The notes under the pieces are model-generated. The model was not told where the DNA came from and did no database searches. It saw only the letters and a list, made by a program, of their open reading frames with translations. Positions 1-64,000 of a stretch of DNA of 64,000 nucleotides are shown here, one piece after another. The position numbers and the translations under genes are program-made. Source of the stretch: Pelagomonas calceolata (lineage: Eukaryota). Within the stretch, counting starts at the first letter, position 1. Each line of letters starts with the position of its first letter. The DNA lies in the NCBI GenBank assembly GCA_918797485.1, contig CAKKNE010000006.1, forward strand, positions 3,162,001 through 3,226,000. Direction: 5' to 3'.

Positions 1-144
1 CAGGTCCGCCGCCCCGGCGTCGCCGCGCCAGCCATTCCTCGGCGCTACTTTCTGCCGCGCCGCGAGGCGTCCGACGACTGCTACGGCTGCCGCGGCGGCC
101 CACCACCACTTGTTGTGGCTCTGTCGTGCGCGCTTCCGCGGCAT
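1..144 (-). CDS. 5' end of a gene running off the window (partial, unknown product)
   Basis: ATG at 144-142 opens a stop-free frame MPRKRARQSHNKWWWAAAAAVAVVG... to the window edge; double-CTAG motif lies just upstream at 232-255. Confidence 0.4.
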   Translation of the reverse strand, partial: MPRKRARQSHNKWWWAAAAAVAVVGRLAARQKVAPRNGWRGDAGAADL

Positions 145-231
145 CTGGCGCTAGGGAACCATTGCTGCACTCTTGGGGCAGCGCGATTAGGCTGCCTTGC
201 AAAGCCCACTCTGGGATGCTTGCTGTGAGAT

Positions 232-255
232 GCTAGTGCCTTACATGCCGCTAGC
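232..255 (-). promoter_or_regulatory. Double-CTAG upstream motif
   Basis: Minus strand gctagcggcatgtaaggcactagc. Confidence 0.6.
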
Positions 256-480
256 TACGCGGGGCCCCGGGGGGTGCCTGGCATCGTAAGGCATCATTGG
301 AGATCATCATTGGTGCGTTCATACACACCAAACGATATATTTCCTGCCGCGACAGCGTCGCAAAGCTCAACCGCTTCGACGCGCGCTCAAGCGACACCCC
401 AGGAACGAGGCTCACGCTAATTACGTCGCGGGGGTCCCCCTAGCCCTCCCGCTCCCCCACGGGCAGCAGCGACCTCAAAT

Positions 481-1251
481 ATGCCGGCTCCAACAAAAGC
501 CTGCATCATATGTGGTGAAAAAGCGTCGCTCCGATGCAGCCGCTGTCGCCGAGGGCCGTTCTGCTCGGCGCCGTGCCAGCGAAGGGACTGGCCCGCGCAC
601 CGGAAGTTGTGCGTCCAAGAGTCCCGCAAACCCGAGGTCGAGGCCAGGGCCGCGCGCAAGCCCAGCCCGATGGCGGACGTCGCGGCGGCGCTGGGGCCCG
701 TGGAGGCCTGCATTAAGAGGAAGGGCGCGGCCGCACCGGAGGATATACAAAGGAGCGACCGGTGCGTGCTGACGCTCACGCCGATGCTCTTCGGGCGCTG
801 TGGGGAGAGGGAGTGTGGCGGGGAGGGGGACGACTACGACCGGCTCCTGGCGTCGCCGCGGTCGCTGCGGAGCGAAGCCGACGCCTTCGCGAAGGCCTGT
901 GGACGGTTCGCGCTGCTGGAGCTGCTGCGGGACCCCGCGGCGGCCTTTTCGACGCTCGCCGGGCGCGACGGCGAGTGCTGCGTCGTGGAAGATTGCCGGG
1001 ACCTGGGCGACGACGTGTTCTTCACGCTGGCGCCCGCGAACGCGCCGCTGGACCGCACGCGGCGCGCCGAAGTCAATAGGGCGGTGCAGCGCGGCGCGGG
1101 CCGGTTGGACGACGTCACGGCGGCGACGGCTCAAAGATGCGGCAAGGGAGACGAGTGGGACCGGGCGTTCCGGGCCTGCGGCTGCGACCCGTCCAAGGTC
1201 GTCATAAGGGTCGACTGCGCGGACCCGGCCGCGACGTTCGAGCCCGAGTAG
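481..1251 (+). CDS. MYND-type zinc finger protein
   Basis: N-terminal CIICG...CSRCRRGPFCSAPCQRRDWPAHRKLC matches the zf-MYND pattern. Confidence 0.85.
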   Translation: MPAPTKACIICGEKASLRCSRCRRGPFCSAPCQRRDWPAHRKLCVQESRKPEVEARAARKPSPMADVAAALGPVEACIKRKGAAAPEDIQRSDRCVLTLTPMLFGRCGERECGGEGDDYDRLLASPRSLRSEADAFAKACGRFALLELLRDPAAAFSTLAGRDGECCVVEDCRDLGDDVFFTLAPANAPLDRTRRAEVNRAVQRGAGRLDDVTAATAQRCGKGDEWDRAFRACGCDPSKVVIRVDCADPAATFEPE

Positions 1252-1264
1252 GAACACACTTATG

Positions 1265-2716
1265 TTAGATTAGAGGATCCCACGCCGCGCGCGCGCCGCA
1301 GTAGACCGGCGCGTCGTTCTGGACGAGGTGCAGGACGTGCGTCAGACATCGGAGGTGCTCCGACGTGTGGTGCGTCACGAAGACGAGCGTGCCGCGGGCC
1401 GCGTAGGCCTCGGCCAGCGCCAGGACGCGGCCCCGCTGGAAGGCGTCGAGGCCCTGCGTGACCTCGTCCAGGATGAGGAGCCGCGGCCGCGCGGCGACGG
1501 CCGCGGCCACGAGCAGCAACTTCTGCTCGCCCTGCGACAGCGCGCGAAAGGGCCGCTCGAGGTCGCGCAGGCCGAGGCCCGCCGCGAAGGGCGCCGCGTC
1601 CTCGGCGCCGAAGAGCGCCAGCATGGCCCGGGCGCTTTGCGCGGACGCGGCGGCCCGCAGGTGCAGTTCCGTCGAGACCCAGGCGACGCTGCGGGTCGTC
1701 CGGACCTCGCCTTCGATGGATCGCGTCGCCGCCGGGCCCCACCGTACGCCGTCGTCGCCCGCGGGCCGCGTCAACAGCGCCGCGAGCGTCGACTTGCCGG
1801 CGCCGTTGCCGCCCGCGACGAGCCAGTGCTCGCCCGGCGCGACGGTCCAGTCGACGCCCCGCAGGATCGTCGTGTCACCGGTCGTGACGCCGAGGCCGCG
1901 CGCCTCGACTAACAAATCGTCTCCATCTAAAGGCGGGCCGAGGTCCCGTATCAGATCGGCGACGGGCGCGACGTCCGCGCGGGCCGTCGCCGCGAGCAGG
2001 CGCGCCTCGAGGTCGTCGTCCGCGGTCCGTGCCTCCGTCCGTGCGCCCTCCTCCGTAATCCAGGTCAGCCGCGTCACCTCGGGCAGAATTTCAGAAGCGC
2101 GGTGCGTGACCTGGAGGAGCTGCGTCCGCGCGGCCTCCTTGGCCGACGGCATGTCTCTGACGAGGATGTCGCCCCAGCCGCGCGACATCTGCGACAGCAA
2201 CTTCGCCAGGGCCGCTCGGGACGGCGCGTCCAGCCCGTCGAAGGCGTTGTCGAGCACGACGAGGTCGGGCCGCGCCGAGAGGGCCCGAGCGAGCAGCACC
2301 TTGCGGATCTCGCCCGTGGACACGGCCTTGACGGGCCTCCAGAGGAGGGGGTGGAGGCCGAACCGTACCGCGAGGTACTTCGACGCTTTGGTCTGCAGCT
2401 TGCCCAGGGCTTCATAGACAGTAACGTCCTCCTTCGCGAGCGCCTCGTGGGCCTCGAAGGAGACGTGGGCCGTCCGGGCCGGCCGGTCGAGCGAACCGCT
2501 TTTGATGTGCGCGTCTCCACACAACGCGCGGCCGACGAGCGACTTGCCGCTGCCGTTGCGGCCGAGCAAGGCGTGGCCGCCGGCGTCCGCGTCGGCGATG
2601 TCGAGGTCGAGCTTTGCGGTGCCGTGTGCGAGTTCAGCTGCTCGCAGGGCGGCTAGGGGTGCGCTGGAGCTGCATCGTGCGGTGCAGCGCACGGCCCGCA
2701 GGAGTGCGACACGCAT
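1265..2716 (-). CDS. ModF-like soluble ABC ATPase with two nucleotide-binding domains
   Basis: Two Walker A motifs (GRNGSGKS, GGNGAGKS), signatures VSTGE/LSQGE, Walker B LVVLDN/LLILDE; no TM segments; Arg-rich transit-peptide-like N-terminus. Confidence 0.8.
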   Translation of the reverse strand: MRVALLRAVRCTARCSSSAPLAALRAAELAHGTAKLDLDIADADAGGHALLGRNGSGKSLVGRALCGDAHIKSGSLDRPARTAHVSFEAHEALAKEDVTVYEALGKLQTKASKYLAVRFGLHPLLWRPVKAVSTGEIRKVLLARALSARPDLVVLDNAFDGLDAPSRAALAKLLSQMSRGWGDILVRDMPSAKEAARTQLLQVTHRASEILPEVTRLTWITEEGARTEARTADDDLEARLLAATARADVAPVADLIRDLGPPLDGDDLLVEARGLGVTTGDTTILRGVDWTVAPGEHWLVAGGNGAGKSTLAALLTRPAGDDGVRWGPAATRSIEGEVRTTRSVAWVSTELHLRAAASAQSARAMLALFGAEDAAPFAAGLGLRDLERPFRALSQGEQKLLLVAAAVAARPRLLILDEVTQGLDAFQRGRVLALAEAYAARGTLVFVTHHTSEHLRCLTHVLHLVQNDAPVYCGARAAWDPLI

Positions 2717-2884
2717 GAATCAGCCAGCACAATACATTTGTGCAGACTCTGCGGCGAGAGCGTGTATCTATTGGTGCTGCAAGTATGCCGTGCTGTTGCT
2801 GATCAGATTACTGTAGTGATGCCGGCAGATACACTCTCTCGCTGCTACCAAAAACGTGCGAGCTTCGCGAGGACGCGACGGTCA

Positions 2885-2908
2885 GCTAGCGTCCAGTAAG
2901 ACACTAGC
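2885..2908 (+). promoter_or_regulatory. Double-CTAG upstream motif
   Basis: gctagcgtccagtaagacactagc between divergent genes. Confidence 0.65.
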
Positions 2909-2964
2909 AATCTCTCCTGGTTTTGCAGACGGCGCTCTCGCAAGTAATCCCAGCACCGCCCGTC

Positions 2965-3171
2965 GGCTGCCCCCGCGTGCGACGTACCACCGAGGAGCAT
3001 ACTAGTTGCACATCACACCGCGCTGCTGCCCGACGCGCCTCGCGGCCAGAACCAAGCTCAATCCTAGGCTGCCCCCGGGCGCTGCAGGCATACCACCGAG
3101 GAGCATACTAGCTGCACATCACACCGTCGCGCTGCTGCCCGACGCGCCTCGCGGCCAGACCCAGCTCAATC
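2965..3171 (+). repeat. Tandem duplication (~105-bp period) in the promoter/5'UTR
   Basis: taccaccgaggagcatactag(t/c)tgcacatcacacc...gctcaatc at 2985-3063 and 3091-3171. Confidence 0.85.
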
Positions 3172-3180
3172 GGCGCCACC

Positions 3181-4470
3181 ATGCCGACGCGCCGCCTCGT
3201 CGCGCTCGCCCTCGCGGCCGGCGCCTCCGCCGGCTGCGACGTGTGCAGCAAAGAGCTCTATGACGGCCGGTGCGGGCCCTTCGAGCGCGAGGCCCGGGGC
3301 AGGTGGGCCGACTGGACGACGCTGGCGCCGGACGTGAGTTGCCTCGAGGACGTGTGCTGCGCGCTGCACGAGGACGACTGCTGCGAGCCGGCCGCGGGCC
3401 CGATCGCCGGCCTCGTGATCGGCGCCGTCGTGCTGTTGGCGTTCGTCGGCGGCGCGTGCCTGCGGCTCTGCGGCCTCGCGGGAGGCAGGGACGCCGAAAG
3501 GTGGAGTTTACGCACGTCTGGCCACTGCTTCAGGAACGGGCCGAACCCGAGCCACGTCGGTTTAGTGGCCTTCGCGTGCGGCGTGGCGTACCTCGTGGCC
3601 CTCATGCCCCTCCGGCACTGGACGAGCTACAAACTCGTCGTGGAGGTGAACCTGGTCGGGCGTCTGGAAAGCCGCGCGAGGTTCGACCTGTGGCACGGGG
3701 CGGTGACGACGAAGAACGACTACCTCGGGGATTCCAAGGACGAGGACGCCATCCTGGCGGACCCCGAGGATTGCAACGACGGGGACCAATTTTGCAAGTC
3801 CCTCGTCGAGGCGAACAACGCCGCGCAGTCCTTGGTCATGGTGGCGCTTGTCCTGGCGTCGGTCGCGTGCCTCGCGATCGCGGGATGGAAATTCTGCTGC
3901 GTCGGCGTCGACGGAGAACCGAACGTCGCCGCCTGCGACAAGAACGCGAACGCATTCGCGGTCGCCTCCGCGCTGCTGGCGGTCAGCGGGGCCGTCGGCG
4001 TCGCGGGCGCGACCAACTACAAGTTTGCGATGAAGGACGCGTTCCTCGACCTCGCCGACGCATCGCGCGAAAGCGGGCCCGTCGGCATAGGCTCCGAACC
4101 CTGCAGAGCTGGCTGCGCCCTGTCCATCGTCGCGGGCGCGTTCGGTATCATCGTCGGCGTGCTCGGCGTGGTCCTGCACGTTTACGGTGTCGTCGTCGAG
4201 GCCAGGCCGGCCGGCGCCGAGAGTCCGGTGGGCCCGATCACCCTGGGCGGCGTGAAGATCGATCTAGCACAAGAGGACGTGTGCTCGCCGCGCCGCGTGG
4301 ACCTCGTGTACGCGCCGCTCGCGGCCTGGTACAACGCGACGGGGCGCGCCGCGCTGCGCGCCAAGCACGGCCCGCTCCCCGCGACCGCCGACGCTTTCTA
4401 CCAGTGGCCCACGCGCAACGCGGTCGTCATGGCGTTCCTCGACGACCAGGGCGTGCCGCCCGCCTTCTAG
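3181..4470 (+). CDS. Multi-pass membrane protein with signal peptide and Cys-rich ectodomain (claudin/tetraspan-like region)
   Basis: Signal peptide MPTRRLVALALAAGASA, Cys-rich segment, about 5 hydrophobic helices; GC3-rich codon usage. Confidence 0.7.
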   Translation: MPTRRLVALALAAGASAGCDVCSKELYDGRCGPFEREARGRWADWTTLAPDVSCLEDVCCALHEDDCCEPAAGPIAGLVIGAVVLLAFVGGACLRLCGLAGGRDAERWSLRTSGHCFRNGPNPSHVGLVAFACGVAYLVALMPLRHWTSYKLVVEVNLVGRLESRARFDLWHGAVTTKNDYLGDSKDEDAILADPEDCNDGDQFCKSLVEANNAAQSLVMVALVLASVACLAIAGWKFCCVGVDGEPNVAACDKNANAFAVASALLAVSGAVGVAGATNYKFAMKDAFLDLADASRESGPVGIGSEPCRAGCALSIVAGAFGIIVGVLGVVLHVYGVVVEARPAGAESPVGPITLGGVKIDLAQEDVCSPRRVDLVYAPLAAWYNATGRAALRAKHGPLPATADAFYQWPTRNAVVMAFLDDQGVPPAF

Positions 4471-4620
4471 CCATCCGAAGCTCCCCGCCTCCGCCGCCGG
4501 GACTAACAACTTGAAACCATACTTCTTCTACTAGGTATTCGAGTTAATTTATTTTATGAATTTTCGCCGCCCGCCCTTTCGTCCCGCCCGACACTAAAGC
4601 GAGGGCAAACGAGGGCGACC

Positions 4621-7600
4621 TCAGAGGGCCGCTTCCTCGGGTGTGCTTGGTTCGAGGGCCAGAGAACCGTGCCGGAGCAAGATGGCGGACCACACGGGCA
4701 CGTGGAAGTGGTCGCCGGGTCGCGCGCCCTTGGGGACGACGCCCTCGACGCTGCGGCCGTCCGGGAGGTCCTTCCTCACGCGCGTGACGCCCGGGACCGC
4801 TTGTGGCGGGACCACGAGGTCCACCATGCCCGGCGGTGTTCTCTGAGGCGGCGGCGGCGGCGGCGCGGCCGCCGGGCGCGGCAGTGGCGGGGGCGGCGCG
4901 GTCTGCGCGCCGCCTGTCGGGATCTCGAGATCGTCTCCGGGCCGCGCGCCCGGGGGCACCGTGATCATGACCTCGCTCCCGTCCGGCAGCGGAATCGACA
5001 GCTCGTCGCCGGCCCTCGCACCCTCAGGCACGGTCACCGTCACCATGGATGCTGCGGCCGGCGGCGGCGTGGCCGCCGGGCGCGGCAGTGGCGGTGGCGG
5101 CGGCGTGGCCGCCGGGCGCGGCAGTGGCGGTGGCGGCGGCGTGGCCGCCGGGAGCGGCAGTGGCGGTGGCGACGTGTCCATGGGGCGGACGGAGATCACG
5201 TGGCCGACAGCCACATGCTCCGGCACGGGCTGCCCCGGCGGCACAACGCGATACGCCCCCACGCGCTCGGCTGAAGGGGCCTCCTCAGGTTCCGTGGTGG
5301 TGGGGGGCGTGGCCTCCGATGGCGGCGGCGGCGGCGGCGGCGGCGCGGCCGCCGGGCGCGGCAGTGGCGGGGGCGGCGCGGTCTGCGCGCCGCCTGTCGG
5401 GATCTCGAGATCGTCACCGGGCCGCGCGCCCGGGGGCACCGTGATCATGACCTCGCTCCCGTCCGGCAGCGGAATCGACAGCTCGTCGCCGGCCCTCGCA
5501 CCCTCAGGCACGGTCACCGTCACCATGGATGCTGCGGCCGGCGGCGGCGCGGCCGCCGGGGGCGGCAGTGGCGGGGGCGGCGCGGTCTGCGCGCCGCCTG
5601 TCGGGATCTCGAGATCGTCACCGGGCCGCGCGCCCGGGGGCACCGTGATCATGACCTCGCTCCCGTCCGGCAGCGGAATCGACAGCTGGTCGCCGGCCCT
5701 CGCACCCTCAGGCACGGTCACCGTCACCATGGATGCTGCGGCCGGCGGCGGCGCGGCCGCCGGGGGCGGCAGTGGCGCGGGCGCGGGCTCGGGCGCCGGC
5801 TCCGGCCCGGCGACTGGCGGTATCCCGGGCGGCGCGGCCTCCTCCGTCGGCGCGAACTCGTTGTCGTCGTCCGCGGCTGGTTCGCGCGGCTGGATGCCAG
5901 CAGAGAGGGCCAGAAAACCGTGCCGGAGCACGATGGCGGACCACACGGGCACGTGGAAGTGGTCGCCGGGCCGCGCGCCCTTGGGGACGACGCCCTCGAC
6001 GCTGCGGCCGTCCGGGAGGTCCTTCCTCACGCGCGTGACGCCCGGGACCGCTTGTGGCGGGACCACGAGGTCCACCATGCCCGGTGGCGGCGCGCCGGGG
6101 GCTGATCGAGGCGGCGGCAGCAGCCGGTAGTCGAGTTTTGGCACCGCCGGTATTGACGCCGGCACCGGCGCCGGCACCGGCACTGCAGGTGGTGGTGGTG
6201 TGGCCGACCGCGCGCCGGCGTCGTGGGCGGCCAGGCGACGCGCGAGCTCCTCGACGAGCACGGCCGACTTCTGGTTCGCCTTGATGCCGCGCAACTTCGC
6301 GAGGCGCTGCAGCTCGCGCCGCTCCTGGTGGTCGACCGCGGCTCTTATTGCTTCGACCGTGGCTTCATCCAGGTCTGACAGGTCGTCCACTGCTGCGCGC
6401 GCCATTGGCGGCTGCGGCGAGGCTACGAGATTGTCCGCCGCCTCATCGGCCGTCTCGGCAATCTCAGTGTGGTTCTCGGGTGTGCTTGGTCGTGCTTGTC
6501 CAGCGGAGAGGGCCAGAAAACCGTGCCCTAGCACGATGGCGGACCACACGGGCACGTGGAAGTGGTCGCCGGGCCGCGCGCCCTTGGGGACGACGCCCTC
6601 GACGCTGCGGCCGTCCGGGAGGTCCTTCCTCACGCGCGTGACGCCCGGGACCGCTTGTGGGGGAACCACGAGGTCGATCATGCCCGGTGGTACCCCTGGA
6701 GGCCGCGGCGGCGGCGCGGCGGCGGTTTTCGAGGGAGGCGGTGGCGGCAGCCCGGCCGCCGTCTTCGGTGGTGGCAGCGCGGCCGCCGTCTTCGACGGCG
6801 GCGGCGGCGGCGGCGGTGCGCCCGGGCGCGGCAGGTCGTCCACGAAGTGCGCCCCCGCCCGCGGCGAGGGCGTCGGCAGGGACGTGTCCCAGGGCACGTA
6901 CACGATCTGGCCCGGACCGGATCCGGCCGGCGCGCGGAAGTAGACCGGCGCGCCCGTGGGCGTCGAGCACTTCACCTGAGAGCCCGCGCACGCGCCCGCC
7001 GGCAACTTGACGAAGAAGGTGCGCTCGTGGCCGGCGAGCGCCGGCCCGGGCGAGCCGAGCAGCTCGTAGCCCGGCATCGTGGCGACCTGCCACGGCCGAG
7101 CGACGCTCGTCTTCTTCTTCCCGCCACCCGCGTTCGATGCCTGCAGCATGCCCGACACGGCCTTGGCCGAGAAGTAGCAGCAGAACAGCGTAAGGACTAG
7201 CGAGACCAACAACGCCAGCAGAGCCAGGGTTTGGAGCCCCCAGCCCCGCTCCCCGGCGAGGATCTCGTTGAAGCCCTCGGCGGACATGGCCGAGGCCGAC
7301 GAGTCCGCCTTGCAGGTGGCCGTCATGGCGTGGGGCGCCCACGACGCAGTCCAGAAGTCGTACAGCTCCCACGTGCCCGTCGACGCCGCGGGGGAGAGGT
7401 CGCCCCCGGCGTCCGCGAGCTGGTACCCGACCGCGGTGAAGGTGCAACTGTAAAGCTCGTCCCATAACCCGTCCTCGTAGCGACGGAGCTGCCACGCGCC
7501 TTCGGCAGAAGAGTAGAAGATGTAGTGGTGCAAGCCCCGCTCCCAGCCCGGCTGGTCGCTCATGCACCGGTCCGCGTCGTCCCGGCAGTCGGGGTCGTCC

Positions 7601-8355
7601 CGGCAGTCCGCGCTCGCCGCGTGCTCGACGTACTCCGGCGAGTAGTCTTTGCAGCAAGTGCATTTGTAGTAGGGCCGGCCGTTGCACTCCCCCGCCTCCT
7701 CGTAGAGCCCGTCGTACGAGCCCCAAAACAACGAAGTCTCGGTGCCCGCGACCTCGACGGCGTCGCACGGTTCCCCGGAGGCGGCGGCCGTCGCCTCCTC
7801 GTCCTTGTTGTCCTTGTCCTCGTCCTTGTCCTCGTCCACGTCGTTGTTGCCGTTGTTGCCGTTGTCCGTCGGCGGCGACGCCGTCGGCGGCGACGCCGGC
7901 GACGCCGTCGGCGGCGACGCCGTCGGCGGCGACGCCGTCGGCGGCGACGCCACGGGCCGCGGCGTCGGCCGCGGCGTCGGGCGCCGCGTCGGCGCCGGCG
8001 CAGAGGCCACGGGCCGCGGCGTCGGCCGGGGCGTCGGCCGCCGCGTCGGCCGCGGCGTCGGCCGCCGCGTCGGGCGCTGCGTCGGCCGCCGCGTCGGCGG
8101 CGCCGGCGTCGGCGCCGAGGCCGTGCAGTCGCCGCCGCAGACGTTCTCGTAGCGGTCGCAGTTCTGGCCGTTTGCGCTGAAGCCCGGCTTGCCGCCGTAG
8201 CTCGAGCAGGCCTTGCAGTCGCAGTTCCGGTTCGAGCACTCGGAGTCGCTGGACGAGTAGCAGAACTCGTCGCTTGCGCAGTGCTTGTTCTTGTTGCAGT
8301 CGCCCGCGCGGGCGAGCGGCGCGAGGCCCAGGAGGAGGATCAGCGGGGCGCGCAT
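4621..8355 (-). CDS. Large single-pass surface protein with Pro/Thr-rich stalk and repeated cytoplasmic VPxG modules
   Basis: Signal peptide, Cys-rich N-terminus, PTRR/PTPR/SPPTA repeats, TM LALLALLVSLVLTLFCCYF, 3 copies each of two ~45-aa modules. Confidence 0.8.
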   Translation of the reverse strand: MRAPLILLLGLAPLARAGDCNKNKHCASDEFCYSSSDSECSNRNCDCKACSSYGGKPGFSANGQNCDRYENVCGGDCTASAPTPAPPTRRPTQRPTRRPTPRPTRRPTPRPTPRPVASAPAPTRRPTPRPTPRPVASPPTASPPTASPPTASPASPPTASPPTDNGNNGNNDVDEDKDEDKDNKDEEATAAASGEPCDAVEVAGTETSLFWGSYDGLYEEAGECNGRPYYKCTCCKDYSPEYVEHAASADCRDDPDCRDDADRCMSDQPGWERGLHHYIFYSSAEGAWQLRRYEDGLWDELYSCTFTAVGYQLADAGGDLSPAASTGTWELYDFWTASWAPHAMTATCKADSSASAMSAEGFNEILAGERGWGLQTLALLALLVSLVLTLFCCYFSAKAVSGMLQASNAGGGKKKTSVARPWQVATMPGYELLGSPGPALAGHERTFFVKLPAGACAGSQVKCSTPTGAPVYFRAPAGSGPGQIVYVPWDTSLPTPSPRAGAHFVDDLPRPGAPPPPPPPSKTAAALPPPKTAAGLPPPPPSKTAAAPPPRPPGVPPGMIDLVVPPQAVPGVTRVRKDLPDGRSVEGVVPKGARPGDHFHVPVWSAIVLGHGFLALSAGQARPSTPENHTEIAETADEAADNLVASPQPPMARAAVDDLSDLDEATVEAIRAAVDHQERRELQRLAKLRGIKANQKSAVLVEELARRLAAHDAGARSATPPPPAVPVPAPVPASIPAVPKLDYRLLPPPRSAPGAPPPGMVDLVVPPQAVPGVTRVRKDLPDGRSVEGVVPKGARPGDHFHVPVWSAIVLRHGFLALSAGIQPREPAADDDNEFAPTEEAAPPGIPPVAGPEPAPEPAPAPLPPPAAAPPPAAASMVTVTVPEGARAGDQLSIPLPDGSEVMITVPPGARPGDDLEIPTGGAQTAPPPPLPPPAAAPPPAAASMVTVTVPEGARAGDELSIPLPDGSEVMITVPPGARPGDDLEIPTGGAQTAPPPPLPRPAAAPPPPPPPPSEATPPTTTEPEEAPSAERVGAYRVVPPGQPVPEHVAVGHVISVRPMDTSPPPLPLPAATPPPPPLPRPAATPPPPPLPRPAATPPPAAASMVTVTVPEGARAGDELSIPLPDGSEVMITVPPGARPGDDLEIPTGGAQTAPPPPLPRPAAAPPPPPPQRTPPGMVDLVVPPQAVPGVTRVRKDLPDGRSVEGVVPKGARPGDHFHVPVWSAILLRHGSLALEPSTPEEAAL

Positions 8356-8766
8356 GGCGCGGCTGCTTCGTGCTGCTCGTCGCTGCCTGGTGTCAGCTGG
8401 GCCGGGGCTCGAGCATGCTGCCCCGTCGACGCGGCGGGCTGCGCCCGTCCTCGGTGCCCCCCGGGCGCTTCGCTGCGGCCCCTGCCGATGCCGGCGCCGC
8501 GGGGTCTCGCGGATAGATGGCGCTGTGCTCTTACTTTTGGATTGTAGAGACTAGTATGATTTTACGCTCCAGAGCGGATGACGTCTCCATCGCTCGTGAT
8601 TTAAATCATACTGACATGAATCATAAAAAAATTAAGATGTACTAAAAACAGTTTCTATCTTCTTTGCGGCAAGCTCGCTTCTAGCGCCGCGCGCCGGAAG
8701 CGGCCGGGGCAGCCCGCCGCATCGACGGGGCGTCCTTGAGCACCGGCTCGGCTGAGACGTCGCAGC

Positions 8767-11433
8767 ATGTCCGGCTGCCTCGCGAAGACGTGGTTGGTGA
8801 CGAAGGACCTGGGCGGCACGGTCTACCGCCTCACCGACGCCTGCGCCGAGGCGTATGACTGCGCCGCCGGCAGCTACTGCCCCGCGGGCTACTACGCGGG
8901 CTCGGAAGCCGACGCCGCGGCCTACTTCGCCCAGGCCTGGTGGCCCGGCGAGAACTACATGGACGTCGACTGCGCCGTGGTGGAAGGCAGCGCCAACGGC
9001 GTCTGGACCTACCAGTGCGCCTGCGGCAACGGCTTCTGGTGCGCCGCGAACACCGCGATGCCCAAGTTCTGCCCCCCGGGCTACTTCTGCGAGACGCCGG
9101 CGGTCATCGAGGAGTGCCCCAAGGGCCACTACTGCAAGGAGGGCTCCGTCGAGGCGCGCGCGTGCACGGCGGCGCAGGACTGCCCACGCGGGTCCGCGGT
9201 GCCCGAGGAGAGCTCGTCGGGCATCCTCTGGTTCGTGCTCATCTCGGTCGTCGCCTACGTCGCCTTTAAAATAAGGACGCGCTACCAGGAGGACGCCCTG
9301 CGCATCGAGGCGCTCGAGGCCGAGGCGTACCACGACGCCGTCGAGGCCGCGGAGCTGTTGAAGGAGAAGCGGGCGGCGGCCGCGGCCGCCGCGGCCGTGG
9401 ACGTGCGCGGCGGCGGCGCCGCGGCCAAGGGGGGGACCGGAGAGACCTACCGCATCGAGTTCGAGGACATCCGCCTCGACCTGCCCAACGGCGTGACGAT
9501 CATGCGCGGGCCGTCGGGCTGCTTCCTGCCGGGCACGTCGACGGCGATCATGGGCGCGTCGGGCGCGGGCAAGACGACGATCATGAACCTGGTCACGGGC
9601 AAGGTCAAGAAGACGTCGGGCGTCATCCGCGTCAACGGCGAGGAGTGCGACTCGCTCGCCAGGTGGCGGAGCCGCGTCGCCTTCGTGCCGCAGGAGGACG
9701 TCATGCACCGCGAGCTCACGGTCTTCGAGAACCTGGAGTTCAGCGCGCACACGCGGCTGCCCGCCGACTGGGCGCCGTCGCGCAAGCAGCAAATGATCTT
9801 CAAGGTCCTCGACTCGCTCAACCTCGCGGCGATCCAGCGCTCGAAGATCGGCGACGAGTTCGAGCGCGGCATCTCGGGCGGCCAGCGCAAGCGCGTGAAC
9901 GTCGGCCTCGAGCTCGTCGCGGACCCCAAGGTGCTCTTCCTCGACGAGCCGACGTCGGGCCTCGACAGCGTCTCGGCGACGGAGCTCTCGGAGATGCTGC
10001 GGTCCATCGCCGAGGCCGACGGCCTCACGATCGCGGCCGTCATCCACTCGCCGGGCCCCGCGGCCTTCGCCGCGTTCCACCGCTTCCTGCTGCTCCAGAC
10101 CGGCGGCCGCCTGGTCTACGCCGGCCCGACGCGCGACGTCGAGACGTACTTCGGCGCGATCGGCTTCCCCTACCCGCGCGGCGACACGCTCGACACCATG
10201 GCGGACTACATCCTCAAGTGCGTCGCCGGCGGCGTCCAGCCGACCGGGCGGGCGGGCGCCGCGGCCGTCGCGGCCGCCGGCGAGCCCTGGGACCACATGA
10301 CGGGCTTCACGAAGCTGTGGCACGCGTCGAACGGCCTCCCGCCGCCGCCCGCCGACGACGCCGCGGACCACCACCGCCCGAGCTTCCACCGCGGCCACCC
10401 GCGGCGCCACGTGCGCATCTTCAACCAGATTGTATCGCTGCTCAAGCAGGACCTCGTCGACTACCCGCGCGACGTCGCGCGCGCGTTCTGTCCTACCAGG
10501 GGCGACCCGGACCGGCCGGCGATCTCCGCGGTGACGACCTTCGCCATCTGCCTCAAGCGCGCCTGCCGCCAGGCCTACGCGAAGAAGTTCCGCGGCTTCT
10601 TCGTGGGCACGATCGCCGTCTACTTCGCCGTCGGCCACGTCCTCGCGTCGCTCGTCGGCGAGCACCTCAACGTGCTCGGGGGCTACGGCCCCGACATCTG
10701 CGCGCAGCAGTACCCCGAGCTGCAGCGCGCGTGCCTCAACCTCCAGGACAACTCGTACGTCCCCGCGATCTCGTCCATCCTCTTCATCCTCGTCGCGATG
10801 GGCGCGGCGACGAGCGCGGCGACCTTCGGCTGCGAGACGGCGCAGTACTGGCGCGAGGCGTCGACGGGCCTCCACACGCCGGCCTACTTCCTCGCCAAGG
10901 TCGTCGCGGACGTGCCCCTCTGCGCCGTGTCCGCGGTCTCGATCTGGGGCGCCTTCGTGAGCACGTTCTACTCGCCCATGCACAGCGGCGCGCTCCTCCT
11001 GGGCTTCCTCCTCATCAACTACTTCGGCTACTTCTCCGGCTACCTCCTGTCGTTCCTGCTGCCCTACACGGCCTGCGGCCTCGCCGCCGTGGCCGCGGCC
11101 GTCTGGTGGGCCATCTTGTACGCGGGCTGCAGCGCCGCGCGCGCCGGGCACATGCGGCGCGCGAAGTGGCCCGATACGTGGATCTACGCGATCTCCGCGC
11201 CGCGCTGGTTCATGGAGGGCATCTTCGACGCGACGACCGTCGAGCCGTACGAGGAGGTCCCCTCGGGCCCGGCCAAGGGCGAGGGCTACTACGACCTCTC
11301 GCGGCAGAAGGACTTCTACGACTTCCACACCTCGTACTCGAAGTGCATGCTCTACATGTGCGCCATCAACGCCTGCCTCCTCGCGCTCGACCTCTTCCTG
11401 ATCGTCGCCACGAAGCTCGACAAGAAGCGGTAG
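8767..11433 (+). CDS. ABCG-family half transporter with N-terminal Cys-rich extracellular domain
   Basis: GASGAGKTT, ISGGQRKRVNVG, LFLDEPTSGLD, C-terminal TM domain; CPxGxYC repeats N-terminally. Confidence 0.92.
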   Translation: MSGCLAKTWLVTKDLGGTVYRLTDACAEAYDCAAGSYCPAGYYAGSEADAAAYFAQAWWPGENYMDVDCAVVEGSANGVWTYQCACGNGFWCAANTAMPKFCPPGYFCETPAVIEECPKGHYCKEGSVEARACTAAQDCPRGSAVPEESSSGILWFVLISVVAYVAFKIRTRYQEDALRIEALEAEAYHDAVEAAELLKEKRAAAAAAAAVDVRGGGAAAKGGTGETYRIEFEDIRLDLPNGVTIMRGPSGCFLPGTSTAIMGASGAGKTTIMNLVTGKVKKTSGVIRVNGEECDSLARWRSRVAFVPQEDVMHRELTVFENLEFSAHTRLPADWAPSRKQQMIFKVLDSLNLAAIQRSKIGDEFERGISGGQRKRVNVGLELVADPKVLFLDEPTSGLDSVSATELSEMLRSIAEADGLTIAAVIHSPGPAAFAAFHRFLLLQTGGRLVYAGPTRDVETYFGAIGFPYPRGDTLDTMADYILKCVAGGVQPTGRAGAAAVAAAGEPWDHMTGFTKLWHASNGLPPPPADDAADHHRPSFHRGHPRRHVRIFNQIVSLLKQDLVDYPRDVARAFCPTRGDPDRPAISAVTTFAICLKRACRQAYAKKFRGFFVGTIAVYFAVGHVLASLVGEHLNVLGGYGPDICAQQYPELQRACLNLQDNSYVPAISSILFILVAMGAATSAATFGCETAQYWREASTGLHTPAYFLAKVVADVPLCAVSAVSIWGAFVSTFYSPMHSGALLLGFLLINYFGYFSGYLLSFLLPYTACGLAAVAAAVWWAILYAGCSAARAGHMRRAKWPDTWIYAISAPRWFMEGIFDATTVEPYEEVPSGPAKGEGYYDLSRQKDFYDFHTSYSKCMLYMCAINACLLALDLFLIVATKLDKKR

Positions 11434-11788
11434 ACACCTCCCGCGCGGCCGCGCCCTCGCGAGACGCCGGGGCCCAATTAGACCGGGGGCTGTCGCGCCT
11501 CCCCATTAGCCCATTAATAGCCTAAGTACTAGGTCCTAAGTATGCTACACGCTGCTCTGCTCGATTTGCTCACCCAAGGCCTAGCCTGCAGCTCCGTCGG
11601 CGCGATGCCGCGATGCCGCGCGCGCGATCGATATAAAATCCGACCACGCTTCGCGCCTCGCGGCCTGCATATGACTGGTGGCAACCACGGCTCCCGGGCG
11701 ACGCTTCGGATCTTACAAAAAATAGTGCGGGGCCAGAACAACAGAAAGAGGCAGCCCAAGGACACAGCTGTACAGGGTCGCGTGAAGG

Positions 11789-14700
11789 ATGAGCGCTGCA
11801 CCAAGCGACGCGGCCGCCGCTGCCCCGGCACCGGGCGAAAAGAAGGCCGCCCGCCTGCCCGGCTTGCGCGGCCACCACAAGCTCTACCTCGCTGCTGCTT
11901 CGCTGGTCGCGGTGTGCGTCTGGCTCATCGTCTGGCTCGTGGTCTTTGGGAAGGTGCTGCCCGACGACATTGTGGGCTTCGCCGCAGTCGTCTTCCAAGT
12001 CACTGTAAAGTCGGGCGTTTTCGCGCTGCTCTTCGCGCGCTACGTCGCCGGCGCGGGCGCCGTCGTCGCGCCGGCGGACCCGGAGGGCAAGGTCGGCGCG
12101 GCGCCGGGCCTCCGCGCGTGGGCGCACGAGGCCTTTGAGCTAGACGCGGCACGCACGCGGGCACGGGGCGGCGTCGACGCGGAGCTGCACGTCCGGCGGA
12201 TCCGGATGCGGCTCGCCTGTTTGCAAGTCTGGGCGTTGCTGGCCGTGCCGCTGGCGTGCGTCTACGCGCTGGATCCGAAGAAATGCGGGTGGTTGCCCGA
12301 ACGGAAAATAGTCGAGCAAGAGCCCACCTGTGCAACCACTATGGATGTGGAGGCGTGCTGCCCGTGCTGCATAACAGAATATCTAACGCAGTTTTCCGCC
12401 GCTCAATGTGATTTTTTAAAAGCCGAAGGAAGAGATTGCCATCCCGTCTGCGAGGTCACGGTCAGGCAGGCGGGTTGGGGCCGGGCCCGGTCGCCGGGGT
12501 TCGACCGCATCTCGCTCGAGAACGTCATGTGCCGCGAGGGCAACACGGCGACGTGGCAGCTCTGGCTCGCGATTCTGGCGCTGTACCTCGGCCACTGGGC
12601 CGCGTATCGGATCATCGACGCGCACGACGAGGAGGCCACCGAGACCATCCGTGCCGCGGCGGTGGACGCGCCGCCGAATCACTACGCCGTCGCGACGACG
12701 GGCCTGCCCGAGCATCTGCGGGAGCCGGCCGAGCTCGAGGCGTTCTTCGAGGGCGTCTTCGAGAGGCCCGGCGCCGTCGTGCGCGTCGTGCCGTGCCGCC
12801 ACCTGAGCGCGGCCACGCGCGAGGTGGAGGCCCTCGCGGGCGGCGCGCCGCCACCGCCGGAGGGAGACGCCGCGCCCGAGGCGGCCGCCCGCGACGCCGT
12901 GGAGGCCGCCGACGCGGCCGCCGCGCACGTCGAGCAGCTCAAGGCCGCCGGCGCGGCGCCGGCGGCCGTCGCGGAGGCCGAGGCGCGCCGCGAGTCCCTG
13001 AAGGACAAGGCCGCGCGCGCGCTCAAGGGCCTCTTCGGCGGCGACGGCGGCGCGCGCGGCCGCGTCCAGGCGTTCTGCGAGGCCCTCAAGGAGGTCGAGC
13101 GGGCCGAGTGGCGGCAGGCGCTGCACGAGCGCTGGGAAAGCGAGGAGAAGAAGATGGAGAAGTGCCAGCGGGGCTGCGCCAAGTGCATCGACGGGTGCAT
13201 CTGCTGCCGCTCGTTCGTCGGGCGCAAGATCCAGAACCAGGCGGCGTCCCCCGCGGAGGCGCGGCGCCGCTGCGAGGAGGCGCGGAAAGCCGTCGCTGAC
13301 CACGCGGCCGAAGCGTCTCCGGACGGAGGGTCGGCGATCGTCGTCTTCTCGAACCTCGAGAGCGCCCAGGCCGCCGCGACCTGCCCCCTCGGGGCGTCGG
13401 ACGCGGCGACGGAGGTCTCGAAGCCGACGTACCGCGAGGACAAGCCGCACCGGAAACAGGAAAAGCGCAGCCGCTTGATCGTGACGCTGGAAACGGCTGG
13501 CTATTACTTAACGGGGTTGCAGGGCTGCGGGTGCCGCAAGAGCAAGCCCGTGCCGATGGAGGTGACGCCGCTGCCGGAACCGAGAGATATAGATTGGGGC
13601 GAGCTCGAGACGCTCGACCAGGAGCGCGGCGAGAAGTCGGACCGGATGAACGCGGGGCGGCTCATCAAGCTTTGCGTCTGGTTCGGCTACTCGGCGATCG
13701 TCGCGGTGTTTGCCGTGAACTGGGAGGCGCTCTGCGAGGAATACGCCAAGGACGACGACGGCGGGCCCTCGGACACCGCGCTGCTCTGGGACCTGCTCGC
13801 CGGCTTCGTGCCGGCGTTCTTTCAGAGCTGGCTCTTCAATTACGTGGCGGTCATCTTGTACAACACGAACCGCATGTTCAACAGTTTGTGGAGCGAGTCC
13901 TCGCTGCAGGCGAGCGTCGCGCGGGACTACTCCATCTTCTTCTGGATCGTCGCGTTCGGCGCGTACCTGCTGTCCGTCACCTGGGCCGACATCTCGAACG
14001 AGGCCTGGTCCTGCGAGGGGGAGTGCGACACCGAGGATGAAGACGAGGACGTCGATGCTGCGAGCTTTAACCCCAGCGTCGCGGTCAAGCTCATGGCCCG
14101 CGCGGTGCCGCGCCACGCGTGGCCATTCGCCGCTATCTTCCTTTTGCTGATCGGAAACAAGGTGGCCGACGCGCTCAGGGTAGTCCCTTACCTCAAGTAC
14201 GAGCTCCTGAAGCGGGCCAAGGTCGCGTCGGACGCGAGCGTGGCGGAGTCGCTCGAGCCGGGCGACGCTGACCTCGGCGCGCCGGCCGGCTGGTCTCTGC
14301 GAGGGAATCAAACTGCCCGAAGTGTCACGTCCACGTCGACGCCATCGACGCTGCGTCTGCTCACTCATTGATTTCACCACAGGCTGGGAAGCGTTCGCAT
14401 TGTTGGTGGGGGCATCTTTCGCCTGCATCTCGCCGTTCACGTGCGCGGTCTGCTACCTCTACTTCGTGGCCGCGTACGAGGCCGGAAAGCACGCTCTGTG
14501 TTGCCTGGAGACGATGCCCTTCGACACGCGCGGCGCGCTCTGGTTCGACGGCGTCGCGCAGACCCACACCGCGCTGTTTATCGCGCTGGTCGTCCAGCTT
14601 GTCGTATTGTGGTTTAACATCACCAACAAAGGGTTCTGGCCGGTCATTGGCGGTATCCCCATCCTGCTCATGTGGAGGCGCTACCGGGACAGGTGTCGCC

Positions 14701-15089
14701 GCCGGCACGCTACGCGGAACCTCCACGGCTTGGCGCGGGGCAGGATGCCGCTGAGGGACGGAAACGTCGTCGACGCGCTGAGGGACGGAGACGTCGTGCG
14801 CGACGCCCTGGCCCACCTCGCCGACCGCGACCGCTTCTTCGAAGCGCCCGAGGTCCTGCCGCCCAGAGACCACCCGGTGTACCGGGACGCCCTGCCGGGA
14901 CCGCCGATTACTTCCTCGACGGACGTCGAGGCGCGGCTCGCGGCGGTGACCGCGTGGCTCGAGCGCCACGACGGCGCCGCGGCCGCGTTCCTCGAGCGCG
15001 TCAACGGCACCGCGACCGTGCTCGGCGAGGACGACGCCATTCTGGTGGAGGACGACGTCGCGTGCGGCACGATGGGCTGCGGCCTCTGA
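11789..15089 (+). CDS. CSC1/OSCA/TMEM63-like calcium-permeable channel; exons 11789-14288 and 14383-15089
   Basis: Motifs YAVATTGLP, AIVVFSN, PEPRDIDW, multi-TM C-terminus with FDTRGALW; removing a 94-nt GC-AG intron joins two ORFs in frame (APAG-WEAF). Confidence 0.8.
14289..14382 (+). mobile_element. Introner-like GC-AG intron (degenerate)
   Basis: First 8 nt gctggtct vs exon start gctgggaa (5/8); imperfect TIR ctgcgagggaatcaa / ttgatttcaccacag (11/15). Confidence 0.7.
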
Positions 15090-15198
15090 AACTATTCGCG
15101 CGCCGCCTACCATGTTCCCAAAAACCGGGGCGAGCGTAAAGCAGTTCAAGTTTCAGTCTTACACGCGTACACTTCGGGGAGGGGGGGGGCACAGACAC

Positions 15199-16678
15199 TC
15201 ACTTCTTCTGCTTCTTCGCCGGCCGCGCGAAGGCGGCCATGGACTTCTGCGGCGCCTTCGGCCAGGCGGCCACGTAGGCCGCGACGTCGAACTTGCGCTT
15301 GCACCCGTTGTAGTTCATGTAGCGGACCTTGCCGAAGACCTCGCGCTCCTTCCAGCCCATGTCGTGCGTGCCCATGACGCTCCAGGCGCAGCCCACGAAG
15401 CCGTTCGGGTCGCACCCATCCAACGAGTACTTGTCGTTCAGGTACAGCGCCGTCGCCAGCGCCTCGGCCGGCGACGCCGTCCACTCGAGAATCTTCTTCG
15501 CCCAGTACATGCGCCTGCGTGGACATCAAAGTTTTACGGCGCGTTCCGTCGGCACCGGTTGCTTTCCACACGGACGTGCGCATGAACCCGTGCATCTTGC
15601 CCTGTCTCACTAATTGACGCTGCGCCGCGTTCCAGACGTCCTCGGCGGCCTCGGCCTGCTCCAGCGCGTCTCGACCGTACACGTGCTCCCTTGTATCATT
15701 CGCGTGCAATTCCAGCGAGTCGCGCGCCCACGGCGCCGCGCCCGCCAGCGAGTCGTAGTGCGGCTGGTAGTGGCAGAAGTTGTCCGACAGTTCGCGGCGC
15801 ACGATCTGCTCTTCCAGAAAAGACGCGACGGACTCGCTGTGCTTGGACCGCTCCTCGCGGACGCGCAGCGCCGCGCGCTGGCACGAGAGCTGCCCGAAAT
15901 TCAAGTAGGGCGACAGGTGCGAGGCCGCCTCGACGTTCGGGTCGTTCCGATGCTTCGCGAAGCGCTTGAGGCGCCCGTCGCCGCAGAAGGCCTCGAGCGC
16001 ATCCAGTGATGCCTTGCTCCCCGGCGTCAGCCAGTCGACGGGCGTCACCGAGCGGTCCGTCTTCTGGCGCGCGGCCTTGATGACGGGCCGCCAGTCGACC
16101 GTCGGTTGTAATGGGGGGCCCTGCGCCTCGAGCTCGGGGAGCTCTTTCAAGTACCGCGGCAGCTGGTCCGTGATCTTCTTGCGCAGCGTGCGCGCGCCGA
16201 CCTCCTGCTTCGGCGACGCCGCCCAGACGGGCACGACATTGTGCGCGTCCACGAGGGACGCGCCTATATTGTCAGGTAAAGCGTCGACGAGGTCTTTTGT
16301 CCCTTGCTTCGCCTCGCGCAGCGGCGAGAAGTCACACACCACGTGACTCACCTCGTGCGCCGTCGCGAAGGCCGCCACCGCGGCGCCCGCGTCGTCCGCC
16401 ACTTCGATCAAATCGAACGCGAAGCCCTTCGCGTTCAGGTCGCGGCCCGTCTCGACCAGGCCCTTCAGCTGGAAGTCCAGGCGGCGCTCCGTCGTTATCG
16501 TTCCTAGAGCGAAGACGACGCGCGCCTTGCTTCCGTTTTCCTTGGCTAATGCGGCGGCTCTCAGGAGGGCCCAGTTGTCGGCCGCGCGCTGGTCGCGGGC
16601 CATCCAATACAGCACGTCGCCCTTGTTATTGGATCCAGCCTTGAGTGAGCGCTCACGCGTCGCGTCCCAAGCAGCCAT
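15199..16678 (-). CDS. Class II CPD photolyase; exons 16678-15582 and 15514-15199
   Basis: [62 protein letters not shown] after splicing, FGKVRYMN; basic C-terminus PAKKQKK. Confidence 0.93.
15515..15581 (-). mobile_element. Introner-like GC-AG intron
   Basis: Minus strand: TSD gcgcacgt vs gcgcatgt (7/8); TIR ccgtgtggaaagcaa / ttgatgtccacgcag (11/15); removal restores FMRMYW. Confidence 0.85.
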
Positions 16679-17145
16679 TGTTGTTGCAGTTCGTCGCGCG
16701 TTTCTCGCAGGCCTGCTGACTGAGAGCACACTCTGACGCAGTGAGTTTGTCCGCACGAATGCGCTAGCCGTCCCGAAGACCGCAGCACGGATGAGCGAAC
16801 GAATGATTGAAACGTTTGCGCGCGTGCAAGCAGTCAATGCTTGCGATTACGATGCGCTCAGCGTGTTTTTATGAGTTGGCTCCAGCTGCAGAGCTGGAAT
16901 CGAGAGCAAAGCAAATTAGACCCACGGTGTACAAGAACCCTAGAAGACATATGAAAAACATACTTTCAAGACTCGACCAAGTAGTTTAGCTTCTCGCGGG
17001 TTTTCCACGCTGATTTTCCGAGCGCCGCGCCGCCGCTCTCGCACATTCGTCGCCCTCTCACTCTCAAAGTCATTAATTTGGGTGGTGCGTTGCCCGTGGC
17101 TCGTGCCCCGCGGCCATAGATTTGGCAAAGCACATTCCCCTGAAA

Positions 17146-18141
17146 ATGGACTATCTCGCCTTCGGCTTCTCCGACGGCGTCGGCTCGCGCTCCTCGCTCT
17201 CGCTCCAGAACGGCGACCAGCCGATCGAGCGGCGCACGAGCCGTCTCTGGATCAATAAGCTCACGGGCCGCGTCGACGACGAGCCGGCGAGCCTCCCGGC
17301 GCGCCCCAATCGATTGACGCCGACGCGCAGTTTTCCTCAAGTCGCCGTGGGCCTGGAGGCGCCCTCCGACGGCCGCCGCACGACGCAATCGCCGCCGCGG
17401 CGGCTGTCGACGGTCGTCAGCGACCCGAGTGCCCAGAGCGGCCAGAGCCTCGACGCCGACCTGCGCAACCGCCTGGCGGCCTGTGAGGAAGCGCTCGACG
17501 CCGTCCAGACACGCCTGGCAACGCTCGAGGCCCAAGTTCACGGCGTGGACGACGACGAGCTCGAGGACGTCTCGGACGCGAACTGGGCCAGCGCGACGCG
17601 CGCCGTCACGGACCTCGACCGCCAGGTCGCGGCGCTCCGCCGGCGCCTTCCACCGCTCGACGCGCCCCGGGACGAGCCGCCGCCGCGGCCGGCGCGCGCC
17701 GGCTGGGCCTGCTGCAACTTCTTCGGCCGCCGCGCGCCCGCGCTCCCGGCGGGCCTGCCGCGGCCGACGTCGCTCGACCGGATCACGCCGTTCAACGAGC
17801 GCATGGCGCCGACGCCCGCGTCCGGGACGAGGTGTCTCGACGCGTCGCCGGACGCGCCGGCGCCGGTGCGCGGCCGCCGCGGCTTCTCGGGACGGTTCGA
17901 GCCAAACTTGTCCGAGCAGCTGGCCCAGTTCTCGCACAAGGCCCCGTCGCCGGCGGAGAGCCTCTTTTCGCGGACGCTCCCGAAGACGTCGCCGCTCTCG
18001 ACGCCCGGGACGTCGCAAGAGGCCCATCCGCCGACGCCGCCGCTCACGCCGCCCCTGACGCCCCCCGAGGGGACGCAGACGAAGCCGCAGGTGCTCGTAG
18101 GGCGGTGGCTGCCGGCCTACGGCGAGGAGGCGCCGCTCTAG
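17146..18141 (+). CDS. Hypothetical protein with coiled coil and Pro/Ser-rich regions
   Basis: Long ORF with GC3 bias; coiled-coil-like segment LRNRLAACEEALDAVQTRLATLEAQV. Confidence 0.6.
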   Translation: MDYLAFGFSDGVGSRSSLSLQNGDQPIERRTSRLWINKLTGRVDDEPASLPARPNRLTPTRSFPQVAVGLEAPSDGRRTTQSPPRRLSTVVSDPSAQSGQSLDADLRNRLAACEEALDAVQTRLATLEAQVHGVDDDELEDVSDANWASATRAVTDLDRQVAALRRRLPPLDAPRDEPPPRPARAGWACCNFFGRRAPALPAGLPRPTSLDRITPFNERMAPTPASGTRCLDASPDAPAPVRGRRGFSGRFEPNLSEQLAQFSHKAPSPAESLFSRTLPKTSPLSTPGTSQEAHPPTPPLTPPLTPPEGTQTKPQVLVGRWLPAYGEEAPL

Positions 18142-18180
18142 ACTAAGGTAAGCGAATCAATCAACACATCGCCTATTTAC

Positions 18181-19200
18181 TCAGAGCTCCTCTCCCTTGG
18201 CGCCGCCGCCGCCAAAGCGCTTCCGGAAGCCCGCGAAAGGCCCTGCCTTTTTGTCCGACGACGTGGCCGCGGCGCCGGCATCGGATGACGCCACGGTCCG
18301 CGGCCGCGGCGCCGGCGTCGGCGCCAGGGCCGGCGGCCACACATCGCCTGGAGAAGGCGGCACCTCGTCCGCGTCTATGCCATTCTCTTCCAACAAGACG
18401 CGCGTCCTCCTTTCAACGAGCGCCGCGTCGTCGCCCCAGAGTTTCCGATTCTCGGCAAGAAACGCGGAGACGGCCAGGCCCGCCTTCCGCGCGCGCACGT
18501 TGACGGCAGCGGGCTCGCCCAACTTTACCGCCTCGTCTAGCCAGTGCTTCGCCAGCGCCCGATCTTTTTTGTCGTCATTTCCTCGATTAGCATGAATGAA
18601 AAACAGGTTGAACGCCGCCGCCGAGTGGCCCCGGAAGGCCGCCTGCGCGTACCACTGCCGCGCGCGCGTCTCGCTCGCCGGCAGACATCTACAGTTATCT
18701 CTGTCGGCGAAGGTCACGAGGTCGTCGTTCAGCCACCAGGGCGTGAACAGGTCGTGCTGCGTGCCCAGATAAAAAGCCGCGGCGCCGGGCCTTCGATCTC
18801 CTTGACTAGGGTCGTCGACGCCTAGCACTTCAGGTCGCGGGAACTCCTTACTGTACATTTCAGCGGCCACCCTCACAATCCGCTCGCACCACGTCGCGTT
18901 CGGCGGCGGCGGCGCCGAACAGAAGGTCTTGCCCACCTGGAGCATGGCCCAACTGTCGCCCTGCGACGCGTTCCTTACTAAATCGGCGTGCCTTTCTGTT
19001 TCTGGTGTGAGCTCCGTGCCGAACCGGGCCGCCTCCAACCGCTCCTCCATGTACTCATAATGCGCGTCTTCGTCGCTCAGCGCGGCCGTGACCATGGCGT
19101 CCAATAGAGCATACATGCGCGCCTTGCCCCCCGCCTCGCTCGGGTCGTAGTCCTGGGCTGCCGCGGCGGCGTAGGGGAGGAACAATGCCGTGCGCCACAT
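18181..19200 (-). CDS. Secretory-pathway Sel1-like repeat protein
   Basis: Signal peptide; ARQWYAQAAFRGHSAAAFNL and AKHWLDEAVKLG resemble SEL1 repeats; C-terminal GEEL resembles an ER-retention signal. Confidence 0.7.
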   Translation of the reverse strand: MWRTALFLPYAAAAAQDYDPSEAGGKARMYALLDAMVTAALSDEDAHYEYMEERLEAARFGTELTPETERHADLVRNASQGDSWAMLQVGKTFCSAPPPPNATWCERIVRVAAEMYSKEFPRPEVLGVDDPSQGDRRPGAAAFYLGTQHDLFTPWWLNDDLVTFADRDNCRCLPASETRARQWYAQAAFRGHSAAAFNLFFIHANRGNDDKKDRALAKHWLDEAVKLGEPAAVNVRARKAGLAVSAFLAENRKLWGDDAALVERRTRVLLEENGIDADEVPPSPGDVWPPALAPTPAPRPRTVASSDAGAAATSSDKKAGPFAGFRKRFGGGGAKGEEL

Positions 19201-19798
19201 TGCTATCGCAGCAATGGTCTTTTGCAGCGAGGCGCGCGCCGGCGGGCAGCCTCTCTTTTTGAGTTCGGGGTTTGAAGGACCGCTGCCGACGCGCTAAGAG
19301 TCGTCGGAGGCCTTTGTCGATCCCTCGAATGGCCATTTCCAGGGGATAGCTACGATTGTTGCGCGCCGAACCCGAACAGCCTCTGAGCTCAGTTTTGTCT
19401 CTCCCAAGTTGATACCACCAGCAATCCAGAAAGTGAGTACCGACAGCCGCACGCGCGCGACCACAGCCCCACGATGCCTCCTTACCTTATCCGGCACGCC
19501 AGCAATCGCGTTCAGCAGTCGCTGCGTGCAAAAAAGCCGCGTGCGGCTTGGGCACGGCATGGCTGCAGAATAGCCGCATTTGCGTTGCATTGCTGCAACT
19601 CGCGCGCGTCGCGGTACCGCCCGGTCCCGCACGCGTCGCGCCGCTGGTTTGCGCTGCAAAGGAACGCCCTCACACAACGCTTTGCCCTCGAACGCGGGCC
19701 GACGACCACCGCCGCGAACTTGAACTCGCACGACTCGCCCGTCAGAAGATCACGACAAGCACACTGCGACCGCGCGCAGGCACAAACAACCAGCAACC

Positions 19799-20706
19799 AT
19801 GCAGCTCATCTCTACTCTCGCCCTCGCCGCCTCGGCCTCCGCGCTCGTCGCGCCGGTCGCGCCGCAGACGTCCAAGGTCGTCCGCGCCGGCGCCACGCTC
19901 GACGATCAGCTGAAGAAGATCCCGGGCGTCTCGCCGCTCAAGAACGCCCCGGCCGACTACGGCTTCGACCCGCTCGGCTTCGCCAAGGTCTCATACCCGC
20001 GCTTCGGCCTGCCCGACGACGAGCTGCTCCGCACGAACAACCTGCGCGACGCCGAGCTCCGCCATGGTCGCCTCGCGATGCTCGCCGCCGCGGCGTGGCC
20101 GATCCAGGAACTCGTTCACCCGTCGTTGGCCAAACTCGCGGGCGCCCCCGAGCTTTTGTCGGACGGCCGCTCGCCCTCCATCTTAAATGGTGGCCTCGTC
20201 GCGGGCCCGGTGCCGGCGTTCCTGCTCGCGACGGCTGCGGCGATCGGCTACCTCGACGTCCAGGCCGAAGCCAAGAAGGCCGAGTACCCGGCAGAAGATT
20301 GGATCCCTGGGTTCGGCGCCGTGTCTCTCAAGATGCCTTAGATATCACCAGCACGCCATCGACGCGGAGCCAAAATGATGTCCGCGCAGGTACTACGGCT
20401 TCGATCCCCTGAACATCGTCGGCGGCATGTCGCCGCTCGCGATCAAGAACATGCAGGCGCGCTTCGGAGTCCGAAACACACTCCACGCCGTCGACGCGCC
20501 AGCTCGACGCCTTCCGCACGCAGGCCAAGGAGATCAACAATGGAAGACTCGCTATGGTCGCCGTCGTCGCCTACGTCGTCCAGGAGGCCATGACGGGCGA
20601 GCCCGTGACCTCCGTGAGCGAGCAGTTCTTCACGCCCATCATCTACTACCCGTGGGTCCAGCACCTCCTCACGGACGCGTTCGGCATCGCGTCGTTCCGC
20701 TCCTAG
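19799..20706 (+). CDS. Light-harvesting chlorophyll-binding (LHC/FCP family) protein; exons 19799-20310, 20390-20456, 20524-20706
   Basis: Bipartite presequence (ASASAL), GFDPLG, AELRHGRLAMLA, second GFDPL and KEINNGRLAM after removing two introns. Confidence 0.93.
20311..20389 (+). other. GT-AG intron 1 of the LHC gene
   Basis: Removal gives WIPGYYGFDPL; contains acgccatcgacgcg motif. Confidence 0.85.
20457..20523 (+). other. GC-AG intron 2 of the LHC gene
   Basis: Removal gives NMQAKEINNGR; gcaggc repeated at both junctions; contains acgccgtcgacgcg motif. Confidence 0.85.
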
Positions 20707-20813
20707 GAAGCCCCCCTCTCTCGCGCGTTGTAAATGTCCCTTGTCGTTACTCGACGAACGCGGGCGCGCGCGGCCGGTCGCACTGACTCTGGCGCGCGCA
20801 GCTCTTCGTGTCG

Positions 20814-21158
20814 TTACCGTCGTGATGACACGGCTAACACCGCGAACGCGTTCTCGAGGTCGGAGACACACCGCGGGCTGCCCACGGGGACAATCGCGTT
20901 GCGGCGCCGGCGCGCCCGCGTCGTCGTATTCGCCTTCGTCGGCGAGAGCGCCTTCGGCTTCGCGAGCGACGTAGCAGTAGCCTTCCGCGTGCGCGGGTCG
21001 ATGTTCTCCTTGTTTTCGTCCTCCCAGCTCGCGTACGCACGGTGCTGCTGGGGTTTGGCGCTGGTCCGCTTCCGGCCGGGGCTGCCTGCTTTTTGCGGCG
21101 CACACTTGCCCGCAGCCTCTGGCCCCATGTCCACCTTCGTCGCGCCCTGCGCGGGCAT
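20814..21158 (-). CDS. Small basic protein with a KEN-box-like motif
   Basis: 114-aa ORF from ATG 21158 containing DENKENIDP and several SP sites; start uncertain. Confidence 0.45.
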   Translation of the reverse strand: MPAQGATKVDMGPEAAGKCAPQKAGSPGRKRTSAKPQQHRAYASWEDENKENIDPRTRKATATSLAKPKALSPTKANTTTRARRRRNAIVPVGSPRCVSDLENAFAVLAVSSRR

Positions 21159-21453
21159 ACGGTGTTGGCAGGTACGTCCGGCACGTCCGGCACTCCCCGC
21201 GCCGGCCAGCAACGTTCAAACCAAGCCCGTACCGTACGCGCGAGAGCATGGAAGACGCACGGACGGCTCGCTGGGATCGGCGACGCCTGGGCGCGGTCTG
21301 GGACCGGCTCCGCGCCGACGAAGCGCCGCAGTCGCACGTTCGTCCGTCCGTCGCGGCACCGGAGCTGCGAGCAGTCCAGGGCAAAAAAAACGCCTTCAGG
21401 TAATAAAACTCAACAAAAAAGACGCCTTGAGGTAATAAAAACACAACAAAGAA

Positions 21454-22449
21454 TTACCCGAAGCAAAGAAAAAACAGCAGCACCGCCCCCACAGACAGAA
21501 TCGCCGCGCGCAGCCGCCGCATCGCCACGCGCTCCCGATGCGTCGCGTTCGGCACGTGCGGCTCGTCGACGGCGCAGCACGACCACCGCCGCCGCCCCGG
21601 CCCCGCCGGCGCCGAGGTCAATTGTAACGCCACCACGGACGGAAAAAAGCCGCGCTGCCGCAGCCGCGCCGCGCCAAAGACGCCGTTCGCGACGCCCTCG
21701 TCCTGGGTCCCGGCCTGGGCCAGCTGCCCCAGCGTGCTGCGACTGGCCCGCGCGGCGTCCGTCCGCGCCGCTCTATCTTCCTCGGACCGGAGGCGCGCGT
21801 TCCTCCGCTCGTCGCGCTCCGCCTCGGCCTGGCACCGCTCGATGCACTTCCGTGCCAAAGCCTTGAGGCGTCTCCCCTGAAGTTGCGACGGCGACGCGGG
21901 CCTCAATGGATTCTCGACGTCCTCGTCCACCTGGCTCCAGTCCTCCCCGTCGAGCAACGCGACGACCGGCGACGGCGAGCCGTCCGTCGTCGACACGCGC
22001 GCGCCCGCATCCAATAAAGCGTCGGCGACGACGTAGCGCTTCGACGAGACCGCCACGAGCAGCACGGACCGTCCGGCCTCGTCGACGGCGTCGACGTCCG
22101 CGCCGCGCTCGGCGAGCTGTCTGATACATTTCGCGACGTCATCTTCGGACCGCTCCGCGTCCTCTATTAACTCAACGATGGACCGCCCCAATCTCCCTCG
22201 ATACGCGTGCACCAAGGACGCGAGCGACCGGTTCGGCACGAGCGCCCGGTGCGCCAACGGCGCGTTCGTCGTCGGCGACCGCCGATTCGTCCCCATGCCG
22301 AGCCACCGCTCGATGGCTTCCCGCTCGTACGTGAAACCGTCGGCCGCGATCACGGGATCCTCAAGCAGCTCCTGCGTGATCGGGCAGATGAGCGACGGCG
22401 GCGGGCCCTGGTCCGCGTCGCCGCCGGGCGTGAGCGGGTCGTCCATCAT
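21454..22449 (-). CDS. U-box + ankyrin repeat E3 ligase with C-terminal TM anchor
   Basis: LICPITQELLEDPVIAADGFTYEREAIERW...SPTTN...PN (U-box); GADVDAVDEAGRSVLLVA (ankyrin); hydrophobic tail; a short upstream exon is possible. Confidence 0.88.
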   Translation of the reverse strand: MMDDPLTPGGDADQGPPPSLICPITQELLEDPVIAADGFTYEREAIERWLGMGTNRRSPTTNAPLAHRALVPNRSLASLVHAYRGRLGRSIVELIEDAERSEDDVAKCIRQLAERGADVDAVDEAGRSVLLVAVSSKRYVVADALLDAGARVSTTDGSPSPVVALLDGEDWSQVDEDVENPLRPASPSQLQGRRLKALARKCIERCQAEAERDERRNARLRSEEDRAARTDAARASRSTLGQLAQAGTQDEGVANGVFGAARLRQRGFFPSVVALQLTSAPAGPGRRRWSCCAVDEPHVPNATHRERVAMRRLRAAILSVGAVLLFFLCFG

Positions 22450-22636
22450 ACTGTCCCAGCTGCCTTTTTTTGGCACCTGAGCTTGTATATTGGCTCACAG
22501 CGAATTTACAGCGACGGGAGGCTCGTCGAGATGAGTTGCGCTGCAGGAGGGGATGCTCAGCGATCACCAGGCTGTCGCTCGCGCGCACCACGGCCGTGTT
22601 TTGCGCGTCAATGCGTTTTTTTTTGCGGCTGCTTTA

Positions 22637-22661
22637 GCTAGCGGCCGGTAAGACACACTAG
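22637..22661 (+). promoter_or_regulatory. Double-CTAG upstream motif
   Basis: gctagcggccggtaagacacactag between divergent genes. Confidence 0.65.
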
Positions 22662-22812
22662 GAATCACCCGGCGGCTCGCACACGCAGCCGTACGAGTCA
22701 CTGACGCGTTTACGCGACGTTAGCGGTGGAACACGGACACCCCACGATCACGCCGGGGCGCTTTCCGCCTCCAAACGCTCGTAAAATACACGCAGCAGCC
22801 ACCCTGGGAGCA

Positions 22813-24369
22813 ATGGACCAAAATGACGCGACGCGCTGGACGAATCTCGGCGCCTCACTCCTGATCATTCTGGCGGGAGGCACGGTATACGCCTTCGGCG
22901 CGTACTCCGAAGCGCTGAAGAGGAAGCTCCACCTGACCCAGGCCCAACTCGAGCTTGCTGCTTTATGTGGCAACCTGGGGAACTATCTCGGGACGGCGGG
23001 CTTCTTCTACGACCGTTATGGTGCGGTCGCCTCCGCGAAATTCGGCGCGACGCTGATTGGTCTCGGCTACGGGCTCCAGTGGCTCCTCTGTGTGTATTTC
23101 GCGAGTGAACACGCCATTGAGTTCCTATGCGTCTTCTGCTTCGTGTGGGGCCACGGGAGCGGTTACCTGGACTGCGCGGCGATTGGGAGTGGTGTCCGGG
23201 CGTTTCCGAGGAGACGAGGGGCTGTTGTGGGGTTGCTCAAGTCGTTCTACGGCCTGGCGTCCTCTCTGATAATTCTGGGCGCGGCGCCGTGGTTATCAGG
23301 CGTCAATTTCATCGTCGCGCTCGCGGTCTTCGCGGGCGGCTTGCCTTTGTTGGCTCTCTGTAAATTCGAAGACGTTCCAGACCGCGCGCCGGAGGGCGAC
23401 GCCGTCGATGCTGTGGCCGCGGGCGTCCTCTCTTCGTTATCAATGCGCGTCGTGGGTTTCGCGCTGCTGGCGTTGTGCATCGCCGTTTTGCGCGTGATAA
23501 GGCCGCCGTCAGCGCTGGGTTTTAATGTTGCGTTCTCGCTGGTCATCGCGGTGGGTCTGGCGTGGATCGTGCGCGCCGCCGCGCGGGAGCACAAGCGCGA
23601 GGACGGCCTCTACGAGAACCGGGAGGACGAGGAAGAAGAGGACGCCGCCCCGACGCCCACGACTCCAGAGCACGACTCGCGGCCCTGCGCGACCCTAGGA
23701 TCGCCGAGCTATTGGCTCCTGCTCCTCGCCATCTTGCCGGGCACCGGCATGGGTTTGATGACGATCAACAACCTCGGCCAGATTATATCGGCGCGCGGCG
23801 GCCAGGCGTCGACGCAAAGAGCTGCTACCGCCGTCGTGAGCGTCGCGAACGGCCTCGGGCGGCTGGGCTGCGGCGCGCTCGCGGATAAGATTGTACAACG
23901 GGGCCGGCCCCGCGCCGTGCTGCTCGTGGCGGCGGACCTGGCAGGTGCGCTGGCCATGTTTTTGTTTTTTGTGTCTGGGACCTCGGTGCCGATGGCATTA
24001 ATAGCTGCGGCGGTGTCCGGGGCGGCGTACGGGGCCATCTGGACGCTGATTCCCACGCTCGCCGCGGATTTGTTCGGGCGGAAGCATTTTGGTGCTAATT
24101 ACGCCCTGATCCTCCCGGCGGTGAGTCTGGCAGCGATTTTGTTTTCCACCTTACTGGCGCCGGCGGTCTACGCGAGGCACGCCGACGACGACGGCTGCGC
24201 CGGCGCGGCCTGCTTTGGCACGACGTTCCTGGCCACGGCGGCGGCGTGCGGCGGCGGCGCCGTCATGGCTCTTTTGTTGGGAGTCCGGTCGCGGAAGCGC
24301 TACGCGCGCGCCGCGGAGCCGCCGGAGTCTTTGCTCGCCGCGGCGCGGACGGGGGAAACGGTCGTTTGA
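22813..24369 (+). CDS. Nodulin-like / MFS transporter
   Basis: GTVYAFGAYS, FPRRRGAVVGLLKSFYGL, TINNLGQI, LFGRKHFGANY; about 12 TM helices. Confidence 0.9.
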   Translation: MDQNDATRWTNLGASLLIILAGGTVYAFGAYSEALKRKLHLTQAQLELAALCGNLGNYLGTAGFFYDRYGAVASAKFGATLIGLGYGLQWLLCVYFASEHAIEFLCVFCFVWGHGSGYLDCAAIGSGVRAFPRRRGAVVGLLKSFYGLASSLIILGAAPWLSGVNFIVALAVFAGGLPLLALCKFEDVPDRAPEGDAVDAVAAGVLSSLSMRVVGFALLALCIAVLRVIRPPSALGFNVAFSLVIAVGLAWIVRAAAREHKREDGLYENREDEEEEDAAPTPTTPEHDSRPCATLGSPSYWLLLLAILPGTGMGLMTINNLGQIISARGGQASTQRAATAVVSVANGLGRLGCGALADKIVQRGRPRAVLLVAADLAGALAMFLFFVSGTSVPMALIAAAVSGAAYGAIWTLIPTLAADLFGRKHFGANYALILPAVSLAAILFSTLLAPAVYARHADDDGCAGAACFGTTFLATAAACGGGAVMALLLGVRSRKRYARAAEPPESLLAAARTGETVV

Positions 24370-24461
24370 TCGATCGTGGTTTTTGTTTAATGATGTCCTT
24401 TGTCTTATCAGCTCCCGCGCTCTAGCGCGAAGCTTCTTCTTTGCAAAGCTGCGGCAATTCA

Positions 24462-24483
24462 GCTAGCGGAGTAAGACACTAGC
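24462..24483 (+). promoter_or_regulatory. Double-CTAG upstream motif
   Basis: gctagcggagtaagacactagc upstream of DPH3. Confidence 0.65.
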
Positions 24484-24735
24484 TTGAAGCCTCGTGCGCA
24501 AACGCTGGGGGCTGGCGACAGTACGCTGGTACAGTACCAGTACCTCTCAAAACGGAGGTTTCCGCTGGCTTGCGCTGCGCGTAGCGTGGCTCGCGTCTGA
24601 CCGGATAGAGAGCACCGCTTAGAGCTTTACACTAGCATAGCAACTCAGCAACACGCCGCCGGCGCGCTAGCACATAGCAACCCACAGCCTGCAACACGCC
24701 GCCGCCGGCGCGCAAAAGGAAGAACCCAGCCGTTC

Positions 24736-24951
24736 ATGCCAGGCATCTACGAAGACGTCCCCATCGGGGACATGAGCTACGACGCCGACGAGCAACTGTA
24801 CCAGTACCAGTGCCCCTGCGGCGACTTGTTCGAAATTACGCTCGAGGAGCTTTGGGACGGCGACGACATCGCCCACTGCCCGTCCTGCACGCTCAAAGTG
24901 AGGGTCATCTTCGACAAGGAGCAGCTGCCTCCCTTACCTCCCGCGGAATGA
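24736..24951 (+). CDS. DPH3: Diphthamide biosynthesis protein 3 (CSL zinc finger, KTI11)
   Basis: IYEDVPIGDM...YQCPCGDLFEI...AHCPSCTLKVRVIF. Confidence 0.93.
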   Translation: MPGIYEDVPIGDMSYDADEQLYQYQCPCGDLFEITLEELWDGDDIAHCPSCTLKVRVIFDKEQLPPLPPAE

Positions 24952-26252
24952 TTCACTCGATGCAGCGCGACCGCGAGCGGCGGCTCCGGAGGAAGCCGCG
25001 GCGGAAGCGCGGCCTCGTCGCGTGTCTGATCGCGCTGACCGGCGTCGCGTTACTCGGGAACTTACTGACGTCGCCTCATTTAGAAGAGCCGACGACGGAC
25101 GCCGCGCATAACCCGCCGGGCTACCGGCCACCCGTCTTGGATCCCGTGGAGGCGGACGCGCGGGCGGCCGCGGCCGCATTGAGTATAGTGGACGCCCTGC
25201 CGCCGGCGCCCAGGATCGCCTACGCCGTGACCGTCACGGAGGAGCCCAAGGCTTCCAGTGTCGGCTTTCTGGACGGCGCCGCGGTCCTCGCGCAGTCCGT
25301 GCGATCGGCGCATAAACGGTCGACGTACGGCGCGCCGGCCTTTGTTGCCTTCGTCTCGCCGCGGATCTCACAAAGAACGCGGGCCTCGCTGCGAGGTATT
25401 GGTTTTAGAAGCATCGAGAAGCAATTGCCCATCGTTCCTGACAAAATAGAGGGTTCATTTCTCAGGAAGCTCTGGACTGAGCCAAATGAGAAGTTCCCGG
25501 ACCCGACGATGAGGGGAGGCTGCTGCGGCGCCTGGGAACTCCTGAAATTATATGCCTGGACCCTGACTGAATATGAACGCGTGATCCACGTCGACATGGA
25601 CTGCCTCCTGCTCCACCCCATCGACGAATTACTGTCTATAGACGCGTCACTCGTCTACACGGCGGACTACAACATGATGAACGACAACCAGCGGAAGAAC
25701 CGGTTGACGCCGGCCGTGCAGGGCGGGTTCTTGGTCGTGCGACCCTCTCATCAGGTGTTTGAGGCCCTCGTGGCGTTGATGCAACGGGGCAAGTGGGGCG
25801 GCAAGTGTTCCGGGTGGGAATGCACGGGCGTGGGCCATTGGTGGGGCGGCGCGACGATCCAAGGGTTATTACCTTACTTCTACGATCGGCACGCCAAGAC
25901 TCTAACGATGGCGCGGGCCTCGGACCTCAAGGCCGTCGAGGTCGACCGGTGCGTCTACGACAACATGGGGGATAAAGCAGTGGTCAATCCCTTGCCGTAC
26001 GTCGGGTGCAGCGCCGCGCGGCAGACGCCTTTTGACGACGTGAAGTTCGCGCATTTTACGGTCTGTCAAAAGCCGTGGACCTGCAACCCGGCGCGCGACC
26101 CCGACGACGACAAGAAGATCTGCCTCGCGCTGCACGCGGCGTGGTTCGACATCCGCCGCGAATTCGAGGAGGAGCACGGCATGCCGTCGGAGAAGAAGGT
26201 CTGCCGGCGGGGCTACAAGAAGATGGCGTTTCCCGCGGGGTTCGGGGAGTAA
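24948..26252 (+). CDS. Glycosyltransferase family 8-like type II membrane protein
   Basis: Basic tail + TM (GLVACLIALTGVALLG), KLYAWTLTEYERVIHVDMD (DxD), QGGFLVVRPS, HFTVCQKPW; first in-frame ATG overlaps the DPH3 stop (second ATG at 24960). Confidence 0.88.
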   Translation: MIHSMQRDRERRLRRKPRRKRGLVACLIALTGVALLGNLLTSPHLEEPTTDAAHNPPGYRPPVLDPVEADARAAAAALSIVDALPPAPRIAYAVTVTEEPKASSVGFLDGAAVLAQSVRSAHKRSTYGAPAFVAFVSPRISQRTRASLRGIGFRSIEKQLPIVPDKIEGSFLRKLWTEPNEKFPDPTMRGGCCGAWELLKLYAWTLTEYERVIHVDMDCLLLHPIDELLSIDASLVYTADYNMMNDNQRKNRLTPAVQGGFLVVRPSHQVFEALVALMQRGKWGGKCSGWECTGVGHWWGGATIQGLLPYFYDRHAKTLTMARASDLKAVEVDRCVYDNMGDKAVVNPLPYVGCSAARQTPFDDVKFAHFTVCQKPWTCNPARDPDDDKKICLALHAAWFDIRREFEEEHGMPSEKKVCRRGYKKMAFPAGFGE

Positions 26253-26314
26253 AATGAAGTTTGTTAGTCATGCTACTTGGGGTGGGTTCAATGAGCGACT
26301 CTCTCTCTCTATGC

Positions 26315-27173
26315 TCACGCGAGCGCCTTGACGACGGCCTCCGCGAAGGCTTCGGCCGACTGCGGGTTCTGGCCAGTCACTAAGTTGCCGGAGACGACGA
26401 CGTGCGACGTCCACGGGTCGCCCTTGCTGTACTTGCCGCCCTTGCCCGTGAGGCCCTGCTCGTTCGAGCCGGAGAATGGCTTGACGGCCTCCGTCTGTCC
26501 CACCTGCTCCTCTTCGACATCAGAGAAGCACGTGACCTCGAGGCCGGCGACGAGCGGCGTGCCGTCGGGCTTGGTCGCCTCGATCAGCCCGATGGGGCCG
26601 TGGCAGACCGCGCCGACGACCTTTCCGGCGGCGTATGTGCCCTCGACGACGGCCTTCAGCGCCGCCGCCGCGGGGCCGTAGAAGTCGACGCACCTGTGTG
26701 ACGCCGTCGACGCGACTCACGCGACTCGATTTCCACACAGAACACGCACGTCCCGTGGCCTCCGCACAAACAGACGGCGTCGTACTGGCCCGCCATCGAC
26801 GCGTCGACCTTGACCGAGTGCGAGAGCGCGCCAAAGGCCTTGGCGTCGTGCATGAACGCCTTCGCGTCGGGAGCGAAGAACGGCTCGGCCAGCGAGCCCG
26901 CGTCGATCGGCACCTGTGCATAAATCAACCAGTGAGTCGGGCCGATAATTCTTCACTGTGACAAAATAATTCGTCGACGACGCGAACGCGCCGTGAAATT
27001 TTGGTTTATGCACAGATCGGCACGGCGCCGCCGGCGATCGACGCGATCGTCACGTCGAAGCCGGCCTTCGTGAAGACCGTGTGCGGCTCCGCGAGCTCGG
27101 AGATCCAGAGGCCCGTCGGGTGCTCGCCCATCTGGCCGGCGCTGGTGCTCACGAGGAGGACTTTTTTAGCCAT
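26315..27173 (-). CDS. DJ-1/PfpI (Hsp31/glyoxalase III-like) protein; exons 27173-27024, 26913-26750, 26693-26315
   Basis: KKVLLVSTS, TGLWISELAEP, YDAVCLCGGHG, AVCHGP, NLVTGQNPQSA after splicing; 231 codons in frame. Confidence 0.92.
26694..26749 (-). other. GT-AG intron of the DJ-1 gene (degenerate introner-like)
   Basis: gtgcgt repeated at both junctions; ctgtgtg / cacacag inverted ends; removal gives GGHGTCVDFYG. Confidence 0.85.
26914..27023 (-). mobile_element. Intact introner element (intron-generating DNA transposon)
   Basis: Perfect 8-bp TSD atcggcac at 26906-26913 and 27016-27023; 15-bp TIR ctgtgcataaatcaa / ttggtttatgcacag (14/15). Confidence 0.93.
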
Positions 27174-27464
27174 GGTTTGTGACCTGCGCGCGTGGTAGCA
27201 CTGCGTGGCCAGCTTTTCCAGAGACTTCCTCTAAGCTTAATCTAAAACTTGCGTCAAAAGCGAGCGAGTGACTCTGCGCCGGACGAAGGGATGATAAACT
27301 AGCGGACTGAAGCGCGCTTTGATATAATAATAGCGCTAGCTATAGCACTGGAGATGGCAAAGCTTGAAAAACCCGTGTCGAACCCTTGAACCCCGCCTCT
27401 CCCGTAGCTGTTGGTAGTCAGTCGTCTACGTACTATCAACAAGTGACTTTACCAAGCCCTACTA

Positions 27465-28685
27465 CTACTTCCAGAACCGCAGCGTCGACGCCACGGCCGC
27501 GGCAGCCGGCCGCACCTTCGACGCCACGGCCGCGGCTACGGGCTGAACCTTCGAACCCACGGCCGCAACGACTGGCCGAGCCTTCGACGCCGCGGCCCCG
27601 AGAAATGGCGCGACCGCCGCTCGCACGGGGGGCGCCGCCGCCAGCGCGACGACCGCGAGGGGCACGACCCACCGCCGCTTCCTCCTCCGCGTCTCGCTCG
27701 TGATTTGAGCGGTGTCCTCGTCGCGCTGGAGCATGAGCTCGCCGGACGACGCCGGGTCGAAGGGCACCGCGACCTTTTCCTTCCGCAGCAGCTGCGGCGC
27801 GCGGTACGTCTCGACGCTGCCGTCGTCGTCCATCGTGACGGTGCACCACTCGTTCGCCGCGCAGCGCGCGACCGTGCCCGTGCGGTTGGTTTCCTCGACC
27901 ATGACGGCCTCGCCGATTTTCAACGTCGACGCCGGCACGAGCGCCTCGTCCTCTTCGAGAGCGAGCGCCTTGGCTCCAGGAGCGTCCGCCGCCTTCTCGA
28001 CGACGGTGATGGCCGAGTCGATGGCGCGCGCCTTGAGCGCGCTCGAGAAGCCGGCCTCCTCGTCCCAATTTTTGAGTTCGTTGTAGCCCGACACGCCGAC
28101 CGTGCCCACCGCGCGCGTGAGCTGGCCGATGTTCGATTTCTCGTCGGCGATGGCGACGGCCGCGGTAGCAACAGCGGCGACGGTCGCAAGTTCAATATCT
28201 ATACCTATTGCGACGGCGCCCGCCGCGAGCAGTGCCGCGCCGGCCACGGCCGTCGTCTCCGGCGCGTATTCGGGTTGGAGCGTTTCGCTCACGAAGCTAT
28301 CGATGTCCTCGGCGGGCGGCGGCACGCGGGACAACCGGCTGGCGAGACGGTCGGCGGCGGGCGCCGGTGTTGCCTCCTCCGCCGCGGCCGGCGCCGGCGC
28401 TGCGACCGCCGCGACCGGCTCCGGTGCCGCTACGGGCGTCGTCTCCTTCTCCTCCTTGATCGAGGCGACCAAAGCCGCCGCCTCGGCCGCCAGCCGGTCG
28501 GCCTCGGCCGCCGCCGCGTCCGCCTCGGCAAGCTTCGACGCCGCCTCGCCGCCGCCGGAGATCTGGTCGAGATAGTTTGAGAGGCGTACGTTGGTGCGCG
28601 TCGATGGCGTGTTGAGCGTCCTCCGGGGTAGCAGTTGCAATGCTGACGCTCCCTGAAGGATGGTCAACAGCAGCGCCAAATTCAT
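27465..28685 (-). CDS. Probable plastid-targeted membrane protein with SH3/KOW-like domain and C-terminal 11-mer repeats
   Basis: Signal peptide ending GASA-L, Ala-rich linker, hydrophobic hairpin, LKIGEAVMV...WCTVTMDD module; alternative ATG at 28697. Confidence 0.7.
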   Translation of the reverse strand: MNLALLLTILQGASALQLLPRRTLNTPSTRTNVRLSNYLDQISGGGEAASKLAEADAAAAEADRLAAEAAALVASIKEEKETTPVAAPEPVAAVAAPAPAAAEEATPAPAADRLASRLSRVPPPAEDIDSFVSETLQPEYAPETTAVAGAALLAAGAVAIGIDIELATVAAVATAAVAIADEKSNIGQLTRAVGTVGVSGYNELKNWDEEAGFSSALKARAIDSAITVVEKAADAPGAKALALEEDEALVPASTLKIGEAVMVEETNRTGTVARCAANEWCTVTMDDDGSVETYRAPQLLRKEKVAVPFDPASSGELMLQRDEDTAQITSETRRRKRRWVVPLAVVALAAAPPVRAAVAPFLGAAASKARPVVAAVGSKVQPVAAAVASKVRPAAAAVASTLRFWK

Positions 28686-29045
28686 GGTGGCACGCATCAC
28701 GAACGCAAAGAGCAGAGCGGCAAATGACGAATGCAGCGGCAGACAGAATTATACGCCGTGGCACGTGGTCGCTGGGCTCGTTGGAGAGCTTGTGAGTTTC
28801 TCTAGTGGGTGTGCTACGCTAGCACCTGCCAGGCTCGAGTCGCAAGTTTTGCGCGCACAGCCAGCAGGTTGCATCGCCAGGCGTCGCTGTTGACCGCTGT
28901 GAACCACGCAGCCGTGCTGACCAGCAAGCGTCCGCGCAAAGCTGCGCAAAGCACTGCAAGCGACTGCAGCCTTTGCACTGCGCTGCAACAAGCTGCGCAA
29001 AGCACCGCAAGCGACTTGCAGCCTTGCAGCACTGAGCACTGTGGC

Positions 29046-30405
29046 ATGCGCAACGCACTCCTCGCACTCAGCTGCTGCATAAAAGCAGCAGCAGCCATGT
29101 CGCCGCGCGAAGCCTTGGCGAAACGCGTCGTCGCCTCGCCCGCACCCGTGCTCGCGCCGCTGACGCGGGCGGGCACGGCGCCCTTCCGTGCGCTTTGCCG
29201 AAGGCACGGCGCCGACGCGACGATGGGCGAGATGATTTTCGCACGGCAGTTGTGCAAGGGCGACCGCCGCGAGCAGGCGAGGTTGCGGCGGCCCGAGGCC
29301 GAGACGCTGTTCGGGGCCCAAATCGCGACGAACCAGATCTCCGAGGGCGTCGCGGCCTGCGTGTTAGCGGAGGAGGCGGGCGCGGCGTGGGTCGATCTGA
29401 ACTGCGGCTGCCCTATTTATGAGGCGACGCGGCGAGGTCTGGGCTCGGCGTTGCTGAGGAAGCCGGCGAAACTCGCGAGGCTCGTCGGCGGGCTCGTCGA
29501 GGGGAGTCCGCTACCGGTATCGGTCAAGATCCGGTTGTCTCCGGCGGGCAACAAGGACGTGAACGCGCTGGAACATATCGAAGCATTGGCGGCGCTCGAC
29601 CACAAGCCGGCCTTCGTGACGCTGCACGCGCGGACGGCGACGCAGCGCTACGGCCGCGCGGCGACGTGGGAGGACGTCGAGGCCTGCGCGCGCAAGGCCG
29701 GCGAAAATTTTCCGGTGCTCGGGAATGGCGACGTGCTGACGCACTTCGAGGCCCGGAGGAAGCGCGCGGTCGCGCCGACGGCGGCGGGGCTCATGGTCGG
29801 GCGCGGGGCGCTGATCGGTGCACAAATCAAATTTTTTTGAGCACATAACTCACTGGTGGATTTGCGCACAGGCGCTGATCAACCCGTGGCTATTCGACGA
29901 TATCCGGAACGAGAAGTCCTGGCTGCCGACCGCCGCGGAGCGGCTCGAGGTCTACTACTCGCTGGTGGCGGGCTACCGGGACACGTTTGGCGACGACGAG
30001 CGCGGCCGGAAGACGGCCTGGTACTTTGTGCCCTTCCACTTCAACTTCTTCCACCGGTGGCGGCCGCTGAGTGAGGAGCACTTCGGCGCCTTCGAGATCC
30101 CACTCATCCAGAATGGCCGGGCCGTTGACGCGGCGCTGGAAGAGATCGAGGGGCCCCGCGCCGCGTTGGCCCCGCTCGAGCAGCTGCTCCGCTGCGCGCA
30201 CGCCGACGCCGGCGAGGCCATCGCCGACGCGCTCTGGTCGAGTTATAGCGTCGCCGACGCCGTGGCCGCAGTCACGAGGCTCGCGACGCCCGAGCACCTC
30301 GCGGCCTGGGAGCAGCCCGACGCCGAGACGCGGGACGAGGACGAGGGGCATTCCTCGTCATCGGCGGGGAAGAAGCGTGGCGGCGGCGGGAGGCGCAATT
30401 CATAG
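29046..30405 (+). CDS. tRNA-dihydrouridine synthase (DUS3-like); exons 29046-29807 and 29872-30405
   Basis: LAPLT, FGAQI, VDLNCGCP, VKIR, TLHART, LGNGDV, MVGRGALINPW after splicing. Confidence 0.92.
29808..29871 (+). mobile_element. Introner element forming a GC-AG intron
   Basis: Perfect 8-bp TSD gcgctgat at 29808-29815 and 29872-29879; TIR cggtgcacaaatcaa / tggatttgcgcacag; 3' end actcactggtggatttgcgcacag nearly matches the DJ-1 introner. Confidence 0.92.
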
Positions 30406-30440
30406 AGTAGTAAATATTAAAAATGGAGTATGGAATAAAA

Positions 30441-33400
30441 CTATATCGCGGCCAGGATCTCCTGTTTCTTCTGCTCGTACTCGGCCGGCGTGATGAACTC
30501 TTGAACCTCGTTGAGCTCCCTGAGGCGCTGCTGGGGGGACTTTGGATCCGAGGGAGCCGGGGGAGCCGGGGGAGCCGGATGCGCGCTCGAGCCAAACCAG
30601 CCCAGGTCCCAGGCCGACGCTGGCGTCGCGGGCGACACGGGCACGGCAGGCGACGTCGAGCCGAACCAGCTCCGGGCCACGTCCCAGGGCGTCGCTTGCG
30701 CGGGAGGGGGGCGGCACTCGACCTCGGCCTCGGGCCGATACCCCCGCCCGTGCTCGACCACGTATTTGAGCTCGTCGCGGAGCCGCCGGAGGTCCGGGTC
30801 GAACACCTCCGGAAAATCGAGCACGCGCAAGGCGCGGTCCAGCGGTTCTAGCCGCGACAACGGCGGCGGCGTCGCGGACGCGCCTGCGCCTTCGCACACC
30901 TCCTTGGCCATCCTTTCATACGCGAACAGCTTGTTCAGAATAGCCACCCCCAAGCCGACCGCGTACGGCTGCCCCTTAAGACGCTTAATGAACGGATGCG
31001 ACGCGCACATGGTCACCACGTGGGGCGGGGCAATTGGGGGCGGTTGCAGCCTGTTCGGGTTCGTGGCGCGGCGCTTGAGCTCGGGATCCCGCTGCAGGAG
31101 CAGGAAGGCGGTGTGGTCGTCCGTCATCCGGCCCAGCGGGATGATTTGCTCCGTGACACCATGCACCTGGCCGATGCCCGAGAACGACGAGCACGTCATA
31201 AGCACTTTTAGGTTCGAGCACGATTCCAGTAAACCCCGCAGTAACAGTCGACAGTGTTCTCTCGCTCGTTCTTTGTCGCCGGCCGTGACGACGAGTCGTT
31301 CAAAATCGTTCAGGACCACGAGCGTGGGCCCGGCGTGTGCCAAATGCGCCAGTGCGGAGGTGTCGAGCTCATGGGTGTCGAGGCGCGAATATGTCACGTG
31401 CTTGAAGATCCCCGCCGCTTCGTGCTGCTCCTGTTTGCGCTGTGCCTCCCTACTGTCCAGCGAGAAGTCGTCGTCGTCCGTGGAAGATCGCAGCCGCCTC
31501 GTGGACAGCGACGACGAGTACGTGCTCAGTCGCCGGTCGAGCGCCGCGCGCATGGGAGCCGCCTTCTGGATGACGTGCGCCGCAGCCTCGGCCACGTGGT
31601 GGAAGAAGCCGTCCCTTGTCGTGACTTTCACCCAGACGACGGCGTCGAAGTTCTGATGCTGTGAAACGTGAGCCGCCGCTTTTGCCGCCAGAGCGCTCTT
31701 ACCCGAGCCGTATCCACCACCAATCGTCGTGAGACGATGGTTGAGGATGGACTCGACGCAGAGCCATAACTCGGAATCCCGGCCCACGTAGAACGTCGGC
31801 GGCGGCGGCGCGTTCGAGGGCGGCGGCGGCCGCGTCGTTTCGTGGAACGACCCGGGGATCTCGGAGAAGATGGGCTCGTCGTGGGGTTGGTCCTCCGGGA
31901 GCAGTATGAAGCGCCCGTCGGAACCCTGCGTGTTTTGCGCCGCGGCGCAACCGATGTCGAAGGCTGTGCGTAACGAGTCCATATTAGCCAAAGATCGGTA
32001 GAACGCCCGGCAGAATTCTATGCCCGCGCGATCGGAAATTCTGCCATGGTTCTGGTTTTGCGCCACGGCAACCACGTGTTCCACGCCCGCGGCCACGAAC
32101 GCTCGCCCAACATCTTCGCTCTTGCACGAGTTTAACACCACCAATTTGCATGTCTCCGCGCCACAGGCCGACACCCGGTTTCTCAGCACCGTCGGGTCCA
32201 ATGTTTGCGCGCCGCCGTGGTCGTCTTCGAACATCATAAACTTTTCGTGGCCGTGGCCGGCAAAATGCACCACACGCGCCCCCAGCGTCACGGCCGACTG
32301 GAACGCGTCCACGGTGGCGGTGCGGATCTGGAGCTCAACGTCAATGTTCGCGTGAGCTGCGGCTTCGCGCAGCGCCTTCCGCAGCTTGTTGGCCTCGCCC
32401 TCGAGATTTAGTTTGGCGATCCCAGGGTTCAACGGCTCGCTCTGCAGCATGACGACGCGGTTCGCCAAAATCGCGCGGCTCGACTGCCGCTGCGGCGGCG
32501 AGCGGCTTGGCACAGGCGACGCAGGCCCGCCCGGTGGCGGCGAGGACGTCGCGCCGCCCGGCGGCGGCGAGGACGTCGCGCGCGGGACGTAGGCACCGTC
32601 GACGGCGCGGGCCGTCGACAGCGATAGCAGGACGCGTTGAAGGGCCTCCTGCTCGGTCGAGCTGTGGGCGACGAGATGCACCCGTTGGAGACCTGGATAC
32701 GCCATGTCGCCGATAGCCTTCACCGCGACTTTTAGCACGTTATCCAACGACTGTCTCCCGAGGCGGTTGCCCGCCGACAGCAGCGAAAATGCGACCGTCT
32801 TGCACTTGAGTCCATTGGCGCGCCGCATCGACGCTCGGTAGGCGTCCCTTAACAGATCGTCGCCCCTGGATAAATCATCGTCCATCTCCTTGTAGTTGGG
32901 ACCGACCGCGTGGATGATGGCTTCGCACCTCAGATAATTAAAGGGCCCGCCTGTGGTGACGACGGCGTCTCCCGTAAGACAGCGCGTGTCGCCGCTGATG
33001 ATGGGCAAGGCCTGGCGTTTCTCCGCTAATAACGCACCGCCGGCTCGTGAGATCGCCGCGTCCACGCCGGCGCCCTCGAGGCAGCTCTCTTTCACCGCGT
33101 TCACGAGCGCGTCCGTTTTTGCGTCCACCAGGCTTCCGGCCGAGGCCACTAACTCGCCGTATTTCAACGCGTGCCGCGCCAGGGGTACCAGGTTGTCGAC
33201 CAGTCCGCCGTGGTGATCCCAGTTATCGAAGTGGGCCTTGTGGTAGACTGGCTCCGTCCGTTGGATTCTTAGAGGTATTTCTTGGGGGGAGGGCGGGTCC
33301 GGCATCGTCTGGGCGCGCCGCACCGGGACGTACTCGCTGTTGAGGGCGAACTCCTCCGAGGCCGTTCGTCGCATATTGGAGGAGGCGTCCGAGAGGGGCG

Positions 33401-33494
33401 CCTCAGTTATTTCTGCTGCGCAGCGGTCCCGTACCTGGCGCGCCCGGATCGGCGCTCCAGGCTCCAGCGCCGGGCTCGCGCACCGGTCCGGCAT
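30441..33494 (-). CDS. Macro domain + CHAT (caspase-like) protease + STAND-like P-loop NTPase + SHOCT-like tail
   Basis: Macro: DALVNA, GAGVDAAISRAGG, GDAVVT, IIHAVGPNY, TVAFSLLSAG; CHAT: VVHFAGHG, LVVLNSC; NTPase: YVGRDSEL, GGYGSGKS, LVVLNDFE; tail ITPAEYEQKKQEIL. Confidence 0.88.
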   Translation of the reverse strand: MPDRCASPALEPGAPIRARQVRDRCAAEITEAPLSDASSNMRRTASEEFALNSEYVPVRRAQTMPDPPSPQEIPLRIQRTEPVYHKAHFDNWDHHGGLVDNLVPLARHALKYGELVASAGSLVDAKTDALVNAVKESCLEGAGVDAAISRAGGALLAEKRQALPIISGDTRCLTGDAVVTTGGPFNYLRCEAIIHAVGPNYKEMDDDLSRGDDLLRDAYRASMRRANGLKCKTVAFSLLSAGNRLGRQSLDNVLKVAVKAIGDMAYPGLQRVHLVAHSSTEQEALQRVLLSLSTARAVDGAYVPRATSSPPPGGATSSPPPGGPASPVPSRSPPQRQSSRAILANRVVMLQSEPLNPGIAKLNLEGEANKLRKALREAAAHANIDVELQIRTATVDAFQSAVTLGARVVHFAGHGHEKFMMFEDDHGGAQTLDPTVLRNRVSACGAETCKLVVLNSCKSEDVGRAFVAAGVEHVVAVAQNQNHGRISDRAGIEFCRAFYRSLANMDSLRTAFDIGCAAAQNTQGSDGRFILLPEDQPHDEPIFSEIPGSFHETTRPPPPSNAPPPPTFYVGRDSELWLCVESILNHRLTTIGGGYGSGKSALAAKAAAHVSQHQNFDAVVWVKVTTRDGFFHHVAEAAAHVIQKAAPMRAALDRRLSTYSSSLSTRRLRSSTDDDDFSLDSREAQRKQEQHEAAGIFKHVTYSRLDTHELDTSALAHLAHAGPTLVVLNDFERLVVTAGDKERAREHCRLLLRGLLESCSNLKVLMTCSSFSGIGQVHGVTEQIIPLGRMTDDHTAFLLLQRDPELKRRATNPNRLQPPPIAPPHVVTMCASHPFIKRLKGQPYAVGLGVAILNKLFAYERMAKEVCEGAGASATPPPLSRLEPLDRALRVLDFPEVFDPDLRRLRDELKYVVEHGRGYRPEAEVECRPPPAQATPWDVARSWFGSTSPAVPVSPATPASAWDLGWFGSSAHPAPPAPPAPSDPKSPQQRLRELNEVQEFITPAEYEQKKQEILAAI

Positions 33495-33951
33495 GGTCTG
33501 GGCTGGCTCCGTCTGTTTCCTGTTTTTGTGCTGTTTTGGTGCTGTTTTGGGTGCGGCTTGGACGGGGGCAGCCTCTGCCGCACTGGGCTTCTAAATCTTG
33601 AGCTTGCTTGCGCGCCCGTCCGGCTGGCTGGCACGGGGGGCAGCCCAGATGGCAGCCTGCCGCTGCTTCTGCCCCGCCGGGCCCGGGGATCTTGAGCTTC
33701 GGGCTAGTGTCTTACAGTCCCTAGTCCTAAGCATAGCAGCAGTCTTACAGGCCGCTAGCTTGAGGCCCCGAGACCCGGGAATCGCACGAGATATGGAACA
33801 GAGTAACACTCCCCCAAGGCTCGAGCCCTCCAGAGAACACTAGCGCAGAAAGCGACAAAGCCCGCGAGGCTGTATGACTCGGACAGTACCTAGTATCATG
33901 ATAAAAAATTTAAATGATAACGGCCAAATGCGAATAAAACGACGGCTGTTG

Positions 33952-36300
33952 TCACCGCCGCGCCTCGTATAAGAGCGCGACCGCGAGGACGTCAAGGACG
34001 AGGTGGACGACCGCGTCCAAGCGCACGTTCAGTACGAGGGCGTCCAGCGCCCCGCGCTCGGCCGCGTCGGCCGCCAGGCGCACGCCCCAGACCGCGGCGA
34101 GCGCTATCGCGAGCTGGCGCGGCTCGACGCTCGGCCCCAGGGCCCAGGGCGACGCGGGCGCGGAGGGCACCGCGGGCGTGGAGGGCGAGGCGACCGTGGA
34201 GGGCGACATGGGCGCGTCGAGCTGGAACTCGGGGGGCGGAGCCCAGGGCGACACGGTCGACGTGGGCGACGTGGGCGACGCGGGCGCGCCGTCGGGCCGA
34301 TACCTCCGCCCGTGCAGGACCACATGGTTGAGCTCCTCGCGGAGCCGCCGGAGGTCCGGGTCGAACAACTTCGGTTCGTCGAGCACGCGCAAGGCGCGGT
34401 CCAGCGGTTCGAGTTTCGACGCCGGCGGCAGCGTCTTGTGCGCGCCCGCGGCCTCGCATGCGGCCTTCGCCGCCTCTTCCGACGCAAACAGCTTGTTGAT
34501 TATAAGCACCGCCAGCGAGACCGCGAACGGCAGCCCATTGAGACGTTTCACGAACGGATGCGCCGCGTACGCGACGACCACGCTAGGAGGCGCAATTCGG
34601 GGCGATTGCCGCTTGAAGGGGTCCGTGGCGCGGCGCTTGAGCTCGGGGTTCCGCTGCAGGAGTAGGTACGCGGTGTCGGAAGGGGTCATCGGTCCGAGCG
34701 CGACGACCTGTTCCGTTACGCCCGGCACGAGGCCGATGCCCGAGCCCGACGAGCACGTCATCAGCACGCTGATGTTCGAGCAGCTTTCCAGTAAACCCCG
34801 CAGTAACAGTCGACAGCGTTCTCGCGCCGCTATCTGGGCCGCGGCGACACCCTGGCCCCCAAAGCCGTTCAGGACCAAATTTTCGAAATCGTTCAGGACC
34901 ACGAGCACCCTCCCGGCGCTCGCCAGGTCCACCAGGATGGAGGTGTCGAGCGCGGACGTGTCAGCCGTGTCAATAGAAGTACTCCTCTTCTTAATATGCA
35001 TCATTTTCTTGTTCATGGGATTCAGGTGGTCGTCCTCCGCCTTCTGGATGACGTACTTAGCCGCCTCGGCCACGTCGTCGAAGAAGCGGTCGGCGGTCGT
35101 GACGTTCACCCAGACCACCGCATCGAAGCGCCGGTGCTGCGACGCATAGTCCGCCGCTGCCATCGCCAGAGCGCTCTTACCCGAGCCGTATCCACCACCA
35201 ATCGTCGTGAGCCGATGCCGCAGCATGGACTCGACACACACACACTGGTCGGACGCCCGGCCGACGTAAAACGTCGGCGGCGCCGGCGCGTTCGAGGGCG
35301 GCGGCGGCCGCGTCGTCTCGCGGAACGACCCGGGGATCGGGGAGAAGATGGGCTCGTCGTGTGGTTTATCCTCCGGGAGCAGTATGAATTGTCCGTCGGA
35401 GCCCACCTCCCCGCGCATCTCCTTACGCGCGGCGGCGCAGCCAATATCAAAAGCTTTGCGCACCGAATCCATGTTCGCCAAAGATCGGTAGAACGCCTGG
35501 CAGAACGCGATGCCCGCGTGATCGGAAATCTTGCCATTATTCTGGTCCTGCGCCACGGCGACCACGTGTTCCACGCCCGCGGCCACGAGCGCGCGCCCAT
35601 TGGCTTCGCTGCTGCACGAGTTCAACACCACCAGTCGGCACGTGTGACGCCGGCCGGCGCCCGCCGACACCAGGCGCTGCAGCGCCTGCGGCTCCAGGGC
35701 CCGCGCGCCGCCGTGGCCGTCCTCGAACATCATGAATTTCTCGTGGCCGTGGCCCGCGATGTGCACGACGCGCGCCCCCAGCGTCATGGCCGATTGCAGC
35801 GCCTTCACGGTGGCGATGCCGACCTTGAGCTCGACGTCGACGTCGTTCGCGTAGGCGGCCTCGCGCAGCGCCTGTCGCAGCTTGTTGGCCTCGCCCTCGA
35901 GGTTCAGTTCGGCGAGCTTCGGGAGCTGGCGAATGTCGCCCCTTACCTTCAAATCGACGCCCAGCGGCTTGCTCAGCAGCACGTGGACGATGTTTGCCGG
36001 CGCCTTGGACGGCGGCGAAGGACTTTCGGATTCGTGACAAAGCATGGATGCCGTCTTAGTCCCGTGCTCGGGCCAGACCGTGTCGACGGCGCGGTCGTGG
36101 GCCGGCGAGCTCGGCCAGATCGAGTCGATCGCGAACTCCTCCGAGGCCGAGCGCCGCATATTTCTATTCGTGGAGGAGTCGTCCGAGAGGGGCACTGGCT
36201 CCGGCATCGTCTGGGCTCGCTGGACGAAGCGGTCCTTAAACGACGACGGATCGTGGTCCGCTTCGTTTTCCAGCGTCGGGGAGGCGCTCCGGTACGCCAT
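33952..36300 (-). CDS. CHAT protease + STAND-like NTPase, tandem paralog with hydrophobic C-terminus
   Basis: VVHIAGHG, LVVLNSC, YVGR, GGYGSGKS, LVVLNDFE; extensive identity to 30441-33494; no Macro domain; two hydrophobic C-terminal segments. Confidence 0.88.
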   Translation of the reverse strand: MAYRSASPTLENEADHDPSSFKDRFVQRAQTMPEPVPLSDDSSTNRNMRRSASEEFAIDSIWPSSPAHDRAVDTVWPEHGTKTASMLCHESESPSPPSKAPANIVHVLLSKPLGVDLKVRGDIRQLPKLAELNLEGEANKLRQALREAAYANDVDVELKVGIATVKALQSAMTLGARVVHIAGHGHEKFMMFEDGHGGARALEPQALQRLVSAGAGRRHTCRLVVLNSCSSEANGRALVAAGVEHVVAVAQDQNNGKISDHAGIAFCQAFYRSLANMDSVRKAFDIGCAAARKEMRGEVGSDGQFILLPEDKPHDEPIFSPIPGSFRETTRPPPPSNAPAPPTFYVGRASDQCVCVESMLRHRLTTIGGGYGSGKSALAMAAADYASQHRRFDAVVWVNVTTADRFFDDVAEAAKYVIQKAEDDHLNPMNKKMMHIKKRSTSIDTADTSALDTSILVDLASAGRVLVVLNDFENLVLNGFGGQGVAAAQIAARERCRLLLRGLLESCSNISVLMTCSSGSGIGLVPGVTEQVVALGPMTPSDTAYLLLQRNPELKRRATDPFKRQSPRIAPPSVVVAYAAHPFVKRLNGLPFAVSLAVLIINKLFASEEAAKAACEAAGAHKTLPPASKLEPLDRALRVLDEPKLFDPDLRRLREELNHVVLHGRRYRPDGAPASPTSPTSTVSPWAPPPEFQLDAPMSPSTVASPSTPAVPSAPASPWALGPSVEPRQLAIALAAVWGVRLAADAAERGALDALVLNVRLDAVVHLVLDVLAVALLYEARR

Positions 36301-36765
36301 AGGTCGGGCAGCCTCCTCTGACTACAATTCTGAAAGCTGTGGTGTACCGCCGCGAACGCAAAATCACGGACGCGTCGCAGCCGTCGCGGACGCGGGGCAG
36401 CCTCCCTCTGTCTGCCGCTTGAAATCTGGTGTATACCCGCGCGCACGCACCATCACGCGGACGGCTCCGCCGCAGCCGTCGCCGACGCCTCGCGCCCCGC
36501 CGGGACGCCTCCCGGGAGTCCCGGTAGACGCGCCTATTCAGCTTGTCGTCAACATCGTTCAACCAATCTGCTCCCACACATTGACTTCTTCGGTCCGACG
36601 CGCGACGCCGCGACGCAACGAGCGGCGCCCCGGCGCGCGCTGCCCCGCGCGCCGCGCCGCCTCGGAGGCCCCCTTCGTGCAGCCAGCGCCGGGCGCCCCG
36701 GGAAGGCTGCCTGCTGCTCTCTCAGCTTGAAGCCCATCAAGGGCGCCGCGCGCGCGACGTCGACG

Positions 36766-37434
36766 ATGGCCGACGTCGAGCGCCCGGCGAAGCTGATGAA
36801 GCGCGGGGCCTTCGTGCGCTTCCCCGGCGACTACGTCTTCGCGCTCGCCGACCATCGATTGTTAGCGATTGAGGACGACCCCGGCGCGGGGCGGTCCATC
36901 GCGAGCGACCTGAAGCACGTCAGCGTCAAGGGCGACGTCTTGAACATCACGGGCTACGACGAAGAGGAATTCCTGCGGCGCGGGCTCCCGTCGATGGCCT
37001 GGGATACGCAAGAGCTCGAGAATATAGGGAAGTCCTTCGAGCATCTTTGTAGAACCGGGTCGACGGAGAATTTACCGTGCTACGAGGCCAAATTTAGGCG
37101 GAAGGACGGCCGGCCGTTTTGGTTGAGGTTTGACAGATTGTCGCAGACGCCGAAGACGGGACGGCACATGACCATCATGCACGACGTGACCACGGAAGTG
37201 GAATTACGGGAGGCGCGGCAGGCGAGGGAGGCGGCCGAGAAGGCCTGCGCCGACCTCAGTCGCGAGGTCCAGGCAAAATTGGTCCCGACCATCGGTATGC
37301 TGGAGCGGATCAAGGAAAAGGCGCCGCTACTCTCAGACGACGTGGACGCGATCTTGGAGGCGAACCGGACGGTGACGGGTTTCGCTCAAGAAATGCTGAA
37401 AAAAGGGTCCGCCGACGCGGCGCGCCCCCCCTGA
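36766..37434 (+). CDS. PAS/PAC sensor protein with degenerate HisKA-like coiled coil
   Basis: NITGYDEEEFL, YEAKFRRKDGRPFWL, HDVTTEVELRE; LSREVQAKL lacks the phospho-His; no HATPase domain. Confidence 0.75.
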   Translation: MADVERPAKLMKRGAFVRFPGDYVFALADHRLLAIEDDPGAGRSIASDLKHVSVKGDVLNITGYDEEEFLRRGLPSMAWDTQELENIGKSFEHLCRTGSTENLPCYEAKFRRKDGRPFWLRFDRLSQTPKTGRHMTIMHDVTTEVELREARQAREAAEKACADLSREVQAKLVPTIGMLERIKEKAPLLSDDVDAILEANRTVTGFAQEMLKKGSADAARPP

Positions 37435-37766
37435 CGCGCCGCCGGCGCTGCTCACGACCCTGCTGCTCACGCCCCTTGCCCCCCAGCTGCTCTCTTCCCA
37501 CGTCCCGTCTCGGCGCGATGTGGGGCCCCTAACATGGATTGTAGTACTGGCAGCCTTGAGCAGTCGACGGGCCAATTCGCAATTCGCAGTTGATGGCTGC
37601 GCGAGCGCCCGAACTAGTCCCATGGACCAAGGTGCACTGAAACCGAGCTAGCGTATATCGACACACTAGTAAATTTAAAGATACGCCTCGATAGCGTCAA
37701 AAGAATGACCCAAATTCAGAATACATCCTAGTCGTTCGCCGAGACCAAAGATTTCAGAGTAGCGGC

Positions 37767-37951
37767 CCGGGAACATACCCTCGCGCCTCCCGGAAGGCAC
37801 CGCCCGCGACATTCGCGGATGAGTCTTACGAGTTTCCAAAGTAGACCAGCGATTGACGCCGCCATCTACCGTCTGAATGGTACATTATATCAACTCCAGC
37901 CCAGTTTTCATACACACTCGACGGAACCGGAGCCGACGGCCCGCGCTCGGA
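37767..37951 (+). repeat. Dispersed repeat copy A (~185 bp), probable transposon relic
   Basis: Reverse-complement match to 52994-53180, e.g. cagttttcatacacactcgacggaaccggagccgacgg. Confidence 0.88.
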
Positions 37952-39323
37952 GGGCGGGAGAAGAATTCTACTAGACAACTCTCGCGTTTATGTTCGTTTT
38001 CTTCCGTTTGTTAGTGGTAGAGTCTATCTAGCCCGCATCAGCGCCCACTGAGCTATTTGAGATATTCCGTTGGAGCCGCGCGATTCGTCATCTTCGCGCC
38101 CCCAAGTTTTAGCGAAGATGGATTCAGAACCTGGACCTGCGAGTATCAGCGACGCCACCCTCCAGATGGACCATAACGCCGTTGTTCTATTCACGATCGA
38201 CCGACTTGCCCGTTCTCCGCGGACGACGGTGCATACGCGGGGCACTGGAAAGGCCCCAGACCGGTGAGTTATAAAATAAATTTGCGTTTCAGGCGCTTTG
38301 GTGATGGGACGGGCCAGCTAACCGGCTTGATTGTGTACTACATTGCTCCGAGACCCAAAGATGCTCGGCGCGGGTTGTCGGTCTCGCGAGCCCACGATCT
38401 GGCTAGATTTGGCTCCACACCTGGACCTACGACCATCAGCCCGTGTACCATCACCATGGACCATAATGCGATCATTTGTTTCATGACCGACCGACTTGCC
38501 CGAGGTCCAGATCAAGATGTTCACGTCCCGAGCATGGGCAGCCAAAAGTACCCTTCTCGTGGTGTAGATGTCATATACTTGTAGTTGACTATCGGTGGGG
38601 TAGTATGGGGCCCAACGAGGCCGCTATTACGATTCTTGGGGGCCCTCGGGTAATTGACGTTTTTTACGGGAACGGGGCGCCATCGGGTCCAAATTATTTA
38701 CTTTTTGTGGATGTAGATCGGCTCGCGGACTCCCTCTGGGATAGGTCTGGGGTCGGGTAGTCGCCTACGCCGCATGCGCCGGCGCTTGGAGCTCCCCAGA
38801 GAGCTCTGGATCGAGAAGTTGTCGGACTTGTGCTCAAGCCCGACAGCTGGCTGGGGACCTGTACTGATATGTATCTATTGACGGAAGCGCCCGCGCATGC
38901 GCTGTAGGCGATTGCACGTGTATAATACCGACCCTAGGCGGCCTCGGGGACACCTCAGGACCACGAATCGACAGGATTCCACCGACGCGGCCGCCATGGT
39001 GGGATCGTCAATATCGCGAATTAAAAAAAATATTTTTTTTGGCCCCCAGTACGTGTCCCATTGATCCTCTTGGACTATTAGCGAACGGAACGATACTCGA
39101 ACGGCTGCATGTTGTCCTTATAAAACCTAGTGTGTCTCGCCTAGCCTACTTCGGCGCAATGCTGAGCTTGGTCGCGTACAAGTTGCCAGTTTTTTGTCCA
39201 GCGCGACCCAAAGTTGCCGTCTAGCTTGCTGGCAGTGGACCCATAACGTCTACGGTGGTCAAATCCTCGTGCAATTCAAGTTACTCATACCCGCCATCGC
39301 TTTCAGGGCTGCCGCATGCGCCA

Positions 39324-40430
39324 ATGCGGAGGTCTCAGTGGCTTGTCTTAGTCCTGCTAGACGCCATCGATGCGCTGAGTCTTCAGAGGAGCTATGCGTT
39401 TGCAAGCAAGCCAGGAGAAGGAAACCCGGCGAGCATCGGCGTCCTAGGCAAGGCGGACGCCTGGCCCGAGGCGCCGGCGAGCGGTGAGGCGACGGCATTT
39501 GTCCGACCGGCGGCCCAGGGGGACGCATACGACGTGCGATACTTCGCAGGGGGCGCAGAGATCGCCTTCTGCGGCCACGCGACGCTGGCGGCCGCCGACG
39601 CCGTGTTGGATAGCGCGCCGGGCGCCCGTGTGGATCTTGAGACGAGCAGCGGCCAAACTGTTGCTGCGACGCGTTCGAAGGACGGCGCCGTAGAACTGCG
39701 CCTCGCGGCTGGCGTGCCGGCGGATGCGGCACCAGCCGCCGTCGCCGCGGCCACCGCAGCGCTGGGCGGCGTCGAGGCACTCGACGCCCGGTACTTTGAT
39801 GACACGACACTTGTCATCGAGCTGTCGCCGGACGACTACGCGAGCCTCGACGCCGTCGACACGGCGGCGCTTAAGGATATAAGGCTAGTCGTCGCGGCCA
39901 CCACACGCGCATCGTCGGGCGATCTAGCTTTCCGGAGCCGCTGCTTCGTCAGCGGCGCTGACGACCTCGCGTGCGGAGTGGCGCACTGCGGCCTGGCGCC
40001 CTACTGGGCACCGCGACTTGGGGCGGACGGCTTCATGCGGGCGCGCCAGGACTCTCCGACCGGCGCGCGCCTCGACGTTGCCATCGACGGCGAGGAAGTA
40101 TTGCTGCGCGGCCAAGTGTCTTGGGACACGTTTCGTGAGAAACTTCGGCGCGGCGTGCGCCGGCTCGCCGACGCGCTGATCGCTCCCCTGCCAAAGTCTC
40201 GGTCCATCGAGGATGAGGCAAAAATTGAGCTAATAAAGGGCGGCGTCCTCCGGGCGCTCTTCATCGGCGGCACGGCGTTGGCGTCCGCGTGGTCGCTCAC
40301 GTTGTTCGGCGCGAGGTGGCAAGCACCACAATGGCAAGCGCCACGCGTGAAGCAGCCCGTCCTCGTCGCGCCCAAGCCCAAGACCCCTGTGTTTGTGAAG
40401 CCGCGGTGGCGGTTTAAGAGTGATTCGTAA
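39324..40430 (+). CDS. PhzF/PBLD-family isomerase with N-terminal targeting peptide and C-terminal TM extension
   Basis: YAFASKPGEGNPA, DVRYF, EIAFCGHATLAA, FRSRCF, DDLACGVAHCGLAPYW. Confidence 0.88.
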   Translation: MRRSQWLVLVLLDAIDALSLQRSYAFASKPGEGNPASIGVLGKADAWPEAPASGEATAFVRPAAQGDAYDVRYFAGGAEIAFCGHATLAAADAVLDSAPGARVDLETSSGQTVAATRSKDGAVELRLAAGVPADAAPAAVAAATAALGGVEALDARYFDDTTLVIELSPDDYASLDAVDTAALKDIRLVVAATTRASSGDLAFRSRCFVSGADDLACGVAHCGLAPYWAPRLGADGFMRARQDSPTGARLDVAIDGEEVLLRGQVSWDTFREKLRRGVRRLADALIAPLPKSRSIEDEAKIELIKGGVLRALFIGGTALASAWSLTLFGARWQAPQWQAPRVKQPVLVAPKPKTPVFVKPRWRFKSDS

Positions 40431-40661
40431 GTTCACTAAGTCGATGTTACGGTGCTGATCGTAGCTAGTGGCGTGTACATACTAGCATTGAGCCCCCGGG
40501 GAGGCCACTGCTCTTGCACGCGCGTCACCTAGCTCGCATCAATAGCGGGCTCCAAAAAACGCACGCTGATATTTTCACAGCGCTGTGTGGTCGCGTTCTT
40601 GTCCAGCCACGACGCTACGCAGAGGAGTTCTCCAAAAGGCTCAAGCAGTCGAGAGCATAAT

Positions 40662-43600
40662 ATGGGTGCCGCGTCGTCGAGCGAGGGCTCCCCGCCGGAG
40701 GAGCTGTCCACGAGGCTCAGCACGTGGGCCTCAAGCGAAGGCTCTGCGGCCGCGCTCGCGGCGCTCGAAACTGCGGCGCCCGCACTGAGTGCAGCGCTGC
40801 GCGCCTCCGATGCCGACGCCGTCACGAGTGCGCTGGGCGGCGGCGCCGCGGATGCCGATGCGGACCGCCCGGAAACCGTCGAGGGCGAAGGTGACGGCGC
40901 GGCCGCGAACGACTCGCCCACCCCGAAGCGGGCCCGCGCGCCCCTGGTCCCATTCACGAAGAGCATACTGGACCACCAAGATAACGCGTCGAAGGTCCTC
41001 GGCTACGCCGGTTACCGGACCGTGTTCACCTTAGAAGCGCTCTGCGCGAGGGCGCGACCGGCGCTCAAGGGCGCCAAACTCGTCCTCGACGTATCCACAG
41101 AGTCTTCGTTGACGACAGCGGCGCGCACCCAGAATCGGCACGAGCTCCTCGACGCGCGGCGCACGGGCAGCCTGCCTACGGATACGCCGCTGCGAATTGT
41201 ACTCAAGTCCACGGAGACGGGCGCGCAGCGGCGCACGGCCGACGTGTTATACAAAGACGACCGCGTCCTCTTCCCGAGCCCGCGGCCGCGCCAGCTCTTC
41301 CGCGCCGCGTCGACGGATCCGGGCGACCGCGACGTGGAGCGGTCGCGGGCGTCGCTCGAGGCCTACGAGCGCGAGCGGGCCGCGAACCTGGCCCTTGGCT
41401 GCATTATCGTCGACGCAGATAGTCGGGCGGGCGACCACGCCGGCGATATAACCAAGCGTGCGTTTTTCCGGACCGCAGTACAATCCAGCTCGGAGGATTC
41501 CGAAGCGGCTGACGAGGCGACCGCCGCGGCGCTCGTCGAAGCCATGGGCGGCGCGCGAATTATTCCGCGGCGCCTGGTGCTGGCGGCGGGTCGGGTTCAC
41601 GACCATCCAGTCTCGTCAGAATATGGGAGCCGGCTCCATCTCGAGAGGGCGTTCCAGTACTCCATGGACAAGTCCGTGGTGCTGGATTCGTTAGACGTAG
41701 CGCGGAGACTCTCGTGGTTCGCGGTCAAAGCCCTGCTCACGCATCGCTCGGAGACTCTCGTGGAGGCGGTCTTCAGAGAAAAGGTGTGCGAAGCGGCCGG
41801 CCTCAGCGCCACGGACTCGGCCGTCGTGTGGCGCGAGGCGATGGGAGGCGCCGTCCCGCCGTTCACGCCCTCGTACGTGGACCCCCTCACGCACGAGCGT
41901 CGCGAGGTCGGCGACGTTCGCCCGGGCGACGTCGCCGTGCTCGAAGTCATTGGTTGGCTGTGGCCAGCCCTCGCCGCGTTTGCGCTGGCCGCGTCGGCAC
42001 AGGGCGATCCCGCCAAGTGCTTCACGGCCTACGAGCCGTGCGTTGTCGCGGTGAAAACGTTCGAGGACATTGTGATCCGGCAAGAGATTGTTGGCTGCAA
42101 AGAAAACGGCTCCGAGTGGTCCTTGCCGCTGGCGGTCCTAGACGACCTCGCGTACCGGCGCGACGGCGAGGAGGACGACGCCCCGGGCCAAGCGCGGGTC
42201 GCTGTGGCGGTCGCGAGCCTGTTGTCGCCAGAGCGCGTCCCGACGTTTGCCGTCGGCGCCCAGGTCGAATACGGCGAGGGAGAGTCGACGGCTCCGCGGA
42301 ACAACCCGGTCGCCTGGGTCACCGCTAGCGTCACGGAGGTGAATGCCTCGACGGGAATCGCAACGATACGGACTGAAGGCGCAAACGAGACAAAAACAGT
42401 AGGTCTCGGCGCGCTCCGAGAAGGGCCAAGCAAGGTGCCCTGCGCAGCGGCGGTCGTCCTCGCGCACGCCGTCGCCGACCATCGGAACGATATTGTGCTT
42501 CAGATCCTCTCGTCGCCGCTCCTGGCTTCGCCGTTGTCGCTCGTCGTCGGCAAACCGGGAGCCAAGTTAAATGTAAGGGGCGTTACTCGCGCGACGGCCC
42601 TCGACCACGCAATTGCTTCTCGCAACATCGTAGCCGTTGGCCTGCTGACGAAGAATTATGCGTGCTCCTGGAAGCGCTGGGAAGCGGTGCTTTCGACGTG
42701 TGATAGCCTCGAGGAAGCCGATGAGCAACGATCAACTAAGGAAGGGTCACTGGTCGACTTGTCGTGCGCTCTCCGGTTGGCGCCGGGCGTCTTTCTGAAC
42801 TCGCTCAATGCATTCAGGGTCTTCGAAGCAGGGGCCGCCTTGGAGAGACATGAGCTGGAGTCTGAAGGAGATAAGCTTGGTATACCGTGCTTGATCGCGG
42901 CGCGCGACGGCGACGCTGCGAGAGCACTCGCCCTCTTCGAGACCCTGAAAAGAAAGTGTGATGCGGGGGTTGTGGACCTTGTTGCTGTGGACCAAATTAC
43001 GAGCCTGATGCTGACCTGGGCTGCGAAGTCGGGCTCTGCGGCGATCATCGACTATCTCCTCACACATCACAATCGGCCGGTCGAGATGGAGCTGGCGGTC
43101 CGCATTGCCATCGCTGATGGACACATTCATTGCCTCGAATCGCTTTTGGTCGTCGGTCCGTCACTGACGAATTATCTTGCAAGATTTTCTCCAGACGCGA
43201 TCTTATCTCCGGCGCCCCTCAAAGCTATCTTGGAGGCGGTCCAAATGGACGACGGCGCCGCGCTTGATCTTATGCGTTCGCGCGGCGTTAGGCTCGGGCC
43301 ATTTGATGGCCCAGGGATGGTCCCACGCCTCCAACCAATCGACGCCGCGGCGCAACGGGGGAGCTCTTCTGCGGTACGAGCGATTCTGCGCGACCCTTCC
43401 GTCGTCCAGTGGATCATGGCCCGCAAATCGGACGCGATCATGCGAGCTTGTGACCGCGGGCACCCCGAGTCGTTGGCTGCGTTGCTCGAGCGCGTGCAGC
43501 TGATTCACACGAAAGAAAATTCTGAGATCTTTGGGACTTCTTCGCCGCTTCTGCAGGCGATCACCAGCCGTAGTCTCGCGACGGTGGAGATAGTGTTAGC

Positions 43601-44231
43601 GCATGGCGTCGACGTGAACGAGAAGCTCGAGGGCAAGAGGTCGGCACTTGCGTGCGCCGCGGGTCTCCATGCCATCGACATCGCCACGGAGCTGTTAAAA
43701 CGGGGCGCGTCAGTGGGCTCGCCGTCCGACCTCACTCAAACTGCTCTGTCTTATGCGTTGAATAATTCTAAGGACATCGAAGATGCCTCCTTGCGCAATT
43801 CGATGGTCCAGCTGTTGCTGAGACACGACGCCAACCTGGTGGAACACTGGTTGCACTGGGCCAAGAAGAACTGGTTGAAGGTGGGGCAGCTCCAAGCCTT
43901 CCTAGGCGCCGGTGCAAATCCTTCTGTCAGCGACAGCAAAGGGGTCACACCCTTGCACATAAATGTTTTTCACGCCAAAATTCTAACAGATGCATCGATC
44001 GCCCAGCACGACATACTCGAAAATATAACGACCTTAGTTCTGGCTGGCGCTGATTTGACGGCCAAGACGACCGCGGACACGAGCAACGACGATGCCGGAT
44101 TCCCCTTGTTTGACGAGGTGCTGCCCGGGGGTCTTACGCCAATGCAGGTGGCCGAGACAGTCGGTTGGGGACCTTCCCGAGACCAGGTCGTCGCGCACCT
44201 CACGGCAGCCATCGCCCTGCGCGCGCTCTGA
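40662..44231 (+). CDS. Large ankyrin-repeat protein
   Basis: Multiple ankyrin motifs (SPLLQAI...HGVDVN, SALACAA...RGASV, GANPSVSDSKGVTPLH). Confidence 0.82.
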   Translation: MGAASSSEGSPPEELSTRLSTWASSEGSAAALAALETAAPALSAALRASDADAVTSALGGGAADADADRPETVEGEGDGAAANDSPTPKRARAPLVPFTKSILDHQDNASKVLGYAGYRTVFTLEALCARARPALKGAKLVLDVSTESSLTTAARTQNRHELLDARRTGSLPTDTPLRIVLKSTETGAQRRTADVLYKDDRVLFPSPRPRQLFRAASTDPGDRDVERSRASLEAYERERAANLALGCIIVDADSRAGDHAGDITKRAFFRTAVQSSSEDSEAADEATAAALVEAMGGARIIPRRLVLAAGRVHDHPVSSEYGSRLHLERAFQYSMDKSVVLDSLDVARRLSWFAVKALLTHRSETLVEAVFREKVCEAAGLSATDSAVVWREAMGGAVPPFTPSYVDPLTHERREVGDVRPGDVAVLEVIGWLWPALAAFALAASAQGDPAKCFTAYEPCVVAVKTFEDIVIRQEIVGCKENGSEWSLPLAVLDDLAYRRDGEEDDAPGQARVAVAVASLLSPERVPTFAVGAQVEYGEGESTAPRNNPVAWVTASVTEVNASTGIATIRTEGANETKTVGLGALREGPSKVPCAAAVVLAHAVADHRNDIVLQILSSPLLASPLSLVVGKPGAKLNVRGVTRATALDHAIASRNIVAVGLLTKNYACSWKRWEAVLSTCDSLEEADEQRSTKEGSLVDLSCALRLAPGVFLNSLNAFRVFEAGAALERHELESEGDKLGIPCLIAARDGDAARALALFETLKRKCDAGVVDLVAVDQITSLMLTWAAKSGSAAIIDYLLTHHNRPVEMELAVRIAIADGHIHCLESLLVVGPSLTNYLARFSPDAILSPAPLKAILEAVQMDDGAALDLMRSRGVRLGPFDGPGMVPRLQPIDAAAQRGSSSAVRAILRDPSVVQWIMARKSDAIMRACDRGHPESLAALLERVQLIHTKENSEIFGTSSPLLQAITSRSLATVEIVLAHGVDVNEKLEGKRSALACAAGLHAIDIATELLKRGASVGSPSDLTQTALSYALNNSKDIEDASLRNSMVQLLLRHDANLVEHWLHWAKKNWLKVGQLQAFLGAGANPSVSDSKGVTPLHINVFHAKILTDASIAQHDILENITTLVLAGADLTAKTTADTSNDDAGFPLFDEVLPGGLTPMQVAETVGWGPSRDQVVAHLTAAIALRAL

Positions 44232-44264
44232 GCCAGTAATGTGTAAGACTTATACCCCCGTGGA

Positions 44265-45491
44265 CTAGTCCCGCCACCCCCGCGGCGAATTCTCGGGACT
44301 CCTCCGCGGCGACGCCGTATCGCGCCAGACGTCGTCGTCGTCGACGCACTCCCGGACGACGCGCCCCGCCGCGGCGTTCTCGAGCCCCAGCAGCTCCGCG
44401 CGGCCCTTCGCCGACGCCGGGTTGGCCGCGTAGCAGATGCCGCATTCCATATCTTTTTCGCCGTTGCCCGCGTAGTAGCAGACGGCGCAGGCCCACGTCT
44501 TTTTCGATGATAAATCCAGCGACCGGCGCGACGGCTTCGCATCTACAGGCGCGCCGGCGAAGAGGTGGTCGTCGGGCGCGGGCGCGCAGAACGTCGGTGG
44601 CGAGCCCGCCGAGTTCAATCCGATTCTCCGATCCGCAATTGCTGAAGACAAGGCGTCAGGTGCTCTATTTTTGGTCGGCGGGGCGTACAAGGCTTCCTCG
44701 TCGTCGTCGGACTCGTCCTTGCGCGGCCTAGCTTTGCGCGGCGACGCGCGGCGGTTCCGCGCCGGCGACAGCGACAGCTCGAAGTAGGTCTTGTCTCTAT
44801 CCTCATCGTTCGACCGGCGCCGCCCGTAACTCTGGGACGCGGGCCGCGCGAACCAAGGTTCCTCGCCGTCTAAAGGTTGGCCCCGCTTCGGCGGCTTGCT
44901 GTGTCTTGTAGGTTCCGGCGCGAAGCGCGTCCGGCGGCCTCGTTTCGCCTTGCACTTCGCGGTTGCTAGCGCCGCGGCGAGGTGCCTGACCAGCAGCTCG
45001 TAGTCTACCACAGAAGCGTCATCCGGCAATGCAAAACGCGACGCCAACTGCTGCAACCGAAGCTCCGTCGTCTTCGCGCGCCAGTCGCGCAGGAACACGT
45101 CCCGAAACACGGCGACGGGCACGACGCCCGCCCCGCGCGGATCCGCTTCGAGGAGCGGCTCCAAGAGGTCCTCGGCGTCCCTCACCCGCAGACCGGAAGC
45201 GACGTCGGCCAACGCGCGGGCTAGCGCCGCGTCGTCGCTCAACGCCGCAAATCTACAAAAGTCGTTGTAGTCCGCCTTGCCCCTAGTCGCAAATCGTCTC
45301 GCGCACGCGCGGCGGTGGTGCCGTAGGACACCCAAGCGCTCGAGCGCCTCCTCGAAGGCCTCTACCGTAATTTTGCCGCGTCCCCGCTTGTCGTGCCTTT
45401 CAAAAACACTTCGCAGCTTCTCGCCCGCGCTGCGCGTGGCCGTCGACGCGGCGTCCAGCAACATGCCCTCGTCTCTATCAACCCCGTCCAT
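44265..45491 (-). CDS. EF-hand protein with C-terminal RanBP2-type zinc finger
   Basis: FERHDKRGRGKITVEAF and degenerate EF-hands; WACAVCYYAGN...CGIC. Confidence 0.72.
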   Translation of the reverse strand: MDGVDRDEGMLLDAASTATRSAGEKLRSVFERHDKRGRGKITVEAFEEALERLGVLRHHRRACARRFATRGKADYNDFCRFAALSDDAALARALADVASGLRVRDAEDLLEPLLEADPRGAGVVPVAVFRDVFLRDWRAKTTELRLQQLASRFALPDDASVVDYELLVRHLAAALATAKCKAKRGRRTRFAPEPTRHSKPPKRGQPLDGEEPWFARPASQSYGRRRSNDEDRDKTYFELSLSPARNRRASPRKARPRKDESDDDEEALYAPPTKNRAPDALSSAIADRRIGLNSAGSPPTFCAPAPDDHLFAGAPVDAKPSRRSLDLSSKKTWACAVCYYAGNGEKDMECGICYAANPASAKGRAELLGLENAAAGRVVRECVDDDDVWRDTASPRRSPENSPRGWRD

Positions 45492-45708
45492 GGTGCTCGA
45501 CGGCTGCCCCTTTGTTCCGGCACGGTGGGTCGACTGCGTGCGCGCGGCGCGGCAGCAATGCGGTCGCGGCGCGACGGCGTTTTGTCGTTGCGGTCCCAGC
45601 ACCGTTTTGCTGCCCCCTGCCAAACTGGCGAACCGGCGGGCGCGGGAGATGGGTCTCCGGACCAGGTTTTATGCTTCGCGAGGACTCCGAAGGTGCGGAG
45701 AACCGCAG

Positions 45709-45732
45709 GCTAGCGGCCGGTAAGACACTAGC
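45709..45732 (+). promoter_or_regulatory. Double-CTAG upstream motif
   Basis: gctagcggccggtaagacactagc between divergent genes. Confidence 0.65.
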
Positions 45733-45889
45733 AGCAACATGCCTGAGTGCTGAGCAGTGTTGGCGAACAAATTGAGTCCATTCAGCACTTACGAATCGGT
45801 GGCGAGAGACTGACAGACGAGTTCTCACAGCGCGCAGCGATCGAGACTTTAAGAAACCGTCTGAAGCGAGCAGTGCAGCACCTGCAACA

Positions 45890-47902
45890 ATGACTGAGAG
45901 CGCACCAGCCAACGCCAACGACAGCGGTGGCCGCGGACGCGGCCGTGGACGAGGAGGACGCGGGCGAGGCCGCGGCAAGGGCGGCAAGGGCAGGGGCGGC
46001 AGGGGCCGCGGCCGCGGCAAGGGCCGCGGCGGCGCCGACCAGGCCGCAGATGACGCGTCAGCGCTCCCGTACGGCGGCGACGTCCAGGCCGCGATGGCCG
46101 CGCAAGATAGGGACGCCGTCCGCGACCTGTTGAAGCACCAGGAGGCATCTAGACCTAAACCACAAAAGGACAAAAAGAAGAAGCCCCAACCCAAGAAGAA
46201 GAAGGACCGGTGGTGGCGGACGTCGACGGAAGTGGATCCTATTTCTCTAGAACCGTTGTCGGAGCTCGACTACCCGCCCTTCGAGCTCGGGCCCCACTTG
46301 TTCGACGGGCGGGTGCTGGCTTTTTACCTGGTCAGCACGGGCACGTTTCTCAACCCGATGTCGCGGGATGAACTGTCGATAGACGACTGCACGGCGCTCG
46401 ACGCGTATTTAGCACAAAATAACTTGGATCCTGCGAGAGTCGCCGACGCGTTGCGGCTCCAGAAGGCCTTGACCGTTGACACGGGTCGCGACGACTCAGC
46501 CGCGCAGCAGCAACAGCGCCAGGCGACGGCGGTGTTGCACGGCTTGTTCGGGTTCGCTAGGTATGGGGACTCGGCGACGCGGCCCGGGGCGCGTAGAACT
46601 GGCGGCGGCAATTTGCGGAGCGCCTACGACGAGGATGATAGAAGTTCGGGCGGCTTAATCGACGACGGAGACATTGGAGGCGACGAGAGCGACGAAGAGG
46701 AGGTCCTGCCGGAAGCGGCGTTCCCGACTTTATCTAGCGATGCGCCACGCGACATTGATCAAGGCGCGGGCTGGCGCCGCGCGGCCTCGTCGCAAGGGGG
46801 GGTATTGGCCGCCTCGGCGCTGACGACGGAGGACTTCCCGACGCTCGGGGGCGGGCCTACACGTCAATCAAGGCCCCAGGCCCCTGCTTATAGGAACGTG
46901 GTCCGGCCCTACGCCATCGACGCACACGAAGGGCACGTCAGGAGGGCGCCTCAAGTGCGCGACGAGCAGGTCGCGTTGCACGTGGCGCGGCCGCCGCAGA
47001 CGTACCAGGAGGCCTACCCCTCTCTCTCTGGCTCTGGGGGAAGCGCTCGTGCGCGCGTCGTGGCCGAGCAGTACCGCGCGCTCGCGCTCTCATCAAGACC
47101 GCAGCAACAACCTCAATCAGGATTGAGCAAGCGCGAGCGCGAGCGCGCGAGAAGGCGCGAGCGGGATAGAGAAAGGCGGCGCACGGAAGCGGCGGGCCTC
47201 GCGCCGCACCAGGGCGGCGGCAGCGTCGTCGCGCGCATCCGGGCCTGCGCCGGCGACGAGGCCCTCGCGCAGCTTCGGGAACGGTCGCTCGAATTTAGAA
47301 GAGGCGAGCTGTCCGCGGACGCGTTGTATGATTCGGCCAAGGCCCTGCTGCCTAGTGATCGGTTCCTGGAGCTGTTTGGGGGCCTCGTGAGCGTCATACC
47401 AGACGGCGACGCGCGCGCGGTCCTCGACGCGCTCCTCGACGAGCGCCACCCGGAACGGTCCGGCGCCGAAGTGGAGGCGCCGGCGCCTCCACCGCCCGGG
47501 CTATCGGCGCCGCCGCCCCCTCCCGCACGGCCGCCGCCCGCGGCTGCGCCGGCGCCGGCGCCACCACGGGCTTTGGCGCCGGGCGAGGCGCACTGGGCGG
47601 CGCCGCGGCCGCCGCCGCGCGCGCGCCAGCGGCCCGCGGCCGCGTCGGCGGCGGACTTCCCGACGCTGGGTTCGGGCGGCGCCGTGCCGCGCGCGGGCCC
47701 GGCGCTGCGCGGCTCTAGACCGCCACCGGGATTAGCCGCCGCGCTCGCGAAGGCCACGGGGCCGGCGCCCGGCCGCCGGGGACGCACGGGCATCGCGGTG
47801 GCGTCCCAGCGGCGCCGCGCGCCCGCGCAGCCGTCGCCGGCGCTCGCCGCGGCGGCCCAGGACTTCTCGGCGCCGCCGCCCGACCAGCGCGGGAAGAAGT
47901 AG
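45890..47902 (+). CDS. RGG-rich protein with repeated FPTL motifs (ZNF598/Hel2-like C-terminal features)
   Basis: N-terminal RG/RGG run; DPISLEPL...NPMSR degenerate RING/U-box-like segment; AFPTL, DFPTL x2, AYPSL; helical LRERSLEFRRGELSADALY domain. Confidence 0.65.
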   Translation: MTESAPANANDSGGRGRGRGRGGRGRGRGKGGKGRGGRGRGRGKGRGGADQAADDASALPYGGDVQAAMAAQDRDAVRDLLKHQEASRPKPQKDKKKKPQPKKKKDRWWRTSTEVDPISLEPLSELDYPPFELGPHLFDGRVLAFYLVSTGTFLNPMSRDELSIDDCTALDAYLAQNNLDPARVADALRLQKALTVDTGRDDSAAQQQQRQATAVLHGLFGFARYGDSATRPGARRTGGGNLRSAYDEDDRSSGGLIDDGDIGGDESDEEEVLPEAAFPTLSSDAPRDIDQGAGWRRAASSQGGVLAASALTTEDFPTLGGGPTRQSRPQAPAYRNVVRPYAIDAHEGHVRRAPQVRDEQVALHVARPPQTYQEAYPSLSGSGGSARARVVAEQYRALALSSRPQQQPQSGLSKRERERARRRERDRERRRTEAAGLAPHQGGGSVVARIRACAGDEALAQLRERSLEFRRGELSADALYDSAKALLPSDRFLELFGGLVSVIPDGDARAVLDALLDERHPERSGAEVEAPAPPPPGLSAPPPPPARPPPAAAPAPAPPRALAPGEAHWAAPRPPPRARQRPAAASAADFPTLGSGGAVPRAGPALRGSRPPPGLAAALAKATGPAPGRRGRTGIAVASQRRRAPAQPSPALAAAAQDFSAPPPDQRGKK

Positions 47903-48090
47903 CCCGCTTGCCGCACTTGTGGCGCCGCCTCCTCCTCCTGGCCAGCGCGGGAAGAAGTAGCCGCGCCGTGCGCCCGCTTGCCGCACTTCTCGGCGCCGAA
48001 GTATAATGTTGTTGATAACTCACTGCCAGTGCGCCGCGGCCGCCGCTAGCTACTGGCAACACGCCATCGCCGCGATCCATTATCAGACAA

Positions 48091-48711
48091 TTAGGTTATG
48101 AACGCGACCCCGGCGGCGCACTCGTCCCTGTGCCCCGCGAGCCAGTGCGCCTTGCGGCACGCGTCCCCGCAGTAGCGCGGCCCGCCGCAGCCGTCGCAGC
48201 GCTCTAACGGTTTGTCCTCTGGCCGCTGGCCGCAGCTGTCGCAGACGCGGCCGCGCTCGGCGCGCGCCGCGGTGGCCCTCCGAGCCCGCTCCTTCAGGGC
48301 CGCGAGCTCGGCCTTGCGCCAGGCGAGGTCGGCCTCCTTCCGCAAAATTTGCGAGCGCAGCTCCATCTCTTCCGCCCGATCCTCGACGAGCGCGACGACG
48401 CGGCCTCGTACCGCTTCGGGCAGGCGCGCGACGGCCAGCCGGATCTCCTTTACTTTTTCGGCGACGATGGCGCCACCGTAGCCCGCGTCCCGGAGCCGCT
48501 CGAGGGCCCGGAACTCGCTCGCCACACGCGCCACCGCCACGGCGGCGTCATCTGGCGGCGGGAGGGTCGCCGGACTATTTCTCCCGGAGCTCGATTGCGG
48601 CGGGAGGGTCGCCGGACTATTTCTCCCGGAGTTTGATTGCGGCGGCGGTACGGAGGGCGGTGGTGGAGGGGTATTTGCTGCCGGGGCGGCCCGGGCCGTC
48701 CAGTTGTTCAT
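48091..48711 (-). CDS. Protein with C-terminal MYND zinc finger
   Basis: CDSCG...[30 protein letters not shown] overlaps the NOP10 stop. Confidence 0.82.
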
Positions 48712-48905
48712 AGCGCATCGCGTTCTTTTTGCGTGGGCAGTAGCCCAAACCGCTTCTTGCACGCGAGGCGCTGCGCGCTGAACTTGTCGTCCGGCGAGAA
48801 GCGCGCGGGGTGCGCGCTGAGGGTGGGTTGCTCTTCCTCGCCGTGGGACTTTTTGAGGGTGTAGACGCGCTCGCCCTTCTCGTTGAGGTAGTACATGAGG
48901 TGCAT
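48708..48905 (-). CDS. NOP10: H/ACA snoRNP subunit NOP10
   Basis: [19 protein letters not shown]...[14 protein letters not shown]...[10 protein letters not shown]. Confidence 0.96.
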
Positions 48906-49314
48906 GGTTGTCGGGGGAGCTGCGGCGCTCGTCAGGCGAACCTGTGATGAGTTAGGCTGGCGCTGCGGCGAGTGTCGATTTTGAGTGGAGGGCAAGGAGC
49001 TAGCGGCTGTGAGGCACTAGGCAAGGCAAAACAGCAGGAGGGAGGGCGTTTCCAATTCCCGAGACGCGTCTCGTCCCCGCCGGAAGGATCGGCGCGCATT
49101 TGGATCCAAAATCAGCGGCTGTCACTTTACCAAAAGCCAAGTGCTTATCACTTCCTGTTGCTGCCGGTTGAAGCTGCGTGCCCGCCTAGCAGCCAGGAGC
49201 AGGCGCGGCGGAAAGCCGTAACGACGCGCGCTGCAGCGCGCTTGTGTGTAACCGTTCTCCGGATTCCCCGCTGCTCCTGATTTTCCCAATCTTAGTGACT
49301 AGCGCTGCTGCGCC

Positions 49315-50136
49315 ATGGCCGAGCACCTGCAGGTGGCGGATGCTGACACGGCAGCATTACAAGCGCGGCTCGACGCGCTGGAGAGCGAGACGCACTCGCT
49401 GCGCGAGGTCCTCACGGAGCGGCTCAAGCGCGACTCCTTGGACGAGGCCCTGCCGACGGGGCGCGGGCAGCGGCGGTCGCGCGACAAGCCGCGAGGTTCG
49501 AGAAGTTCCCGCGGCTCGTTTGAGCGAAGATCGCGGTCGCCGGAGCCGCCGTCGGGCGGCCGGTTCCGGTGGGTCCGCGGCGACGACGACGCCAAGAGTT
49601 TGGCGCGACTCGTGGTCGGCGCCGCGATGCCCGACGCCGTCGTCGGCTTCCCCGTGGACCTGCACGCGAAGTACGAGGCGAACGTGAATACGGCGCTGAA
49701 GGGCGTCGCGATCGCGGCGCGGCGCTGCCTCGAGGACCGCGACTTACATTTAGCCTGCGCGCCGCGGTTCCGGGACAACCGCAACGAGCTCACGGCGAGC
49801 GTCTACCCTCTTCTGGAACGACCTCCCGACCCGGACGCGCCCGACGTCGAGGTCCTGACCGTCGCGCGCGCGACGGACTACCGCGTCCTTGCGGGTGCGG
49901 TCGCGAAGCGCGCGCGCGACGGGCAAACTTCTCGGTTAAGAGCCATCGGCGCCGCCGCCGTGTTTACCGCTGCTAGAGCGGTCGCGACGGCGCGCGAGTA
50001 CCTGGCCGACGACGCGACGCGCTCGTCGGTGGCCTGCGTGCCGCGCTTCGCAACCGTACAGTTCGACGGCCGCGCGGAAGAGACGACGATCCTCGAGGTC
50101 GTCGTCTTCCGCGTCGCCGTCGACTCCGACGACTAG
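49315..50136 (+). CDS. Tandem SpoVS-like (Alba-fold) domain protein
   Basis: VLTVARATDYRVLAGAVA...LRAIGAAAVFTAARAVATAREYL...CVPRF, plus a degenerate N-terminal copy (NVNTALKGVAIA...CAPRF). Confidence 0.75.
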   Translation: MAEHLQVADADTAALQARLDALESETHSLREVLTERLKRDSLDEALPTGRGQRRSRDKPRGSRSSRGSFERRSRSPEPPSGGRFRWVRGDDDAKSLARLVVGAAMPDAVVGFPVDLHAKYEANVNTALKGVAIAARRCLEDRDLHLACAPRFRDNRNELTASVYPLLERPPDPDAPDVEVLTVARATDYRVLAGAVAKRARDGQTSRLRAIGAAAVFTAARAVATAREYLADDATRSSVACVPRFATVQFDGRAEETTILEVVVFRVAVDSDD

Positions 50137-52993
50137 CTCGAGCCGGTCCGCCGCGGGACTGCCCCCCTCTGACGGGGGGGCAGTCTAACCCCGCGGCGCG
50201 GCGCTCACCCTACTGCCGGCGTCTCTCGACGAGGCGCCGCTCCTCACTGCTGCCACGGCCCCGTCACACGACGGGGTCCCTCGCTCACTGACTACTTTCC
50301 GGGCCCCGTCGCTACGGCGCGGCCCGACGACCACTCTCACGACGAATTCCACTTCCACTACTCCGTTCGGCGATCGACGTTTTGTCCAACACAGATTGGG
50401 GCAACCTCGATTCTAATTAAGAACTGCCTTGCTTGACTTGATTAGTGTCCCGCCACGTCCGAACCCTTGGATGAAGATTGCGGCGAGTACACGTGTGCCG
50501 CGAGTAAATGGCTTGTGTGTGTGTCTATCGACTGCGAACTCCTTATGAGCGCTGGGGGGAGAGAGGAAACGACACGCGGGGTAAGTAAGAGGACGATGTG
50601 GGGGTAACAGTGCAGGGGGAACATGACGGCCTCGAAGAAGAAGACCGTTCGGACCCGGAGGGGCGTGGAGCCCACGGGCCGGCCCGCCCGACGTGAGGTC
50701 GAGCAGGGAAGAAGAGCACGAACGAACTCGCCCAGGACGTTCGCGCAGAGAGCTGGTCGGCCGCGCTCGCGGGCTGCGCAGATCGTTCTGCGCTCTGCGA
50801 TTTTTTTGATTCGCAAAGGGCCTTTGCGCCCCCCGGCCGGGTCCGCGGCCCCCGCGCGGCCCGGGAGGGCTCGGGGGCCTTGGGGGAGGCAATACTACGG
50901 AATTCCTACTCGCTGGAGGCGTCGGGGACCCCTTGCGCGGCACGACGCCGCCGCGGGCCGTCGCCTACAACCGCCTCAAGCGAAGCGAATGCGCGGCCAA
51001 AACCAACAACATATCATTAGCGGACAAGAAAGCAGCAGTACACGACCCGCGACGACGCGGCAGCGACGACGTTGCGGGCGACGCACACGTGCTCGACGAG
51101 GGCCGCTTCGGCGAACCCAGCCCGTCGCCACTTCACGGTTTCGAGGACCGAGACGCGGACCTTCTCGATCCTTTTGTACGTCGTAGCGACCGTTGAACTA
51201 AAAACGAATCCAACGGACCGGTTAACTGCTCCGAAAAGCATGACCCCCGGGCCCTCGAGCGGCACAAGTCGCGGAGCCAGACGCCGCCCACGAGAAGCTT
51301 CTTCGCCGACATAGCGTAGGGGTGGGATCACGAGCGCGCCCAAGCGCGCGCGAACTGGCGCAGTGCACCGCTCTAATGGAGCGAGTGACCATCCGACATA
51401 TCACGCCCTCCGCGCCCAGTCCTCCCCCGCCGGCACGGCGGCCACTGGTGCCACGCATCACGACCGCCGCGCAAGATAAACGATTGCGTACGTCGTCGGC
51501 GCCGCGCTCGTGCCGCCGGCGCTCCGCACTGCTACCGGCATCCCGTCGTGGAGGGCGGCCACCGTGCAAGCAACATGGGCGCCTCGTTTCGCCGTCGCCG
51601 CGGCCCGCGGCATCATCTAGGACATCGCCGTCCATTCTCTACGCCTCGACGGCGCACCGAGGAGTAGCTGTGACCTCCCGCCGTCGCGCAACAGCGCCGC
51701 CCATGCGCGTGGCCGAAGTTTCGTCGCCCGCGTTAGTAACGAGAGGCCGTCCTGTCCGGCTGTCTATCGCTCGTCTACTCGTGCCGCCAGGCCCGCGGCA
51801 GGGCTGCAGTTGCAGCTCATACGTATGGTGCTGGTGCTGGTGCTGGTGCTGTGCCGGCCACTCACAGCAGTCGTTGCTGTGGCGAGCGAGGCTACGAGGG
51901 GGCTTGCAAACGAACGCTCTGAGAGCTTTGAACGTCCTCCTGTCAACAGTCCGACGTATGTCGCAGGCCAGCCTTCCCTGGCTGTGGGAGAGCACAAGCA
52001 GCCTCAAGAGCCCTCGAGCTCAACCGAGCCGCATTGATTACGAGACGCCCCCGCAGCGGTATCTCAGGATGACGCATTGATGCCATCAGGCGACAACGGC
52101 CGCTCTTTGACCGGTGCCGCGCCACAAGCAAGGCATGGAGTGCCTCTGCAGCAGCACAACCTTCAGGGCGTGGCGTTACGTCGAACACGTCGCGTCGATG
52201 GCGTTAGGGTGGTCGGCCCGTCTCTGTTCGCGCTGTCCGAGCGCTGCGCACCGCAACGCTCCCCTCCGCGGCGGCGGCGGCGAGGTCGAGACCCGTGCTG
52301 CGGCTCTTAGGCGTCCCGGACCGCGGCACGGTGTCTCGACGTGCCGGTGCGCGAGCGGCTCGGAGCGGCGACGGAGCCGCACGCGACGCGGCGCCGGCGT
52401 CGTGGAGGCGCTGGAGCCTCTACGGTGTCTCGGGGGCCCGCCAGCCCTGTGGTCCCGTCGATCGGCCTACGGCGAAGGACGGCGGTGAAACGGGTAAGGC
52501 AGTGTGTGGGCCGAGGCCCGGCACGCCCGTCGACGCGGCGGCGGACCTGGATGTGATATGATGCCTGGCGGTCTCCTAGTGACGGACCGGCTCGAGCGCG
52601 GCTTTCTCTGAATCTGGTCACAACGATTGCTTATGTAGGGATTGGACCGAGGTCGAGGAGTAGAAAGTCAGAACCCGCTTGGACGAGCTATCGAAGAGGT
52701 GCTGCCGCGGCAACGGTTGCGCGGCCGTCCAGCTGTCCCAGGCGCGGGCGAGGCGTAGCCTACGGCTCGTGGCACGGTGCTTCCGGACGGCTCGAGGCCC
52801 GGCGGGACGTCGTCGATGCCGTCGACGCGGACGAGCCACTGGTGAGATGCTCACCCCGGGGGGGCGGGGGGGCCAAGCTAACATTGTTCGAGCGAGTGCT
52901 CTCCTTATGAGTCCCGGGGAGGTCGTGAGTTTAGGGAGGGCTCTGTGAATACACTTTCAGGGCGCCGTCATGTACCACCACGGGTGCTCGTCG

Positions 52994-53180
52994 TCCTAGC
53001 GCGGACCGTCGGCTCCGGTTCCGTCGAGTGTGTATGAAAACTGAGCTGGAGTTGATATAATGTCCCATTTGGACGGGAGATGGCGGCGTCAATCGCTGGT
53101 GTACTTTGGCAAGGTATAAGACTCATCAGCGAATGTCGCAGCGGGCGGTGTTCCGGGAGGCAATGAGGGTATCTTCCCGG
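52994..53180 (-). repeat. Dispersed repeat copy B
   Basis: Inverted copy of 37767-37951. Confidence 0.88.
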
Positions 53181-54122
53181 AGGCGTAGATGCAAATCTGA
53201 AGATCTGCAGTCATTTACTTATCGCAGTACTCGATGATTTCAAGTTCTCGAAATAATTGCACCTGCGCGGACGTACCCTTCTGATTCGGAAGCTCGGCCG
53301 GTCGGATGCGACGAACGATGTCAGAGACGGCTCCTCGCACACCAAAAATCGCGTCGGAGTCAATGATTTCGTACTGAACTGCCGGCGCTGCTCCGCGAGC
53401 CGCGAGCTGGCCTGGAGTGAGCCCGAGTTTCCGGCGCGGCGCGAGCGGTACCTGGGCCTCTCAGGCGCAGCTGCGCCGTCCGGGCAGGTCGCCGAGGCTC
53501 GTCATAGAGTCAACTGGGCGTGTTGGTCTGGTCTGCAGCGGCTCCGGCCGTCTGCACCGCGCTGGCGCCGTGGATGGCCACCGCCCAGATCGTTCTGCGC
53601 TCTGCGATTTTTTTGATTCGCAAAGTGAAATTACGCCCCCCGACCGGGTCCGCGGCGCGCCCGCGCAGCAGGAGGGCTCGGGGGCCTTAGGGGGACGGGT
53701 CCTAGCGGGTTTCTACTTTCTGGGGACGCCTGATACCCGTCACAAGGCCGACGCCGGCGCGGACGGGCGGCCCGGCCTCTGCGCCCGGCGGGCGAGTCCG
53801 CGGCGCGGGCGCGGCGCGGGCGCGGCGCGGGAGGCCTCCTGAGACTTGGGAGAGAGATTTCTACGGAGTTACTAGTCGCTAGAGGCCCATTGCCCACCAG
53901 CTTCGGAATTCGACGTTCGGGTTTTTCGCCCTTTTGCCGGGTTCTGGCGAGCCCCATATCAATACCGAACGTTCTAGGACATCATGGGACGGCTCCTGGC
54001 GGGTTCCTACTTTCTGGGGACGCCTGACACCCGTCACGAGGCGGCCGCGGGCCCGAACGGTAGACGACGCTAAATGTACCTTTACCAAAGAAAGAAAGAG
54101 CACGCTTCTTAATATTCACAAG

Positions 54123-55145
54123 TCACCCGTAGATGTCGTCGTCGTCGTCGGCGCCGCCGCCGTCGCCGTCGAGGTGCGCCCAGGGATTCTCCGCGGGCGG
54201 CGGCGGCCGCGCGGGGTTCGGCCGCGGCGGCGCGACGCCGCCGCGGAGCACGTCGAACATGTCCGGTACGCCGCCTTGACCGCCCATGAGTTGGGCCATC
54301 AGCTGCGGGTCGAAGGGCATGGGCCCGGGCAGCGGCAGGTCCGGCACCGGTTGTGGTTGCGGCGCCGCCCAGGGGTTCGGCAGCGGCGCGTCCGGGTCCG
54401 CATTCACAGAAGGCGCACTCGCACCGCCGCTCGACACGGCCATGCCCTCGAAGCCCTCCATGAGCGGTTCCTGGACCTCGGAGTACATCCTCCTTAAGGC
54501 ATTAAACCCTTCTGGGTGGTTTTCTAATTGAGATAAAGCCAGATCCTGGTGGCGCATGGCTTCTCTAGCTCGTGCTGGATTCCTGGCGACCTCGACGGCC
54601 TCCCTGAGCAAGTTGGGATCCTGCAAGGCATGCCGCAGCTGCGGATTCGCGTCCATTGCCCTCCTGAGTTGGGGATTGGCGTTGACCATCTGTCTGAGTA
54701 AATTCGGGTCATCTAACAAACTTCTAGTGAACGGGCTATCGAGGATCCTCGCGGTGAGCTCGGGGTCGCTCATCAGACGTCTCTGTAACGATGCCGGGTC
54801 ACTTGGTAATTGCATGCCGTGCAAACCACCTGCTAATAGACCATTCGCGGCCAACTGCGGTTGTTGCGGAGGCGCTTGCGGCTGTCGCGGCGGCGCCCTC
54901 AGTAAGTGTATGGTACACTGGTCGGTGACGTCGTACTCCGTTAAGAGGTCACCATCTTGTAAGGCCCTACCTTTATAGATGAGGCGCTGCTCCGCCGCCG
55001 GCACGTCCGCCGGCGTCTCACATTTTTCTTTGAACTCGAGTACTGACGCGGCCCTCGACACTACGAGCTGGAAATGCTTGCCCGTCGACGTCTTCACGAC
55101 GAGGGTCATGTCGACGCCCGGGGTTGTGGCGGTCATCGTTGCCAT
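54123..55145 (-). CDS. Ubiquilin/DSK2-like protein (UBL + STI1 repeats) lacking the UBA domain
   Basis: UBL: EQRLIYKGRALQD...CTIHL; STI1: NPQLR, ALSQLENHPEGFNALRRMY, PLPNPW; ends DDDDIYG. Confidence 0.88.
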   Translation of the reverse strand: MATMTATTPGVDMTLVVKTSTGKHFQLVVSRAASVLEFKEKCETPADVPAAEQRLIYKGRALQDGDLLTEYDVTDQCTIHLLRAPPRQPQAPPQQPQLAANGLLAGGLHGMQLPSDPASLQRRLMSDPELTARILDSPFTRSLLDDPNLLRQMVNANPQLRRAMDANPQLRHALQDPNLLREAVEVARNPARAREAMRHQDLALSQLENHPEGFNALRRMYSEVQEPLMEGFEGMAVSSGGASAPSVNADPDAPLPNPWAAPQPQPVPDLPLPGPMPFDPQLMAQLMGGQGGVPDMFDVLRGGVAPPRPNPARPPPPAENPWAHLDGDGGGADDDDDIYG

Positions 55146-55394
55146 CGTCTTTACGTCTGCGGCGACGGCGTGGGGTGCTTTTTGTTTGGAGGTCTCTGAG
55201 AGCTGATGGGTTTCAGAGAGACCGAGGGCCGTTGCGCGGCTCGCGGTCGACACGAGGCGCTGGCGGGTTCGCCCAGGCAAGCGGGAGAGAGCTCGCCTGA
55301 ACCGGTAGCGCCGGCGTTGGCTGCGTTTTTGGGCAGGAGCTGGAGCCCAGATTATTTTCTAGTGTGTTACTTCTGTTAGCTAAGTTTACCCTCA

Positions 55395-56261
55395 TTACGC
55401 CGTCGGAGACGACGGAGCGCGCCCGAGAGACCCTCCACCGAAATCGCGCCATCGCGAGGAGCGCCTCCGGAAAATCCGACACACAACAAATGCGGCGACG
55501 CCCACCGCGGCGCCCGTCAGATGTGCGCCGTGGCCGATATTATCCTGAGCGTCGATGAGGCGCCACTCGTGCACGAAATAGAAGCACGAACTCACGACGT
55601 GCAGCACCGCGTTGGCGTCGCACCGCCTTCCGAGAAGCAGCGCCTCGGCGACGACGCAGGTGTCGATGGCCACGAACGCTGACACTCCGGCGGAGGCGCC
55701 TATGGAGCGAATATTTTCGTTCACTTTTTTCGCCACGGCGTGCACGGCCGTCCTCCGCGCCTCGTCGAACGCCTTGGAGATTTTGTCGCCCAGGCGCTCA
55801 CCCACCACCTCCGAGGCACCCGAGAGGTTGAAGACCCGTCGGACCCGCTCGCCGATGCCCCACCGCTCGACGATGCGCTCGAGGCGCTGCGTGCCAAAGT
55901 CGAAGGGGTCCAGGGCCGCCGCGATGCCCGCGGCGACGTACGTCACCATCGCTCCGTTGACGCCTAAGGTGTCCGTTGCCGCCGGCCCGGCGACGAGGAT
56001 CGACTGCAGGTTGGACAGCGCGTGCGCCTGGTTCCCGTGCAAGAGCATGTAACTCGCCGTCGTCCACCAGCGGCCCTCGCGCAACGCCTGCCGGCTGAAC
56101 GTGAAGTGCTTTTCCAGCGTATTCATAGAGAGCGGCAGCGCTATTGACAAACGCGGCTCCCTTCCAGAGGCAGCTGCGAGTGTCGGTATTAGCGCGTGCA
56201 GCGCCAATAAAGGCGAGAAGTCGCCGGCAAACGCCACGACGCGTTCGAACGAGCGGTTCAT
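55395..56261 (-). CDS. Rhomboid-family intramembrane serine protease
   Basis: GRWWT, HGNQAHALSN, GASAG (catalytic Ser), HGAHLTGAAVG (catalytic His); ATG overlaps the LYR gene stop. Confidence 0.87.
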   Translation of the reverse strand: MNRSFERVVAFAGDFSPLLALHALIPTLAAASGREPRLSIALPLSMNTLEKHFTFSRQALREGRWWTTASYMLLHGNQAHALSNLQSILVAGPAATDTLGVNGAMVTYVAAGIAAALDPFDFGTQRLERIVERWGIGERVRRVFNLSGASEVVGERLGDKISKAFDEARRTAVHAVAKKVNENIRSIGASAGVSAFVAIDTCVVAEALLLGRRCDANAVLHVVSSCFYFVHEWRLIDAQDNIGHGAHLTGAAVGVAAFVVCRIFRRRSSRWRDFGGGSLGRAPSSPTA

Positions 56262-56488
56262 CACTTCTTGGACTTGTTCAGGCTCTTCATCACGAGGTAG
56301 TTCGACAGCGCGCGGACCGCGTCCGCTTTCAGCTTCGAGATCTCGGCCGCGTCCGTCACGCCAATATGTTTGCGGAAGCCGTCCTTGACGACTTGCTTGA
56401 GCGCTCGGCCCTTCGCCGAGTCGCCTCCAATATGATGCGCCGTGCGCAGGCAGTCGCGGAAGAGTTGTAGTGTTGTGCGCTCGAGCAT
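56261..56488 (-). CDS. LYR-motif (Complex1_LYR) small mitochondrial protein
   Basis: TLQLFRDCLR...VKDGFRKH...DAVRALSNY; 75 aa. Confidence 0.87.
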   Translation of the reverse strand: MLERTTLQLFRDCLRTAHHIGGDSAKGRALKQVVKDGFRKHIGVTDAAEISKLKADAVRALSNYLVMKSLNKSKK

Positions 56489-56859
56489 CGGCCGCTGCTG
56501 GGCCTGCACCGCGTCTAGACTACGAACAAATGGCAGCAAAGCTTTGCTCGACAGCGTGGCTGCTGGAGAGTAACTCCAAGGCCTTCGAAGCCTGCCGCAC
56601 CACGCGTTTAGCAGCGTTGGCAACTTGCGAGAGCTTCCTAGTGTGTCTAACCATTAGCTAATCACAGGCTCGGCTTTGTTGCGGCTGCTCAGGCACGCGC
56701 GAGTCGCGCAGGACTCGTTCGGGCGATCTCGGTACTCGCCACAGCGCCTGCTCACGCGCGCGGCTCATAACTGTCGCCAGATTTGGCGTACAGGTGCGGT
56801 GCTCTCTGAGAGCACTGTTCAGCAGCCTCAAAATCCGTGCGCGCGGCCTCGCGACAGCC

Positions 56860-57716
56860 ATGGCCGCCATGGCTGGCGGTAGCACTAAGCGCGCTATCGT
56901 CGAGATCATCAGTGATGTTGTGTGACCCTTCTGCTGGGTCGGCAAGCGCAACCTCGAGACTGCGCTCCGATCCACGGGCGTCCAGGCGCGCGTCCACTGG
57001 AAGGCCTTCCAGCTGAACCCCGGCGCCTCGGACACGCCCTCCAATAAACTCGAGATGTACATGTCCAAGTTCGGTTTCGAAGCGGTGTCCGTGATCGGTC
57101 GTCGAGAGCACTGCTGGCCCCCGGCACGCCATCGCGGCGATGGCGGGCGAGAGCACCCATCGCTACGCAGGCATGGGCCGCGACCAGGTGCTGCGCATGA
57201 CGGCGGGCATGCGCCAGAACTTTGCGAATGTGGGCCTCCCCTACGCGTTCACGGATCAAGGTCTTGTGGCGAACACGATGGACGCGCACCGCGTGCTCGC
57301 GTGGTGTGGTTCGCCGGAAGCGCAGGACAAGGCCGTCCGTAGCTCGGTGTCCTGCGAATTGGACGTCGAGAATGCGGCCGCGACGATGGCGTGGAGGTCA
57401 CCAAATTCTCCGCAATCGTTCTCAGGATAACCAAACGCAGGTCGAGGTCATATTCAACGGGTACTTCGCCGAGGAGCGCGCCCCGAACGACCGCGACCTG
57501 CTCATTGAGGCGTGCGTCGCCGCGGGCAAGTCCGAAGCGGATGCAAGAGCTTTCTTGGACGACAAGTCGGCCATGCGCGACCAGGTCCAGCGGGAATTAA
57601 GTGAAGCGCGGGGCGTCCGCGGCGTGCCGCACTTCGTCATCCGCCAGCCGGGGCGCGACCCCGTGCAGATCAGCGGCGCCCAGCCGCCGGAGATCTTCGA
57701 GCGCGCTCTGCAGTGA
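56860..57716 (+). CDS. DsbA/FrnE-family thioredoxin-fold selenoprotein; exons 56860-57073, 57171-57334, 57441-57716; Sec at TGA 56923-56925
   Basis: EIISDVV-TGA-PFCWVGKR aligns to the family CPxC site; FQLNP, NTMDAHR, VRGVPHF, ISGAQP; two GT-AG introns keep frame (218 codons). Confidence 0.9.
57074..57170 (+). other. GT-AG intron 1 of the DsbA gene
   Basis: Removal gives SKFGMGRDQV; contains acgccatcgcggcg motif. Confidence 0.8.
57335..57440 (+). other. GT-AG intron 2 of the DsbA gene
   Basis: Removal gives QDKAVEVIFNGYF; contains the intron motif in antisense (cgcgacgatggcgt). Confidence 0.8.
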
Positions 57717-57726
57717 AGCGCTACAT

Positions 57727-57788
57727 CGGTGCTGTGTATGACGGGCCACTACTACCCGTGGTGATGGCCCCGACAAGAAACGGCGCCG
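57727..57788 (+). promoter_or_regulatory. SECIS-like element in the 3'UTR of the DsbA selenoprotein gene
   Basis: Helix I cggtgctgt/acggcgccg (9 bp incl. G-U), ATGA at 57738-57741 with GA at 57772-57773, helix II gggcca-ctac / gtgg-tggccc. Confidence 0.8.
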
Positions 57789-57861
57789 CCGGCGCGTGGA
57801 TATAATTGTGTCTTGCTTTAGAGCGGCGCGACGACGGGGTCGGTGTCACAACATCACAAAC

Positions 57862-58977
57862 TTACGGAGGCTTGGGGGCGTTCGGCGGCGGCGGCGGCGG
57901 GGGACTGTCAGGACCACTAGCGGCGGCTCGCACCTCTCTCTCAACATCAACTAACGCCGTCATCGTCCGCCACCACAGCTCCCTTTGTTCTTCGTCGTCA
58001 AAACAAAGGTCGAGGGACCGGTCCTGCGTGACCAGTGAGAGATATTTGCCCTCATCTTTAACTTTTCCCGTCCTCCTTAAAACGTCGGTGTCCCTACCAC
58101 GAGAAATGCGTATTACCGAAGCCAGCTCGACGCCTTGTATTGAGGTACGTTTGCCCTTCCAGGTCAGGTACATGTACAGATACATGTCTCCTTGCACCAG
58201 TGATAGCTGGAAGGTTTTTTTGGAGGGCCGGCCCGATCTAAAAGGGTGCTTCGTCACACTGACACCGGTAGTTGTTAAAGCCTCAAACAATGAATACTCC
58301 TTCTCCGCGAGCGTCGCTCGTATGGTATACATGGTCGCCGCCATCGCGGTGTACGTCGTCCCGGGCGAACATAGGATCCTTTCGGCCGCCTTCCGCCGGT
58401 CCTCATTTTCGGTATCTTGTACAATGTGATGATGTTTATAGTCGGGCAGCACGGCCTCGCGCCACCAGAAGGGACCCCTTAGTCTGTATAACTCATCAGC
58501 AAAGGTGTGGTGGTACCAGGCCTGCAAGTCTTCCCTCGCATTGGCCCTGGCATGGAGGGTCCACTGCTCCTTGTCCATGGCTTGCCGCTCCCGATTCGCG
58601 TCTCGCACATATGAAACCCACCGGTCTCTCGCTGTCGTTAATCTGGACATGTTCCGTCGTCTCACGAGATTCTGCACTTTGTAACTCCCGTGCTCCACTC
58701 TTCTATCGCGAGCAAAGACGCGCAGGCGTTCTCGTACCGCGTCGACCTCGCGCTCCAGCGCTCTTATGTGAGCCACGGGGTCCAGCTCCTCGTTGAGGTG
58801 CGCGAGGCCATCCTTTTGACTTTGAGGGTTCGCGGCGGCGGCGTTGAGCTCGTTCTCATCGAGGGGCGATGGCGGCGCCGGCGGGGCCGCGTCGCTGGTT
58901 TGCTTCTTTGCCGAGCTTGGGGGCTTCTTTTCGGACGCCGTCGCCATCGGTGCGTCGTTTTTGGACGGCTTTGCCAT
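57862..58977 (-). CDS. Coiled-coil + C-terminal PH-domain protein
   Basis: GVSVTKH...LTW...IRISRG...YLSLVTQDRSLDLCFDDEEQRELW (PLC-type PH pattern). Confidence 0.78.
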   Translation of the reverse strand: MAKPSKNDAPMATASEKKPPSSAKKQTSDAAPPAPPSPLDENELNAAAANPQSQKDGLAHLNEELDPVAHIRALEREVDAVRERLRVFARDRRVEHGSYKVQNLVRRRNMSRLTTARDRWVSYVRDANRERQAMDKEQWTLHARANAREDLQAWYHHTFADELYRLRGPFWWREAVLPDYKHHHIVQDTENEDRRKAAERILCSPGTTYTAMAATMYTIRATLAEKEYSLFEALTTTGVSVTKHPFRSGRPSKKTFQLSLVQGDMYLYMYLTWKGKRTSIQGVELASVIRISRGRDTDVLRRTGKVKDEGKYLSLVTQDRSLDLCFDDEEQRELWWRTMTALVDVEREVRAAASGPDSPPPPPPPNAPKPP

Positions 58978-59212
58978 CGGTGCGCGTCGCGCCGCGCCGG
59001 CGTGCGCAAATGGGGTGCCCTTGGCCCCCCAGGCTTGCAAAATGAACTGCGAGCCAGAAGCGCTCGCTGGCGTTCTGGGCTGCGTCAGCTGTGATGGCTG
59101 GCGCCTCGCCTTGCCCGTGGGCAGCCCTTGCACGCGCTTTGCGGCGGCTGGCGGCCCAAAAAAAGGTGAATGCTAGTGTCTCTACGGCCGCTAGCCTCTG
59201 GCGGCGGCCTAG

Positions 59213-60048
59213 CATGGGGAGTAAAGTTGGGGTGGGTACCAGGCTATGTTTACCCCGCAGACTTAAGTCGCGTTTTGGCCTTTTTGGGGTGGTTGCCAGA
59301 GCGACCCAGCGGGTGCACCGCCACCAGCACTGCCCCGGGGGCCGAGGCACGCCCCCATGAGGGCCTCGCATGCCAAGTTTCAGCGGCAACGGTGCTCGGG
59401 AAGGGCAGCCACGGTCGGCGGTTCCATTCGACGATCGACGCCCCGCGGCCCCCTCTCGGTCGATTTGTAACTGAGCGCGACACAGGGGCTCAGGACAGCA
59501 TTTGCGTGAACTTTGCTATGAGAAAGTTACAAATCCACCGAGTAGATTTTCATCCATTCGTTCCCGAACACGGTCGCGAACGGGGGCACTACGGCTCATT
59601 TCCCGGCGGTTTTCGCTGGAGCCAAAGACGGACGCCGGTCGGTAGGGTATGAGAGGCTCCCTCGAGGCGCGACGACGCTCAACGGCTGCGTCAAGGCCAT
59701 ATGCACACCGTCGCCGCGATATAGTGTTTTTTTTAAGTTTATTTTTTTTACCCGTCTCGGGGCTCTAAAGCGGGAGGATTGAGCTCTGAAAGGGAGCCCT
59801 CGCGTTGGCGCTTCGATTTTCGCGCATCGACTAAAATTGCTAAACGTTTTGCCGTCGTGCTCGGCCAATTTTGCGCCTGCGCGCAAAAGAAAAGCTGCCG
59901 AGGGCCGCTTGGGTGCCCGTACGCCCACGCGCACGCGCACTTCCGCTGCCATGGGCGTGGGCAGCCGCACGGCCCCAAAAACAAAACCGCGACTTAAGTC
60001 GGCACGGCCGGTACCGTATGGTACCCACCCCATACTTTACTCCCCATG
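59213..60048. mobile_element. MITE-like non-autonomous element with long imperfect TIRs
   Basis: catggggagtaaagt-tggggtgggtacca...gacttaagtcgcg at 59213-59290 is inverted at 59971-60048; CTAG on both flanks; non-coding interior. Confidence 0.75.
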
Positions 60049-60285
60049 GGCCTAGGTCGCACGGCCCTATTGCTGCCTCTGTTAAGCCTTTGAGCAGCGC
60101 AAGACGTCGTTACGACTACCAATAAAAGCGCAAGCCCGCAAGTCCTGCAAGTAACGTCGCGCAATACGTACAGTAAGCTCATCACTGCACGACGCCATCG
60201 CAGCTGTCGTGCTACGGGCGGCGCGGCGACAAATCCCTCGTCGTAAGCAAGCTCGCTCGCTGCACGCCGCCGCAGCGCAGCACAG

Positions 60286-61380
60286 ATGTCCGGCCCCCGC
60301 TCGGAACCGGCCTTCGGCGTCGGCGCGTGCGCCTCCGTGCAACAAAGGTACGAAAGGCGAGACCGCGTCGGCGAGGGCACGTACGGCGTCATCTATCGGG
60401 CCTGGGACCGGCAACTACAGAGAGTTGTGGCCCTCAAAAGATTACTGCCCCACAACGAGGCGCAGGACGGCTTTCCCTTGACGTCCCTGCGGGAGGTCTC
60501 GACTTTACGACTGTTGCGGGGCCACGCGAACGTCGTTACCTTCCTGGACGTCGCTGTTGGTGCTAGAAGGGACGCGGTGTTTTTATCACTGGAGTTTGCG
60601 GAGCATGGAGATTTAGGCTCGTTGCTCGACGACCGAGCCATACGGAAGGGGCGGAAGAGGTTGTTTGACATTTCTCAAACCAAATGTTTAACAAGGCAAT
60701 TGCTCCTAGCATTGCGGCACTGCCACGAGCGCTACGTGTGCCACCGGGACGTAAAAGTGGCCAATCTACTGTACACGGCGGAGGGGCGCTTGAAGCTCTG
60801 CGACTTCGGCCTGGCGCGCATCATACCTTCCATTGATAGAGCGTTAACTCAAAATGTCGTGACGCTGTGGTATCGCGCGCCCGAGGTGTTGCTGCGATCG
60901 CCGTCCTATGCCCACCCCATCGACTGCTGGGCGGCGGGCTGCGTCATCGCCGAGATCTTTCGGGACGGGCGGCCTTTAGCGCCTGGTAGCACTCCGCAAC
61001 AGCAGTGGACGAAAATATTGGACGCGATCGGCGCGCCTTCGTCCGACGTGTGGCCCGGGTGTACCGAGCTTCCTGGTTTCGACGGTTCTGTGGCGTCTCT
61101 ACCTCTACCAGTAGGTAGCTTCGCGAGGGCGTCGAAACTCAATGTTTTGGTACCGGACGCGTCGTCCCAGGCGCTGGACTTGTTGTCCGGGCTGCTGTGC
61201 TACGACCCTAGGAGGCGGGACACGGCGTCGGAAGCACTAGCGTCGGCGTGGTTCGACGAGGCGCCGCGCAGTGCGCCGCTCCACGGCATGCCGACGTTTA
61301 ACATCGAGGAGACGACCGGCCGGAAGCGCGCGCCTCCTTCCAAAGCTCCCGAGGCGTCCGCCAAAAGGCGGCGGGCCTAA
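60286..61380 (+). CDS. Cyclin-dependent kinase, CDK10/CDK11 (PITSLRE-like) group
   Basis: GEGTYGVIY, VALK, FPLTSLRE, HRDVKVANLL, DFGLAR, VVTLWYRAPE. Confidence 0.93.
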   Translation: MSGPRSEPAFGVGACASVQQRYERRDRVGEGTYGVIYRAWDRQLQRVVALKRLLPHNEAQDGFPLTSLREVSTLRLLRGHANVVTFLDVAVGARRDAVFLSLEFAEHGDLGSLLDDRAIRKGRKRLFDISQTKCLTRQLLLALRHCHERYVCHRDVKVANLLYTAEGRLKLCDFGLARIIPSIDRALTQNVVTLWYRAPEVLLRSPSYAHPIDCWAAGCVIAEIFRDGRPLAPGSTPQQQWTKILDAIGAPSSDVWPGCTELPGFDGSVASLPLPVGSFARASKLNVLVPDASSQALDLLSGLLCYDPRRRDTASEALASAWFDEAPRSAPLHGMPTFNIEETTGRKRAPPSKAPEASAKRRRA

Positions 61381-61647
61381 GTTCGTGTTGTTGTTGTATC
61401 CTGTCGCGGCGAGGGCGTCGGCGACAGGCTCAGGCTCAGGCTAGTTACGTCGCAGGGTTCCCCTCCCCTCCCGCTCCCCCCGGGCCCACCCGTCTGGCTG
61501 GACTAGGGAGTCGATGTTACGGTGCTAGTACTAGTGGGCGGAGCCCCTGGGGGGCTAGACTAGGACGGATTGGCTGAGGCTGAGGCTAGTTACGTCGCAG
61601 GGTTCCCCGTACCCCGATTGGGCCCTAGTGACTTACAGCAGCTAGCA

Positions 61648-62366
61648 AGCCCCAGCGGCCTGGCTAGTGGGTTCGACAGCCCTGAGGAACACCCGCACTC
61701 AGTTTTTTTAGGGTTTTTAGCCCGTAGCTCGACGCGCGGGCAACCGCGTGCAACAAACTCACTCACAAAGAAAGGCCATAATAGCCTATCGACACGCGGC
61801 AAAAGACGCGGCAGCGATTGGGCTGCGTCTCGCAGAGAAAACGGACAAAAACCATGAAAAATGACACTCGACAGCCTTTGGCTGCCCCGTATCGCGCCGA
61901 TCGGGCCACCGCAGCGTCGGGTATCGTAGTACGTATAGCCTTCGACGATCTGAGACAAAAAGCAGCGGCAGCGGCCCATGGGATGTCGGCCTATGTGTGG
62001 TCCGCATTCTCGACGTGAACGCGCGTCGGGCTGAAAACGCCACCAATGAAGGCGAGATTTGGCTCGGGCCTTCCCAGCCACCGCGTCGGGCATCTCAGAC
62101 GGTCCCAGGGGATTCTAGCCCCCCGGACGCCCCAAACGAGCGTATCGGGGCAGCCTAGAGGGAATACAACGATTTTTGTCAATATTGGGCGGCTGCCGGC
62201 GCTTTTTGCGCAAGGCGGCCTTAAATAAGCTTTTTGGTCGATAGACACAAAAAGCGCCGGCTGCCAACACCCTCAGACTGCCGAATCGGCCAAAATTGGC
62301 CTCTCCAAAACCCGAAAAGCCGTGCGGGTTGGGGCTGTCGAACCTACTAGCCAGGCCGGCGGGGCT
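61648..62366. mobile_element. Second MITE-like element
   Basis: ggcctggctagtgggttcgacagccc...acccgcac at 61648-61718 is inverted at 62305-62366. Confidence 0.7.
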
Positions 62367-62565
62367 CGATTTGGGATTCGGGTCCACAGGGTCTCTCGGC
62401 GGCCTATCTACTCGGACAAAGGACCCGAAGACGCGAGGAGGAAGCGACCAGAGACCCGGAGGCCACCGGCAGCCCAACTCCTTCACCAGAAGACCGGGGG
62501 CAGCTCTCCCACCCAAGCACAAGCTGTGCTAAGGACCAGGACTAGCCCCCCCCGTCGCAAGCAAA

Positions 62566-63036
62566 ATGTCCAGCTTCGCCCTGCCGCGGCGCGCGACGTT
62601 GACAAGAAGGCCGCTCGTCGCCGCCGTCGCGGCCGCCGCCCTGTGCCTCGCGCTCGTCGCCGTCGCCGCGACCCACGACGAGGCGAGCGTAGCAAAGCGA
62701 CCGGCCCTCGCGCGGCAGCAGTCTGGACCGTTCGGCGACGTTTCTCGGACAATCTGGGCCTCGGACAAGTACCGCGGAGATCTGGGGCGGTCCCTCTTCC
62801 TCACTATCTTCGGACCCGGAGTGATAATAGCGGTCCTCGTCGGGGCGCGGTGCCGGGACCCGCCCCGGCGGCGGCGGAAGAACGTGCCCGTCGCGCACGC
62901 GAGATACGACGGCGAGGCCGAGGCGGTCGTCGCCGATGCGAGTGATGACGACGAGCTTGATTTATTGCCGGCGGCGCGGCCCGTCCACCGGAACCCCTTC
63001 GGTTCGCCGGGGCGACCACAATCCCGCGAGGTGTAA
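62566..63036 (+). CDS. Small membrane protein of unknown function
   Basis: 156-aa ORF with two hydrophobic segments, convergent with the next gene. Confidence 0.55.
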   Translation: MSSFALPRRATLTRRPLVAAVAAAALCLALVAVAATHDEASVAKRPALARQQSGPFGDVSRTIWASDKYRGDLGRSLFLTIFGPGVIIAVLVGARCRDPPRRRRKNVPVAHARYDGEAEAVVADASDDDELDLLPAARPVHRNPFGSPGRPQSREV

Positions 63037-63048
63037 CCCTACTTGTGT

Positions 63049-63541
63049 TTAGATCGCGAGCGCGCTGCCCGCCTTGGTGGCGGTGGAGATGAAATACTCC
63101 CGCGAGAACGTCGACGCCGCGAAGGCGTCGCTCGCGCCGGGCGCGACGCCTACCGCCGTGACGCTCGCCAGGCTCTCGACGGGCGCGTTTGTTTTTATGT
63201 GGATGACGTTGTAGTCGCTCTTCGCGCCGTCGATGAGTGCGATTTCCACCGAAGGCAGCGTGCCGTGCTCGTAGAAGACCACTGCCGCGTCGAAGGACTT
63301 CGCTAATTTCACGTATTGACAGATGCCCGTGTAGAAGCGCTTGATCCGCTCGCCCGTACCTCCCGACATTTCTCTTATGAGTTCGCTGCGTCCGCCGTTG
63401 GATTTGTACTTGTATGCTGGCACGGTCTTCCGAGGCTCGAAAAACGCGAACTCGTGCGCCGGCGACCGGCGTTTCACTCCAATGCAGGAAGAGGGTCCCT
63501 TGAGAAGCTGCACTAAACGTCAGATAACAACCTTTTGCCAT
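63049..63541 (-). pseudogene. IMP2 (immune mapped protein 2)-like gene with an apparent frameshift near 63451-63456
   Basis: MAKGCYLTF...LFLHWSETPVAGA in one frame continues as FAFFEPRKTVPAYKYKSNGGRSEL in another; family assignment from memory only. Confidence 0.5.
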
Positions 63542-63731
63542 GTCTGGTCCGTTTACAAGCGCTAGAGTGGTCAATAAATCACTGGTTGTGAATTGTCGAT
63601 TTTTGACGCGTGTTCCGCCGTGCCGGCTGATTTTCCGCCGATCTTTGGATGTCCCAGGTTCGCCTGGTTCCGCTTATGCCGCCAAGCAACGCCCGCTCGT
63701 CAAGCTTATAGGTCGGCAAAGCAAAGCGAGT

Positions 63732-63754
63732 GCTAGCGGTGGTAAGACACTAGC
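63732..63754 (+). promoter_or_regulatory. Double-CTAG upstream motif
   Basis: gctagcggtggtaagacactagc upstream of the 63541 ATG and of a + strand ATG at 63963. Confidence 0.65.
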
Positions 63755-64000
63755 AAGTCAGCAGCCGCGGCCAAAAGACAGGATAGAGGGGTGTATCACT
63801 GCATCCGTGATTCAAGTCACCAGGGATCTCTACAGAGACCATCTACGACAGCTGTGACCAAACGCGCTGCGTCGCGTGCGTCAAAAGCGAGCATCTCTGA
63901 AAGCGCCGGCCGCCAGACGCCATCGCAGCCAATTACGCCATCGCCGCGACGCATCTGTGACAATGGCCGCGACGGTAGCCGCCTCCGAAGCAAGACGCGT

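What the first reader, a model, noticed from the sequence alone, without database searches (positions are those of the whole stretch)
56860..57788. Hidden selenoprotein: DsbA/FrnE-like with UxxC active site and an atypical SECIS
Seen: an in-frame TGA sits exactly at the first redox Cys position (SDVV-U-PFC), homology continues past it, and a SECIS-shaped hairpin begins 11 nt after the stop. Its apical loop (tacCC) lacks the usual unpaired AA. Known: UGA recoding needs a 3'UTR SECIS with an AUGA/GA kink-turn, pelagophytes are selenoprotein-rich, and CC-type apical loops exist. The gene is absent from the ORF track and would probably be mis-annotated.
Basis: partly seen in the sequence, partly recalled or inferred. 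Interest (0 to 1): 0.72.

Follow-up and report, generated by a model that had tools for sequence, protein, structure and literature searches.

The report
Algal selenoprotein with a headless SECIS
This expressed gene, likely from a marine pelagophyte alga, keeps an internal UGA stop codon exactly where related DsbA/FrnE redox enzymes have their catalytic cysteine, so it likely encodes a selenocysteine protein of an already known family; the unusual part is its predicted recoding hairpin, whose top loop is tiny and shows no shared AA or CC signature across the seven related versions compared.

Summary
The gene has three exons and encodes 217 aa, with in-frame TGA at codon 22 (SDVV-U-PFC). PolyA RNA reads (four runs, one sample) show both introns spliced, the TGA unchanged, and the hairpin inside the 104-nt 3'UTR. 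All 121 homologues covering the site have Cys there; all 8 close loci covering it keep TGA. Sec-DsbA/FrnE is a published algal selenoprotein family, so the protein is ordinary. The hairpin keeps helix I, an invariant UGAC/CGA core and an 11-14 pair helix II with compensatory changes in 7 distinct versions, one of them Aureococcus-like. Its apex is a 3-6 nt variable loop: CC in 3 of 7, AA in 1 of 7. None of the 7 passes my re-implementation of the four SECISearch1 patterns. Best reading: a likely functional SECIS with no conserved apical motif. Sec insertion is not shown, no genome was held, other selenoprotein genes were untested, and the key Aureococcus paper was unavailable. The scan's earlier notes hold nothing similar.

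The parts
56680..56859 (+). 5'UTR (start approximate), no upstream ATG
   Evidence: read depth begins in bin 56651-56701; the only ATG in 56670-56870 listed is 56860
56860..57073 (+). coding exon 1 (residues 1-71): strand beta1, UPFC site, helix alpha1
56923..56925 (+). in-frame TGA, codon 22, likely selenocysteine (first redox Cys position)
   Evidence: unchanged in RNA reads; Cys in 121 of 121 covering homologues; TGA in 8 of 8 covering close loci
57074..57170 (+). intron 1, 97 nt, GT..AG; absent from most relatives
   Evidence: 121 joint reads; present in L006, absent in L001-L005, L007, L008
57171..57334 (+). coding exon 2
   Evidence: matches spliced relative P0001
57335..57440 (+). intron 2, 106 nt, GT..AG; absent from most relatives
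   Evidence: 148 joint reads; present in L009, absent in L001-L008
57441..57716 (+). coding exon 3 with the GVPHF loop (Pro189) and stop TGA 57714-57716
57717..57820 (+). 3'UTR, 104 nt, poly(A) added behind 57820
   Evidence: 5 reads with an A tail in run X23; depth falls to 0 in the next bin
57727..57789 (+). predicted SECIS element; helix I is 57727-57735 paired with 57781-57789
57738..57742 (+). 5' core strand A-UGAC
   Evidence: UGAC invariant in 7 of 7; preceded by A in 6 and G in 1
57743..57770 (+). helix II (11 pairs and one C.A mismatch) with its loop
57755..57758 (+). apical tetraloop CCCG; no AA, sequence not conserved in orthologues
57771..57774 (+). 3' core strand CGAC
   Evidence: CGA invariant in 7 of 7; last letter C or G

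Best explanation
This is a spliced, polyadenylated three-exon gene whose in-frame UGA at codon 22 is likely read as selenocysteine, giving a predicted DsbA/FrnE-fold thiol-disulfide oxidoreductase with a U-P-F-C active site, and recoding is likely directed by a 3'UTR hairpin that keeps the SECIS core and stems but has no conserved AA or CC at its top. Shown: gene structure, UGA in the mature RNA, alignment of the UGA to the catalytic Cys, conservation of UGA and hairpin in relatives, and a hairpin inside the transcript about 610 nt downstream of the UGA. Inferred from established eukaryotic Sec biology: SBP2 binds the tandem G.A kink-turn (UGAC/CGAC) and recruits eEFSec with Sec-tRNA to the ribosome at codon 22. 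The selenolate would be the attacking nucleophile at the start of helix alpha1, Cys25 would resolve it, and Pro189 would face the site. The terminal UGA is only 21 nt before the core, below the 51-111 nt minimum reported in mammals, which would explain why it still stops. Inferred and untested: the contact with the apical loop, made in mammals by eEFSec domain 4, is here made by shape (a small loop on 11-15 nt of helix) rather than by A or C bases, or is dispensable. The element may be a weak one. Likelihoods: Sec at codon 22 about 0.93; this hairpin as its SECIS about 0.88; no base-specific apical motif about 0.7.
For: RNA: both introns spliced, TGA unchanged, hairpin within the transcript. 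Protein: PF01323 on all three exons; best solved relatives FrnE 5cnw and SCO1869 3gl5. A model of the intronless relative L001 (about 92% identical to the window protein, Cys for Sec) has pLDDT 94, residue 22 just before helix 23-39, and TM 0.83-0.84 to 3gl5/5coh. Of the best 150 representatives, 121 cover positions 19-25 and all 121 have Cys at 22; Pro189 is kept in 144 of 144. TGA is kept in 8 of 8 close loci covering the site (7 distinct; down to 64% identity to P0001) while third codon positions are only 55-69% identical to the window in the two loci measured. 15 of 16 bacterial-type loci checked show TGC/TGT there and one gave no motif match. Hairpin: present in 8 of 8 close loci with a 3'UTR; 84.5% of cells paired, 5 of 12 pairs with double-sided changes, 0 of 500 shuffles reach the number of paired or doubly changed cells; the + strand folds better than its reverse complement in 6 of 7. 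Helix 2 length (11-16 bp) and G/Y at its first pair match the published consensus. Sec-DsbA/FrnE is reported in algae.
Against: No selenium labelling, mass spectrometry or ribosome profiling. No genome was held, so tRNA-Sec, SBP2 and eEFSec were not checked; the window has no tRNA gene. Rfam gives no SECIS match at E up to 10 for the window stretch or for 6 loci. The 3' core reads CGAC/CGAG, not the KGAW consensus, and the loop is below the 8-nt minimum of the SECISearch3 filter. Covariation rests on 7 related sequences: the slide control at -1 also gave 5 doubly changed pairs, further pair types did not beat the shuffles (255 of 500), and the structure was derived from these sequences. All 7 loops have a C at position 1 or 2, so a single-C determinant is not excluded. 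All raw reads come from one sample. Public Aureococcus models splice the TGA out with a GT donor; keeping U-P there needs a GC donor, which I could not test with reads.
Confidence: 0.85

Rival explanations
1. Selenoprotein as above, but the SECIS is a degenerate member of the known C-type class (as in human SelM, SelO, TR3): an unpaired C, or an A/C run freed when the top pairs breathe, serves as the apical motif.
For: The window element fits NTGA-13-CC-15-GA, at both limits of the published pattern. All 7 loops have a C at position 1 or 2; CC in 3 of 7.
Against: 4 of 7 loops have no CC; 5 of 7 miss the published spacing; 0 of 7 pass the loose+ pattern, which allows CC. The top pairs covary (A-U/U-A at the last pair) and have low predicted unpaired probability, 0.3 or less. 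A C among two positions is common at this GC content.
Confidence: 0.25
2. UGA is read through as Cys, Trp or Arg by near-cognate tRNAs or a variant code, and the hairpin has another job (3' end formation or stability between two convergent genes).
For: No direct evidence of selenium; no Rfam SECIS match; the hairpin lies just before the poly(A) site and the end of the opposite-strand neighbour.
Against: TGA is also this gene's terminal stop, in the window and in 7 of the 8 loci with a 3' end. The unpaired UGAC/CGA core is invariant while the stems vary. The neighbour's reads end at about 57824-57870 and do not cover the hairpin. Keeping TGA rather than TGC/TGT in all relatives makes sense only if TGA gives a different residue.
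Confidence: 0.04
3. The TGA is a real stop: the gene is a pseudogene, or translation restarts downstream and makes a protein without an active site.
For: Gene callers give exactly such truncated products for relatives (P0001 and most of the 69 hits).
Against: The frame is intact on both sides of the TGA, with 55-67 synonymous against 17-43 non-synonymous codon differences to L001 and L004; the RNA is spliced and well covered; the same TGA persists to the Aureococcus-like locus L007.
Confidence: 0.03

Closest known systems
Algal and invertebrate Sec-containing DsbA/FrnE family (PMC7539508, PMC6627142, PMC3473315; passages read)
   Same: DSBA domain with Sec at the first redox Cys; DSBA is listed among the most widely distributed algal Sec proteins, and Sec-FrnE is reported in Mamiellophyceae and Mesostigma.
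   Different: No difference shown at protein level. I could not align to the published Sec sequences (supplement unreadable), so the exact subfamily match rests on the shared domain and motif.
Aureococcus anophagefferens DSBA-like protein (KAH8050272.1, KAK7239770.1, EGB03851.1)
   Same: Closest named relative (its cluster is 58-66% identical to P0001/L001). Locus L007 matches KAH8050272.1 at 189 of 191 residues and has the same TGA and the same kind of hairpin.
   Different: Public models drop U and P (DIV-FCW) or start after the site. L007 has an intron right behind the TGA and lacks the window's two introns; its loop is GCC and the 3' side of its internal loop is C-rich, not A-rich.
Deinococcus FrnE (PDB 5cnw, 5coh) and Streptomyces SCO1869 (3gl5)
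   Same: Same predicted fold (TM 0.83-0.84), CPxC site at helix alpha1, conserved Pro loop.
   Different: Sec instead of Cys at the first position; 31-34% identity; no C-terminal cysteine tail (last Cys is residue 151). The role of that tail in FrnE is recalled, not read here.
Eukaryotic type I SECIS, and the CC-type SECIS of human SelM, SelO and TR3 (PMC2647825, PMC2761289, PMC3753652)
   Same: 3'UTR position, helix I, internal loop, R-UGA/GA core, helix II within 11-16 bp, G-C as first pair above the core.
   Different: No run of A and no conserved CC at the apex; loop 3-6 nt rather than 8 or more; no helix 3; 3' core CGAC/CGAG instead of KGAW, with a C.C apposition closing the core in 7 of 7.

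Membership tests
DsbA/FrnE-like oxidoreductase (PF01323) | DSBA domain above the curated cut-off | tested here: met
   exons 1 and 3 score 36 and 43.3 bits (cut-off 25.6); exon 2 scores 15.5 and fills the profile gap
DsbA/FrnE-like oxidoreductase (PF01323) | thioredoxin fold with a helical insertion | tested here: met
   model of relative L001, pLDDT 94, TM 0.83-0.84 to 3gl5 and 5coh; a stand-in, not the window protein
DsbA/FrnE-like oxidoreductase (PF01323) | (C/U)xxC at the start of helix alpha1 and a conserved Pro loop | tested here: met
   U22-P-F-C25 before helix 23-39; Pro189 in 144 of 144 covering homologues; cis geometry not checked
Deinococcus-type FrnE with a C-terminal cysteine tail | C-terminal Cys pair (feature recalled) | tested here: not met
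   Cys only at 25, 117, 151; 31 of 124 representatives have such a pair
Periplasmic DsbA | signal peptide for export | tested here: inconclusive
   strand beta1 begins at residue 12 after a short polar leader, with no hydrophobic stretch by eye; no predictor was run
DsbA/FrnE-like oxidoreductase (PF01323) | thiol-disulfide exchange activity | not testable with these tools
   needs an enzyme assay
Eukaryotic selenoprotein | in-frame UGA in the mature mRNA | tested here: met
Eukaryotic selenoprotein | UGA aligns to Cys in homologues, with conservation on both sides | tested here: met
   121 of 121 covering homologues among the best 150
Eukaryotic selenoprotein | UGA conserved in orthologues | tested here: met
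   8 of 8 close loci covering the site; L009 does not reach it
Eukaryotic selenoprotein | Sec machinery (tRNA-Sec, SBP2, eEFSec) in the genome | not testable with these tools
   no genome held
Eukaryotic selenoprotein | selenium in the protein | not testable with these tools
   needs labelling or mass spectrometry
Canonical eukaryotic SECIS (type I or II) | in the 3'UTR, more than 51-111 nt downstream of the Sec codon | tested here: met
   inside the transcript; about 609 nt in the spliced RNA; limit
Canonical eukaryotic SECIS (type I or II) | invariant UGA/GA tandem preceded by a purine | tested here: met
   7 of 7; kink-turn geometry itself untested
Canonical eukaryotic SECIS (type I or II) | helix I, internal loop, helix II of 11-16 bp | tested here: met
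   11-14 predicted pairs and a helix I in 7 of 7; compensatory changes
Canonical eukaryotic SECIS (type I or II) | 3' core consensus KGAW (not invariant in print) | tested here: not met
   CGAC or CGAG in 7 of 7
Canonical eukaryotic SECIS (type I or II) | unpaired AA(R) 10-13 nt above the core | tested here: not met
   0 of 7 at that spacing; one loop has AA further on
CC-type SECIS (SelM, SelO, TR3) | conserved unpaired CC at the apical position | tested here: not met
   CC in 3 of 7 loops, 2 of 7 at the published spacing, 0 of 7 pass loose+
Canonical eukaryotic SECIS (type I or II) | apical region of 8-30 nt (SECISearch3 filter) | tested here: not met
   predicted loops are 3-6 nt (filter); SECISearch3 itself was not run and may partition the stem differently
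Canonical eukaryotic SECIS (type I or II) | directs UGA recoding and binds SBP2 | not testable with these tools
   needs a reporter or binding assay

The most novel reading that the evidence does not exclude
Pelagophyte algae recode UGA with a 'headless' SECIS: a kink-turn core plus a plain 11-15 nt stem capped by any small loop. The apical A/C motif that eEFSec domain 4 reads in animals would be dispensable across their large selenoproteomes, their eEFSec or SBP2 would have changed to match, and pattern-based searches would undercount selenoprotein genes in these abundant marine algae.
Probability: 0.3. Interest if true: 0.72.

Novelty: new variant of a known kind. Interest (0 to 1): 0.45.

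Why it matters
The protein is a routine annotation fix: one more Sec-DsbA/FrnE that gene callers truncate or splice around. The hairpin matters more. The apical AA (rarely CC) is treated as an essential SECIS feature, is hard-coded in all four SECISearch1 patterns, and is the reported contact site of eEFSec domain 4. Seven natural versions that keep the core and stems but freely change a 3-6 nt loop give a ready-made series to test whether that contact is base-specific or needed at all. If the trait extends to other genes, SECIS-first searches would miss selenoproteins in a selenium-dependent algal group.

Tried and rejected
No whole genome is held for the window, and none for five loci tried as handles, so the Sec machinery and other SECIS elements of this organism were not examined. 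Rfam found no SECIS in window 57600-58200 or in 6 loci at E up to 10. A covariance model from the 7 elements found only its own 9 training copies (38.6-52.2 bits); the next match in 81 kb scored 15.8 bits, so there is no sign of a second such element in the window. Alternative 3' core UGAU at 57762-57765, which fits KGAW: rejected, it leaves a 4-pair stem of -3.7 kcal/mol. Alternative AA-type candidate starting at GTGA 57761: rejected, it is a sequence-pattern match only, its two arms do not pair by eye, and L001, L002 and L004 have no such match downstream. The first DNA alignment misplaced L007 and was redone core to core; my regex also picked the wrong 3' core for L007, corrected. Viral contigs: 18 pattern matches, none a relative. 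GTDB genomes: 11 distant loci (32-37%), no Sec form seen. NCBIfam: nothing near a cut-off. Metatranscriptome contigs support both splice joints in environmental relatives, but 99 variant rows were not shown and coverage of the hairpin was thin, so I draw nothing from them about the TGA or the SECIS. The Aureococcus entries seen in the SECISearch3 supplement (8 of 16 places, four candidates) are low-scoring new-gene candidates, not this family. Gobler 2013 and 2011 are not held and the supplement of PMC7539508 could not be read; any of them may already show this hairpin type. L010-L020 (11 of 20 loci, 28-35% identity, bacterial or fungal-like) were left out of the TGA and hairpin counts as non-orthologues.

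Full report
Verdict. The gene, its in-frame TGA, both introns and the 3'UTR hairpin are real. The protein is a likely selenoprotein of a published family. Function is not shown, and I could not read the paper most likely to have described it.

Gene and transcript. The + strand frame opens at ATG 56860 and meets TGA at codon 22 in the context SDVV-U-PFC. Pfam DSBA matches the three exons in order, and the best solved relatives are FrnE and SCO1869. Four polyA runs of one sample (6-12% of each run read) bridge introns 57074-57170 and 57335-57440 with 121 and 148 reads, list no other letter at the TGA at a depth of 36-50, start near 56680 and end with a poly(A) tail behind 57820. The spliced frame is 217 codons with a single internal stop. 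These reads may come from the strain that was assembled: suitable for testing the transcript, not independent of the strain.

Organism. No genome is held. The window is 59-74% GC, relatives occur in seawater metatranscriptomes, and the closest named proteins are from Aureococcus anophagefferens. A pelagophyte is inferred; I do not name a species.

Is the UGA selenocysteine? Of the best 150 representatives of a full HMMER scan, 121 cover positions 19-25 and all 121 have Cys at 22 (72 CPWC, 45 CPFC, 4 CPYC); 29 do not cover the site. Among 70 word-search hits, 64 do not cover it. Many begin just behind it, as expected if gene callers stop at a UGA, though their DNA was not seen and some are mere fragments. 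Of 20 metagenome loci, 9 are close relatives (64-95% to P0001). The 8 that reach the site all have TGA (7 distinct), although third codon positions are only 69% and 55% identical to the window in L001 and L004. Bacterial-type loci have TGC or TGT in 15 of 16, one giving no motif match. A model of the intronless relative L001 places residue 22 just before helix alpha1 of a FrnE-like fold (pLDDT 94, TM 0.83-0.84). L007 matches an Aureococcus protein at 189 of 191 residues. Public models of that protein read DIV-FCW; a GC donor two bases behind the TGA would restore U-P-F-C, which is inferred and untested.

The hairpin. In the window it has helix I (9 pairs, from 57727), an internal loop, the core A-UGAC / CGAC, an 11-pair helix II with one C.A mismatch, and the loop CCCG. 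It folds at z = -3.5 and is the only such architecture on either strand of the window (1 hit; 0.04 per shuffled window; pattern set after the fact). All 8 close loci with a 3'UTR carry it 16-25 nt behind the stop, giving 7 distinct versions with the window (L003 repeats L001, L005 repeats L004). UGAC and CGA are invariant. Helix II is 84.5% paired, with double-sided changes in 5 of 12 pairs; 0 of 500 shuffles reach the paired or doubly changed cell counts, but 13 reach the pair count, 255 reach the pair-type count, and the -1 slide also gives 5 changed pairs. The support is good but comes from few, related sequences.

The apex. The loops are CCCG, CCCAAA, UCUG, UCAUC, CUCG, GCC and CUUUA: 3-6 nt, CC in 3 of 7, AA in 1 of 7, on a 5' arm of 11-15 nt. 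Two of 7 fit the published NTGA-10..13-CC-15..39-GA spacing and none its AA form. None passes my re-implementation of the upper part of the four SECISearch1 patterns, all are below the 8-nt loop filter of SECISearch3 (the program itself was not run), and Rfam reports no SECIS. Against this reading: every loop has a C at position 1 or 2, the consensus allows a run of A or C, and short loops were allowed in a Trypanosoma search that still required AA, AG or CC.

Mechanism. Shown: expression, splicing, UGA at the catalytic position, hairpin in the 3'UTR about 609 nt downstream. From established knowledge: SBP2 binds the G.A kink-turn and recruits eEFSec with Sec-tRNA (passages), and eEFSec domain 4 contacts the apical loop (passage; the cryo-EM paper behind it is recalled, not read). 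Inferred: Sec22 attacks substrate disulfides and Cys25 resolves, probably in the cytosol as no signal peptide is evident; the terminal UGA, 21 nt before the core, is too close to be recoded (mammalian minimum 51-111 nt); the apical contact is read by shape or lost. In human reporters two CC-type elements (SelO, TR3) are among the six weakest, so this element may be weak and the gene low in the selenium hierarchy. That is speculation.

Comparison with what is known. DSBA is listed among the most widespread algal Sec proteins (PMC7539508, passages), Sec-FrnE in Mamiellophyceae (PMC6627142, passages) and Sec-DsbA in marine invertebrates (PMC3473315, passages). The protein is a new member of that kind. 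For the SECIS I read PMC3753652 (passages, and supplement part 1 and passages), PMC2375036, PMC2761289, PMC8704476, PMC4989117, PMC1557815, PMC12861234, PMC10778597 (passages) and PMC2647825 (main text). These treat apical adenines, rarely cytosines, as conserved 'with few exceptions', and say only UGA/GA is invariable. Eight searches listed no paper describing a pelagophyte SECIS without an apical motif. The library lacks Gobler 2013 and 2011 (seen only as references) and one supplement was unreadable, so prior description cannot be excluded. The element works like a SECIS on the evidence but fails the membership test for both canonical AA and CC types.

Earlier scan notes. None on this genome or sequence; the one word hit concerns a bacterial SECIS and was not used.

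Scores. Interest 0.45; new variant of a known kind, for the RNA element. Lineage-wide headless SECIS: probability 0.3, interest 0.72 if true.

Noticed in passing
window 57074-57170 and 57335-57440; L001-L009: Both introns vary in presence among close relatives: intron 1 is in the window and L006 only, intron 2 in the window and L009 only. L002, L004, L006 and L008 are collinear with the window beyond the transcript start, so they are DNA, not mRNA. The introns share short motifs and intron 1 has an internal palindrome. This suggests recent gain by introner-like elements, which are reported for pelagophytes (passage in PMC9481584); terminal repeats and target duplications were not tested.
   Followed up: partly
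L007:887-953: The Aureococcus-like locus has an intron right behind the TGA codon. Public gene models use the GT just before the TGA as donor and so delete U and P; a GC donor at 892 would keep U-P-F-C.
   Followed up: partly
window 57775-57780; L001, L002, L004, L006, L009: The 3' side of the internal loop below the core is A-rich (AAGAA to AAAAAA) in 6 of 7 elements but C-rich in L007. It might stand in for apical adenines in one sub-lineage, or only keep the loop open.
   Followed up: no
window 57742 and 57771: The core is closed by a C.C apposition in 7 of 7 elements and ends in C or G rather than A/U: a possible lineage signature useful for a tailored SECIS search.
   Followed up: partly
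window 57820-57870; L001-L003, L009: The gene and its convergent neighbour (436-codon frame 57862-59172, - strand, no Pfam match) end within about 50 nt of each other; in four relatives roughly 40 nt of this spacer are missing.
   Followed up: partly
window 55395-56519 (- strand): A rhomboid-domain gene lies head to head with the selenoprotein gene, followed by a ubiquilin-like gene at 54123-55358; collinearity upstream holds in L004 and L006.
   Followed up: no
window 30441-33590 and 33952-36321 (- strand): Two tandem genes with a CHAT protease domain and a STAND/NACHT-like NTPase, the first also with a Macro domain; they look like NLR-type immunity or cell-death genes.
   Followed up: no
window 49303-50136 (+ strand): A frame with a strong match to bacterial SpoVS (PF04232, 70.6 bits) in an algal genome.
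   Followed up: no
window 4621-8550 (- strand): A 1309-codon frame with a weak DnaJ C-terminal match and internal repeats (identical 33-nt pieces at 4967, 5447 and 5651).
   Followed up: no
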